Assembly (NCBI GenBank): GCA_016177265.1
Contig: JACOVP010000020.1
Coordinates: forward strand, 1 to 41,238
Direction of reading: 5' to 3'
Length of the DNA stretch: 41,238 bases
From: Candidatus Woesearchaeota archaeon
Lineage (GTDB): Archaea; Nanobdellota; Nanobdellia; SCGC-AAA011-G17; UBA489
This document shows positions 1 to 41,238 of this stretch, one piece after another. The notes beneath the pieces were generated by a model. The model ran no database searches and was not told the origin of the DNA. It worked only from the letters and a program-made list of their open reading frames with translations. Each line of letters opens with the position of its first letter. Positions within the stretch are counted from its first letter, which is position 1. Both the position numbers and the translations under genes were made by a program.

Positions 1-199
1 ATGTTTTTTCTTGATCCAATCTTTTGTTGGAGTCAAGAGTTTTTTCTACATCTGAAATACTATTACTGAGGTTTATAATAGCTGCAGAAAGAATATTTAA
101 CTCAAGTTCGTCTGAAAGATTAACTTCTTGAGCACCACCAAACGAACTAAAGATTATTGATACTAGGAAAAAAATTAAACAGATCTGTTTGTTTTCCAT
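1..199 (-). CDS. hypothetical secreted protein, N-terminal part only (runs off window start)
   Basis: Own translation of the minus strand from ATG at 199: MENKQICLIFFLVSIIFSSFGGAQEVNLSDELELNILSAAIINLSNS..., open to position 1. Signal-peptide-like N-terminus. Starts 3 nt after the stop of ORF 203..397. Confidence 0.4.
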   Translation of the reverse strand, partial: MENKQICLIFFLVSIIFSSFGGAQEVNLSDELELNILSAAIINLSNSISDVEKTLDSNKRLDQEKT

Positions 200-202
200 G
201 AG

Positions 203-397
203 CTATCCATGTATAAACAATGATATCAAAGGCGACAAAATTGGGGTTAATACGACCGCAACCATTGTTGCTCCTATAATAGCTATAAAAACTCCAAATC
301 TTCTAAGAAATGCCATCGCAATTAACCATATTCCTACAAAACTTATCGATAGCTGATTCCAAATTAAATTTAAAATTCCAGATATAATTTCAACCAT
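203..397 (-). CDS. small hydrophobic membrane protein (2 predicted TM helices), hypothetical
   Basis: 64-aa ORF, almost entirely hydrophobic (IWLIAMAF..., FIAIIGATMVAVVLTPIL). Tightly followed by the next minus-strand ORF. Confidence 0.4.
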   Translation of the reverse strand: MVEIISGILNLIWNQLSISFVGIWLIAMAFLRRFGVFIAIIGATMVAVVLTPILSPLISLFIHG

Positions 398-694
398 AGT
401 ATTTAATCCTCCTCATTATTAATTCCCTCAGAAATAGTATATATCTGAGAGGTCATGCCTCTTTTTTCTCTAATTTGTTATTTCTTTATATTTTAAAACT
501 TTTCTATGGCTTAGTGGCAAAATTAACCAAGAAAATAAAATAAAAAGTTATAATTATCTCTTAAAACTTTTTAGCTAGCAATACTATTACAATCTTCAAG
601 CAAAACCTAAAACTTATATCTGTCGTAGACATCTAAGAAAAGCGTAAAATCAATAGAAAACTTTATACATCATAAGCTATAACAAAAGTATAAC

Positions 695-796
695 ATGAAA
701 ACCATTATCCATATGAGGAAAGTAAGAAGTTCCTTTGGTATATTGAGAGGCATGCGTTCATTCACAAAAGAGGACGAATTCGAAACACATGCCTAA
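695..796 (+). CDS. 33-aa small ORF (MKTIIHMRKVRSSFGILRGMRSFTKEDEFETHA), hypothetical
   Basis: Below the ORF-track size cutoff. ATG lies 25 nt downstream of a TTTATACA box (662..669), the same spacing seen at other first genes in this window. Confidence 0.25.
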   Translation: MKTIIHMRKVRSSFGILRGMRSFTKEDEFETHA

Positions 797-847
797 GTGT
801 GTTCTAGACTCATTATAAGATTGTGTTGTCCAAATACTATGAAATAA

Positions 848-1222
848 TTATTGCTTCTTATAGCCAAAGATAGAATCATATCGCGGATGGTCGCATATTT
901 CGAAAACTACAACAATAACACTTAGTTCATCACCAGCGACATAATAGAGCAATCTCCAGAATTGGGACAGCTCCATGCGAAATAAATTAGGTAACTGCTT
1001 GAATTCTTTAGGCCATAAATGGTGTTGTACAGGATGTCCAGCAAAAGGATTTGTTTTAAGGAGATCCAAGGCATGTGTAATGCTTTTCAGAAGTTGTTTG
1101 TCTGCTTTGGCAGGAGTTTTTCCCTGTGCTTCAAGAGTATGAATCTGTGTTTCAAGTTGAGCAAGGGCAGTTTCTGCAGCACCTATAACTTTGACAATTT
1201 TTTGTTTGTCTTTTAAGTCCAT
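848..1222 (-). CDS. RelE/ParE-superfamily toxin-like protein with about 60-aa N-terminal helical extension
   Basis: C-terminal half resembles the ParE/RelE pattern: LLKTNPFAGHPV...LFRMELSQFWRLLYYVAGDELSVIVVVFEICDHPRYD. Overlaps the upstream wHTH ORF by 10 nt. Confidence 0.5.
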   Translation of the reverse strand: MDLKDKQKIVKVIGAAETALAQLETQIHTLEAQGKTPAKADKQLLKSITHALDLLKTNPFAGHPVQHHLWPKEFKQLPNLFRMELSQFWRLLYYVAGDELSVIVVVFEICDHPRYDSIFGYKKQ

Positions 1223-1500
1223 GTTCTTCCTTTGCTGAGAATTGCTGCTCTATCTTCTTTTGGTAGAAATATCCAAACAACACCATAGGGAGTAAATTCT
1301 ATTTTGCCGCTGTTCTGAAGATAAGCAAGTATGACTTTCAGAGTATTGTGATTGACCTTTCTTGGGAGTCTTCGTTTAAGTTCCGCAATGCTAAGGACTT
1401 CCTTTGCTTCTCGCAGAGTATCCTCTACCATTTGTACAGTTTCCAAAGTTGGGCTATGGAGGAGTTTTGGGCGAACAAGGAGTTGAGGCATAGTTATCAA
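1213..1500 (-). CDS. small winged-helix DNA-binding protein (possible antitoxin/regulator partner of 848..1222)
   Basis: 95 aa. SIAELKRRLPRKVNHNTLKVILAYLQNSGKIEF looks like wHTH. Overlap suggests translational coupling to the RelE-like ORF. Confidence 0.5.
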   Translation of the reverse strand: MITMPQLLVRPKLLHSPTLETVQMVEDTLREAKEVLSIAELKRRLPRKVNHNTLKVILAYLQNSGKIEFTPYGVVWIFLPKEDRAAILSKGRTWT

Positions 1501-1582
1501 TAAATATCAAATAGATACATATATATAAACCTTTCTATCTTAGGAGTTTGCATACTAAAGCAAGTAATCTGTTAAGTTTAGA

Positions 1583-2401
1583 TTATAAATCATCGAATGG
1601 ACTTTTAATCTTCTTCAGTTGCTCAGTGCTCACATGAAGATATCTTTCGCTCGTTGAGATTGAGGCGTGCCCGAGGAGCTGCTGTATATAGCGTATATCA
1701 GTTCCAGCCTCCAGCAAATGTGTCGCAAAACTGCTGCGTAAGGCATGACAAAAGACACGTTTCTTGATCTCTGCTTCCTTTGCAGCATCATTCACAATCC
1801 GTTGTGCCATCCTTACTGACATTGGTTTTCCGCCATGGCCAGTAAATATATAGTCTGACTGATACTTTCTTTTTTCTAAATAGAGTTGTAAATTCTGAAT
1901 CAATTGTTGTGACAAGATAATATGCCTGTCCTTTTTTCCTTTTCCACTTATGACTCTTCCCATCCTCTCGCTAAAATCCAAATCATTGACTTTCAATCGC
2001 ATGCATTCAGACACGCGCAACCCAGAAGCATACAAAAATTCTATTAAGAGTTTATGTTTAGGATTTTTCACAACAGCTAACATTTTTTTTATTTCATCCT
2101 TAGTCAACACCGTCGGTAATTTCTTCTCTATCTTTGGTGGTTTGATGTCCAAAAATACTTTTTTCTTTAACATGGTTTCATACAAAAAACGGAGTGCAGA
2201 AAGCGTTAAGTTGACAGATGCAGGTTTCAATTTCTTTTCTGCCATCAAGTGTGCTAAATACTGTTTAATATCTGTTTCAGTGATAGTTGCTGGTTCTTTT
2301 TTAGTAAACTCGAGAAATCTTTTGTTATGGATGGTATATGCCTGAATAGTCGCAGGCGTAAATCCCCTAATCTTTAACTCTGTCTCTAGCTGTTGGAGCA
2401 T
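1583..2401 (-). CDS. xerA: tyrosine recombinase, XerA/XerC/XerD-like
   Basis: 272 aa. N-terminal SAM-like core-binding domain. C-terminal catalytic signature SGLRVSE..., HALRSSFATHLLEAGTDIRYIQQLLGHASISTSERYLHV (R..HxxR..H..Y). GGTGA Shine-Dalgarno directly upstream of the ATG. Confidence 0.85.
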   Translation of the reverse strand: MLQQLETELKIRGFTPATIQAYTIHNKRFLEFTKKEPATITETDIKQYLAHLMAEKKLKPASVNLTLSALRFLYETMLKKKVFLDIKPPKIEKKLPTVLTKDEIKKMLAVVKNPKHKLLIEFLYASGLRVSECMRLKVNDLDFSERMGRVISGKGKKDRHIILSQQLIQNLQLYLEKRKYQSDYIFTGHGGKPMSVRMAQRIVNDAAKEAEIKKRVFCHALRSSFATHLLEAGTDIRYIQQLLGHASISTSERYLHVSTEQLKKIKSPFDDL

Positions 2402-2455
2402 TACTCACCTCTTGTTAGTTTGAAAGAAAAAAGACTTTATAAAAGTTCGTATAAT

Positions 2456-2815
2456 TCACTGCAACTCTTTCAGCAACGTTTCCAAATCAGGTCGTATCAA
2501 AAGCTTTTTCCTAGTTCTTGGTGCCAGCGATGTTCCAGTAAAAAACTGCCAAACCATATATTTATCATCATGCAGGAAGTAGAGCCGTTGTCGCCGTTCA
2601 GCTACTAGGATGCATGAGCGAACAAGAAGCTCTAAAAGCAAAGGATCAATGCTGATAGCCTGCTGCATATCAAAGGCCAAATATCGTTTTTGTTGTTTTT
2701 TTGCTTCTCCTAGATATTTTTGTAGACTAGAGAGATCATCATATCCTACATGACGGTCAAAACGAAGCGCATACAACGAAGGAACTTCAGGCACATCGAT
2801 TTTCGTAATCGGCAT
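2456..2815 (-). CDS. hypothetical protein (119 aa)
   Basis: ATG 22 nt downstream of a minus-sense TTTATAAT box (2838..2845). No family recognised; faint STAS-like feel only. Confidence 0.5.
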   Translation of the reverse strand: MPITKIDVPEVPSLYALRFDRHVGYDDLSSLQKYLGEAKKQQKRYLAFDMQQAISIDPLLLELLVRSCILVAERRQRLYFLHDDKYMVWQFFTGTSLAPRTRKKLLIRPDLETLLKELQ

Positions 2816-2881
2816 AAAAAATGTACAAGAAAAAGAAATTATAAACCTTCCGTCAGAAAATCACTCTTAACTAAAGACAAA

Positions 2882-3583
2882 TTATCCGAAGTAGCTCTGC
2901 GTCTTTTGCTGATGGGTTTCCGTTGCATGCTTTGCTTTTGTTAATAAATCTTTGATTTTCTCTTCAAAGTCCTCTGCTTTTTCAAGCAAAGGTTTTACAT
3001 CTATCTTCAATCCTAAATAATCGTCCAAAACACGCATAATATTTGCTGCAGCTCTAGAGTCTGGTAACGCGCTGTGCGTCTCTGCAAAAATACAGTTGAT
3101 AGGAAAATCTTTATGCAGCAATAAAGCACCAGTCACACCCATAATGATACCTTCTTTTAACGGTTCCATCTGCTTGATACTTTTTAATTTTTTACTGTCT
3201 CCAAGGTAAAATGTTCTTGATTCCTCACTCTCCGGATTATTGCTCCCAACACCTTCCAAGCTAATAATTTCCTTCGCCTTCAAGTCTTTGGCCATCTGTA
3301 AAATATCTCTTGCTAGCTCCCATTCAAACCCAGCAACAGAAGTTAATGCATGCAGCACAACAAGATTTTCCCTTGATGAATAAAAGATACCTATTGGTTC
3401 AATCGCTTTGCCCTGATGCACTGGTACTACTGGCGGTACTTCTTCCATCCGGATATAGCCAATCTGCTGTGCATCCAAGTGCTTAATCAAAAATTCAGTC
3501 GTAATGGTGCCAACCAATCCAAACCCAGGAAATCCCTCTATGATGATCGGGCTTTTTGGCTTCTTGTGTAAAACAACCTGCAT
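2882..3583 (-). CDS. PAC2-family proteasome assembly chaperone-like protein
   Basis: PIIIEGFPGFGLVGTITTEFLIKHL N-terminal signature of the PAC2 family. Start moved to ATG 3583 (M36 of the track ORF) because a TATA box (3605..3612) lies 21 nt upstream and the longer N-terminus is Cys/Phe-rich junk. Confidence 0.75.
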   Translation of the reverse strand: MQVVLHKKPKSPIIIEGFPGFGLVGTITTEFLIKHLDAQQIGYIRMEEVPPVVPVHQGKAIEPIGIFYSSRENLVVLHALTSVAGFEWELARDILQMAKDLKAKEIISLEGVGSNNPESEESRTFYLGDSKKLKSIKQMEPLKEGIIMGVTGALLLHKDFPINCIFAETHSALPDSRAAANIMRVLDDYLGLKIDVKPLLEKAEDFEEKIKDLLTKAKHATETHQQKTQSYFG

Positions 3584-3748
3584 AGAATTGCAGACGTCCC
3601 ATACTTTATATAACTTTCGTAGAAAAAAAGAGGTAAGAGAAAAAAGAACCTCACCAAAATTGAAGCACTGTACCTTTCTGCACATCACAAGAGCATGGTG
3701 GCAAAAGTGTATTTTGTAACTTCTAAAAAGTAGTTATAAAGAGAAAGA

Positions 3749-3756
3749 TTTATATA
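3749..3756 (+). promoter_or_regulatory. TATA box
   Basis: TTTATATA, 23 nt upstream of ATG 3780, preceded by A-rich BRE-like gagaaaga. Confidence 0.5.
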
Positions 3757-3779
3757 CTCGCAAGAAAAGCGCCTACCAT

Positions 3780-4235
3780 ATGACTCAATACATAAGAAAA
3801 AGATTAATAAGGCCAGAAAACTATAGAAAAAGAATAATGGGCGAATCTGGTGAGAGTAAAGGTATCTTAATTGAGCAGCACAATCTCTTTAAAAGAGATG
3901 TCGAACTAGAAAAAAAGTTAGGTAACGCTTTCCTCGATGCATTCAAGAAAACGATTTCATTAGATCAGCTGTGTAAAGTTGCAGAAAAGATAAGAACAGA
4001 AGTTGTGCAACGAGACTCTCAAGGATGGGATGACAGATTCTCTTACTTATTGCTTAAAGATGCTATAGAAGAGCTCGACACCTTCCACGACGACTTTACG
4101 AGGCAGGAATATGAACAGCACCCAGAAGATCTCTTGTCTTATGCACAAAAATTGCTAGGTCAAGAAACAGCCACATTTTTCATCGCTCTTCCGCAGCGAA
4201 TACGAGTAGGCATTAGTTACCTTAAAGAAGAATAA
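3780..4235 (+). CDS. hypothetical protein (151 aa)
   Basis: ORF with TTTATATA box (3749..3756) 23 nt upstream of the ATG. No recognisable motif. Confidence 0.55.
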   Translation: MTQYIRKRLIRPENYRKRIMGESGESKGILIEQHNLFKRDVELEKKLGNAFLDAFKKTISLDQLCKVAEKIRTEVVQRDSQGWDDRFSYLLLKDAIEELDTFHDDFTRQEYEQHPEDLLSYAQKLLGQETATFFIALPQRIRVGISYLKEE

Positions 4236-4238
4236 TAA

Positions 4239-4940
4239 TTATTTCTGATGAAATATTCTCTTTCTGTAAAAATATATAAAAATCAAGCAAAGGACAAGGA
4301 AGAGGAGAGCCAAAATTGTAGAATTGCTAACTATCTCAGCTGCAGCATAACCAACACCACCTTTCTGTTGAAACCACACGAGTAAAAAGAGAAAGCCGAT
4401 GAAGAAAATGAGGATGATACTAATTGTCTTCTGATCCCCAGCTACTTCCCTTCTTTTCTGATATTCGTACATCTTCTTAATTTCCCAATGTCTGTGTAAG
4501 ACATGACTTCCTAGAGGAGGATAAGCTCCACCTTCATATCGTTCAGAAATTCTTCCTTCCAAGCGTTTTCTCTGCCATTTCCCACCAGTTTTCTCATACA
4601 GTTTTTCTCCATACTCACTTGAACCCCTTACAAGTTCGTGTGTTTTTCCAATAAATCCTTTCTCAAACAGATCTTCAGCTTTTGATCGAGAAAGATATTT
4701 CTTTCCTTCAAGATATTGAGCAGGCCCCCAGAATCTGACGATAGAAGTAGCATGAGGATGATGTTCACTTGTTCCATATCGAGGCTCTTGATGCCATAAT
4801 TCTACCCATTCACCTTTCTCTACCTTTTCATTTGATTCGAGATAAATCTTAACAGCTTCTTCTCTTGGTGCTCCGGCCACAATAGCATTTCTTACCTCTT
4901 CACTTTCACTGATAATTGCTTCTAGTTTCTTTTTATCCAC
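4239..4940 (-). CDS. hypothetical membrane protein (soluble N-domain plus 2 C-terminal TM helices)
   Basis: 233-aa ORF, GTG start. C-terminal hydrophobic stretches ISIILIFFIGFLFLLVWF and ILALLFLVLCLIFIYFY. Confidence 0.55.
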   Translation of the reverse strand: MDKKKLEAIISESEEVRNAIVAGAPREEAVKIYLESNEKVEKGEWVELWHQEPRYGTSEHHPHATSIVRFWGPAQYLEGKKYLSRSKAEDLFEKGFIGKTHELVRGSSEYGEKLYEKTGGKWQRKRLEGRISERYEGGAYPPLGSHVLHRHWEIKKMYEYQKRREVAGDQKTISIILIFFIGFLFLLVWFQQKGGVGYAAAEIVSNSTILALLFLVLCLIFIYFYRKRIFHQK

Positions 4941-4991
4941 AACCCAACTAGGGAAACTACACTTAATAAAATTTATTATGAAGAAAAAGAC

Positions 4992-4998
4992 TTTTAAA
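4992..4998 (+). promoter_or_regulatory. TATA-like box for tRNA-Lys
   Basis: TTTTAAA, 24 nt upstream of the tRNA 5' end. Confidence 0.4.
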
Positions 4999-5022
4999 CT
5001 CCTTTCCTGTCAAACACTTTAC

Positions 5023-5116
5023 GGGTCCATAGCTCAGGCTGGTAGAGCACTTGTCATCAAGAAGATGGGTGAAGCTCTTAACCAAGGGGTCGTGGGTTCA
5101 AATCCCACTGGATCCG
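5023..5116 (+). tRNA. tRNA-Lys (anticodon CUU) with a 20-nt intron at non-canonical position 30/31
   Basis: Hand-folded cloverleaf. Acceptor GGGTCCA/TGGATCC, D-arm GCTC-AGGCTGGTA-GAGC, T-arm GTGGG-TTCAAAT-CCCAC, variable loop GGGTC, discriminator G. After removing 5054..5073 the anticodon arm is CTTGG-CTCTTAA-CCAAG (anticodon CTT at 5077..5079). No encoded CCA. TTTTAAA box 24 nt upstream. Confidence 0.85.
5054..5073 (+). other. tRNA intron (BHB-type)
   Basis: hBHBh' fold. Outer helix 5044-5047/5075-5078 (AGAG/CTCT). Central 4-bp helix 5048-5051/5068-5071 (CACT/GGTG, one G-U). 3-nt bulges 5052-5054 and 5072-5074. Inner helix 5055-5058/5064-5067 (CATC/GATG). Both splice sites fall after the 2nd bulge nucleotide. 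Confidence 0.8.
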
Positions 5117-5119
5117 CTC

Positions 5120-5524
5120 ATGCTCATGGAATCACTTGATGATTGGTTGCAGTATCTAAGAGAAAATAAAAAGTGCATCGTGGTGGAAGGGAAAAGCGAT
5201 CGAGAGGCATTAATGTCTTTGGGGATAACAACCATTCTGACTATTGCACAAAAACCATTCTATCAAGTTGCAGAATCCATCAAAGAAAAAAAAATTTGCA
5301 TCCTCACCGATCTTGACGCTGAAGGGAAAAAATTATTTGCTAAGATAAACCGCTATTGCCAGCAGCATGGTATACGAGTGGACAACACACCACGAGCATT
5401 TCTCTTCAAGCACACAACGCTCACGCAAATAGAAGGTCTCCCGCATTATTTACTGGCGCAACACGGTAAACATCGAGTCAAAGATGTTATCTTCGATGCA
5501 GCACGTGTGGAACGTGGCACCTAA
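5120..5524 (+). CDS. small Toprim-domain protein (RNase M5/primase-like fold)
   Basis: CIVVEGKSDREAL...ICILTDLDAEGKKL gives the Toprim E ... DxD motifs. Start set to ATG 5120, because the track ORF start (TTG 5051) lies inside the tRNA. Confidence 0.7.
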   Translation: MLMESLDDWLQYLRENKKCIVVEGKSDREALMSLGITTILTIAQKPFYQVAESIKEKKICILTDLDAEGKKLFAKINRYCQQHGIRVDNTPRAFLFKHTTLTQIEGLPHYLLAQHGKHRVKDVIFDAARVERGT

Positions 5525-6304
5525 GCCCTCTGCTAGGCGTTTCAATCGTAAGTTGTGGTCTTGCAGCTTTGACAGGTAATTCTTCCGCAGGAAAGGGCTA
5601 ATATACGTGCGCAAAGTGCTGTGTGTTTCACTGTCTTTCAGGTTAAACTCACCGCTTAAATCCAGACTTAATTCAACTTCATCTAATACCTGGATCAGTT
5701 TGATAGTATTATTCTTAAACCCAAACAAAGCACGTTTGACTTGCTCAGGTTCATAGAGGAAATCAGAAATGATAACAATCATCGATCTCGAGTCAATGAA
5801 TTTTGCATAGTTCATAAGAGATTCTTCAAATTTGGATTCTCCTGCTGGTTGTTTCGTCCGCAAGTAATCAAGAATGGTCACTAATTGCCGTTTTCCTCGT
5901 CTTGGTTTGAAGCGATCCAGTTTGTCAGAAAACGTTGATAAGACAAAACGCTCATTATTTTTCAAAGCCATGTATGCAAACCCAATGCCAAGCATAGCAG
6001 CATATTCATGCTTCTTCGTTTGATCGCTGCCAAAGTTCATGCTGTTGCTAAAATCAAGAATAATATGCACGGTTAAATTGCGTTCTTCTTCTCTCCGTTT
6101 GATATGGAGCCTGTCTGTCCTTCCGTACACTTTCCAGTCAATCGATCGGTAATCGTCGCCAGGAGCATACAGCCTGTGGTCCTTGAAAATCAATCCTTGT
6201 CCGCCGTGCATACTTTCCCGTTGCCCGATGTAGTTTGATGCCACCCGTTTATTGATAATCAAGCTTAGGCGATGCAGATGGCGTAAGAAATCAGTCTCGA
6301 TCAT
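5450..6304 (-). CDS. DUF58-family protein (vWA-like, MoxR-associated)
   Basis: DYRSIDWKVYGRTDRLHIKRREEERNLTVHIILDFSNSM is the characteristic DUF58 core. 4-nt overlap with the upstream MoxR gene. Confidence 0.85.
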   Translation of the reverse strand: MIETDFLRHLHRLSLIINKRVASNYIGQRESMHGGQGLIFKDHRLYAPGDDYRSIDWKVYGRTDRLHIKRREEERNLTVHIILDFSNSMNFGSDQTKKHEYAAMLGIGFAYMALKNNERFVLSTFSDKLDRFKPRRGKRQLVTILDYLRTKQPAGESKFEESLMNYAKFIDSRSMIVIISDFLYEPEQVKRALFGFKNNTIKLIQVLDEVELSLDLSGEFNLKDSETHSTLRTYISPFLRKNYLSKLQDHNLRLKRLAEGLGATFHTCCIEDNIFDSMFTVLRQ

Positions 6305-7245
6305 TTTAGCAGATAACCAATGACATCGTCCTCATCAAAATTATTCCGCTCAGCTTCAAAGTTTAAGATAATGCGATGCCTCAAGATGGGATACACCATC
6401 TCCTTAACATCATTCTTAGTCACATAATTTCTGCCATCCAGCAAGGCATTCGCTTTCGCTGCCAAAATCAAGCCAATAGATGCTCGTGGTGACGCTCCAT
6501 ATTCAATTAATTCTTTGCGTTCTCTGGTTTTCTTGACAATTTCCACGGCATACTTGCGGACATCTTGAGCAATGGGGATCTGTCGCACCAGTTCTTGTAG
6601 TTTGAAAATAGCTTCTTTCTTCAGCAGAGGTTTTAGGTCTGGCATTTTTTGATCAAACTCCGTATATCTCGTCACGATCTCTACTTCTTCGTTGAAGTTA
6701 GGATAGTCTGTTTTAACTTTAAACAAGAAACGATCACTCTGCGCTTCAGGCAGTAAATAAACTCCTTCTTGCTCAATAGGATTTTGTGTTGCCAGGACAA
6801 AAAACGGTTTTTCCAGTTTGTAGGTATGGTTGCCTACAGTTACCTGTCGTTCCTGCATAGCCTCTAAGAGTGCAGATTGCGTCTTTGGTGTTGCCCTATT
6901 AATCTCATCCATCAGCACGACGTTCGCAAACACAGGGCCAGGTTGAAACTTGAATTCTCTGCTACCCTTCCCATCTTCCAGCACATACGTTCCAGTAATG
7001 TCCGAGGGCATCAAATCAGGCGTGCCTTGGATACGAGAGAACTTCAGATCCATCAGCTTTGCTAACGTGCTCACCGTCAAGGTCTTTGCTAACCCCGGAT
7101 ATCCCTCGAGAAGTGCATTGCTGTCCGTCAAGATGGCAATAATAATCTGTTTCACAACATGTCTTTGCCCGACAACAACCTTGCCAACCTCATTGAAAAT
7201 AACTTCAAATGCTTCTTTTGCTTTCTGGATGGATTCAGTGGTCAT
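6301..7245 (-). CDS. MoxR-family AAA+ ATPase
   Basis: LLEGYPGLAKT (Walker A-like), VLMDEINRATPKTQSALLEAMQE (Walker B/sensor), ATQNPIEQEG, ASPRASI. Typical about 310-aa MoxR length. Confidence 0.9.
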   Translation of the reverse strand: MTTESIQKAKEAFEVIFNEVGKVVVGQRHVVKQIIIAILTDSNALLEGYPGLAKTLTVSTLAKLMDLKFSRIQGTPDLMPSDITGTYVLEDGKGSREFKFQPGPVFANVVLMDEINRATPKTQSALLEAMQERQVTVGNHTYKLEKPFFVLATQNPIEQEGVYLLPEAQSDRFLFKVKTDYPNFNEEVEIVTRYTEFDQKMPDLKPLLKKEAIFKLQELVRQIPIAQDVRKYAVEIVKKTRERKELIEYGASPRASIGLILAAKANALLDGRNYVTKNDVKEMVYPILRHRIILNFEAERNNFDEDDVIGYLLK

Positions 7246-8033
7246 GGCTCATTAATGCTCCTGAAATAGTTGCTGACAATCTGTTTGTCTTCGTCATTAA
7301 TCTTTTCTTTGGAGGTTTCACTGCCAAGAGCTTCACGATTGCCCTCGCCTGCTGTTGTTCCTTTAAATGTTTTTCCTTCTTTCTCGCGATTATAGTTTTT
7401 CACATCAACCAGCCCCAGCATTTGATTGAGCTCAATAAGCTCCTCCTTGCCGCCATACTTGATCTGCTCCTCTTCCCCATAGAGATCTTCAGTTGTTTCT
7501 TCACCAAAAAAGGAAACCTCTGTCAAATTTGCTGCCTTAGCAAAAAAGCCAGTCACTGGTGAGATGCCATCCTGAAGCGCAGGAAGAACGTTGTCAAAAT
7601 GGATGCTGTTGAGAGAAAAGAACACCACAAGGAAGCACAGCCCAAAAAGAGCCGTAATCTTGGAAACCGCCTGTTTTTTGTTCATGATTTTAGCAGCACT
7701 CACTTGCTGGAGCCGTTCAAGCACATCGTGATGCAAGTCAACTGCCAGCTCATCGTCACGGTCAACATTGTCAGCAGATGTTCGCAAGCGCCATTCAAGA
7801 TCCGGGACTTTCTTCTCGACATCGTAGTAGCCAACGTTCTTCATACCTCGATAGGTGTTCAACGTCAAAAAAGCAAGGAAAGGAACTAAAGCGTAAATCC
7901 AGGGGAGCTTGAAGAAAAAGAAGAGCAGAGTAAACAGCAGAAGGATCAGTAAAGAGTTGATGAAGCTATTAAAGAAGCTCACAAAAAAGAGGATCTGCTT
8001 CACTTGCCGCAATGCATGCTTAATAATATCCAT
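7242..8033 (-). CDS. membrane protein of the MoxR/vWA operon, hypothetical
   Basis: 263 aa, 3 hydrophobic segments, acidic/lysine-rich tail. ATGA overlap with the moxR start. Confidence 0.6.
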   Translation of the reverse strand: MDIIKHALRQVKQILFFVSFFNSFINSLLILLLFTLLFFFFKLPWIYALVPFLAFLTLNTYRGMKNVGYYDVEKKVPDLEWRLRTSADNVDRDDELAVDLHHDVLERLQQVSAAKIMNKKQAVSKITALFGLCFLVVFFSLNSIHFDNVLPALQDGISPVTGFFAKAANLTEVSFFGEETTEDLYGEEEQIKYGGKEELIELNQMLGLVDVKNYNREKEGKTFKGTTAGEGNREALGSETSKEKINDEDKQIVSNYFRSINEP

Positions 8034-8042
8034 CGTCCATGC

Positions 8043-8618
8043 TCAGTCACACACGCTTAGGTTCTCGTTTAATTCATCTTCGATGCAATTTTTCCATTTC
8101 GCAATTTCACGTTTTTGGTCGCTCACCGTTTTTGTCAGGTTATCCAGCTCATCTCTTTTCGCCGCGATATCTGCTTCAAGCGTCTTGATCTCGTTTTTGA
8201 GATATTCAATTTCTGCTTCCAGTCTATCCTGATCCTTCAGAAAGTCTTTTTCTGATGTCTCTTTGTCCTTGAGGAGTGTTTTTGTCTCATTCAGGTCCTG
8301 GAGTTTTTCTTGCAGTTCAGTTTCAAGCGTTTCAAGTTTGTCAACTTTCTCTTGATACTCATCGTTAATGCTCGTAAATTGACTTCTGTAGTAGAAGCTG
8401 AGCACTATCAGGACAACAACACAGACCAGCAAGATGCCAATGAAAAGAAACTCTCTGCCGCTACGGAGTGGGGAATAGACGTTCTGATGCGAAGGGGTAG
8501 TTTTTGGCTTTAATGAGTCTGTAGCAACGTTCTCATGTTTCAGCTGTTCCAGAGCTCTAGTAACTTCCTCAAGCTTTTTTTGGCGGCGCTGTAACATATA
8601 GTCTTTGATAATGCCCAT
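8043..8618 (-). CDS. single-pass membrane protein with long extracytoplasmic coiled coil
   Basis: TM FLFIGILLVCVVVLIVLSFYY followed by a heptad-rich region (LETLETELQEKLQDLNETKTLL...EIEYLKNEIKTLEADI). Start set to ATG 8618, 22 nt from a minus-sense TATTTAAAT box (8641..8649); the track start is TTG 8627. Confidence 0.6.
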   Translation of the reverse strand: MGIIKDYMLQRRQKKLEEVTRALEQLKHENVATDSLKPKTTPSHQNVYSPLRSGREFLFIGILLVCVVVLIVLSFYYRSQFTSINDEYQEKVDKLETLETELQEKLQDLNETKTLLKDKETSEKDFLKDQDRLEAEIEYLKNEIKTLEADIAAKRDELDNLTKTVSDQKREIAKWKNCIEDELNENLSVCD

Positions 8619-8651
8619 AGCCTGCAAAACACCATTGCTTATTTAAATAGT

Positions 8652-11093
8652 TTATTGTCTTCCAGCCCTCCTCAGGTAGATTTCGAAGAGGAAAACAAGG
8701 AGTGCTAGGAGAATGAATGGCCAGCGATAGTACCAGCGCTTGAACACGGGTCGCTCTGCCTGTGTTTTCACTGCTGCAATGATTTCTGCAATCTGGTCTT
8801 CAGAAAACAGTTGGCCACCCGTTGCCTTCGTAATCTCTTCCAGCTCAGAGTTAAAACCAATCCCTTCTAGCTCTTTGTTATAGTTGACTGCAAACTCCGT
8901 GCCTAAAATGCTCTGGAATCCCAGCTGTGTTGGGGTGAGCATAGCAGCATATAACTGGTCATCCCGTTTGTAAAACGTCAATCCTTCAGCAATCGGTTGT
9001 TGTTGTGCCTTGACTTTTACTTCAGTGCTGCGCTTGATATTGGTGTCTTGTACTGAAACATAATACTCGCTTTTCCGCTCAGGATCGCCAATCAGCCAAT
9101 TCAATGTTCTGGTATAAAGCAAAGAATTTTCTCCATCGAGCAGTTCTCCCCCCCAGGCACTGCCATCATCCGTAGCCAAAATTCCCACACGGCCAACCCC
9201 ATAGCGCCACACAGTTAATAAGGGTTCTCCAGAGTCCGTTGCCACTAAATGAGACGCAGTAGACTTGGGGATAACATTGTTGAAGCCAGTCACGTGTGCA
9301 CTCAGTTCTAAATTTTGTGTGATGAAATGTCCTTCATCGAGAACTGTAGCAGTATAAGTATCTTTGTCATTATCTTTCTCTCCACCGCCAAAAAGAACTT
9401 TGACTTTCTGTGGCGTTTTTTCTCCAGTGAAGTAAGCTCCACCACCAGCTAAAGCTATACTCTTAATGGCATCGGGACCATACATTTCTGAAGGTTGGAC
9501 AATACAATCTCCGCGAGCATTGAAACGAATGCAAGCATTGCGATCGCCTACACCTACACCATAAATTTTAATGCCTTGTTCTTGTGCTGCAGCTGCTAAA
9601 GACTTTCCGTAACCAATACCCGCTGATCTTCCATCAGAAATAAAAATAATATTTTTGCCACCGGAAACACCTTCCAACATTTTGATAGCCGCTTCAAGAC
9701 CAATAGGAATATACGAGTTGCCATATTGAGGATCCAAACTACGAATTTTTTGCATTAAATCATCACGTTTATCTCCTAACGGAGAAATTTCTGATATAAT
9801 ATAAGGCTTGTCAACAAAACCAACAAAACCAACTTGACTACTGTCTCTGATATTTTCTATAACACTTAATGCAATAGCTTTTTGTACTTGAGCATAATAG
9901 CCTTGACCATAGGAGGTTTCCACAGAACTTCTAGACAGGTCAGTCGCTATAACAATATTCACCATGCCCTCCTCTTTTTCCTCTGCGACAGCAACAAACG
10001 CGGGCAGCAGCTCCTCCAGTTTTGTTCCCTTATAATCTCCCTTGTCAAACGACGCCTCTCCGCCTATAAACAAAACCCCATTGTCATCCGAGAGGTAGTT
10101 TTTGAGCAGGGGTAAATCGAGTTCTAGAGCGCCAAAGGGAATATTATCGATCACAGCAGCATAGAAACGATTTTTGTCAAGATTCTGGAGATTAGAAACG
10201 ACTTTTACATCATACAGTTGTTGTAGTAAGGGGAGCAGTGGAGATTCTTGCTGGGTAACGAAGAGCACGGATGGTTTCGGAATAACCTTAACTGTTTTAT
10301 AATACTTATTGTTCTCTGAAAAATAACCTTGTTCATTAAGGAGCGCAGTAATGCGGTGTGCTCCCTCAGAAAAGGTCTGGGAGAAAGAGAGTTCTCTGTC
10401 ACTAGTATACACATCAATAATCTTTTTGCCATCAATATCAACAAGCACATGTTTTGCTTCTTTCGCACCAGTCCCACGAACATAAACAGTGAAGAGATTC
10501 TTAATACCAGCCGACACTTTATCAGGGCCAGTAACTATAATGGATGCATCATGCTGCTGAGGGGGGAGCAGAAGCGCATGAATGGATGCATTGACTTTTG
10601 TTGCTTGTAACACGACGCTCTGCAACTCTGGGCCAACATTGTTGTACCCATCAGTGACAAGGAGGAGATTTTTTCCCTCCTGGAGTTGCTCAAGGAGCGA
10701 ATCACTTAATGGTGTCTTGCTCTCGTCACCAATAACCTGCTTGTGCACTTTGATGTAGTCAGAAAGGCGCTCTTCAAGTCGCTCCGCAGTTTGGGTGTCA
10801 AAGACCTGGAAAGACGTGGAATTGTCTGCAAGGAGCGTAAGAGAGTAATCCCCCTTGACGAGGCGCTCTCGCAGGACAAAAGGCGATGCCAGGGCTAAGA
10901 TAATGCAGAGAAGAATAATGCTTCTGGTCAATAGGATTGTTCTGCGGCGGCGTCGGAGAAGAGGGAGATGATCTGGATGTGAGCGAACAAACGTCAAGTG
11001 CAGCAACAGAAATACGAAAAGAAGAACAGGAATAATCCAGAGAAGCATAAGGGGATTTTCAAAATAATTGGCAATACTATTGAGTGACACCAC
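8652..11093 (-). CDS. large membrane-anchored protein with two vWA-like domains (Bat-like)
   Basis: N- and C-terminal TM helices. DxSxS MIDAS-like motifs LLADNSTSF and IATDLSRSS. IIFISDGRS, VLFIGGEASF. GTG start overlaps the upstream stop by 1 nt. Confidence 0.8.
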   Translation of the reverse strand: MVSLNSIANYFENPLMLLWIIPVLLFVFLLLHLTFVRSHPDHLPLLRRRRRTILLTRSIILLCIILALASPFVLRERLVKGDYSLTLLADNSTSFQVFDTQTAERLEERLSDYIKVHKQVIGDESKTPLSDSLLEQLQEGKNLLLVTDGYNNVGPELQSVVLQATKVNASIHALLLPPQQHDASIIVTGPDKVSAGIKNLFTVYVRGTGAKEAKHVLVDIDGKKIIDVYTSDRELSFSQTFSEGAHRITALLNEQGYFSENNKYYKTVKVIPKPSVLFVTQQESPLLPLLQQLYDVKVVSNLQNLDKNRFYAAVIDNIPFGALELDLPLLKNYLSDDNGVLFIGGEASFDKGDYKGTKLEELLPAFVAVAEEKEEGMVNIVIATDLSRSSVETSYGQGYYAQVQKAIALSVIENIRDSSQVGFVGFVDKPYIISEISPLGDKRDDLMQKIRSLDPQYGNSYIPIGLEAAIKMLEGVSGGKNIIFISDGRSAGIGYGKSLAAAAQEQGIKIYGVGVGDRNACIRFNARGDCIVQPSEMYGPDAIKSIALAGGGAYFTGEKTPQKVKVLFGGGEKDNDKDTYTATVLDEGHFITQNLELSAHVTGFNNVIPKSTASHLVATDSGEPLLTVWRYGVGRVGILATDDGSAWGGELLDGENSLLYTRTLNWLIGDPERKSEYYVSVQDTNIKRSTEVKVKAQQQPIAEGLTFYKRDDQLYAAMLTPTQLGFQSILGTEFAVNYNKELEGIGFNSELEEITKATGGQLFSEDQIAEIIAAVKTQAERPVFKRWYYRWPFILLALLVFLFEIYLRRAGRQ

Positions 11094-12883
11094 TATACTT
11101 CACCTCGGAATTTCATAAGAAGCAGTTCTAGGAGCAATAAAATGCCTGCAGCAAAAAGAATCAGTTTTTCAAGACTGTATTTTGATGTTTCTGCAAATGC
11201 AGTTTCCAGGGCAGATGATGCTAAAGAGGCTTCATTACTGACAGCATCAACATCGGATTCTGTCTCATCTGCTAGAGTAACAGCAATAATTTTCTCATCG
11301 ATGGTATAGAGACCAATTTCATCAAAGAGAACAGTCGTGGTTGTTAGTTTCTTCGATGGTGTTCTAATTTCTTTCTTCGATGGTAATGATAAGATGCTTC
11401 CACTGTCAACATTGAAGTCACTAAGAGTGCCCTGCCCCGCTAAGTAGCGTATGGCATTGGTCCAGAAAATCGGATAAGATGGCTGCAGTACAAAATCACT
11501 TTCCTCCTCAATGAGGCCATAGTAAATAATCTTGCCCATGCCTAAAGGATAAACAGTCAGCACAGAGGAATTATGCGCAGTTGCAAGTATCAACCCTTGT
11601 TCATTTTTGGTCGAGAAGTAACGGCGAACGTCGCCAAAGAGAATATCTTTCGTCAATTTTGTTAGTTGCGCGATTTCGACAATCGCATCGTATTCATAAG
11701 TAGACAGCTCAAGGGGGAGAAGTTCACCATAATCAATAACATTTGACGCTGGTTCTGCATGGATAACTAATCCTTTTCCTTCTTCAACTTCTCGAGTAAG
11801 TGTGGCAAGCACATCGTTTCCAATTTTTCCTTTAATGGTATGGAGCGCATAGACATCAAATGCTCCTTTCGGTAGGGTCCTTGTCGATGTCACGGTAACG
11901 TCAACTTTGCCAGATGACTGCAGGGCCGCCTTCAGATACTTCGATTCCTTGTCCGTAATCAAGAGCACAGAAATGCGCTTTCGTTCAGGAACGCTGAGGT
12001 AAGCAACATTATCCACAAGGAAATCATCTTCTTCTGCAAGGCTGACTTCAGTAACGCCAGTGTATGTTTTAAAGGAGTAGGGTTCAATAAACAGTGGTTT
12101 GATGGATACGCTTTTAGGTTCACCATTGACGGAAAATGCCACCTGCTCTTCACGGTCGCCATAATTCTTGAAATAGACTGTGCTTGATGATTCATCAACA
12201 CGCACATCAACAATGCCTATATTATGGTGTTGCTTCTGGTCTTTCACAGAAAGGAACTCGGGCACAATGTTTTTTGCTTGCAAAGCATTTTTTGCAGCTG
12301 CAATACTGACTCCTTCTGTCGGAATAAAGTCACTCACGACAAAAACCTGTGTGTCTTCTCCTTTGACATAGTTGCTTGCAAGGGCGAGCGCATCACCGAT
12401 ATTGGATCGACCAGCAGTGACCTTCAGATGTTTCAGAAATTGTGCAGCATCGCGTTTGGAAATATCTTCCGCACCAACACGAGGCGTATTGCTTATGAGG
12501 ATAAAGGTATTTGTTCTTCCTAGCCGTTCTTGCACGAGGTCAAGTGCCTCAGAAAAACGATCATCCACTTGCATGCTGGCGCTGACGTCAAGAACAAAGA
12601 CAGCATGATCAACCAAGATGTTACTGCCAAAACTAGTAAAGGGATCAACAAAATAGAGTGCTAGCAGACTAAGAATCAACAGCTGCAGCAGAAAAAAAAT
12701 GTCGAAGCGGAAGCGTTTCAGAAAGGAGCGTTCTTTGTCGACATACCGTGACTTCATAAAGAACATCAACGAAGGAACTTCCAGTTCTTGTGGCTTTGGT
12801 CTGATGAGGTAGAGAAGAAGAAAAGGAAGCAGACTCAAAAATGCAAGCCATCCTAAAGGATTTTCCCAGCCGAGCAAAACCAT
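11093..12883 (-). CDS. BatA-like vWA-domain membrane protein
   Basis: N-terminal Bat/aerotolerance-type double TM (NPLGWLAFLSLLPFLLLYLIRPK). MIDAS VFVLDVSASM, VFVVSDF. C-terminal TM. Confidence 0.8.
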   Translation of the reverse strand: MVLLGWENPLGWLAFLSLLPFLLLYLIRPKPQELEVPSLMFFMKSRYVDKERSFLKRFRFDIFFLLQLLILSLLALYFVDPFTSFGSNILVDHAVFVLDVSASMQVDDRFSEALDLVQERLGRTNTFILISNTPRVGAEDISKRDAAQFLKHLKVTAGRSNIGDALALASNYVKGEDTQVFVVSDFIPTEGVSIAAAKNALQAKNIVPEFLSVKDQKQHHNIGIVDVRVDESSSTVYFKNYGDREEQVAFSVNGEPKSVSIKPLFIEPYSFKTYTGVTEVSLAEEDDFLVDNVAYLSVPERKRISVLLITDKESKYLKAALQSSGKVDVTVTSTRTLPKGAFDVYALHTIKGKIGNDVLATLTREVEEGKGLVIHAEPASNVIDYGELLPLELSTYEYDAIVEIAQLTKLTKDILFGDVRRYFSTKNEQGLILATAHNSSVLTVYPLGMGKIIYYGLIEEESDFVLQPSYPIFWTNAIRYLAGQGTLSDFNVDSGSILSLPSKKEIRTPSKKLTTTTVLFDEIGLYTIDEKIIAVTLADETESDVDAVSNEASLASSALETAFAETSKYSLEKLILFAAGILLLLELLLMKFRGEV

Positions 12884-12936
12884 ATTCCTGTCGAGTGAGA
12901 GCTACTTTAAATAAGTTTGGGAGAAAAGAAGAAACG

Positions 12937-13212
12937 TTAGAGCAAATCCCGGATTTTTTCAATATGCTCTGCTATTCTTTGACCATTCTCTGTGAGTTTG
13001 ATAGTTTTAATGCGACCTTGCTTTTCAAAGTTGACCAGGTCAGCATCTTGCATTTGCTGTAAAATTTTAACCGCATGGGAGTAAGTGCAATCAACTTCTT
13101 TGGCAAGGACAGAACCGTAGCGATTTTTGACGCCGTTGCGTAAAGCGACTAGCATCATAGCTGGCTTTCGCCTGAAGAAAACCTCAAAAATGTCCTTGTC
13201 TTTCTTCTTCAT
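12937..13212 (-). CDS. winged-helix transcription regulator (ArsR/MarR-like), first gene of the vWA/MoxR operon
   Basis: 91 aa. YGSVLAKEVDCTYSHAVKILQQMQDADLVNFEKQGRIKTIKLTENG gives HTH plus wing. Same strand, 53 nt upstream of the BatA-like gene. Confidence 0.7.
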   Translation of the reverse strand: MKKKDKDIFEVFFRRKPAMMLVALRNGVKNRYGSVLAKEVDCTYSHAVKILQQMQDADLVNFEKQGRIKTIKLTENGQRIAEHIEKIRDLL

Positions 13213-13384
13213 GTATAACCCCCCGATGAGTGAAATACTGTCGGATAGAAAAATCCAGCATGATGAGCTATTTAAACTTTTGCTTTTGCTACATATATCT
13301 TTTAACAGAGAGGTTATAATATAGCAATAAAAGAATATACTAAAGATTATGACTTTTGCTTAATACTTTTGCACAAACACAACC

Positions 13385-13392
13385 TTTATATA
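13385..13392 (+). promoter_or_regulatory. TATA box of serS
   Basis: TTTATATA, 22 nt upstream of ATG 13415. Confidence 0.5.
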
Positions 13393-13414
13393 AATTCTTC
13401 TTGCTATCAAAGGC

Positions 13415-14698
13415 ATGCTGGACATCAAATTCCTTCGCGATAATCCTCAACTCGTGAAGGAGAACCTGAAAAAACGAGGTCAATCTGAAAAAATCCCCTG
13501 GGTTGATCAGCTCATAAAGGAGTACAAAGAATACCTAGATCTCAAGCAGGAAGCTGAACAATTACGGCATAAGCGCAACATCCTCTCTCAAGACATTAAT
13601 AAATTGCAGAAAGAAGGCAAAGACATCCAGGCAAAAGTCAAGGACGTTCGTGAAATTCCAGAGTTGATTAAGAAATTGGAAGGGCGGCAAGACCAATTAG
13701 AGCAAAGCATCAACACTAAACTGCTTAGTATCCCCAACATCCTCCATAAAGCTGTTCCTCTGGGCAAAGATGAGAAAGACAATAGAGTGATCAAGCGGTG
13801 GGGAAAACCCGTAAAACCGAAGTTTGAACTCATCAATCATGCAGAATTAATGGAGAAACTGAATCTCGCAGATTTTGAAACAGCGCGCAAAAATAGTGGT
13901 CAGGGATTTAATTATTTGATAGGTGCCATGGCATTGCTAGATTTGGCCATCCAGAGGTACGGTATGGAATTTGCCATCAGGAATAAATTTGTTCCTGTGA
14001 TTCCGCCCATGCTCCTGCACCATGAAGCATTGCTCGGTGCCTTAAGTGGACTAAAAGATTTCGAAGACGTCATCTACAAGATTGAAAAGGAAGATCTCTA
14101 TCTCATCGGAACTGCAGAACATCCCCTAGTAACCATGCATCGCGATAAAACATTCCAGGAGAAAGAACTGCCTTTGAAGTATTGTGCCGTCAGTCCTTGT
14201 TTCAGGAAAGAGATAGGCGGTCATGGTGTCGACATGAAGGGTTTGTTTAGGATGCACCAATTTAATAAAGTCGAGCAAGTGGTGTTTAGCAAGCCAGAAG
14301 ATTCCTATAAGCTCATGGAGTTCATGCAAAAAATAACTGAAAAGTTCTTCCAAAGCTTGAAGATTCCTTATCGAGTTGTCGAAATTTGTTCAGGTGATCT
14401 GGGTGCAAAATTCAGCAAACAATGGGATATTGAAGCATGGTTCCCACGGCAGAATGCCTATCGTGAAATCACATCAGCAGGCAATTGCACTGACTATCAA
14501 GCTCGGGCGCTAAACATTAAATACAGCAATAAAAAACAAGAAAAACAATATGTACATATTCTCAACAATACTATGGTAGCAACATCACGGGCTATGGTTG
14601 CTATTCTAGAGAATTATCAGCAAAAAGATGGTTCGATTAAGATTCCAATAGTCTTGCAGAAATATATGTTCGGCTTGAAAAAAATACCTGCTAAATAA
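13415..14698 (+). CDS. serS: seryl-tRNA synthetase
   Basis: N-terminal coiled-coil arm. Class II motifs FRKEIGGHG, FRMHQFNKVEQ, SAGNCTDYQARAL, TMVATSRAMVAILENYQ. TTTATATA 22 nt upstream of the ATG. Confidence 0.95.
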   Translation: MLDIKFLRDNPQLVKENLKKRGQSEKIPWVDQLIKEYKEYLDLKQEAEQLRHKRNILSQDINKLQKEGKDIQAKVKDVREIPELIKKLEGRQDQLEQSINTKLLSIPNILHKAVPLGKDEKDNRVIKRWGKPVKPKFELINHAELMEKLNLADFETARKNSGQGFNYLIGAMALLDLAIQRYGMEFAIRNKFVPVIPPMLLHHEALLGALSGLKDFEDVIYKIEKEDLYLIGTAEHPLVTMHRDKTFQEKELPLKYCAVSPCFRKEIGGHGVDMKGLFRMHQFNKVEQVVFSKPEDSYKLMEFMQKITEKFFQSLKIPYRVVEICSGDLGAKFSKQWDIEAWFPRQNAYREITSAGNCTDYQARALNIKYSNKKQEKQYVHILNNTMVATSRAMVAILENYQQKDGSIKIPIVLQKYMFGLKKIPAK

Positions 14699-14962
14699 TT
14701 ACGGTGCTACAACCTTAACACCGACGTGGAATTGGGCGCTGGCGCCTGCTTCTTGTTGGGCAGATTGATTTCGCTCTGTTTGTTCTACTAGACCTTGTTG
14801 CTGGACTACGGCATTCCCTGTCAAAGGAGTAGTCTGCTGTTGACCTTCACGAACAGCAAAGCCCGTCAGGGAACCGCTGGGGGAGTCAAAAGACTGAAAC
14901 AGGAGAAGAATGCCTGCAAACAAGAGAAGAGCTAGGCTGACATAGAGGAGTTCCCGAAACAT
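14699..14962 (-). CDS. small secreted/membrane protein, Gln-rich, hypothetical
   Basis: Signal-anchor LLYVSLALLLFAGILLLF. ATG 14962 preferred over track start TTG 14974 because a TTATATA box (14986..14992) is 23 nt upstream of the ATG. Confidence 0.4.
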   Translation of the reverse strand: MFRELLYVSLALLLFAGILLLFQSFDSPSGSLTGFAVREGQQQTTPLTGNAVVQQQGLVEQTERNQSAQQEAGASAQFHVGVKVVAP

Positions 14963-15010
14963 GGCATGAAACAAAAAAGAGAACCTTATATAGTTTCACC
15001 TTTTGTAAAT

Positions 15011-15295
15011 TACTTACTATAGACGTAAAAAAACTTATTTTATATGTGGAATACAATAAAAATACTTACTGAATACGAATAACTACTGCTAAAAATAAAT
15101 GGAATACATAAATAAACATACTATAGACGTAAAAAAACCTAATATAGCATAAAATCAAGAGTTAATTCCTTACTATAAACGTAAATTAACTGCCATATAG
15201 TGCTAGCAATCTTAAAATATACTTACTATTAACGTAATAATACTAATAAAAAGGGAAAAAAGAAGAGAATTTACCTACAAAACACGTAATTATAC
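15011..15295 (+). repeat. phased array of six 24-nt boxes, period 52-53 bp (candidate operator/iteron array)
   Basis: Boxes start at 15011, 15063, 15115, 15167, 15220, 15272. Sequences: tacttactatagacgtaaaaaaac / tacttactgaatacgaataactac / aacatactatagacgtaaaaaaac / tccttactataaacgtaaattaac / tacttactattaacgtaataatac / tacctacaaaacacgtaattatac. Confidence 0.8.
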
Positions 15296-15301
15296 ATAAT
15301 C

Positions 15302-15309
15302 TTTATATA
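15302..15309 (+). promoter_or_regulatory. TATA box of the HTH/surface-protein operon
   Basis: TTTATATA, 27 nt upstream of ATG 15337 and 6 nt after the last 24-nt box. Confidence 0.5.
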
Positions 15310-15336
15310 GAGGAACTAGCTCTCTCCAGCCGTTAG

Positions 15337-15897
15337 ATGGAAAGGCAACGCAGAAACCCACTCAGAAAGAAAGAGGCAGAACAGGAAAAGCCAGAGAGTT
15401 TTCTCAAGAAATTGCAGACTGAAGAGCGCATTACTCTAGAACGCATCAAGGAACTGCTCCATCTGCTCCGGGCAAAATACGCACTTACCACTAGGGAACT
15501 TATCCATTTGCTCGATGATAAGGATGTGCTTGTTCCCTTCTCTATCTTTACAAAAAAACTCAGCATCCTTGAAGCTATTGCAAAATATCTCAAGGAAGAG
15601 CTGCAATTGTCGTTTCATCAGATTGGTTCGTTGCTCAACCGCAATGAACGAAATATTTGGCACACCTACAGCAATACAAAGAAAAAATATGCTGCTCGCT
15701 TATCCATAACAGCTTCACGATATTTTTTTCCACTGTCTATTTTCCAAAATAATCTGAGCATTCTAGAAAATCTAGTTGTCTATGCGAAGGACGAACTCAA
15801 TTTGTCTTATCATCAAATTGCAGTATTGACAGAACGTAATGATCGTACTATCTGGACCATGTACCAACGTGCAAAGAAGAAGGTGGCGCAACAATGA
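15337..15897 (+). CDS. DNA-binding protein with two tandem sigma-70-region-4/LuxR-like HTH domains
   Basis: Internal duplication: FSIFTKKLSILEAIAKYLKEELQLSFHQIGSLLNRNERNIWHTYSNTKKK and LSIFQNNLSILENLVVYAKDELNLSYHQIAVLTERNDRTIWTMYQRAKKK. TATA 27 nt upstream. Stop overlaps the next start (ATGA). Confidence 0.7.
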   Translation: MERQRRNPLRKKEAEQEKPESFLKKLQTEERITLERIKELLHLLRAKYALTTRELIHLLDDKDVLVPFSIFTKKLSILEAIAKYLKEELQLSFHQIGSLLNRNERNIWHTYSNTKKKYAARLSITASRYFFPLSIFQNNLSILENLVVYAKDELNLSYHQIAVLTERNDRTIWTMYQRAKKKVAQQ

Positions 15898-16763
15898 ACG
15901 AGCAACTCCCGCGCTACAAGGAAGCACAGCAAGAGTTGATGAGGCAGATCCAGACGACGATGAAGAATAAAACTCTCTTGCAAGATACGTTGAAAGAATG
16001 GCAGGAGCAATTGAAGCGAGGAACAATAGATACTGCAACATACACAAACTCTATGCAGCAATTCCTGCAGGGAAGATCAGCAAATGAATGGAACAAAGTA
16101 TACGATGATCACGTCAAGAAATGCAACCAGGGATTGGTCTATTATGCAGAAAAGATCAATGAACTTGAAGCATCTGAAGAGACAAAAGGAAGCATCTGGC
16201 CAAAAGTTGGCATTGTAGCGGTTGCCTTAGTGCTCTTCTTTACCTTCCTAGCATTCAGTGATACGAAGATCACAGGTCTCTTTATTTTCGGGGAAGATGC
16301 AGGCAAGATAGTCTTTGAGGACGGATATACGCGAGAAGGAACGCGCTGGTCTGAAATCAAGGGAGACCATTATTATGAGCGTTGCCTCAAGATTAAGTCT
16401 GAAGCTGACTTCACTGCTGCTAAGGTTATGGGTAAAGTGACACGTGCAACTGAAGGGGAGAATATGCAATTTATATTAAGAAATGACAATAAAGGAGATC
16501 CCGCACAAGAAGTCGGTTCCTGTGAAGTGCGAAGCTATGAAGATGTTATAAAATCTTGTACTATAAAGAATTTAGAGCAGAACAAAGGAGATTATTGGGT
16601 TTGTGCGTCTCATCCGGAGGGAGATAAAGATCAAACCTATTTCACTATTGCCTACAGAGTTGGTGGAGAAAGAAAGACTGCATTATGGACAGGCAAAAGT
16701 TGGCAAAAGTTGGATAGATCTTCTTACACTATGAGGGTGCAGTTTATGAACGATGACGCATAA
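15894..16763 (+). CDS. single-pass membrane protein: helical cytoplasmic N-domain, TM, about 165-aa Cys-containing extracytoplasmic domain
   Basis: TM VGIVAVALVLFFTFLAF (about nt 16206..16260). Coupled to the HTH gene (ATGA) and overlaps the next gene by 11 nt. Confidence 0.65.
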   Translation: MNEQLPRYKEAQQELMRQIQTTMKNKTLLQDTLKEWQEQLKRGTIDTATYTNSMQQFLQGRSANEWNKVYDDHVKKCNQGLVYYAEKINELEASEETKGSIWPKVGIVAVALVLFFTFLAFSDTKITGLFIFGEDAGKIVFEDGYTREGTRWSEIKGDHYYERCLKIKSEADFTAAKVMGKVTRATEGENMQFILRNDNKGDPAQEVGSCEVRSYEDVIKSCTIKNLEQNKGDYWVCASHPEGDKDQTYFTIAYRVGGERKTALWTGKSWQKLDRSSYTMRVQFMNDDA

Positions 16764-19700
16764 GTCATTGAAGAAGAGATTAGTATTTTTTCTTAGTTTG
16801 GTAAGTTTGGTATTCTATCCGCAAATAAATATCGCAGAAGAAAATGTTCCACAACAAATCCAGATGCTGGAGACAGTGAAAAATGATGGTCCTACTACAG
16901 CAGACAATGAGATTACTTTTACTGGACAATGCAATGGACAAGATACCAAGCTAATTATATGTCGAAGCTCAGCGACACTCTGTGACATGGGGACGCTTCC
17001 AGGTGACCTGCTTTGTCTATCTGCTAGAACAAATGAAACGGAGAAATCATGCTCCTATACACCAACGCTAGAGGAAGCTGGTGAACATGCAGGATATAGT
17101 GCAACGTGCTGTGATCTACAAGAGAAATGCGCTGAAAATCAAACAACAGTGGACACATGGGTAATCAATGCACAAAATTCATTAATTATAAAAGATGATA
17201 ATGGTTTGCAAGTTCCAGCTGCTATTGAACAACAAGACACTTCTACCATACTCTCATTCACCAGCCAACCAATAGTCAAGATAACATTCACGAATTTGGA
17301 GGGTAATCAGATAGGACTTAGTCAAACAACTAGAGGGATTATCCCTCCAGAGGGTGTAGAATTTTCTAAAGTCTACGGCATTGATCTTGAGCAAGTCTCC
17401 TTTACAGAAGCAACACTCTATGCAACGGCAGAGGGCTCATCATTATATGTCTGTAAATTTTGGGACTTCACGTTAAGCACATGTATTGGATCTTGGGAAG
17501 CAGTCAAAAAATTGAATCAAAATGAAGAATATACATTCAACCTGCAAAAAAGTTCATTCGGATTTGCTGAAACAACAACCAGTCAAGAGCAGATCGTGGA
17601 AAGAGAAGAGCCATCAAAACAAATAACATCTCCACCTAAACAAAAAATAGAGGAACAAACATCGATAGACCCAGAGCTTCTTTTAGAGCCGATAAAAGAG
17701 GCACAAAATGAACCATTCCCAGTGGAAATAGGGAAAGTATCTAGCAATGGACCAATAGCTGCAGGTTCTCTCATAACTTTTACTGGAAGCTGCACCGGAG
17801 AGAATACTAGACTTTTACTTTGCAGATCAACAGCTACTTCTTGTGGTCTAAATACGCTCCCTGGAAATATTATTTGCCTGTCCGCAAGAACAAATGAATC
17901 AGAAAAGTCTTGTTCTTACAGCGCTATAGAAGAAGATCTTGGTGAACATAAGGAAGATACGGCTGTATGTTGTACAGAAGAGTATGGATGTACTTCTAAA
18001 ATCATCTTGATAGAGCCATGGACTGTGACAGCTCCTCCAGAAATAATACGGGAGGAAGCAAAAGAATCTGAGGAAGACATTCAAGAACAAGCAGAAATCA
18101 ATAAGCCAGTCAAATGGATCAAGAGGGTGCGATATCTTGAAAACGCTAGCAATGTCACGGTCAAAATTCACCCACGCGCAGCAGACATCAAAGTGCACAA
18201 GGTTGCCAATAAAGTGAAGGAAGAGCTCAAGCTAGACAAATGGGAGAAAAACGAAAGACCACAAGAGACAGAAATACTCATCAAGGAGCCAATTCAACAA
18301 GCAGACATTGAGTACAGCACTGCTCCGCCGACAATTGCTGAAGAGGTAATCAATGACTACAAAAAGAAGGTAGTTATTGGTTCTGATATTCACTATACTA
18401 ATATTCTTGCGTATATTGACATTCATGAGGCACAACAAAACCGCATCAGACTCTATCATGTGCAAAATGAGGCTAAAACGCCCGTGCAGATTACAGAATA
18501 TCAAGATACTAATAAAAATGGATTGATCGATAGAATAATGTGGGTTGTTCCAGGACTCAGCACAGAAACATATATCATAGAGATTACGAAAGCAGATCAT
18601 CTTGATAACAATAGGGAATTCATCTCGGACATTTATGAAGAAGTTCGTGAACTTGATGGGAACTGGAGTGAAACAATTCCTAATCAGCATTATGTAAGAG
18701 TTACTTTCGAAAAAAATCTTACAAATGAGAACGATATAACTGTTTATCCAAGGATTGTTTCAGGGAATCCAAGAATTGAGATATATGAAGTGAATGGCAA
18801 TGATATAATCGCTGAATTTACTTCATTGAGTCAAAACCAATACAATAAAGTCTTGCTAACGAATCTGCAGGGAAGCCAGGACACGTTTGATTTAAAAGTC
18901 CAGGGTGGAAGTTTGCAGTTTGACCATATTGTTGATCCTCCAGCAAAAATAGTCGACAATAGTTTTGGCTGCGATAAGACAAGCATTCAAGTCGGAGAAA
19001 CAACGAATTGTACCGGAGACTATGGGAATGCTGGTGACTCTTTTTTAACAGCCTGCAGTCTTCAGATCAACAACGAAATTACTCTCGAATTCTCTAATGT
19101 TTGCGGCGCTAACAACCTAAGAGTAAGCGCTATTGATGTAAGTCAGGCGAGTGCCGCAAGTTGTACTGACAACGGCAATGGCACTGTCAACTGCGTCAAC
19201 TGGCCCAGTACCGCCGACAACGTAGTGATTAACTGGACGCTAGAGGGTTGTGCCGTTTCTACAGCAAATACGCTCGACACAGAGAGTGTAGATTGCAATG
19301 ATCAGTTTAATAATAATGCGCTAGATATTGAAGTTACTGCTGGAGCAGATACAACTCCGCCGACATATTCTAACATAGAGTTTGATCCGGCTAATGCTTC
19401 AAGCTATTCGGTCACGCAATACTATGAGTTCAACGTAACATGGACTGATAATGTGCAGATAGATACAGCATACATAGTATTTGACGATGTGAATTACAGT
19501 GCTGGCGATATCTATAATTTATCAAGCGTGTATTCATTCAACAGAACAGGACTTTCTGTTGGAAGAGAGCACAATTATACTTGGTTCGCTAATGATTCTA
19601 ATGATAATGAAAATCAAACAGAATTGCAGTCTTATACGGTTGTTCAAGCAGAGCCAGGCGTCAACCTCACCTTAGACGGCAATGATGCCAACCTTACAAT

Positions 19701-21381
19701 TACTATGCTTGACGCAGTGAACATTACCGCAACACAAGAAACAGGAGAAGGAGATTTCCAACTCTTCCAAGATGGTGTTTTGATTAATGAAGGACAAACA
19801 CTGCTCAGCAACAGCACCAACTTCACTGGAGAAGGCGACTTCAACATCACGTCCTTCCACCCAGACACGGAAAACTTCACCACGAACTTCACCACCTTCT
19901 ACGTCATCAGCAGAGAGAATATCACGCCTGTCATAAATCTCACTGATCCCCTAGACAACAATGTTACGCTGATTACAGATAGTTCAACGAACCTTACTTT
20001 CTTGTCCAACGCGACAGACAATATCCAATTAGCGAATGCTACGCTGTACCACAATCTTTCTGGAACTTTCGAAGCGAATGAAACAGTCTTTATTGACGGC
20101 ATCTTCAATGAAACAGCTTTCTCACTCAACATAGCGCCCACTACATCATTTATCTGGAATGTCCTCTACTGTGATAATGCTACGAGTCCCAATTGCGCCT
20201 TTGGTGACACGAATTTTACTGCTACCGTAGAACGAGATACGCAAGCTCCCATAGTCAATCTGACCGATCCATTAAACAACAATATCACCAGCACGGACAC
20301 GACAGCAAATCTCACGTTCTTGTCTAATGCAACCGATAACCTTGAACTAGCCAACGCCACGCTGTACCACAATCTTTCTGGAACTTTCGAACAGAACCAA
20401 ACCACAGACATTAATGGCACCTTTAATGAAACTGCGTTCTCCATAGATATAGCACCTACAACAACCTTCATTTGGAACGTGCTCTACTGTGACGCAGCAG
20501 GCAACTGTGATTTTGCAGTAGATAATTTCACAGCAACCGTCCAACCAGATACAGTAGCGCCAATCGTCGAGGCCATTGATGGACCAGGCGGCAACACTAT
20601 TAGTGATCAATCCGTCACGGAAGATAATATCACAGACTTAGAAGTCACGTTCACCGTCACCGATGACAACGGAGTTGCAGATTTAGACTTCTCCACCGTC
20701 AACATCACTCTCTACAACAGCACATATATCACAACCGATGTCAACTACTTCAGCCAGAATACGTCCTGCAATAATAATGAAAATATTTCAGCCACGCAGG
20801 CGAACTTCACCTGCAACATCGAAATCAACTACTGGTACACGGCAGGAGACTGGAATATCACTGCAGGAGTAACAGACATCTCAGGTTTCAGTAGCGAAAA
20901 TGCCACGAATATGTCGATCCAAGAAACCACAGCCATCGCCATCTCGCCAACGAGTATCACCTTCCCAGAACTGACCTTGGGAGCAGAAAACATCACCTCA
21001 GACACCGATCCTATTACTATCAACAACACTGCCAATGACTACATCGATCAAAACAACACGAGAGTCACTGGTTTAGATCTCGTGGGCGAGGTAACTGATA
21101 CACAAGCCATCACGGCAGAGAACTTCACGGTCAGCGAAAGCACAGGTGAAACTCCCCCCGTAGAATGCTCCAATATTGGCGATGATTTAAATAACTCGCG
21201 CCTGATCAACAACACTGCAATAAATGTCAATATGTCAGTCTTGCCCGCGGGCAATCGCAGTATCGCTAATGAGGGTGTCGAGCAGATCTACTTCTGTATT
21301 CCTCTGGTCCCCGATACGCTGTTGCCTCAAGCCTATTCCACCCTCAACAGTACCACAGGATGGACGGTATCGGTGATTTAA
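16753..21381 (+). CDS. giant secreted surface protein, paralog A (1542 aa)
   Basis: Sec-type signal peptide (LVFFLSLVSLVFYPQINIAEE). Two 8-Cys modules, Ig-like repeats, Cys-rich central cassette, roughly 55 N-x-S/T sequons in the C-terminal about 675 aa (manual count). C-terminal about 270-aa domain shared with 21383..25930 and 25978..27018. No C-terminal TM. Confidence 0.85.
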   Translation: MTHKSLKKRLVFFLSLVSLVFYPQINIAEENVPQQIQMLETVKNDGPTTADNEITFTGQCNGQDTKLIICRSSATLCDMGTLPGDLLCLSARTNETEKSCSYTPTLEEAGEHAGYSATCCDLQEKCAENQTTVDTWVINAQNSLIIKDDNGLQVPAAIEQQDTSTILSFTSQPIVKITFTNLEGNQIGLSQTTRGIIPPEGVEFSKVYGIDLEQVSFTEATLYATAEGSSLYVCKFWDFTLSTCIGSWEAVKKLNQNEEYTFNLQKSSFGFAETTTSQEQIVEREEPSKQITSPPKQKIEEQTSIDPELLLEPIKEAQNEPFPVEIGKVSSNGPIAAGSLITFTGSCTGENTRLLLCRSTATSCGLNTLPGNIICLSARTNESEKSCSYSAIEEDLGEHKEDTAVCCTEEYGCTSKIILIEPWTVTAPPEIIREEAKESEEDIQEQAEINKPVKWIKRVRYLENASNVTVKIHPRAADIKVHKVANKVKEELKLDKWEKNERPQETEILIKEPIQQADIEYSTAPPTIAEEVINDYKKKVVIGSDIHYTNILAYIDIHEAQQNRIRLYHVQNEAKTPVQITEYQDTNKNGLIDRIMWVVPGLSTETYIIEITKADHLDNNREFISDIYEEVRELDGNWSETIPNQHYVRVTFEKNLTNENDITVYPRIVSGNPRIEIYEVNGNDIIAEFTSLSQNQYNKVLLTNLQGSQDTFDLKVQGGSLQFDHIVDPPAKIVDNSFGCDKTSIQVGETTNCTGDYGNAGDSFLTACSLQINNEITLEFSNVCGANNLRVSAIDVSQASAASCTDNGNGTVNCVNWPSTADNVVINWTLEGCAVSTANTLDTESVDCNDQFNNNALDIEVTAGADTTPPTYSNIEFDPANASSYSVTQYYEFNVTWTDNVQIDTAYIVFDDVNYSAGDIYNLSSVYSFNRTGLSVGREHNYTWFANDSNDNENQTELQSYTVVQAEPGVNLTLDGNDANLTITMLDAVNITATQETGEGDFQLFQDGVLINEGQTLLSNSTNFTGEGDFNITSFHPDTENFTTNFTTFYVISRENITPVINLTDPLDNNVTLITDSSTNLTFLSNATDNIQLANATLYHNLSGTFEANETVFIDGIFNETAFSLNIAPTTSFIWNVLYCDNATSPNCAFGDTNFTATVERDTQAPIVNLTDPLNNNITSTDTTANLTFLSNATDNLELANATLYHNLSGTFEQNQTTDINGTFNETAFSIDIAPTTTFIWNVLYCDAAGNCDFAVDNFTATVQPDTVAPIVEAIDGPGGNTISDQSVTEDNITDLEVTFTVTDDNGVADLDFSTVNITLYNSTYITTDVNYFSQNTSCNNNENISATQANFTCNIEINYWYTAGDWNITAGVTDISGFSSENATNMSIQETTAIAISPTSITFPELTLGAENITSDTDPITINNTANDYIDQNNTRVTGLDLVGEVTDTQAITAENFTVSESTGETPPVECSNIGDDLNNSRLINNTAINVNMSVLPAGNRSIANEGVEQIYFCIPLVPDTLLPQAYSTLNSTTGWTVSVI
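19924..20556 (+). repeat. in-frame tandem duplication inside paralog A (107-aa and 104-aa units)
   Basis: TPVINLTDPLDNN...NFTATVERDTQ versus APIVNLTDPLNNN...NFTATVQPDTV. Identical 33-mer acgctgtaccacaatctttctggaactttcgaa at 20041 and 20359. Confidence 0.8.
21037..21230 (+). repeat. near-identical dispersed block, copy 1 (3' region of paralog A)
   Basis: gactacatcgatcaaaacaacacgagagtcactggtttagatctcgt...aataaatgtcaa. I count 6 mismatches over 194 nt versus copy 2. Confidence 0.8.
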
Positions 21382-21382
21382 G

Positions 21383-24300
21383 ATGAACTTTTCATATCAG
21401 AAAAAAAAGAGAAACGTCTTTTTACTAATCATAGGTCTCTTTTTAGCATTCACAGTTGGGGCAGAGAATCATGATATTAATCAAGAACCTCATGTAGGAA
21501 CAGTAACAAGTAATGGCTCTGTTATTGAAGGCACGCCAATTACATTTATGGGAACTTGTCAAGGAGAAAACACTCAACTAGTTGTTTGCCAAGAAAATAC
21601 GATCTGCAGTACACAATCTAATCAAGAAGATATAATTTGCTCCTCAGAGTTTACAGATGATGCAGAGAAAGAATGTGTATATATAACAACCAAGGAAGAC
21701 TTATCAATTCATAATAATGACATTGCCACCTGTTGTAATGGAGAAGGTATTTGTGATTCCAATGTTGTGGCAGTTCCTCCTTGGATGGTCCTCGATGAGC
21801 AAGCTACATCACAAATAATAATTTTAGATGATGAAGATAATCTTGTTCCGGCAACAGTTACACAACAAGACACAGAAACTGATATAATTTTTATAAATCA
21901 ACCGATTACAAAATTGCAGTTTAGTGTTTTTGAAGGAAATAAGATTGGTTTAAGTCAAGCGACACGAGGGATTATTCCACCAGAAGGCATAGAGTTCGCA
22001 AAAGTTTACAGCCTAGATGTAGAAGAAGTAAATTTCACTGAAGCAACGTTGTATGCCCTAGCGCAGGGCGCATCACTCTATCTCTGTAAGTTCTGGGACT
22101 TTACATTGAGCACTTGTGTAGGCTCCTGGGATGTAATAAAAAACATTGAACCAAATACAGAATACACTTTCAACCTGCAAAAAGGTTCATTCGGCTTTGC
22201 TGAAGCTATAACAGAAGCACAGCCAGCAGTGCAGCCAGTGATTGAACAGCCTCCTGAAGAGCCAGTCAAGGAGCCGGTTGTCGAAGAACCAATCATCATT
22301 GAAGAGCCAGTTCCAGAAATAAATATAGAAGGTCCTATCACCAATAATGGCCCAGTAGAGCAAGGGCAAGAAATAATATTTTCAGGAATATGCAAAAGCA
22401 ACCAACCAACACAAGTAGTCATCTGTCGAGATAATATTGTTTGCAATGCAGAAACTTCCAAAGAAAATGTGTTGTGCACTTCTGTGCAGTCCCCAGATGA
22501 ACGTAAGTCATGTGCTTATAGTACAACTACAGAAGACATTGGAGAAAATGTAGACTCTATTGCTACATGCTGTACCACTGAAGGCAGCTGCGCAGCAGAA
22601 ACTAAATCTCTAGAATCATGGGCAGTGACAGCCCCTCTAAAAATAATACAAGAAGAGATAAAAGAGTCAGAAGAAGATATCCAGGAGCCAGCAGAGATCA
22701 ATAAACCAGTGCATTGGAAGAAAAAAATAAAGCTTAAGCAGGATATGAAGGACCTTACTGTTACTATCCCTTCCACAAGCACCAACATTACTATTCTTAA
22801 ACGAGAAAATGAGCTTCTCCAAGAATTACAGACCGAACAGTGGAGTCTTCTTGAGAAAGAAAAAGAGAAAGAAATAACCATCAATATACCAGTAAATGAT
22901 GTTGAGTTAGATTATGTTACAGAACCGCCACAGGTAAGTGAATCTGAATTGAGTCCGCACAAAAAACAAGTTACCGTGAGCTCGGATCTGTCCTACACGA
23001 ATATCACCTCGTATACCATCATTCCAGAGACACCAGAGAAAAAACTGCGGCTCTTTTGGATGGTCAATGAATCACGGCAACCAGTAGATAATGTACGATA
23101 TCTCGATACCAATGGCGATAGGCTCATTGATCGGATTGAATGGTTTATTTCCCATTTAAGCAATCAGACCTATGAAGTCATTATGGTGACGAAAGCGGAT
23201 CATCTAGATGAGAATAAAGTGTTCTTGTCCGATGTCTACAACGAGGTCAAGCAATTGGATAATGTTTGGAGTGAAACCATTCCAGAAACCCATTACGTTC
23301 AAGTGACGTTTGGCACACCCCTGACAGCAAGACACGATATTTCTATCTATCCACGCATAGTGGGTGGTAATCCAAAGATTATAGTCTATGAAGTCAATCA
23401 ATCGGAAGTGCTGGCGGAATTCTCTACCATCACAGCAAACCAGTACAATAAAGTCTTTTTAGAGAATCTCAACGGAACGCAAGAGACGTTTGATTTGCAG
23501 ATTCTTAATGGTGCTGTTGAGTTTGATCATATTGTTGATCCAACGCTCACTATTTCTAATATAACCACTCTCTGCGGTGAAGTCACTGCTTATGACACCA
23601 TTGTGGTCACGGAAACAGGTGAGCTGGAAATTTGTCTTATGAATGGAACTGGCACGAATAGCAATACTGGTTTTGTGAACATTACCTTGGGATCTGTAGG
23701 AAATTTCTCTGTCGCTGCAGGCGGGATAGTGAATGGCACTGGTGGCGGTGCTGAAGGTGGCGCGGGTACAAATTCAGGCTGCGCAACCCAGGGAGATAAT
23801 GGTCAGAATTATACGAATGGAGTGGCTCTTTGTAGTCCGAATGGTGGAGGCGGTGGAGGAGGAAGTGATGCTACTTCTACTGCCGAGACCGCTGGAGGTG
23901 GTGGAGGGGGATTTGGAGGCGCTGGCGGTACTGGTGGGAAGTCTGCAACTGGTGGTACAGTGGGCGCGGCAGGTGGAACGTATGGAGATGCTGAAGAACA
24001 AGAGCTCAATACATCTGGTTCCGGTGGTGGTGGTAGTTCAGATGACGCTGGAGTTAGAGGAGGTTCTGGTGGCGCTGGTTTTAGGGTTGACGCTGGCAGC
24101 GGCGAGATTAATATTCAAGGCACTATTAATGTGAGTGGGGAAGATGGCACAGATGCCGCGGGAAACGCGGATCGGGCGGGAGCAGGCGGAGGAAGTGGCG
24201 GTCATGTTATCCTGATTGCGAAAAAATTAAATCTTAATGCAGGTGCTATTTACGCGGAAGGGGGAAGAGGAGGCAATGGAGGCACTACCGCTGATGGTTG

Positions 24301-25930
24301 TGGTGGTGGAGGCGGTGGCGGAGGAAGAATTGTCTATGTCTATGATAATATTACCGAAGACAGCCTTATCAATTCAACAGATGGTGGTGACAGAGGCAAT
24401 AGCCCAGACACTGGTCCTTGTGCGGCCCTGCCAACGTTAGGTACCAACGGAACAGTCTTCTATAATCAATCAACGTTCGCGGATCTTTCACCACCAATAG
24501 CTGACCCTAATAGTATAGTTTTCGATCCAATCAATGAAACAAATTACACGCTTACACAATTCTACGAATTCAATGCCACATGGACAGATGATGTGGAAGT
24601 AGACAATGTCTTCATCACGTTCAACGAAACGAACTACAGCTTTGCAAAAGGAGAAGTCTACAACAGTTCAGAGACACCAACCGTCTTCTCCTTCAACCAG
24701 ACAGGATTGGCAGCGGCAGAATATAACTACACGTGGTTCGCCAACGATTCTAGTAACAACGAAAACCAGACAGACTTGCAGTTTGGATACATTGTCGCGC
24801 GAGCGGAGCCTGAAGTGAACTTGACCTTAAATGATACCATAAATAACATCACCATCATAGTCAGCGATGCGGAAGTCAATCATTCTGCCTCGTTAATTAC
24901 AGGTGACTCTGAAGCAACCGTCCAGATCCTTCAAGACGGAGTAGCCATGGTGACAGAAGGCGCCTCTCCTACCATCAGCAACGTCACCAACTACACAGCA
25001 ACAGGAACCTACAATATCACTGTCCTGTATCAAACCTCGGAAAATTATACCACGAACTTTACGACGCTCTTCGTCGAGGTCACTGCAGCAGCTGGAGGCA
25101 ACACTGCACCAGTCGTTGAAGCGATTGATGGCCCAGGTGGTAATACCATCTCATCTCAATCAGTAACAGAAGATGGCATCACTGACCTAGGAGTCACCTT
25201 CACCATCACAGATGCAGAAGGAGTTACAGACTTAAATGCAACAGAAATAAACATCACGCTCTTCAACACCACCTATATCACGACCGATGTCAACTACTTT
25301 AGCCAAAACACCTCGTGCGACAACATCAACAACATCTCATCAACACAGGCGAACTTTACGTGCAACATAGAGATCAACTACTGGTACACAGCAGGAGAAT
25401 GGAATCTCACCGTTGGAGCAACTGACATTGCTGGTGCAAGTAGCGAAAATGCTACCAATATAAGCATCGGAGAGACAACAGCTATTGTTATTGACCTAAC
25501 GTCACTGACATTCCCGCAATTGATTTTAGGGGCAGAAAACACCACCTCAGACAACGATCCTATCACCATCAACAACACAGCCAATGACTACATCGATCAA
25601 AACAACACGAGAGTCACTGGTTTAGATCTCGTGGGCGAAGTAACTGATACACAGGCCATCACGACAGAGAACTTCACGGTCAGCGAAAGCACAGGTGAAA
25701 CTCCGCCCGTAGAATGCTCCAATATTGGTGATAATTTAAATAACTCGCGCCTGATCAACAACACTGCAATAAATGTCAACATGTCAATCTTATCCTCAGG
25801 TAATCGTAGTATCGCGGGAGAAGGCGTCGAGCAACTGTATGTGTGCATTCCTATAGTTCCCGATGGACTCCTGCCCCAGGCCTATTCCACGTTAAATGGT
25901 ACAACAGGATGGACAGTATCTGTGGTATAA
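21383..25930 (+). CDS. giant secreted surface protein, paralog B (1515 aa) with Gly-rich central cassette
   Basis: Signal peptide (VFLLIIGLFLAFTVGAEN). Collinear with paralog A except for a swapped central cassette and the missing tandem pair. GGTGAT Shine-Dalgarno 5 nt upstream, 1-nt gap after paralog A. Confidence 0.85.
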   Translation: MNFSYQKKKRNVFLLIIGLFLAFTVGAENHDINQEPHVGTVTSNGSVIEGTPITFMGTCQGENTQLVVCQENTICSTQSNQEDIICSSEFTDDAEKECVYITTKEDLSIHNNDIATCCNGEGICDSNVVAVPPWMVLDEQATSQIIILDDEDNLVPATVTQQDTETDIIFINQPITKLQFSVFEGNKIGLSQATRGIIPPEGIEFAKVYSLDVEEVNFTEATLYALAQGASLYLCKFWDFTLSTCVGSWDVIKNIEPNTEYTFNLQKGSFGFAEAITEAQPAVQPVIEQPPEEPVKEPVVEEPIIIEEPVPEINIEGPITNNGPVEQGQEIIFSGICKSNQPTQVVICRDNIVCNAETSKENVLCTSVQSPDERKSCAYSTTTEDIGENVDSIATCCTTEGSCAAETKSLESWAVTAPLKIIQEEIKESEEDIQEPAEINKPVHWKKKIKLKQDMKDLTVTIPSTSTNITILKRENELLQELQTEQWSLLEKEKEKEITINIPVNDVELDYVTEPPQVSESELSPHKKQVTVSSDLSYTNITSYTIIPETPEKKLRLFWMVNESRQPVDNVRYLDTNGDRLIDRIEWFISHLSNQTYEVIMVTKADHLDENKVFLSDVYNEVKQLDNVWSETIPETHYVQVTFGTPLTARHDISIYPRIVGGNPKIIVYEVNQSEVLAEFSTITANQYNKVFLENLNGTQETFDLQILNGAVEFDHIVDPTLTISNITTLCGEVTAYDTIVVTETGELEICLMNGTGTNSNTGFVNITLGSVGNFSVAAGGIVNGTGGGAEGGAGTNSGCATQGDNGQNYTNGVALCSPNGGGGGGGSDATSTAETAGGGGGGFGGAGGTGGKSATGGTVGAAGGTYGDAEEQELNTSGSGGGGSSDDAGVRGGSGGAGFRVDAGSGEINIQGTINVSGEDGTDAAGNADRAGAGGGSGGHVILIAKKLNLNAGAIYAEGGRGGNGGTTADGCGGGGGGGGRIVYVYDNITEDSLINSTDGGDRGNSPDTGPCAALPTLGTNGTVFYNQSTFADLSPPIADPNSIVFDPINETNYTLTQFYEFNATWTDDVEVDNVFITFNETNYSFAKGEVYNSSETPTVFSFNQTGLAAAEYNYTWFANDSSNNENQTDLQFGYIVARAEPEVNLTLNDTINNITIIVSDAEVNHSASLITGDSEATVQILQDGVAMVTEGASPTISNVTNYTATGTYNITVLYQTSENYTTNFTTLFVEVTAAAGGNTAPVVEAIDGPGGNTISSQSVTEDGITDLGVTFTITDAEGVTDLNATEINITLFNTTYITTDVNYFSQNTSCDNINNISSTQANFTCNIEINYWYTAGEWNLTVGATDIAGASSENATNISIGETTAIVIDLTSLTFPQLILGAENTTSDNDPITINNTANDYIDQNNTRVTGLDLVGEVTDTQAITTENFTVSESTGETPPVECSNIGDNLNNSRLINNTAINVNMSILSSGNRSIAGEGVEQLYVCIPIVPDGLLPQAYSTLNGTTGWTVSVV
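25586..25779 (+). repeat. near-identical dispersed block, copy 2 (3' region of paralog B)
   Basis: Same in-frame position (DYIDQNNTRVTGLDLVGE...INNTAINVN) as copy 1. Confidence 0.8.
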
Positions 25931-25939
25931 AAAGGAACA

Positions 25940-25947
25940 TTTATAAA
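25940..25947 (+). promoter_or_regulatory. internal TATA box for paralog C and downstream genes
   Basis: TTTATAAA, 30 nt upstream of ATG 25978, in the only real gap (47 nt) of the locus. Confidence 0.45.
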
Positions 25948-25977
25948 TAAGGTATACAACATCTAAAGGAAAAAAAG

Positions 25978-27018
25978 ATGGCTAATTGCAAAAAGCAGGT
26001 GTCAAAAAGACAAAAGATAGTATTGGTAATTCTCCTGCTTATACTAGGGTATAATATGCATTTCGTCGCTGCAGATTTTTCAGAGGCATTTACGCAGGCA
26101 GTAACCTCTTTCTTCAGAGGTAATGGTAACCTTATCACGGGCATGCCAACAGCAAGAGAGTCAAATGTTTCAGCTACAGTCGGGAATAACGTTCCAGTAG
26201 TCGAAGCAGTTGATGGTCCAGGCGGTAATTCCATTAGTGCACAAGCTGCTACTGAAGACAACATTACTGACTTGCTAGTAACTTTCGTAGTCAATGACTC
26301 GAATGGGGTAGCGGATATTAATTTGACAGGCGTCAACATCACACTCTATAACAGCACATATATCTCTACTGATGTCAACTACTACAGCTATAATACCTCG
26401 TGCGATAACACTGCCAATCTCACAACAACGCAAATGAACGTCAGTTGCACAATAGAAATCTGGTACTGGTACACGTCAGGAGAATGGAATTTGACAGCGG
26501 GAGTTTCAGACTTTTCAGATGCGGCAGCAGAAAATGCTACTAACTTCACCATCGATGAATCAACAGGCATTGTCATCTCGCCAACGAGTATCACCTTCCC
26601 TAGCCTGACTTTGGGAGCAGAAAACACCACCTCAGACAACGATCCTATCGTCATCAATAACACCTTGAACGACTACATCGATCAAAACAACACGAGAGTC
26701 ACTGGTTTAGATCTCGTTGGTGAAACCGATCCAGGTGCACAAGCCATCACGACAGAGAACTTCACGGTCAGCGAAAGCACAGGTGAAACTCCTCCATTAG
26801 AATGCTCATTTATTGGCGATAATTTAAATAACTCGCGCCTGATCAACAACACCGCAATAAATGTCAACATGTCAATCTTGTCAGCAGGTAATCGTAGCAT
26901 CTCTGGAGAAGGCGTCGAGCAGATCTATGTCTGTATCCCCCTTGTCCCTGAAGGTCTTGTAGCGCAAACGTATTCTACAGCAAATGGCACAACAGGATGG
27001 ACAGTATCGGTGGTATAA
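25978..27018 (+). CDS. secreted protein, paralog C: signal peptide plus stand-alone copy of the shared C-terminal domain (346 aa)
   Basis: VEAVDGPGGNSISAQAATEDNITDL...TTGWTVSVV aligns end to end with the last about 270 aa of paralogs A and B. Own TTTATAAA box 30 nt upstream. Confidence 0.8.
   Translation: MANCKKQVSKRQKIVLVILLLILGYNMHFVAADFSEAFTQAVTSFFRGNGNLITGMPTARESNVSATVGNNVPVVEAVDGPGGNSISAQAATEDNITDLLVTFVVNDSNGVADINLTGVNITLYNSTYISTDVNYYSYNTSCDNTANLTTTQMNVSCTIEIWYWYTSGEWNLTAGVSDFSDAAAENATNFTIDESTGIVISPTSITFPSLTLGAENTTSDNDPIVINNTLNDYIDQNNTRVTGLDLVGETDPGAQAITTENFTVSESTGETPPLECSFIGDNLNNSRLINNTAINVNMSILSAGNRSISGEGVEQIYVCIPLVPEGLVAQTYSTANGTTGWTVSVV
26671..26868 (+). repeat. near-identical dispersed block, copy 3 (paralog C)
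   Basis: Same block, slightly more diverged, with a short substituted stretch (ggtgaaaccgatccaggtgcacaa) and long identical runs on both sides. Confidence 0.75.
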
Positions 27019-27019
27019 A

Positions 27020-27649
27020 ATGAACAACGCACAATATATACAAAAAGTACTCCTCATGATAGGGCTAATAACATTAGCAAGTAGCGTTGTTGCTGCGTTT
27101 GGTGTGACGGCTCCTTACTGGAAAGGAAGCCCTCTAACGCTCACTCCTGGTGAAACAAGAGAAATAACATTTACCTTGCAAAATATGGTGGGGGACGACG
27201 ATCTTCGTGTTCGAGTTGAACTTCTTCAGGATAAAAGATATGTAGAACTTATCGACACAGAGACAGAATATGAAATCCCAGCAAAAACCAAAGATATCCC
27301 TGTTCGCATCAGGATAAAAATTCCCATAGATATACAGCTTGGAACTACATTTCCCATACGACTGTCGTTTACCAGCACCTCTAAACTAGGAAGCCAGCAA
27401 GTCCAGCTTGGAACAGGCATTGAGAAAACATTTGATGTCATCATTGAGGGAGGAGAACCTGCAAAACAAGTAGCAGAAACACCAGCAGAAAAGCCATCAG
27501 CCCAGCAATATCAACTTCTGAGAAAACCGGCAACACCTGCTCTAATTGTCTTAATCATGGTCTTTATCCTCTGGTTTGTCCTCAGAAAACACAGAAAAAA
27601 ATTGCAGGAAAGGAAAGAATCCTCTGCTGACAACAATGCAAGATGGTAA
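27020..27649 (+). CDS. secreted beta-sandwich-like protein with C-terminal TM anchor
   Basis: Signal peptide VLLMIGLITLASSVVAAFG. PLTLTPGETREITFTLQN strand pattern. C-terminal PALIVLIMVFILWFVLRKHRKK. ATG 27020 chosen (GGTGGT 5 nt upstream, 1 nt after the paralog C stop). Confidence 0.7.
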   Translation: MNNAQYIQKVLLMIGLITLASSVVAAFGVTAPYWKGSPLTLTPGETREITFTLQNMVGDDDLRVRVELLQDKRYVELIDTETEYEIPAKTKDIPVRIRIKIPIDIQLGTTFPIRLSFTSTSKLGSQQVQLGTGIEKTFDVIIEGGEPAKQVAETPAEKPSAQQYQLLRKPATPALIVLIMVFILWFVLRKHRKKLQERKESSADNNARW

Positions 27650-29090
27650 ATATTTTATCTCCTTTCGACAGCTGTTCTTTATTCTAGTTCTAGTACTCCT
27701 CGCTATGCGACTTTCCTTCTATCAAAAAGAAGAGCAAAAAACAATAATTGATGCAGCCTCTGTCTTTGATGCAGCCGCCACCACAGGGCTGACTAACATT
27801 TCCGCAACCGTCATCGACAGTTCACCATTCATCACGATCACTAATCCAGAGAACAAAACGTATGAAAATAATGAAAGCGTAGAGCTAAACATCTCGGTTG
27901 CGAATATGTCCTCTCTTTCTATCGATCAGGCGTTCTATAATCTTGATGATACTGATAATATTACCTTGACGTTGGACAGCAATAATGAAAACAGGACATT
28001 CTTTGGTACAGCTGAGGGTTCACACACATTGAAAGTTTTCGCTAATAATACAGCAAATGAGCTCAACAGCACGTCAGTAGACTTATTCTTAAACAGATCG
28101 ATTCGTTTTCATGTCAACTACTCTAAATACGATGCATTGACCACAGCGTTCAGTACGCTGAATGAGTCAGACTTGGAAACGATACAGAACATGATCTTAG
28201 AGATATCTTCATTTGGCAAGATTGAATTTAATGAGGTAATTAATATGACAGATGATAATATAACGGATGAGAATGTCGATATTAATCCAGATTACCATAT
28301 CAATATCACAAGCATGCTTATCTTTATCAATGAAACCGTCTTTCCAAATTTGGAAGGCAAACAAGCTTCAATTGCTTTCTACAATGTATCCTTTGCTAAC
28401 CCTAGGGTTCTTAGAAATGGAGTAGCATGTCCTGTAACTATCTGCACATCACAGACTCTTGCAAACCAAATACTAACAGTGAGCATATCAGGCTTTTCAC
28501 AGTATGAAGTAGAAGAAGGTGAAGGTGAGGGTGCAGGAGGAGGTGGTGGGGGCGGTGGAGTTGGAGGTGGAGGCGGAGGTGGCGGAGGAGTTGCTACTAC
28601 CGCTACGTATAATTTAGACGAGGTAGATGAGCAGACCAATCTTCTTGCTAGAATCGGTAAAATATTCATTATCTGGAAAGGAGAAGAATATACCGCTCGT
28701 GTTGGAAAGCCTTCGCCAAGCATAGTCTTGATTGATTTTACAGTTCTTGGAGCAAAATTAATGCTAAGCGTTGGGCAAACAAGTACACTAGATCTCGATA
28801 ATGATGGGGAAGTAGATATAAGAATAAAAGTAGAGGATATGAAAAGCAACTTTCTCATTCTAACAGTGAGTGCTCTACGACCGAGAAGCGAACCCTCTAG
28901 AGATATTAAAAAACAAGAGGAAGAACCAAAGCCATTACCAAGGTCACTCATCACGATCACAAAAAAAGCATTACTCAATAAAGATCTCCTAGGAATAATT
29001 CTTTTATTAATTGTTGCTGGCATTATTGTTGAAGTTGAACGCCGCAAGAAAATGAAGAGTCATAAAGGAAGAGCTTTGCACAATAAATAG
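27636..29090 (+). CDS. sequon-rich surface protein with poly-Gly linker and C-terminal TM anchor
   Basis: N-terminal signal anchor FFILVLVLLAMRL. Ig-like ITITNPENKTYENNESVELN.... Linker GEGEGAGGGGGGGGVGGGGGGGGGV. C-terminal LLGIILLLIVAGIIVEVERRKK. First ATG of the track ORF. Confidence 0.7.
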   Translation: MQDGKYFISFRQLFFILVLVLLAMRLSFYQKEEQKTIIDAASVFDAAATTGLTNISATVIDSSPFITITNPENKTYENNESVELNISVANMSSLSIDQAFYNLDDTDNITLTLDSNNENRTFFGTAEGSHTLKVFANNTANELNSTSVDLFLNRSIRFHVNYSKYDALTTAFSTLNESDLETIQNMILEISSFGKIEFNEVINMTDDNITDENVDINPDYHINITSMLIFINETVFPNLEGKQASIAFYNVSFANPRVLRNGVACPVTICTSQTLANQILTVSISGFSQYEVEEGEGEGAGGGGGGGGVGGGGGGGGGVATTATYNLDEVDEQTNLLARIGKIFIIWKGEEYTARVGKPSPSIVLIDFTVLGAKLMLSVGQTSTLDLDNDGEVDIRIKVEDMKSNFLILTVSALRPRSEPSRDIKKQEEEPKPLPRSLITITKKALLNKDLLGIILLLIVAGIIVEVERRKKMKSHKGRALHNK

Positions 29091-29101
29091 TCCTTTTCTT
29101 C

Positions 29102-29157
29102 AGCAGATGCAATCTACGTCACGAGCAAAGGTTTTTGTGCTTGTCCTCTCATCTGCT
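29102..29157 (-). other. 8-bp inverted repeat spanning the tnpB stop codon (candidate omega-RNA stem or bidirectional terminator)
   Basis: AGCAGATG (29102..29109) and CATCTGCT (29150..29157). Lies between convergent genes separated by only 23 nt. Confidence 0.3.
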
Positions 29158-30214
29158 CATCAGAATTTACCCTTTCCAACGTGGGCTGATAAGGGTTTAC
29201 TCTTAGAGTGGAGGACTTCTGGGCAGAAGCGACTACCCCTAGTCCAAGCATATAGCTCAGACCCCGTTTGCCGATATTGAAGGCTGCATTTCTGTCGGCA
29301 TTGTCTCGATATCCACAACTACACACAAACCAATTCTTTGTTCTTGTTCCTGGAGTGCCACAGACACTACAGGTTTTCGAGGTGAATGCTTCTGACACAG
29401 TGATCAAAGGCACACCTCGTTCCTTGGCTTTGTACATTACGAGTTGTGTGAGCTTGTAGTGGGAAAATCCTGAGAGTTTTCTGTTGAATGTTCTTCCCTT
29501 ATTTTTTTGAAGATTATGTAGTGCGCCTAAGACAATGGCTGCTTTTTTCTTTTGTGCTTCATGGATGATGTACTTTGAGACTGCATGCAGTTGAGCATGT
29601 ACTTTTCTTCTTTCTTTATTCTTTATTTTTTTGATGATCTGGAACTTCTTCTGCTGTCCTAATTGTTTTCTCAGATAGTAGTATTTTCCTTTGATGTGCT
29701 TCAGTTTCTTGCCTAAGAAGCGCGTTGTTTTTGTTCGGAGATCAACCATAGTTACAGGATTCTTTAGTCCTAGATCAATGCCAAGGATAGTTTTTGGAGC
29801 ATATACATGCTGTTCAGGAATATCCATGCAGAAATGCACATAATACTTCTCGTTTTTTCTGATCAGATAAGAATCTTTCAAGCTATATCTCTTTGGTAGT
29901 GGTTGATGAAAATGCAAGGGCAACCAGATGCCTTGACCTTTTCTCTTGCTATTTGGTATTTTAATCCAATGCTTTGTTAACTTCGTTTCTCTTACTCTGA
30001 ACCAGTCTTTGATGAAGCGCGATTGCAGAAGCAATGGATAAGACTTGTACTTGATGACTTTTTGTTTGAATCCTTTTGCAGCCTTGAAAGCACTTAATAA
30101 TCCATGATCAATGCCAAAGATCATCCACCATTGATAATTGTTATAGTCCGCGTCTAACCATGTTTGTTTTCTTTTTGTCAACCCAATGACTGACGCTCTG
30201 ATTGTTTTTTCCAT
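29114..30214 (-). CDS. tnpB: TnpB-like (IS200/IS605 OrfB-type) RuvC/Zn-ribbon protein; no tnpA nearby
   Basis: ILGIDLGLKNP (RuvC-I Asp147), YKAKERGVPLITVSEAFTSKTCSVCG...FVCSCGYRDNADRNAAFNIGKRG (Zn ribbon CxxC..CxC plus RuvC-III Asp307). Numbering from ATG 30214, which sits 24 nt from a minus-sense TATATAAA box. The canonical RuvC-II Glu position reads IVLGAL (Gly230). Confidence 0.85.
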   Translation of the reverse strand: MEKTIRASVIGLTKRKQTWLDADYNNYQWWMIFGIDHGLLSAFKAAKGFKQKVIKYKSYPLLLQSRFIKDWFRVRETKLTKHWIKIPNSKRKGQGIWLPLHFHQPLPKRYSLKDSYLIRKNEKYYVHFCMDIPEQHVYAPKTILGIDLGLKNPVTMVDLRTKTTRFLGKKLKHIKGKYYYLRKQLGQQKKFQIIKKIKNKERRKVHAQLHAVSKYIIHEAQKKKAAIVLGALHNLQKNKGRTFNRKLSGFSHYKLTQLVMYKAKERGVPLITVSEAFTSKTCSVCGTPGTRTKNWFVCSCGYRDNADRNAAFNIGKRGLSYMLGLGVVASAQKSSTLRVNPYQPTLERVNSDEQMRGQAQKPLLVT

Positions 30215-30238
30215 AGAATTACCGATTATTGTTTTCCC

Positions 30239-30246
30239 TTTATATA
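30239..30246 (-). promoter_or_regulatory. TATA box of tnpB-like gene
   Basis: Minus-sense TATATAAA, 24 nt upstream of ATG 30214. Confidence 0.5.
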
Positions 30247-30354
30247 CTTCAGTGGGGTGTTTGAGAAGTGCAGTGCTACTCAACAGTATGCAAAAAACAC
30301 CGAAAACTTTTCGGAATATATGATTTATTGTGCAAAGCCTAAAGGAAGAAAACA

Positions 30355-30362
30355 TTTATAAT
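30355..30362 (+). promoter_or_regulatory. TATA box of topA
   Basis: TTTATAAT, 24 nt upstream of ATG 30387. Confidence 0.5.
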
Positions 30363-30386
30363 GGCTTCTGTGCTCGTAATGTTTTC

Positions 30387-32489
30387 ATGCCAGAAAAATA
30401 TGAACTCCTCATTGCAGAGAAGCCAACCAGTGCGAAGAAGATAGCAGAAGCTTTGGCAGACGAGAAAGTAGCGCAGGAAAAAAACAAAAAAGTTACATAC
30501 TATATACTTGCGCATAAAGGAAAAAAGATCGTCATAGCAAGTTGCCTCGGTCATCTCTACGGGCTTGTGGAAAAAGACAAGAAAGGCTGGACATATCCGG
30601 TATTCAGCTACGAATGGAAACCGATTTACGAAAATGGCAAAGCAATGACGCAGACGAAAGAATTTATCAACACGTTAAAGAAACTCGCAAAGAACGCAGA
30701 ATCATTCACAGTCTGTACAGATTATGATGATGAAGGAACTGTTCTCGGCTTAAATGCAGTCCGTTTTGCCTGTAATCAGAAAGATGCCAACCGGATGAAG
30801 TTCTCCACCTTGACAAAAAAAGATTTAGTAGAATCTTACGAACACAAAATGAAGCATCTCGACTGGGATCAAGCATACGCAGGTTTAACTAGACATGAAT
30901 TAGATTGGATTTATGGTATTAACAATTCTCGTGCTTTAACCTTGGCGTTGAAAACTGCAGGCATTTTTAAAATACTCTCCACAGGACGTGTCCAAGGCCC
31001 AGCATTAAAAATCATTGTTGATAAAGATCGGGAAATTATAAAATTCACACCAGAACCTTTTTGGCAGATCAAATTAGAGGGAGCAGCAGACAAACAATCA
31101 GTTACTGCTTGGCACACAGAAGACAAATTCTGGGAAAAACAAAAAGCAGAAGGGGTGATGAAGAGAACGAAAGGAAAGAAGGCAGTTGTTGTTTCTATAA
31201 AAAAGAAAGAGATGCTTGTTGCTCCACCATTTCCCTTTGATCTCACAACACTGCAAACAGAAGCTTACCGTTGTTTTGGTATCAGCCCAAAAGAAACCAT
31301 GTCCATCACACAAAATCTGTATCTCAATGGATATATCTCCTATCCTCGTTCAAGCTCCAATAAGCTGCCACCGAATCTCGAGTATCAGAAAATCATCCAG
31401 GATCTAGGAAAACAAAAGAGCTATAGGGAATTGGTAGTACAACTGTTGAAGAAAAAAATATTAAAACCAAATGAAGGACCAAAAATAGATCCAGCACATC
31501 CGGCAATTCATGCGACAGGTGAAGTACCAAAGAAATTGACTGAAAGAGAAGCAAAATTATACGATTTAGTTGTACGAAGAACTCTGGCAACCTTTGCAGA
31601 CCCAGCTAAGAATGAACTCATGAAAGTAGAGATTGACGTGAACAAAGAGCTATTTGTTGCACGTGGTGCCGTCACCAAAGAACAGGGATGGTATCTGTTT
31701 TACGGAGCATATGCCAAAGAAAAGCACGAAGAACTGCCGCCCATGAAAGAAGGGATGGAAATCAAAAATCCAGTTATTACTCAACTCGAAGATCAAACAA
31801 AACCACCGAAGCGTTTTACTCCAGCATCTATCATAAAAGAACTTGAGTCCCGTGGGCTCGGAACAAAGTCTACAAGATCAACTATTATTGATACATTGTA
31901 TCAACGCCACTATATCAACGAAAAATCCATCGAAGCAACCAAACTAGGCATCGCCACAGTAGAAACGCTGGAAAAATACTGCCCAGAAATTCTTGACGAA
32001 CAATTGACACGCCATTTTGAAGAGGAAATGGAGCAAATTAGGGAAGAGAAGAAAAAACCAGAAGAAATCATTGATGAAGTCAAAACAGAATTGACAAAGA
32101 TTTTAACAAACTTCAAGAAGCACGAGAAAGACATTGGCAAAGGATTATTGCAGGCAACCAAAGAAACACGGACAGAGATGAGCACCATAGGCCCTTGTCC
32201 GGTCTGCAAGCAAGGAGAGCTCCAATTACGGTATGCAAGAAAGTTCAAGAGCAATTTTGTCGGTTGTTCTGCCTATCCAAAATGTACTGCTACGTTCAGT
32301 CTGCCGCAAGGACTGCCAAAAGTCACCAAAACGTTTTGTAAAGAGTGCAACTATCCGCAGGTCATGATCATTCGTCAAGGCAAACGTCCTTTCAACTACT
32401 GTATTAATAAAAATTGTAAGCTGAAACAGGAATGGTTAGAGCAACAAAACTCAAAAATGGAAACCATCAAAGTCAATAGTGAAGAGTGA
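30387..32489 (+). CDS. topA: type IA DNA topoisomerase (archaeal TopA-like) with C-terminal zinc ribbons
   Basis: Toprim LLIAEKPTSAKKIAEAL and TDYDDEG. Active-site GYISYPRSSS. CPVCKQG..CSAYPKC and CKECNYP..CINKNC. Start ATG 30387 (TTTATAAT 24 nt upstream) rather than the track GTG 30330. Confidence 0.9.
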   Translation: MPEKYELLIAEKPTSAKKIAEALADEKVAQEKNKKVTYYILAHKGKKIVIASCLGHLYGLVEKDKKGWTYPVFSYEWKPIYENGKAMTQTKEFINTLKKLAKNAESFTVCTDYDDEGTVLGLNAVRFACNQKDANRMKFSTLTKKDLVESYEHKMKHLDWDQAYAGLTRHELDWIYGINNSRALTLALKTAGIFKILSTGRVQGPALKIIVDKDREIIKFTPEPFWQIKLEGAADKQSVTAWHTEDKFWEKQKAEGVMKRTKGKKAVVVSIKKKEMLVAPPFPFDLTTLQTEAYRCFGISPKETMSITQNLYLNGYISYPRSSSNKLPPNLEYQKIIQDLGKQKSYRELVVQLLKKKILKPNEGPKIDPAHPAIHATGEVPKKLTEREAKLYDLVVRRTLATFADPAKNELMKVEIDVNKELFVARGAVTKEQGWYLFYGAYAKEKHEELPPMKEGMEIKNPVITQLEDQTKPPKRFTPASIIKELESRGLGTKSTRSTIIDTLYQRHYINEKSIEATKLGIATVETLEKYCPEILDEQLTRHFEEEMEQIREEKKKPEEIIDEVKTELTKILTNFKKHEKDIGKGLLQATKETRTEMSTIGPCPVCKQGELQLRYARKFKSNFVGCSAYPKCTATFSLPQGLPKVTKTFCKECNYPQVMIIRQGKRPFNYCINKNCKLKQEWLEQQNSKMETIKVNSEE

Positions 32490-33065
32490 TTCCTGTTGTT
32501 GTGGTTGTTTGAGCATGATTTTTCTCGGATCTTTTTGTAACTCAATCACGCGCTGTCCAGATCGCAACAAGATAGCACCCCCAACAATTTTCTGCTCTTG
32601 TGTTTCAACATCAGTATACACCTGGTTTGTAACAATGATAGGAAGACGACTCGCATACGATCGTAAGGTATTCACCTGAGTTATAAGCATGCGATTCGCC
32701 AATAATAATTTACTTTTCAGTAATCGCCTATAATAATATCCCAAAGTATCCACAATGAGTAAGCCAACGTTTGGTTGTTTAATAAACTGCTCTAATTTCA
32801 TAATCTGCTCATGCTGTCCCTTAAAACTCGTTGGCCGAAAGAGAATAATCTGATCTAAGTACTTGTTAGCATCCTCTCCAGCCAGTTGTTGAAATCGCTC
32901 CACAAAAAATCCTTTCTCAGTATCTATAAAAATGACCTTCTTTCCTTGTCTGACTGTGTATAAAACGGCAGTTAAGCAGAGCAATGTTTTTCCAGTAGCA
33001 GGCCCTCCATAGACCACAGTCAAAGAAAGTGGTAAGTCTCCAAGAAAATCTTGCATCAAGTTCAT
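32451..33065 (-). CDS. radB: RadB/KaiC-like RecA-superfamily ATPase
   Basis: Walker A VYGGPATGKTLLCL, Walker B LLIVDTL, IIVTNQVY. About 200 aa, like archaeal RadB. Confidence 0.65.
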   Translation of the reverse strand: MNLMQDFLGDLPLSLTVVYGGPATGKTLLCLTAVLYTVRQGKKVIFIDTEKGFFVERFQQLAGEDANKYLDQIILFRPTSFKGQHEQIMKLEQFIKQPNVGLLIVDTLGYYYRRLLKSKLLLANRMLITQVNTLRSYASRLPIIVTNQVYTDVETQEQKIVGGAILLRSGQRVIELQKDPRKIMLKQPQQQESLFTIDFDGFHF

Positions 33066-33174
33066 AGGTGCTTCTGAAGGAGTAGTCTTTAAAACAATTT
33101 AGTTCTTAAAACCGTAAGATTTATATACTCTAAATGATTATAATAGAGTATAAATAGATGTAAAATGATGAATA

Positions 33175-33705
33175 ATGATTATATCAAACAGCTCGCCATT
33201 AATCTTGTTAGCAAAAATAAGTAGGCTAGAACTGCTTAAGAGAATGTATCAAACAATATATATCCCAAGAGAAGTCTTTAATGAAGTAATAATCAAAGGC
33301 AAAGAAGAGCAATATAGCGATGCATTCTTTATCGAAAAGCAGATCAATGATAGCATACATGTCAAGGAGTTAAAAACAGCATGGAAAATTGAAGCGGAAA
33401 AATTGAAGAAAATACTGGGAAGCGGAGAAAGTGAGGCAATTGCACTGGCATTACAAGAAAAAGCAAAACTCTTGCTTATGGATAATATAGAACCAAAAAG
33501 AATTGCTGAACTGAAGAATATAAAATGCAGAAGTACCCCGGGCATCTTATTAGAAGCATTGAAAAAGAGAATAATAAAACCTAGAGAGTATATAGAAGAT
33601 ATCAAGAAACTTGCTTCATTTGCTTGGTTATCGGCAGATGTTGTAGCATATTTTTTAGAAGAAGGATTTAAACATAGAAAAGGTGAGAATCATGAAAATA
33701 AATAG
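33175..33705 (+). CDS. PIN-like nuclease domain protein (DUF3368-type toxin)
   Basis: IISNSSPLILLAKISRLELLKRMYQTIYIPREVFNEV and GSGESEAIALA match the DUF3368/PIN pattern. Confidence 0.7.
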   Translation: MIISNSSPLILLAKISRLELLKRMYQTIYIPREVFNEVIIKGKEEQYSDAFFIEKQINDSIHVKELKTAWKIEAEKLKKILGSGESEAIALALQEKAKLLLMDNIEPKRIAELKNIKCRSTPGILLEALKKRIIKPREYIEDIKKLASFAWLSADVVAYFLEEGFKHRKGENHENK

Positions 33706-34006
33706 AGTAAGTTTAACTGTTCCTGCAGAAATATTGGAGCAATCAGAAAAAATAGCAAAAGAGAAGGCAGAAGATAGATCAACGACAATGAGAGAGCTCC
33801 TGCGATTAGGAATAAAGCAGTATATGGCAGAAAGAGCATTAGCACTCTATGCTGAAGGAAAAATAAGCCTAGAAAAAGCCGCAGAAATGGCAGAGATATC
33901 TTTATGGAAAATATTAGACTTATTAAAAGAAAGAAAAATACCTCTCCATTACTCAGTAGATGACATCAAAAAAGAAATCCGTGATATTCTTTCACAGAAT
34001 GCTTAA
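33692..34006 (+). CDS. RHH plus UPF0175-type antitoxin-like protein
   Basis: ALALYAEGKISLEKAAEMAEISLWKILDLLKERKIPLHYS is UPF0175-like. N-terminal VSLTVPAEILEQ is ribbon-helix-helix-like. ATG 33692 preceded by AGGTGA; overlaps the PIN gene by 14 nt. Confidence 0.65.
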   Translation: MKINRVSLTVPAEILEQSEKIAKEKAEDRSTTMRELLRLGIKQYMAERALALYAEGKISLEKAAEMAEISLWKILDLLKERKIPLHYSVDDIKKEIRDILSQNA

Positions 34007-34024
34007 TAAAACATGAAAAGAATA

Positions 34025-34032
34025 TTTATATA
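34025..34032 (+). promoter_or_regulatory. TATA box retained in front of the MTAP remnant
   Basis: TTTATATA, 23 nt upstream of ATG 34056. Confidence 0.45.
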
Positions 34033-34055
34033 GGAACACGTATTCTTTTTTGCCC

Positions 34056-34325
34056 ATGGTCAAGATAGGCATTATCGGCGGTTCTGGACTGGATAACCCA
34101 AAGATACTCAAAGAGACAAAAGAACTGACATTCAACACCAACTATGGTCAGCCATCCTCTCCCATCACAACTGGAAAAATACGAGACGTTGAAGTAATGA
34201 TCCTTGCAAGGCATGGAAAAAAGCATACTATCATGCCAACCAATGATGTAAACCGTAACCTTTATATAGTATACATTTGTTCGTATACACATGAAGGATA
34301 TATTCGAAACCACGATGGTCTGTGA
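34056..34325 (+). pseudogene. truncated 5'-methylthioadenosine/purine nucleoside phosphorylase remnant (N-terminal about 65 aa only)
   Basis: MVKIGIIGGSGLDNPKILKE...NYGQPSSPITTGKIRDVEVMILARHGKKHTIMPTNDVN matches the MTAP/PNP N-terminus (GIIGGSG, RHG..H). Homology stops near 34255-34262, where the next gene's TATA box begins. The remainder to the stop is unrelated sequence. Confidence 0.7.
34261..34268 (+). promoter_or_regulatory. TATA box of the Zn-ribbon/AbrB gene (and probably cdc48)
   Basis: TTTATATA, 22 nt upstream of ATG 34291, exactly where MTAP homology ends. Confidence 0.5.
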
Positions 34326-34665
34326 AGATTGCGATCAGAAGACAGAGAAGATCATCACCAATAAGGAAGGCTTCCAGATACGTGCCTGGCGTTGTAAAGA
34401 ATGCCAAAAGCTCTGGCCCCACCCTTTAGATATGCAGGAGTATGAAAACTTCCAGAGGTTAAAAAACAAAGAATTCCAGGTCAAACTCCGCTTGGTCGGT
34501 AATTCCTATACAGTCTCCATCCCCAGAGAAATTATAGATTTTGAAGAGGAAATGCAGCGGGAAATTGATGATATGATCAGAATGACCTTAGAAGGCCCAG
34601 AAAAACTCAGCTTATTCTTCTCAGGCAAACTAAAAAGGTTTATTAACGATAATCACCCCAGGTAA
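34291..34665 (+). CDS. Zn-ribbon plus AbrB/SpoVT-like domain protein
   Basis: CEDCDQ...CKECQ zinc ribbon. VKLRLVGNSYTVSIPREII looped-hinge-helix (AbrB/MazE-like) motif. TTTATATA 22 nt upstream. Confidence 0.55.
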   Translation: MKDIFETTMVCEDCDQKTEKIITNKEGFQIRAWRCKECQKLWPHPLDMQEYENFQRLKNKEFQVKLRLVGNSYTVSIPREIIDFEEEMQREIDDMIRMTLEGPEKLSLFFSGKLKRFINDNHPR

Positions 34666-34670
34666 GAACT

Positions 34671-36953
34671 ATGGTACAGCAGCAAGAAGTCGTCCTCAAA
34701 GTCCAGGAAGCATTGCAGGAAGAGGCCTACAAAGGCATCGTCCGTGTAGACACCCAAACCATGCGTCAGATTGATGTTCGTGCAGGCGACATCATTGAGA
34801 TTGAAGGCAGTAGAAAAACTGTTGGCATCGTTGATCGTTCTTATCCCTCTGATATTGGTCAAAATATTATCCGCATGGACGGTATTTTACGTCGTAATGC
34901 AAAAACTGGTATTGGGGAAAATGTCAAAGTCAGAAGAGTGGAAGTAAAGGAGGCAAAATCCGTGACTATTGCTCCAGCACAGCAGGGCGTCATGATTCAA
35001 GCGAATAATGAATTATTTAAGCAAGGACTCTTAGGCAGAGCAGTCATTAAAGGTGATATTATCTCTCTAGGCGGTGCACGCAGAAGACGCAGAACATTGT
35101 CTGGCTCTTCATTTGATGATATCTTCAACGTCTTTGAAGAAGGCTTCATGGGTAATTTTGGCTTTGGGAGTTTGAAATTTATTGTTGCAGAATCCAATCC
35201 AAAAGCAGCAGTTATCATTACAGAAAATACTGAAGTCCGTGTTTCTTCCAAAGCACTCCAGGTGACTGAAGAGCGCATTCCTGATGTCACGTATGAAGAC
35301 ATTGGCGGGTTGGAAGAGGAAATCAAAAAACTGCGGGAGATGGTGGAACTGCCTATCAAGAACCCAGAGATCTTTGAGCGTCTCGGTGTTGAACCGCCCA
35401 AAGGAGTCTTGTTGTTCGGTCCACCAGGAACCGGGAAAACACTGTTGGCAAAAGCAGTCGCCACTGAATCTGAAGCAAACTTCTTGTTCGTGAACGCCCC
35501 AGAGCTGACGAGCAAGTACTACGGGGAAAGCGAGCGAAAAATTCGCGAGTTATTTGAGGAGGCAGAAAAAAATGCACCATCAATTATTTTCATAGACGAG
35601 ATTGATGCCGTTGCTCCAAAAAGAGAAGAGACCTATGGTGAAGTAGAGCGGAGAATGGTCGCACAATTGTTAAGCGTCATGGATGGCTTGAAGAGTCGTG
35701 GTAAGGTAGTTGTCATCGGTGCGACGAATCGTCCCAATAGTCTTGATCCAGCACTTCGTCGTCCAGGTCGTTTTGATCGTGAAATCCAGATCGGTGTTCC
35801 GAATAAAAAGGGTCGATTGAATATCTTGAAAATTCACACGCGTAACATGCCATTAACAAAAGATGTTCATCTAGACCATTTAGCAGATATCACCCACGGA
35901 TTTGTTGGTGCAGATCTGCAAGCTCTTTGTAAAGAAGCAGCCATGAATGTCATCCGTCGTATTCTGCCAGAATTGAAGTATGAAAGTGAAAAAATCCCAC
36001 CAGAAGTCTTGACAAAATTAAAAATTACTTCAGAAGATTTCAAAACAGCGCTCAAAATTGTCCGTCCTTCAGCATTACGAGAAGTCTTAATTGAAAAACC
36101 AAATGTCACCTGGAATGATATTGGCGGTTTGGAAGAGTTGAAGAGTCAATTAAAGGAAGCTATTGAATGGCCACTCAAAAATCCCAAGATGTTCACCCGC
36201 ATGGGTATCAAGCCTCCTCGTGGTATCCTGATGTATGGTCCTCCAGGCACAGGAAAAACCATGCTGGCAAAAGCTATAGCGCATGAAGCAGAAGCTAATT
36301 TTATTTCAGTCAAAGGTCCAGAGATCTTCAGCAAATGGGTAGGAGATAGCGAGAAAGCAGTTCGCAAGATTTTCGAAAAAGCTCGGCAAACTGCCCCAAC
36401 GATTATCTTCTTCGATGAAGTCGATGCGATTGCTCCACGTCGTGGTACTGATATAGGCTCTAAAGTAACAGAGCATGTAGTCAATACCTTGCTAGTAGAA
36501 ATGGATGGTCTCGAAGAATTGGCAGACGTTGTAGTTATTGCAGCAACCAACCGTCCAGATTTAGTTGATCCAAGTTTACTGCGTCCAGGAAGATTTGATC
36601 GCGTCATAGCGACGCCCATGCCAGGCAAAGAATCTCGAAAAAAGATTTTGCAAGTCCACATTGGGAAAATGCCTTTGGCAAAGGATATTGACATTGATAA
36701 ATTAGCAGGAAAAACTGAAAATTATAGCGGTGCAGATTTAGCTGGTGTTGTCCGTGAAGCAGCCATGATTGCGTTGCGAAAAAATGTAGAAGCGCAAGAA
36801 GTCACGAATGCGGACTTCGAAGAAGCTTTAAAGAAAATCCATCCTTCATTGAAAGATGAAGATTTGAAGAGATACAAAGAAGTCGAAGAAAAATACTTGC
36901 GAAAAGCAAAGATTGCTAATATTATTGTACCAAAGCCAAGTTATTTAGGTTAA
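34671..36953 (+). CDS. cdc48: CDC48/VCP-like AAA+ ATPase
   Basis: N-domain ([23 protein letters not shown]), two AAA modules each with GPPGTGKT, Walker B IIFIDEID / IIFFDEVD, and second-region-of-homology motifs. Confidence 0.95.
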
Positions 36954-37273
36954 AGCTCAACTAGGAAAATACTCAAAATTCCTAAAAATATTCCTATCTT
37001 GTTAGCCAAGGATAACTGTTCATTAAAAAGGACCACTCCTGCTAAAGTAACGGCAATCAAATTCAAAATAGTAAAGATAGAAACTGCCTTAAATAAATAA
37101 TGATATCGTAAAGAGAATGCCCAAAAAACAGTGCCAACAAAATAAAACAATAAACCTACACCAAGAAGCAGATGCTTATTTCCTAATGACCATCGTTTAA
37201 AGAAAATATCCGCAAGAATTTCTAAAAAGACTGCAACTAAAATCAAGATGAAAAATAAAAATTTAGTATTCAT
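36950..37273 (-). CDS. small multidrug resistance (SMR/EmrE-like) 4-TM transporter
   Basis: 107 aa, four TM helices, membrane-embedded Glu in TM1 (AVFLEILADIFFK), LFNEQLS motif in TM3. Confidence 0.6.
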   Translation of the reverse strand: MNTKFLFFILILVAVFLEILADIFFKRWSLGNKHLLLGVGLLFYFVGTVFWAFSLRYHYLFKAVSIFTILNLIAVTLAGVVLFNEQLSLANKIGIFLGILSIFLVEL

Positions 37274-37279
37274 AATCTC

Positions 37280-38146
37280 TTATCTCGTTAACACGCCTTC
37301 TCCAACACTAAGTGTATGCTCTTCTTGCGTCACCATGCCTCCACTTCTTTCAGGAAGCTGTCCATATTGCATAAGCACACCTTCTTTTTCTAGATAATTA
37401 AGTAAAAATTGGTAATTAGGAATATGCTTCACCCACCTCACAGTAAAAGGTAGCGTTTTCCATTCTTTCAAAATATGCTGGATCATTTTTCTAGCCCCAT
37501 CTAAGCGAACAGGTTTCGGATTGACTAGCGCATAAATCCCAGAAGGCTTGCCATCTTTGATAAATCCCTCTCCATCAGTCACAAAAGGTTCTATAGCTAT
37601 TCTCTGCCCTTTGGTTAAAGTTGTTTGATCTCCATTGTCATAATTCGGAATCGTTGGTTTAGTATGCACTTCCCATGCACCAACACCATGACCACACAAA
37701 TTGCGAATAGGATTATAGCCATAAGGTTCGATAGCATTCTCTATGGCAGCCCCAATCTGGCAAACTTTGACTCCAGGTTTGACTACAGCAATCGCAGCTT
37801 CCACTGCAGCATGCACAGCCTCTCGCATTTTTTTATACTTCTCACTTTCCACTTCAATCGTGACAGCAGTATCTGTTACATAGCCATCAATATGAGTTCC
37901 TAAATCTAATTTTACTAAATCGCCTTTCTGCAAAACTATAGGATCATCAACAAAAGGCGCATAATGAGCAGCCATGGTATTCAAAGAAACATCAACTGGA
38001 AATGCTGGTTTTCCGCCTAATTCTAAAATCTTCTTCTCTATCTTATCGGCAATATCCACAATTTTCGCGCCAGGGACACAGAGCGTTTTCCCATATTCCC
38101 GTGCTTGGCTAGAAATCTTGCCTGAAAGAATCCAAGGTTGCTCCAT
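37280..38146 (-). CDS. map: methionine aminopeptidase, type 2 (archaeal)
   Basis: Pita-bread motifs DLVKLDLGTHIDGY, GHGVG, AIEPF plus a C-terminal type-2 helical insert. ATG 38146 (TTTTAAA-like box 22 nt upstream) preferred over track TTG 38185. Confidence 0.9.
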   Translation of the reverse strand: MEQPWILSGKISSQAREYGKTLCVPGAKIVDIADKIEKKILELGGKPAFPVDVSLNTMAAHYAPFVDDPIVLQKGDLVKLDLGTHIDGYVTDTAVTIEVESEKYKKMREAVHAAVEAAIAVVKPGVKVCQIGAAIENAIEPYGYNPIRNLCGHGVGAWEVHTKPTIPNYDNGDQTTLTKGQRIAIEPFVTDGEGFIKDGKPSGIYALVNPKPVRLDGARKMIQHILKEWKTLPFTVRWVKHIPNYQFLLNYLEKEGVLMQYGQLPERSGGMVTQEEHTLSVGEGVLTR

Positions 38147-38189
38147 AACTTGGCTCAAGAAAAAGTGCTTTAAAAGATTAACCAATAGC

Positions 38190-38197
38190 TTTATAAA
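38190..38197 (+). promoter_or_regulatory. TATA box of the NlpC/P60 gene
   Basis: TTTATAAA, 25 nt upstream of ATG 38223. Confidence 0.45.
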
Positions 38198-38222
38198 TAA
38201 TTAACTACTTAAGAGTAACTAT

Positions 38223-39017
38223 ATGAGACTCAAAAATCTGCTTCAGGGATTAGGTTTAGTAGCTTTGTTAGCTCAAGAAAAACCAAAGTATGAAATCAAT
38301 GAGTTTGGTAAAACTTATGCTTATGCTACAGAAGAGCAGAAAAAGCTTGTACAAGATGTCCTACAAGTCGCTACAAACATTGAAAATACCTATCGTAATT
38401 TCCCCTATGTCTGGGGTGGCGACGGGTTTGAACCTTTAGCAGAACAAAGGAAAAAATATGTCAAGCATAAATGTGTTACTGATGTACAACCTACTAAACC
38501 TCATAATTGGCGTTCTGGCCTCAAAACTGTGCCTGGTGTTGACTGCGCTGGATTAATCTTTCAAACTATACTCGCATTCAATGCACTAAAAGATCAAAAA
38601 GTAAACCTTCCTTATGGCCGTCTTACAGCAAAAGGCTACAAGACAACGACAGAGGAAGTAGTCAAGCCAGGATATAATAATCTTAAGGAAATCGTAGATA
38701 AAGCACGTCCAGCTGACTTAGTTTTCAAACATGAAGCTGATGGAGTCTCACATATCATGTTCTACATGGGCAACGGTGTTGTTCTCGAATCAGCAGGAAA
38801 AAAAGACAGAAGTCTTTTAAAACCTGTTCCAAAAAAAGATATGGATGAATGGAAAACCTTCTTCTGGTCAAGATCACCAGGCAAAACAGATGACGAACGT
38901 CTCGAAAACTATGGTGGTATCCAAGCAACATTCTTAAATAAAAAGTATGAAAAAGAAGCTTTGTCCGTTGGTCGTTGGAAAGAGTTCAAAGAGCAACCAA
39001 AAAAAGAAGAGAAATAA
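38223..39017 (+). CDS. NlpC/P60-family cysteine peptidase (cell-wall hydrolase-like)
   Basis: YVWGGDG, catalytic Cys in PGVDCAGLIF, His in GVSHIMFYMGNG, polar third residue in VVLESAG. Weak N-terminal signal sequence. TTTATAAA 25 nt upstream. Confidence 0.75.
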   Translation: MRLKNLLQGLGLVALLAQEKPKYEINEFGKTYAYATEEQKKLVQDVLQVATNIENTYRNFPYVWGGDGFEPLAEQRKKYVKHKCVTDVQPTKPHNWRSGLKTVPGVDCAGLIFQTILAFNALKDQKVNLPYGRLTAKGYKTTTEEVVKPGYNNLKEIVDKARPADLVFKHEADGVSHIMFYMGNGVVLESAGKKDRSLLKPVPKKDMDEWKTFFWSRSPGKTDDERLENYGGIQATFLNKKYEKEALSVGRWKEFKEQPKKEEK

Positions 39018-39677
39018 TTACTGAGGATAAAAAGAAGAGAGCGAAGTATTATTAGTTAGTAATTGTTGTGTCGGTTGAAACACAAAAGCTCGTTGATGAT
39101 CAAAATAGCCACACCTAATATGGTCCAACGAAAGATTGGTTCTTCTACTTAACATGAGTGCATAAAAATACACTTGTGTAGCTGCAAACTTTTCTTTAGC
39201 AGCATTTGGCTTATAATCCCAGATCCAAATCTTGTCTCCCTCAACTCGTAGCACATCAATATGCCCTGTTAAAGGTTTAGTGCTATCCATGACATTTTTA
39301 TAGCTTTCTAGTTCGTGCTTCTCCATCCATAAAGGAACTTCCATAGCAACTGTATGATTATCATGTTCCAGCATATACACCTGGACTTTTGAATGGTTGT
39401 CAGGAAACAGTTCTTTATTAAATTCCAATCCCAATCTCGCCAGCGTAGACACTTCATGCCCACTGACTTCAAGTGGATCACACGGCAACCGAAATTTCAA
39501 CATACTCCCTCTTGGTCCAATATTGAAGTACTCATCTGGCCGTCCATGAAAGACCTGTTGTAGAAAATCTTTGAGTGGGGCAAACCCATTCCCATTGCAT
39601 AAGAGATTGATCTTAGGCTCATGGACTCTATAACAGTAAAAGCCTCCTTTATGATTAAGCACAGTAGAGTGAATCAC
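39018..39677 (-). CDS. PD-(D/E)XK nuclease-superfamily protein (Cas4/RecB-like core without Cys cluster)
   Basis: GHIDVLRVEGDKIWIWDYKP (D ... D-x-K) followed by ATQVYFYALML (QxxxY), the order typical of Cas4/RecB-type nucleases. GTG start. Confidence 0.55.
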   Translation of the reverse strand: MIHSTVLNHKGGFYCYRVHEPKINLLCNGNGFAPLKDFLQQVFHGRPDEYFNIGPRGSMLKFRLPCDPLEVSGHEVSTLARLGLEFNKELFPDNHSKVQVYMLEHDNHTVAMEVPLWMEKHELESYKNVMDSTKPLTGHIDVLRVEGDKIWIWDYKPNAAKEKFAATQVYFYALMLSRRTNLSLDHIRCGYFDHQRAFVFQPTQQLLTNNTSLSSFYPQ

Positions 39678-39775
39678 CGTCTTTTTCCCTCGTAGAAGAT
39701 GCTAGAAAGAACCTCCATATAAAGGTTGAGGGAAAAAACAATATAAACATAAGTTCTCATACAAGAACGAAAAGC

Positions 39776-39783
39776 TTATATAT
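39776..39783 (+). promoter_or_regulatory. TATA box of the DUF4143 ATPase gene
   Basis: TTATATAT, 20 nt upstream of ATG 39804. Confidence 0.45.
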
Positions 39784-39803
39784 AAGTTCTCTTTAGGATA
39801 CGT

Positions 39804-41069
39804 ATGTCAACTCTCAGTGACGTCATGCGTTTGACTAATCCATGGTGGGAAGATCAGCAGATGAGCGATAAGCTTGCCTTGCCATATAAAAGAAAGGTGT
39901 TTGACAAAGTCCACAATCTAAGAAAATATAGACAGATGATTATTCTTACAGGTTTAAGGAGAGTGGGGAAAACAACGATACTGTACCAAGTAATACAAAC
40001 TCTGCTTAAGGAAATTGAGTCAAAAAAAATACTCTACTTTAATTTTGATAAGGAAGTAGCAGATATCTTGTCTATTTTTGAAGAATACTCCAGTCTTGCA
40101 GGAATAGATTACAGGAAAGAAAAAATCATCGTCTGTTTTGACGAAATAACAAAATTAAACAAATGGGCAAATCAATTGAAGTTGGTGTACGATGCAAATC
40201 CAAACATAAAGATATATCTCTCATCCTCAAGTAGTGTTCTTCTTGAAGAAGATGCTATAAAGAATCTGGGAGGAAGATATTTCTTGATTAGCATCAATCC
40301 TCTTTCATTCAGGGAATTTTTAGAATTAAGTGGTAAGAAGAATTTGCTTGAACATCATAAGCTCCACGAGCAGGCATTAAAAAGAGAATGCGCTGGATAT
40401 ATGCTCAGAAACTTTCCAGAAACAATCACATGGGAGAATGAATTAGTCATCAAAGACTATCTCAAAACGACCATCATTGATAAAATTATAAAGTCAGATC
40501 TTGCTGAACGATTTAAGAATCTCAATAAAGATTTATTATACACTTTAATCGAGTTGTTTTATAAAGATCCTGGCATGTATCTTGATTATGACAACTTGTC
40601 GAAAAGCCTCAGAATAAGCAAGAATACCCTCTATAAGCATATCTTCTATCTTGAATTCTGCTACCTCATCACCATTGTCAAAAATTACAGGCCAAGTACG
40701 CTGGCAACAACAAGAAAACTCCAAAGAGCATATCCCTATTGGTGGACAATGGCTTACTGCTATGGGGAGAATAAAGACAAGATGATGGAGGCGATTGTTA
40801 TCAATAGTATCGGAGGGAAGCATTACTGGAGAGATCTCAACAAAGAAATAGATGTCTTGCAGATCACAGGAAAGAAAATAATGCCCATTGAAGTCAAACA
40901 GAAAGAAAAACTCGATGACAGAGATATAATGACGCTAAAATTTTTTATGCAGAAATACAAAGTAAAGGAAGGAAAGCTCGTTTATCTTGGGAAAGAAGAT
41001 ACAAAACATTTTGAAGGTAAAAAAATAGAAATAGTTCCTCTATGGAAGTTTTTATTAGAACAGGAGTAA
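39804..41069 (+). CDS. AAA_14 plus DUF4143-type ATPase (COG1373-like)
   Basis: Walker [12 protein letters not shown], Walker [10 protein letters not shown]-terminal nuclease-like module E...EIDVL....IEVK, typical of this family. Confidence 0.75.
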
Positions 41070-41074
41070 ATACT

Positions 41075-41238
41075 ATGGGTGTCAACTTACGGGAAATCTT
41101 ACCGCGGAAAGAAATAACCTTTGAATTCTTAGCAGGCAAGAAGATAGCTATTGATTTTTCGAATTCAGCATATCAATTTTTAAGTAGTATCCGCCAGCCT
41201 GATGGCACCCCCCTGATGGATGCAAAAGGAAGAATTAC
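41075..41238 (+). CDS. fen: flap endonuclease 1, N-terminal part (runs off window end)
   Basis: Own translation: [54 protein letters not shown], the FEN1/XPG-N signature (MGV..., AIDxxNxxYQFL). Confidence 0.85.

Follow-up and report, generated by a model that had tools for sequence, protein, structure and literature searches.

Six regularly spaced boxes fill the intergenic region in front of a surface-protein operon of this Woesearchaeota archaeon, and they are quite probably the operator or UAS array of the adjacent 186-aa tandem-HTH protein, which would act as a local regulator of its own operon. The regulated operon would most likely comprise the HTH gene, the gene of a membrane partner and those of giant surface proteins. 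Together, protein and boxes apparently represent an undescribed transcription-factor/operator family of a known general kind, with an explicit geometric rule and a readable recognition code. All the evidence is computational, and the structural models are predictions. The analysis shows that the boxes are conserved, specific to this promoter and helically phased, and that protein and box covary; we infer the binding itself, its stoichiometry, its cooperativity, any wrapping and the sign of regulation from sequence.

A box array in front of the tandem-HTH gene

The window (the whole stretch of 41,238 nucleotides that was analysed) carries the six boxes in the intergenic region 14963-15336, all of them on the + strand and spanning positions 15011-15295. 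The genes and elements of the locus are the following:

14699-14962, - strand: divergent gene, syntenic in L081 and L001, whose 87-aa product has a hydrophobic segment at its N-terminus
14984-14993, - strand: TATA-like element of this divergent small membrane-protein gene (CTATATAAGG on the minus strand)
15011-15034, + strand: box 1 (core 15011-15027, TACTTACTATAGACGTA; TACTTA-like half-site from 15032; PWM 17.2 bits)
15032-15048, + strand: weak seventh box or half-site, 21 nt after the start of box 1 (AACTTATTTTATATGTG; PWM 9.6 bits)
15063-15086, + strand: box 2 (core TACTTACTGAATACGAA, right half degenerate; PWM 13.3 bits)
15115-15138, + strand: box 3 (core AACATACTATAGACGTA; PWM 10.1 bits)
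15167-15190, + strand: box 4 (core TCCTTACTATAAACGTA; PWM 15.6 bits)
15220-15243, + strand: box 5 (core TACTTACTATTAACGTA; PWM 19.5 bits)
15272-15295, + strand: box 6, promoter-proximal (core TACCTACAAAACACGTA; PWM 17.0 bits)
15302-15309, + strand: TATA box of the tandem-HTH gene (TTTATATA; 35 nt before the ATG)
15337-15897, + strand: gene of the 186-aa tandem-HTH protein, putative binder of the boxes
15894-16763, + strand: gene of the 289-aa partner, whose start overlaps the stop codon of the HTH gene
16753-25930, + strand: genes of two giant secreted proteins of 1542 and 1515 aa, signal-peptide-like at the N-terminus and carrying many N-x-S/T sequons

The box starts (15011, 15063, 15115, 15167, 15220 and 15272) and spacings (52, 52, 52, 53 and 52 bp) proposed in the first-pass annotation of this DNA were re-found, and the 41 kb window holds no further copies. 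Its counts of 10 invariant positions, of ACGT in five of the six boxes and of intact TTAC..GTAA ends in three of the six also hold; the agreement between boxes 1 and 3, given there as 21 of 24 positions, is 22 of 24 on recounting. The limits of the array are as it described them, box 6 ending 6 nt before TATA and box 1 lying 17 nt beyond the minus-strand TATA, relative to which it is outside the family's usual phase. The 24-nt box itself was kept in part. The portion under selective conservation is a 17-nt core, TACTTAC-N5-ACGTA, while the invariant AC at positions 23-24 is part of an extra TACTTA-like half-site that occurs 21 nt after each box start in the window's clade. The weak site at 15032 has a counterpart at the equal relative position in L087.

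With up to three mismatches, an 18-nt consensus finds five sites in the 41 kb window, all inside the array, against a chance expectation of 0.09 sites; none of 100 shuffles reached five. Box 2, which carries ACGAA, is weaker; it was missed by the consensus scan and picked up by the PWM at 13.3 bits. The G+C content is 22.5% in the array region versus 40.6% in the whole window. Within the window, the box cores are 76% identical to one another and the spacers 36%, which is the chance level. Tandem Repeats Finder did not report the array because its units are too diverged outside the cores.

A repeat of 24 nt with a spacer of 28 nt is within CRISPR dimensions, and the archaeal tandem-HTH proteins Cbp1 and Cbp2 bind CRISPR repeats (PMC3597662), Cbp2 also appearing weakly in our fold search. 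A degenerate mini-CRISPR-like array, or an RNA element of the 5' leader, is nevertheless a reading to which we give almost no credence. The repeats are only 76% alike and are accompanied by neither cas genes nor a leader; the length of the supposed spacer varies in relatives by whole helical turns (box spacings of 21-73 bp), and a canonical TATA lies downstream of the array. At the RNA level, an Rfam scan of the whole window returned one tRNA only and nothing in the array, and the array RNA folds less stably than shuffled sequence (z = +1.6).

Conservation, spacing and promoter geometry in relatives

The boxes and their phasing were looked for upstream of homologous operons in related genomes and are present there. 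L081 (89% protein identity) has six boxes spaced by 52, 52, 53, 52 and 52 bp, and L087 (62% protein identity) has six or seven, spaced by 52, 52, 52, 53 and 52 bp. Four boxes at 52 bp are found in L001 (72% protein identity) and three, also at 52 bp, in L082 before its contig ends. Aligned in register with these orthologues, the cores of the window are 79-80% identical and the spacers 49-52%, chance being 36%. Since the cores are kept, the spacers have drifted and the spacing is exact, selection acts on both the box sequence and the spacing.

The varying number of units (four in L001, six in the window and L081, six or seven in L087) fits unequal recombination, by which the upstream boxes could be neutral leftovers of tandem 52-bp duplications, with only the TATA-proximal box of any consequence. 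We consider this decidedly unlikely, given that the spacers have drifted (to 49-52% between orthologues and to chance level within the window) while the cores stand at 76-80%, and that the register is kept within 1 bp down to 62% protein identity. The spacings of the wider family, described below, also speak against it, being locked to multiples of 10.6 bp that differ among lineages.

A family PWM was iterated over the upstream regions of 160 related loci and yielded a core of 17 nt, TACTTA(C/T)A-N4-A(Y)GTA. It has 496 matches in 920 kb, of which 447 lie at most 500 bp upstream of a gene of the tandem-HTH family and only 28 elsewhere; about 90% of the promoter matches are on the strand of the gene. 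The spacings of adjacent boxes peak at 21-22, 31-32, 42-43, 52-53, 63-64 and 73 bp. Their best period is 10.6 bp (mean resultant length 0.69), and 78% of 225 non-redundant spacings are within 1.5 bp of a multiple of this period (28% expected), in statistics that treat the loci as independent although they are related. The family appears to follow a rule by which any whole number of helical turns is allowed, and the window's clade uses five. The earlier proposal of an operator array on one helical face is well supported by these data, namely by orthologues that keep the boxes with their exact spacing and by the 10.6-bp periodicity across the family.

Gene starts are uncertain in this family, whose N-termini are rich in K/R. 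Box positions were measured relative to the TATA motif and not to gene starts, because the first in-frame ATG is unreliable for such N-termini. Box starts across the family peak at +12 (11-14), -20, -30, -41, -52 and -82 relative to TATA, which puts the array in phase with TATA as well. TATA is sandwiched in most of the family between one box just upstream and another that begins 4 nt after it. The ATG lies 19-34 nt after the start of this downstream box in most relatives, which puts the box at roughly -18 to -2 relative to a near-leaderless start. A box between TATA and the start site, as found in most of the family, is in the position of a repressor site, and autorepression would be the natural reading there. 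With TrmBL1, RNAP recruitment is blocked from sites downstream of TATA, and activation can come from those upstream of BRE/TATA (PMC4706686).

No box is found between TATA and ATG in the window's clade, which appears to have lost the downstream box and kept an upstream-only array of four to seven boxes. The window retains two of the family positions, as box 6 starts 30 nt and box 5 starts 82 nt upstream of the TATA start, both on family-wide peaks. A TACATA half-site at 15293 comes after box 6 and abuts TATA. The protein may here either activate from upstream or repress through this half-site by occluding TATA. No RNA sequencing runs are listed for the sequence, only four groundwater DNA metagenomes. 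In the SerRS promoter, taken for comparison, TATA is 29 nt before the ATG.

Direct, regular and AT-rich repeats beside the gene of a small DNA-binding protein also recall plasmid iterons and parC/parS, and an iteron array had been among the options of the first-pass annotation. It is very unlikely that the array serves replication as origin iterons or partition as a centromere-like site. The module is present several times per MAG, always before a gene of this family and each time before a surface-protein operon; no Orc1/Cdc6, Rep or ParA gene lies nearby, and the 41 kb window contains no initiator gene. Synteny with SerRS in four relatives indicates that the locus is chromosomal and stable, and no relatives were found in viral contigs. 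Moreover, the boxes are phased with TATA, and in most relatives one of them is placed between TATA and ATG. The iteron alternative was dropped, and an operator array remains the preferred reading.

The tandem-HTH protein and its predicted recognition code

The 186-aa protein consists of a long N-terminal helix (residues 19-48) followed by two three-helix HTH repeats that resemble region 4 of sigma-70, with recognition helices at 104-117 (HTH1) and 169-185 (HTH2). Pfam Sigma70_r4_2 matches residues 140-182 (E 2.2e-8, 34.1 bits versus a cut-off of 25.7), and the first HTH repeat is recognisable through an internal repeat in the alignment. The AF2 model has a pLDDT of 82.5 overall and above 90 in the HTH parts. 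In this model, each predicted HTH repeat superposes in Foldseek on sigma region 4 (2h27, 2o8x, 3vep and 5fgm; rmsd 0.5-0.7 Å, 43-47 residues, probability 1.00). The fold search with the whole chain gave nothing at E <= 1e-3 and only domain-level matches to sigma region 4; its weak whole-chain matches were 1u78, 7s03 and 2lvs, the last being Cbp2 at rank 29. A PDB sequence search with the family profile returned no match at E <= 1.

There was no Sigma70_r2 match that would reveal a sigma-2 domain, and the NCBIfam sigma models scored far below their cut-offs. A bacterial (ECF-type) sigma factor was ruled out, as the protein has only region-4-like repeats and the N-terminal helix, and no sigma-2 domain. 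Homologues are labelled Woesearchaeota or Nanoarchaeota, in keeping with a DPANN archaeon. The family amounts to 1986 clusters at 50% identity (E <= 1e-10), with 241 confirmed copies in GTDB species genomes, often several per MAG.

Mutual information was computed for all 186 x 24 pairs of residue and box position over 115 non-redundant loci. The two top pairs, in values that carry no formal phylogenetic correction, were Asn106 and His109 with box position 14 (0.78 and 0.81), followed by His109 with position 12 (0.64). The largest value in 200 label shuffles was 0.54, and other columns averaged 0.23 with position 14. Asn106 and His109 are three residues apart on the recognition helix of HTH1. 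All 67 loci with Asn106 have a pyrimidine (C/T) at position 14, and most of those with Thr106 have A; on a rough neighbour-joining tree built without the HTH1 recognition helix, the Asn106 state changes about six times. Paralogues within single genomes differ in the same sense. The MAG JAFCCI combines RNIWH with ACGTA and RTIWI with AAGTA, and HTH1 and the right half-site differ by the same rule in JBDRFR and CAZPBI.

Hardly any variation is seen in HTH2 (R-T-I-W-T) or in the left half TACTTA, and for this reason it is symmetry arguments alone that pair the two. Loci in which both helices are RTIWT-like have perfectly palindromic boxes, TACTTA-N5-TAAGTA, and loci with a degenerate HTH1 have kept the left half but lost the canonical right half-site (ATTCTA/TTTCTA). 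The centres of the half-sites are 11 bp apart. Covariation, palindrome and half-site loss together argue for one monomer per box, probably bound as a pseudo-dimer. The adjacent two-HTH protein, which had been named earlier as the candidate binder, gains in plausibility from this covariation between recognition helix and box.

By the mechanism that we propose, one monomer would bind one 17-bp box as a covalent pseudo-dimer, the second HTH reading the left half TACTTA and the first (R-N-I-W-H in the window's clade) the right half A-A-C/T-G-T-A. Half-sites about 11 bp apart would place the two HTH units in successive major grooves on one DNA face. With boxes whole turns apart (here five) and in phase with TATA, the bound proteins would line one face, an alignment that may allow cooperative or architectural action on TBP/TFB/RNAP. 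Adjacent boxes 52 bp apart are separated by about 177 Å (about five helical turns), and cooperativity is uncertain because protein contact over 52 bp needs DNA bending or long flexible arms.

The boxes could also be bound by some other trans-acting factor (a global regulator or a chromatin protein), the HTH gene then being merely one that is regulated. They are AT-rich and form part of promoter DNA, which is bound by many factors, and an ArnR1-like winged-helix gene is encoded 2 kb away. We judge this explanation unlikely, since matches to the motif are almost confined to the promoters of the tandem-HTH family itself and covariation is strongest for two residues in the recognition helix of the neighbouring protein. 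In addition, paralogues in one genome carry right half-sites that match their own HTH1, which a shared global factor would not explain.

The operon, its membrane partner and known regulatory systems

In nearly all loci, the next gene overlaps the stop codon of the HTH gene (gap of -3 to -16 nt). Among 139 non-redundant proteins, 124 loci had enough downstream sequence to be scanned. The first TM helix of the partner is located at residues 80-110 in 63 of these 124 loci, and in 65 the partner combines one TM helix with a helical domain of about 95 aa that is cytoplasmic and conserved; the alignment of this N-domain was made from the 65 loci with a TM start at 75-130. The 289-aa partner of the window is modelled with a three-helix cytoplasmic N-domain (residues 4-96), one TM helix (103-122) and an extracellular beta-sandwich. 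Its N-domain is predicted to form a three-helix hairpin (H4-41, H47-57 and H63-96), and its modelled ectodomain is weakly like CBM6 and ephrin-receptor ligand-binding domains, the fold search returning only ectodomain matches. The N-domain gave nothing significant in Pfam, NCBIfam or PDB and shows no anti-sigma signature or fold. The size of the ectodomain ranges from about 170 aa in the 289-aa protein to more than 1200 aa.

Homologues of the 1542- and 1515-aa proteins follow the HTH gene on the same strand in 60 of the 94 loci with at least 2.5 kb downstream, and searches of Pfam, NCBIfam and PDB with the giant proteins gave nothing significant. Elsewhere in the window, the ArnR1-like winged-helix gene is at 12937-13212, 2 kb from the array, and the only Cas-like match is a TnpB/Cas12f-like gene on the opposite strand, at a distance of 14 kb.

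It is possible, though rather doubtful and by analogy, that the module is an archaeal equivalent of ECF sigma/anti-sigma signalling, assembled from parts of sigma region 4. The tandem-sigma4 factor would then be held or modulated by the co-translated single-pass membrane partner, whose ectodomain would serve as a CBM-like sensor; in many relatives, the giant adhesin would itself be that ectodomain. Contact with a surface or a host might release the factor, which would then switch the adhesin operon through the phased array. A simple and evolvable code linking residues 106/109 to box positions 12/14 would insulate the many paralogous modules in one DPANN genome from each other. The likeness to ECF systems lies in an HTH fold that superposes on region 4 of sigma E, C, D and R, and in a next gene, overlapping the HTH gene, whose single-pass membrane product joins a cytoplasmic N-domain (about 95 aa) to an extracytoplasmic domain. 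The differences are the lack of a sigma-2 domain, the two region-4 copies in tandem and the lack of an anti-sigma signature in the partner.

To our knowledge, gene regulation is almost unexplored in DPANN archaea, which are uncultivated or difficult to culture. If the operator reading is true, the gain would be a large, apparently uncharacterised transcription-factor family together with its DNA motif and a predicted residue-to-base rule, and its target would be operons of giant surface proteins that probably mediate host attachment. The locking of the spacing to the helical repeat and to the TATA phase makes these loci an unusually clean natural data set on archaeal promoter geometry. To test all the predictions, the purified 186-aa protein and synthetic DNA would suffice, and the organism need not be cultured.

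The 186-aa protein is outside the Lrp, MarA, TrmBL1 and Cbp1/Cbp2 families, each of which it recalls in some respect. Monomers of the MarA/SoxS/Rob type (AraC family) occupy one asymmetric box of about 20 bp with their two HTH motifs. The tandem-HTH protein would similarly set two HTH units of one chain on half-sites that lie roughly one turn from each other along the same face, and in both cases the orientation of the site and its distance to the core promoter matter. It differs from them by the absence of an AraC-type HTH_18 signature, by its sigma-region-4-like repeats, by an archaeal TBP/TFB promoter and by long phased arrays.

In Cbp1 and Cbp2, both small archaeal proteins, two or three HTH repeats are linked, and the targets are regularly interspaced repeats some 25 bp long (PMC3597662). 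Linked HTH repeats and weak whole-chain fold matches connect the 186-aa protein with these and with the bipartite HTH proteins of the Tc3/paired type. In contrast to Cbp1/Cbp2, the targets here are boxes in the promoter of its own operon, its HTH units are sigma-r4-like and not homeodomain-like, and there is no sequence relationship. With TrmBL1/SurR-type regulators, whose TrmBL1 site (TGM) is the palindrome TATCAC-N5-GTGATA (PMC4706686), the family shares a palindromic site and the use of positions both downstream of TATA and upstream. These regulators belong to another protein family and govern global single-site regulons, whereas the tandem-HTH module is local, with phased multi-site arrays.

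The first-pass annotation knew of no described archaeal element with this architecture. No description of the protein family or of the motif was found in the literature searched on Woesearchaeota/DPANN, but the architecture as such has a precedent in Ss-LrpB (PMC2995911). Ss-LrpB and other archaeal Lrp-type regulators (Ptr2, FL11) carry, in the control regions of their own genes, boxes that are regularly spaced and helically aligned, for which cooperative binding or wrapping has been proposed and where activation or repression depends on position and concentration (PMC2995911). The present array likewise has multiple boxes at whole-turn distances in the regulator's own control region, and the likeness is that of a putative local autoregulator with several imperfectly palindromic boxes on one DNA face. 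The 186-aa protein is distinguished by having no winged helix or RAM domain, Pfam showing only Sigma70_r4_2, and by being apparently a monomeric pseudo-dimer, as opposed to the dimer or octamer of Lrp. Finally, Lrp-type spacings are of two to three turns (PMC2995911), whereas those of the tandem-HTH family range from two to seven turns, with six boxes at five turns in the window.

A third half-site in the boxes of the window's clade

Each of the six boxes upstream of the tandem-HTH gene is followed, 21 nt past its start, by a further half-site:

15032, plus strand, TACTTA-like half-site
15084, plus strand, TACTTA-like half-site
15136, plus strand, TACTTA-like half-site
15188, plus strand, TACTTA-like half-site
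15241, plus strand, TACTTA-like half-site
15293, plus strand, TACTTA-like half-site directly adjoining the TATA box (proximal unit)

In the window's clade, positions 22-27 from the box start are TACTTA-like (25 boxes, 5 loci), with A23 and C24 each found in 92% of these boxes. This additional sequence is a third half-site, placed two helical turns past the first.

Box variants and array growth in related loci

The region upstream of the HTH gene in L083 (about 2560-3085) and L002, two of the 160 related loci, carries a block of ~109 bp duplicated in tandem. Each block holds two boxes 22 bp apart, and the spacings of this region are 22, 87, 22, 87, 22, 85 and 53. This pattern suggests that box arrays grow through block duplication.

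In some family members (L011, L106, L107, L025, L129, L132 and L024) the HTH gene itself contains a box-like sequence, TACTTACATTTAATGAT, within its first ~20 codons, where it translates to L-T-F-N-D in the coding N-terminus. This sequence could be either a chance match to the box weight matrix or an intragenic operator. Within the window, weak repeats of 10-11 nt (TAAATGAT / TAAATAGATG; 33131-33179) lie between genes, immediately upstream of the 33175 gene, and are preceded by a TATA-like TTTATATA at 33120; they may be another small operator.

Other features of the window

Near its AT-rich start (26-32% G+C), the window carries genes for a ParE-like toxin and a tyrosine integrase (848-2401, minus strand, and 1-600); an integrated element may have its boundary here. 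The tRNA gene at 5023-5117 (plus strand, 95 nt, Rfam 49.9 bits) contains an insertion of ~23 nt, presumably an intron, and its ARAGORN anticodon call, 'atc', is probably an artefact due to that intron. The surface-protein cluster ends with a 504-aa protein, whose glycine-rich stretch is encoded by a GGA/GGT-rich repeat (28517-28593). Directly downstream, adjoining topoisomerase I, is a gene for a TnpB/Cas12f-like protein (29114-30355, minus strand) with a Cas12f1-like TNB domain and OrfB_IS605.

The HTH family and its membrane partner

Some family matches (protein representatives P0047-P0073, among others) carry two complete tandem-HTH modules in 316-370 aa, and in others the module forms the C-terminal part of a giant ORF (1700-5900 aa); these could be genuine fusions or result from read-through in gene calling. 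Several MAGs with this Woesearchaeota-type module (L005, L020, L032, L056, L058, L061, L067 and L073) bear the record title 'uncultured Methanosarcinales archaeon', which probably reflects wrong labelling or binning of those records.

The gene downstream of the HTH gene was examined in the window and in L001-L160:

15894-16763, plus strand, gene overlapping the HTH stop codon

Its product has a conserved cytoplasmic helical domain (N-terminal ~95 aa), followed by a single TM helix (residue ~85-110). The ectodomain varies from ~170 aa to >1200 aa, the largest being a giant surface protein fused on. A search for an anti-sigma signature in this product found none. The ectodomain of the window's partner is weakly similar to CBM6 and Eph ligand-binding domains, and the HTH gene with its overlapping membrane-protein gene is arranged like ECF sigma/anti-sigma pairs.

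What the first reader, a model, noticed from the sequence alone, without database searches (positions are those of the whole stretch)
15337..29090. 14-kb locus: regulator plus membrane partner plus two 1500-aa paralogous hyper-glycosylatable secreted proteins plus a C-domain-only paralog plus two anchored proteins; candidate host-attachment apparatus
Seven co-oriented genes are joined by overlaps or 1-nt gaps, with a single internal promoter. Paralogs A, B and C have signal peptides but no membrane anchor or recognisable sorting signal. The flanking genes (15894, 27020, 27636) each have one TM anchor and could tether them. One third of this window is invested in this locus in an otherwise minimal, housekeeping-dense genome. 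That fits a cell-surface structure central to the lifestyle, for example attachment to a host cell. No ATPase, pilin-like prepeptide or known S-layer motif was recognised, so it does not match described archaeal surface filaments.
Basis: partly seen in the sequence, partly recalled or inferred. Interest (0 to 1): 0.75.

Follow-up and report, generated by a model that had tools for sequence, protein, structure and literature searches.

The report
Archaeal surface-protein locus wired to a DNA-binding protein
A seven-gene locus in a tiny symbiont-type (DPANN) archaeon encodes giant sugar-coated surface proteins that, in most related genomes, are fused through the membrane to a DNA-binding domain, so it is probably a surface sensing and attachment system rather than a passive coat.

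Summary
Seven co-oriented genes lie at 15337-29090, with TATA-like boxes only before g1 and before C. A (1542 aa) and B (1515 aa) are paralogs, and C (346 aa) is a free copy of their last ~280 aa. N-glycosylation sequons are 2.3-2.7-fold enriched.

New findings:
1. The locus is conserved in Woese-/Pacearchaeota-type DPANN genomes. C-g6-g7 is the constant core. The C-domain family has 1766 representative clusters.
2. In most relatives, g2's cytoplasmic N-terminus plus TM, the big ectodomain, the C-domain, a short hydrophobic/polybasic segment and the g1-type tandem HTH form one polypeptide of up to 4368 aa. The 'regulator' and 'membrane partner' are therefore parts of one membrane-spanning unit, which is split in this window.
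3. A locus-specific dyad motif, repeated six times at a 52-nt period here, sits at the promoter in both the split and the fused lineages.
4. g7 carries a domain remotely homologous to the Nup98/ZU5 autoproteolytic domain, with a conserved F-[S/T]-x-Y motif.
5. The variable regions of orthologs carry lectin and Ig domains.

Best reading: a surface adhesin/sensor complex coupled to an autoregulatory transcription factor. Host attachment is plausible but untested. An S-layer role is not excluded.

The parts
15013..15288 (+). Array of six operator-like dyad sites (CTTAC-N5-ACGTA, i.e. TTAC-N7-GTAA) spaced 52, 52, 52, 53 and 52 nt, ending 63 nt before the g1 ATG
   Evidence: All 6 matches (<=1 mismatch) in the 41-kb window lie here. 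The same motif lies upstream of g1 in L001, L002, L004, L007 and L008.
15302..15309 (+). TATA-like box (TTTATATA), 35 nt upstream of the g1 start
15337..15897 (+). g1: 186-aa cytoplasmic protein with two tandem sigma-70-region-4-like HTH units. It has no signal peptide and no TM.
   Evidence: Pfam Sigma70_r4_2 E 2.2e-8. The internal repeat is visible. The module is fused to the C-terminus of the big surface protein in relatives.
15894..16763 (+). g2: 289-aa single-pass membrane protein. It has a ~97-aa helical cytoplasmic N-terminal part, a TM at aa 98-127, an 'ITG' motif, and a ~160-aa Cys-containing ectodomain.
   Evidence: The N-terminal part plus TM forms the N-terminus of the big protein in L007, L008 and the Pace-type loci.
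16753..21381 (+). A: 1542-aa secreted glycoprotein and the extra paralog. It has a signal peptide, two Cys-rich modules, mid1, the KADHLD module, sequon-rich Ig-like repeats and the C-domain.
18040..18957 (+). A aa 430-735: the mid1 and 'KADHLD' modules. This is the most conserved ectodomain part of the big proteins across lineages.
   Evidence: 62 homologs, many 65-73% identical over ~125 aa. AF2 mean pLDDT 93.9, all-beta. No close fold neighbour, TM-score <=0.3.
20527..21378 (+). C-domain of A (aa 1259-1542): two beta-sandwich domains, ending in WTVSVI
21383..25930 (+). B: 1515-aa secreted glycoprotein. It is the ortholog of the single big protein of relative L001 (58% identity over the full length). 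It contains a Gly-rich region at aa ~725-1030.
25085..25927 (+). C-domain of B (aa 1235-1515). It includes a 94-97% nucleotide-identity tract shared with A, which is a gene-conversion patch.
25940..25947 (+). Internal TATA-like box (TTTATAAA), 38 nt upstream of the C start
   Evidence: In L001, C-g6-g7 is separated from the big gene by a 4-kb insertion, which fits a separate transcription unit.
25978..27018 (+). C: 346-aa secreted, sequon-dense (6 per 100 aa) stand-alone copy of the C-domain. It has a signal peptide with a V-x-A site and a conserved NLITG motif.
27020..27649 (+). g6: 209-aa protein with an N-terminal hydrophobic segment, one Ig-like beta-sandwich, a C-terminal TM and a basic tail. 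It has no sequons.
27636..29090 (+). g7: 484-aa protein with an N-terminal hydrophobic segment, an Ig-like domain, a Nup98/ZU5-like domain, a poly-Gly linker, a small beta domain, a C-terminal TM and a basic tail
28131..28505 (+). g7 aa 166-290: domain remotely homologous to the Nup98/Nup116/Nup145 autoproteolytic domain (peptidase S59, ZU5-like). The candidate scissile F|S is at codons 28494-28499 (motif GFSQY).
   Evidence: PF04096 is the top Pfam family for 11 of 14 orthologs, best E 1.2e-6, below the curated cut-off. The top PDB profile hits are Nup APDs, E from 2.8e-4. hhalign against human Nup98 APD gives E 5e-4 over 103 columns, with F-S-x-Y aligned on HF|SKY.

Best explanation
The locus encodes a membrane-spanning cell-surface complex of Woese-/Pacearchaeota-type DPANN archaea. 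The complex couples large, lectin-/Ig-bearing, heavily N-glycosylated ectodomains to a cytoplasmic tandem-HTH DNA-binding module.

Shown:
- In most relatives one polypeptide runs: cytoplasmic helical N-terminus (= g2 N-part), TM1, mid1-KADHLD, a variable region with LamG, H-lectin, Ig or Gly-rich domains, the C-domain, a short hydrophobic plus polybasic segment, and 2x (sometimes 4x) HTH (= g1).
- In this window that unit is split into g1, g2 and a secreted ectodomain, and the ectodomain gene is duplicated (A and B).
- A free copy of the membrane-proximal C-domain (C) and two C-terminally anchored proteins (g6, g7) always accompany it. They have their own promoter.
- A locus-specific dyad operator flanks the promoter in both the split and the fused lineages.

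Inferred:
- The HTH module binds these operators and autoregulates the locus.
- g2's cytoplasmic part holds or controls g1 at the membrane, in the manner of an anti-sigma factor or a ToxR-like regulator. Events at the ectodomain, such as binding a ligand or another cell's surface, would then change transcription.
- C, g6 and g7 form the membrane-proximal base that retains the anchorless A, B and C, possibly through C-domain to C-domain contacts.
- g7 self-cleaves at F|S like Nup98/PIDD and stays non-covalently assembled, which would give a shear-sensitive joint.
- The distal lectin-type modules mediate attachment.
For: 1. Conservation and synteny. The order g1-g2-big-C-g6-g7 lies between SerRS and topoisomerase in L002 and L004, and beside topoisomerase in L001 (its upstream flank is not held). 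C-g6-g7 is present in essentially all 20 loci where the flank is long enough.

2. Gene fusions.
- In L007 and L008 the big protein starts with g2N plus TM.
- In L009, L011-L014, L016, L017 and L019 the big ORF continues from the C-domain into the HTH module.
- Independent gene calls in the 1.84-billion-protein library show the same thing. 36 of 54 large representatives have C-domain, then a junction of the type WTIKIL...RRKKK, then HTH. Full-length examples read g2N-TM-mid1-KADHLD-...-Cdom-HTH.
- Pfam confirms Sigma70_r4_2 in fused proteins, up to E 4e-19.

3. Operator.
- All 6 window matches to CTTAC-N5-ACGTA lie upstream of g1 at a 52-nt period.
- In W-type relatives 1/1, 2/2, 1/1, 2/3 and 2/2 matches lie upstream of g1.
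- Fused-type loci have TACANANATAATANGTA in 2/2, 2/2, 2/2, 2/3 and 2/2 cases at the start of the big gene. The spacing is 51-52 nt in three of these loci.

4. Surface location. Signal peptides or TMs, sequon enrichment and conserved Cys pairs all point outward.

5. Ligand-binding potential. Laminin_G_3 (E 4e-19 and 5e-25), H_lectin and Big_13 occur in orthologs.

6. Diversifying copy number. A and B are duplicated here. L013 holds at least 3 big genes, 2 C, 2 g6 and 2 g7 within 20 kb.

7. C-domain concerted evolution. dS is ~0.9 overall, but A and B share a 94-97% nucleotide-identity tract, and it is ~90% identical to C.

8. g7 homology to the Nup98/ZU5 autoproteolytic domain, with F invariant, S/T at +1 in 14 of 14 and Y/F at +3. 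ZU5/Nup98-type domains are described as autoprocessing modules of bacterial cell-surface proteins (PMC3417536).
Against: - There are no expression, localisation or binding data. Every functional step is inferred.
- The putative second TM in fused relatives is short, at 10-15 apolar residues after the last beta-strand. Membrane passage of the HTH rests on the polybasic flank, on g1 lacking a signal peptide, and on the operators.
- The g1-operator link is by association only.
- The g7/Nup98 similarity is below Pfam's curated cut-off. The His of the HFS triad is not conserved, so cleavage is uncertain.
- Lectin domains were found in orthologs, not in A or B themselves, which have no Pfam hits.
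- The C model has only moderate confidence (pLDDT 72) and gives generic tandem-Ig matches only.
- An abundant, glycosylated small secreted protein with its own promoter (C) plus anchored partners would also fit an S-layer.
Confidence: 0.5

Rival explanations
1. Ordinary cell-envelope (S-layer-type) locus. C, and/or the big proteins, form the glycoprotein wall lattice. g6 and g7 are the membrane stalks, in the SlaA/SlaB manner. g1 is just the local transcription factor, and the fusions merely tether an envelope protein.
For: - Large and small secreted, very sequon-rich Ig-like proteins sit with C-terminally anchored partners in one operon.
- C has its own canonical TATA box.
- The family is near-universal in the lineage, with 1766 representative clusters.
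- One Foldseek match is to the Deinococcus HPI S-layer protein, although it is weak.
- No other S-layer candidate is visible in the window.
Against: - There is no sequence or fold match to any solved or curated S-layer protein.
- Multiple divergent sets occur per genome (L013; A and B here), and the middle regions are highly variable and lectin-bearing. This is atypical for a lattice protein.
- Covalent fusion of an envelope protein to a tandem HTH with matching promoter operators has no precedent in S-layer systems and demands a signalling or regulatory role.
- g7 lacks the coiled-coil stalk of SlaB.
Confidence: 0.2
2. Polymerising surface fibre. C is the major subunit of a donor-strand-type thread. 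A and B are tip or side adhesins that join through their C-domain, as lectin-plus-pilin adhesins do in chaperone-usher or sortase pili. g2, g6 and g7 are base anchors.
For: - The architecture 'adhesin = distal domains plus the same domain as a small abundant subunit' is present.
- The N-terminal segment of C (aa ~30-70, with the conserved NLITG...NVSATV motif) is modelled with low confidence. That is as expected for an exchanged strand.
- A similar TG...LSITV motif starts g7, and ITG follows the TM of g2 and of the fused big proteins.
- The top Foldseek hits are Gram-positive adhesin Ig tandems.
Against: - There is no match to TasA/ABP, archaeal thread or pilin folds among the top hits.
- There is no usher, chaperone, sortase or SipW-type gene, no assembly ATPase and no class III signal peptide.
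- In most relatives the C-domain of the big protein is directly followed by a membrane segment. This places it at the membrane, not at a fibre tip.
- The strand-exchange idea could not be tested.
Confidence: 0.08
3. The same transmembrane signalling architecture, but it senses environmental polymers or nutrients rather than a host cell. Such ligands could be glycans or cell-wall debris, as in RsgI/SigI-like sensing.
For: - LamG and lectin modules are carbohydrate binders.
- The closest mechanistic analogues, RsgI-SigI and FecR-FecI, sense extracellular substrates (established knowledge).
- Nothing in the data identifies a host.
Against: - The only visible target of the operator is the locus itself. 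No enzyme or transporter genes are linked.
- The ectodomains are very large, up to 4368 aa, and the reduced genome suggests a symbiont lifestyle. A related contig is 0.91 Mb. Both fit cell-cell contact better.
Confidence: 0.15

Closest known systems
ECF sigma / single-pass anti-sigma transmembrane signalling (FecI-FecR; SigI-RsgI of Clostridium thermocellum)
   Same: - The gene for a sigma-70-region-4-type HTH protein is followed, with a 4-nt overlap, by a single-pass membrane protein. That protein has a cytoplasmic N-domain and an extracytoplasmic beta-rich domain.
- Carbohydrate-binding modules sit on the outside.
- An autoproteolytic extracytoplasmic element lies in the pathway.
- The system is autoregulated.
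   Different: - Archaea do not use sigma factors.
- g1 has two region-4-like units and no region 2.
- g2 has no recognisable anti-sigma domain.
- In most relatives the HTH is covalently part of the membrane protein.
- The ectodomain is 1000-4000 aa.
ToxR/CadC-type membrane-integrated one-component regulators
   Same: In the fused relatives, a DNA-binding domain, a membrane segment and a sensory ectodomain sit in one polypeptide. The protein presumably binds its own promoter while membrane-tethered.
   Different: - Here the DBD is a C-terminal tandem sigma-r4-like HTH, not an N-terminal winged helix.
- The protein crosses the membrane twice, so both ends are cytoplasmic.
- It is up to 4368 aa and carries adhesin-type domains.
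- The window's version is split into three genes.
Nup98/Nup145 autoproteolytic domain (peptidase S59) and ZU5 domains of PIDD, UNC5 and bacterial surface proteins; functionally also SEA and GAIN domains
   Same: The g7 central domain aligns over nearly the whole APD, with F-[S/T]-x-Y on HF|SKY. It sits in an extracellular stalk directly before a flexible linker and a membrane anchor, like SEA and GAIN autoproteolytic joints.
   Different: - Similarity is below Pfam's cut-off.
- The His is not conserved.
- The context is extracellular and archaeal.
- Cleavage is unproven.
Sulfolobales S-layer SlaA/SlaB
   Same: A large, heavily N-glycosylated secreted protein without an anchor is co-encoded with a smaller protein that has an N-terminal signal, beta-sandwich domains and a C-terminal TM.
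   Different: - There is no sequence or fold homology.
- There is no coiled-coil stalk.
- Extra components are present (C, g6, g1, g2).
- The copy number is variable.
- The big protein is fused to an HTH in relatives.
Adhesin-plus-pilin-domain logic of chaperone-usher and sortase pili; archaeal threads and bundling pili
   Same: The big proteins end in the same two-domain module that also exists as a small, separately expressed protein.
   Different: - There is no assembly machinery.
- There is no homology to known subunits.
- The shared domain is membrane-proximal.
Giant DPANN surface proteins proposed for host interaction (for example nanohaloarchaeal SPEARE proteins, or the Woese-/Pacearchaeota murein-transglycosylase proteins of PMC8204110)
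   Same: These are very large secreted or membrane proteins in reduced DPANN genomes, and they have been proposed to mediate contact with hosts.
   Different: - The domain content differs. No protease, nuclease or transglycosylase domain was found.
- None of those proteins is reported with a cytoplasmic HTH or with the C-g6-g7 partner set.

Membership tests
SlaA/SlaB-type or other curated archaeal S-layer proteins | Sequence or fold homology to a known S-layer protein | tested here: not met
   There are no Pfam or NCBIfam hits for A, B, C or g7. There are no PDB sequence hits. Foldseek gives only generic Ig tandems, with one weak HPI S-layer hit at rank 37.
SlaA/SlaB-type or other curated archaeal S-layer proteins | Forms a regular 2-D lattice and is the dominant envelope protein | not testable with these tools
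   This needs cryo-ET or proteomics.
ECF sigma / anti-sigma pair | DNA-binding partner has sigma-70 regions 2 and 4 | tested here: not met
   Only Sigma70_r4_2-like HTH units are found (E 2.2e-8), present twice, with no region 2.
ECF sigma / anti-sigma pair | Adjacent single-pass membrane protein with a cytoplasmic N-domain | tested here: met
   g2 overlaps g1 by 4 nt and has one TM at aa 98-127. No anti-sigma Pfam domain is detected, however.
Membrane-integrated one-component regulator (ToxR/CadC-like) | DBD, TM and ectodomain in one polypeptide | tested here: inconclusive
   This is met in 36 of 54 large relatives. It is not met in this window, where the parts are separate genes. The DBD type and position differ from ToxR/CadC.
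Peptidase S59 / Nup98 autoproteolytic (ZU5-like) domain | Significant match to PF04096 or to solved APDs | tested here: inconclusive
   PF04096 is the top family in 11 of 14 orthologs. The best E is 1.2e-6 on the domain alone. The best whole-protein score is 25.0 bits, below the 28.4-bit cut-off. The window's own g7 scores E 0.059. PDB profile hits are almost all Nup APDs, E 2.8e-4 to 1. hhalign gives E 5e-4 with probability 31%.
Peptidase S59 / Nup98 autoproteolytic (ZU5-like) domain | HF|S catalytic motif at the C-terminal end of the domain | tested here: inconclusive
   F is invariant. The +1 residue is S in 10 and T in 4 of 14 orthologs. The +3 residue is Y or F. His at -2 is present in only one ortholog.
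Peptidase S59 / Nup98 autoproteolytic (ZU5-like) domain | Actual self-cleavage | not testable with these tools
   This needs expression of g7 and of an S287A mutant.
Donor-strand pili (TasA/ABP, archaeal threads, chaperone-usher) | Homology to known subunits, or presence of dedicated assembly genes | tested here: not met
   No such Foldseek or Pfam hits were found, and the locus has no usher, chaperone or SipW gene.
Type IV pilin-like archaeal filaments | Class III signal peptide plus assembly ATPase and platform genes | tested here: not met
   The N-termini are Sec-type with V-x-A sites. There is no ATPase in the locus.

The most novel reading that the evidence does not exclude
The system is an archaeal contact receptor. 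A giant adhesin crosses the membrane and carries its own transcription factor. It works with a self-cleaved ZU5/Nup98-like partner (g7) as a force-sensitive joint. Binding to a host cell would thus be converted directly into gene regulation, in a Notch- or adhesion-GPCR-like logic within DPANN archaea. The conserved APD-like groove of g7 may dock the free C-terminal strand (WTVSVV) of A, B and C.
Probability: 0.2. Interest if true: 0.9.

Novelty: new variant of a known kind. Interest (0 to 1): 0.72.

Why it matters
DPANN archaea are abundant, mostly uncultured, and thought to live attached to other cells. How they recognise and respond to partners is unknown.

This locus belongs to a large lineage-specific system that is absent from Pfam and NCBIfam. 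I found no paper describing it. Its parts are tied together by gene fusions into one membrane-spanning unit that ends in a DNA-binding domain with matching promoter operators.

That gives a concrete, testable candidate for surface sensing and attachment in these organisms. It would also be an unusual case of very large membrane-tethered transcription factors in archaea. Finally, it puts a Nup98/ZU5-type autoproteolytic domain on an archaeal cell surface, which bears on the prokaryotic origin proposed for that eukaryotic nuclear-pore module.

Tried and rejected
- **PDB sequence/profile searches.** C-domain, the N-terminal Cys-rich modules, g2 and g1 gave nothing significant.
- **Foldseek, C model.** Only generic tandem-Ig hits, TM-score ~0.2.
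- **Foldseek, high-confidence mid1-KADHLD model.** No real neighbour against PDB or viral structures, TM-score <=0.3.
- **NCBIfam.** Only a weak 'choice-of-anchor T' hit for g6.
- **Third word-indexed homolog search.** The g7 domain returned nothing, so that search was wasted.
- **Locus scan with the full alignment A1.** It failed for lack of conserved stretches. It was repeated with closer sequences.
- **Viral contig scan for the C-domain.** No relatives.
- **Rfam.** Only one tRNA in the window.
- **Sigma-70 promoter/terminator scan.** Uninformative for an archaeon.
- **Literature searches.** No description of the locus was found.
- **Readings rejected.** Type IV pilus and chaperone-usher/TasA-type fibre memberships were rejected because no subunit homology or machinery was found. 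A mobile-element origin was rejected because the locus is syntenic among relatives. Only the downstream TnpB is an insertion.

Full report
**Context.** The window is archaeal. It carries PAC2, CDC48, a RadA-like protein, SerRS, topoisomerase and an XerC/D-like integrase, and its GC content is ~40%. Relatives that carry the same locus are MAGs labelled Nanoarchaeota, Woesearchaeota or Pacearchaeota. One related contig is 909,730 bp long, which fits a reduced DPANN genome.

**Observation.**
- All seven + strand genes are present as described.
- Junctions are short overlaps or 1-nt gaps, except for 47 nt before C.
- TATA-like boxes at 35-38 nt from an ATG occur only before g1 and before C.
- A and B are 44% identical over aa 1-733 and 83% identical over the last 274 aa. 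C is 70-73% identical to those ends.
- Sequons are 2.3-2.7-fold above shuffled expectation in A, B, C and g7. They are concentrated in aa 800-1500 of A and B, while the first 700 aa are almost sequon-free.
- A, B and C have only an N-terminal hydrophobic segment. g2 has one TM. g6 and g7 have an N-terminal hydrophobic segment plus a C-terminal TM with a basic tail.
- Pfam and NCBIfam recognise only a sigma-70-region-4-like HTH in g1, E 2.2e-8.

**Conservation.**
- The word-indexed search with C found only 14 clusters. A profile search of 1.84 billion representatives found 1766 proteins at E<=1e-3, of which 613 had E<=1e-30.
- Of the best 150, 107 are stand-alone proteins of 300-340 aa. The rest carry the domain at or near the C-terminus of proteins of up to 4368 aa.
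- Gene context was read in 20 loci. C-g6-g7 is the constant core.
- In L002 and L004 the locus g1-g2-big-C-g6-g7 lies between SerRS and topoisomerase, as it does here. In L001 it lies beside topoisomerase, and the upstream flank is not held. Each of these three has a single big gene.
- B is 58% identical over its full length to the big protein of L001. A is therefore the extra copy.
- In L001 a 4-kb insertion separates the big gene from C-g6-g7. It carries AAA_14/DUF4143 genes and a toxin-antitoxin pair. This fits the internal promoter.
- L013 holds several sets in tandem.

**Fusions.**
- In L007 and L008 the big protein begins with the g2-type cytoplasmic N-terminus and TM.
- In L009, L011-L014, L016, L017 and L019 the big ORF starts in the same way and continues past the C-domain. 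It runs through a short apolar stretch and a polybasic run (for example WIIRISLALLIPRKRKKK) into one or two copies of the g1-type tandem HTH.
- The same architecture is seen in independent gene calls. 36 of 54 large representatives have C-domain, junction and HTH. Full-length ones read g2N-TM-mid1-KADHLD-variable-Cdom-HTH.
- Pfam confirms the HTH in fused proteins, with Sigma70_r4_2 up to E 4e-19. It also finds Laminin_G_3, H_lectin and Big_13 in the variable parts.
- g1, g2 and the big ectodomain are therefore pieces of one unit whose two ends are cytoplasmic.
- One caveat applies. The second membrane segment is short, at 10-15 apolar residues. Its passage through the membrane is inferred from the polybasic flank, from g1 having no signal peptide, and from the operator evidence.

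**Operator.**
- The 362-nt region upstream of g1 holds six copies of CTTAC-N5-ACGTA, a TTAC-N7-GTAA dyad, spaced 52, 52, 52, 53 and 52 nt. These are the only matches in the 41-kb window.
- The motif lies next to the TATA box upstream of g1 in L001, L002, L004, L007 and L008.
- Loci with the fused HTH have a related dyad, TACANANATAATANGTA. It occurs almost exclusively at the start of the big gene, twice per locus, and 51-52 nt apart in three loci.
- A locus-specific cis element that tracks the locus's own HTH is best explained by autoregulation. Binding itself is not shown.

**Modules.**
- *C-domain.* The AF2 model of C has pLDDT 72 and shows two beta-sandwich domains. Foldseek finds only generic tandem-Ig adhesin or scaffold proteins.
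- *Concerted evolution.* The C-domains of A, B and C have dS ~0.9 overall, but A and B share a 94-97% nucleotide-identity tract that is ~90% identical to C. This is a gene-conversion patch.
- *mid1-KADHLD.* A aa 430-735 is the most conserved ectodomain part. It has 62 homologs, many of them 65-73% identical over ~125 aa although the proteins are otherwise unrelated. The model is of high confidence (pLDDT 93.9), all-beta, and has no real structural neighbour. Such conservation suggests a constant docking function.
- *g7.* It has an Ig-like domain followed by a domain for which PF04096 (Nup98-96 autopeptidase S59) is the top Pfam family in 11 of 14 orthologs. The best E is 1.2e-6, below the curated cut-off. 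Profile searches of the PDB return almost only Nup116, Nup98 and Nup145 autoproteolytic domains, from E 2.8e-4.
It places the family's F-[S/T]-x-Y on HF|SKY. F is invariant, +1 is S or T in all 14 orthologs, and the His is not conserved. A Gly/Ser/Pro-rich linker follows directly.
- *ZU5 literature.* The Nup98 domain has been classed as a ZU5 domain, a fold said to have arisen in bacterial cell-surface proteins for autoprocessing (PMC3417536).
- *g6.* It is a single Ig-like domain with a C-terminal anchor.

**Interpretation.** The best-supported model is a surface adhesin/sensor complex coupled across the membrane to an autoregulatory HTH. C, g6 and g7 would form the membrane-proximal base, and g7 may provide an autoproteolytic joint.
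- Shown: the anatomy, the fusions, the conserved operator and the surface features.
- Inferred: DNA binding, the g1-g2 interaction, tethering of A, B and C, g7 cleavage and the ligand.
It gains support from the lectin domains in orthologs and from the diversifying copy number, but it is untested.
- An S-layer role cannot be excluded without imaging or proteomics, and C fits that role best. However, it does not explain the HTH fusion, the operators or the multiple variable sets.
- A donor-strand fibre is less likely. No machinery or subunit homology was found, and the shared domain sits at the membrane.

**Novelty.** No paper found describes this locus. Castelle et al. 2021 note only that Woese- and Pacearchaeota share about 51 lineage-specific families, mostly membrane or extracellular and of unknown function (PMC8204110). 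I rate the system a new variant of known kinds (membrane-tethered transcription regulators; autoproteolytic surface stalks), in an unusual giant, adhesin-like and sometimes split form.

Noticed in passing
window 29114-30355 (-): A TnpB / IS605 OrfB-type gene (Cas12f1-like TNB domain, E 4.8e-21) lies between g7 and the topoisomerase gene. In L002 and L004, g7 is followed directly by topoisomerase, so this is an insertion. Its N-terminus overlaps the longest topoisomerase ORF start (30330).
   Followed up: partly
window 5450-12883 (-): A MoxR ATPase - DUF58 - DUF7502 - coiled-coil - VWA - BatA/VWA/DUF7407-7408 cluster (Bat-like) lies on the other strand. The BatA-type gene lies in the same position next to SerRS and the surface locus in L002 and L004. 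Any functional link to the locus is unknown.
   Followed up: no
window 5023-5117 (+): The single tRNA is 94-95 nt long. ARAGORN calls it tRNA-Asp with an odd anticodon (atc). Rfam gives a tRNA score of 49.9 bits. It probably contains an intron and is mis-assigned.
   Followed up: no
C aa 50-68, g2 aa 125-132, g7 aa 47-60; fused big proteins in L007-L019: A short '[IL]TG' motif follows the N-terminal hydrophobic segment in C (NLITG...NVSATV), in g7 (TTG...NISATV), in g2 (KITGLFIF), and after TM1 of the fused big proteins (P-x-[IL]TG-[FL]-x-V). Its meaning is unknown. It could be a processing site, a linker or an exchanged strand.
   Followed up: partly
B aa ~725-1030 (window 23555-24472): This region is Gly-rich and repetitive (GGGGGG..., GGSGGAGF..., GGGSGGHVILIAKKLNLNAGAIYAEGGRGGNGG). 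It is conserved in L001 and seen in other KADHLD-bearing proteins (P0020). It has no Pfam match and may be a beta-helix.
   Followed up: no
L001 6111-9855; window 39804-41069: AAA_14/DUF4143 ATPase genes and an NTP_transf_2/HepT toxin-antitoxin pair interrupt the locus in L001, between the big gene and C. A similar AAA_14/DUF4143 gene sits at the end of this window. These appear to be mobile in these genomes.
   Followed up: no
L009 (JAHYJW010000006.1): A contig carrying a typical fused big-C-g6-g7 locus is deposited as a 'Patescibacteria group bacterium' MAG. It is probably a mis-binned DPANN contig.
   Followed up: no
L003 7933-14378: A distant variant of the locus has a 315-aa protein with 4x HTH, two tandem C-type proteins, g6, and a 927-aa g7-like protein. 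It has no big gene and no g2.
   Followed up: partly
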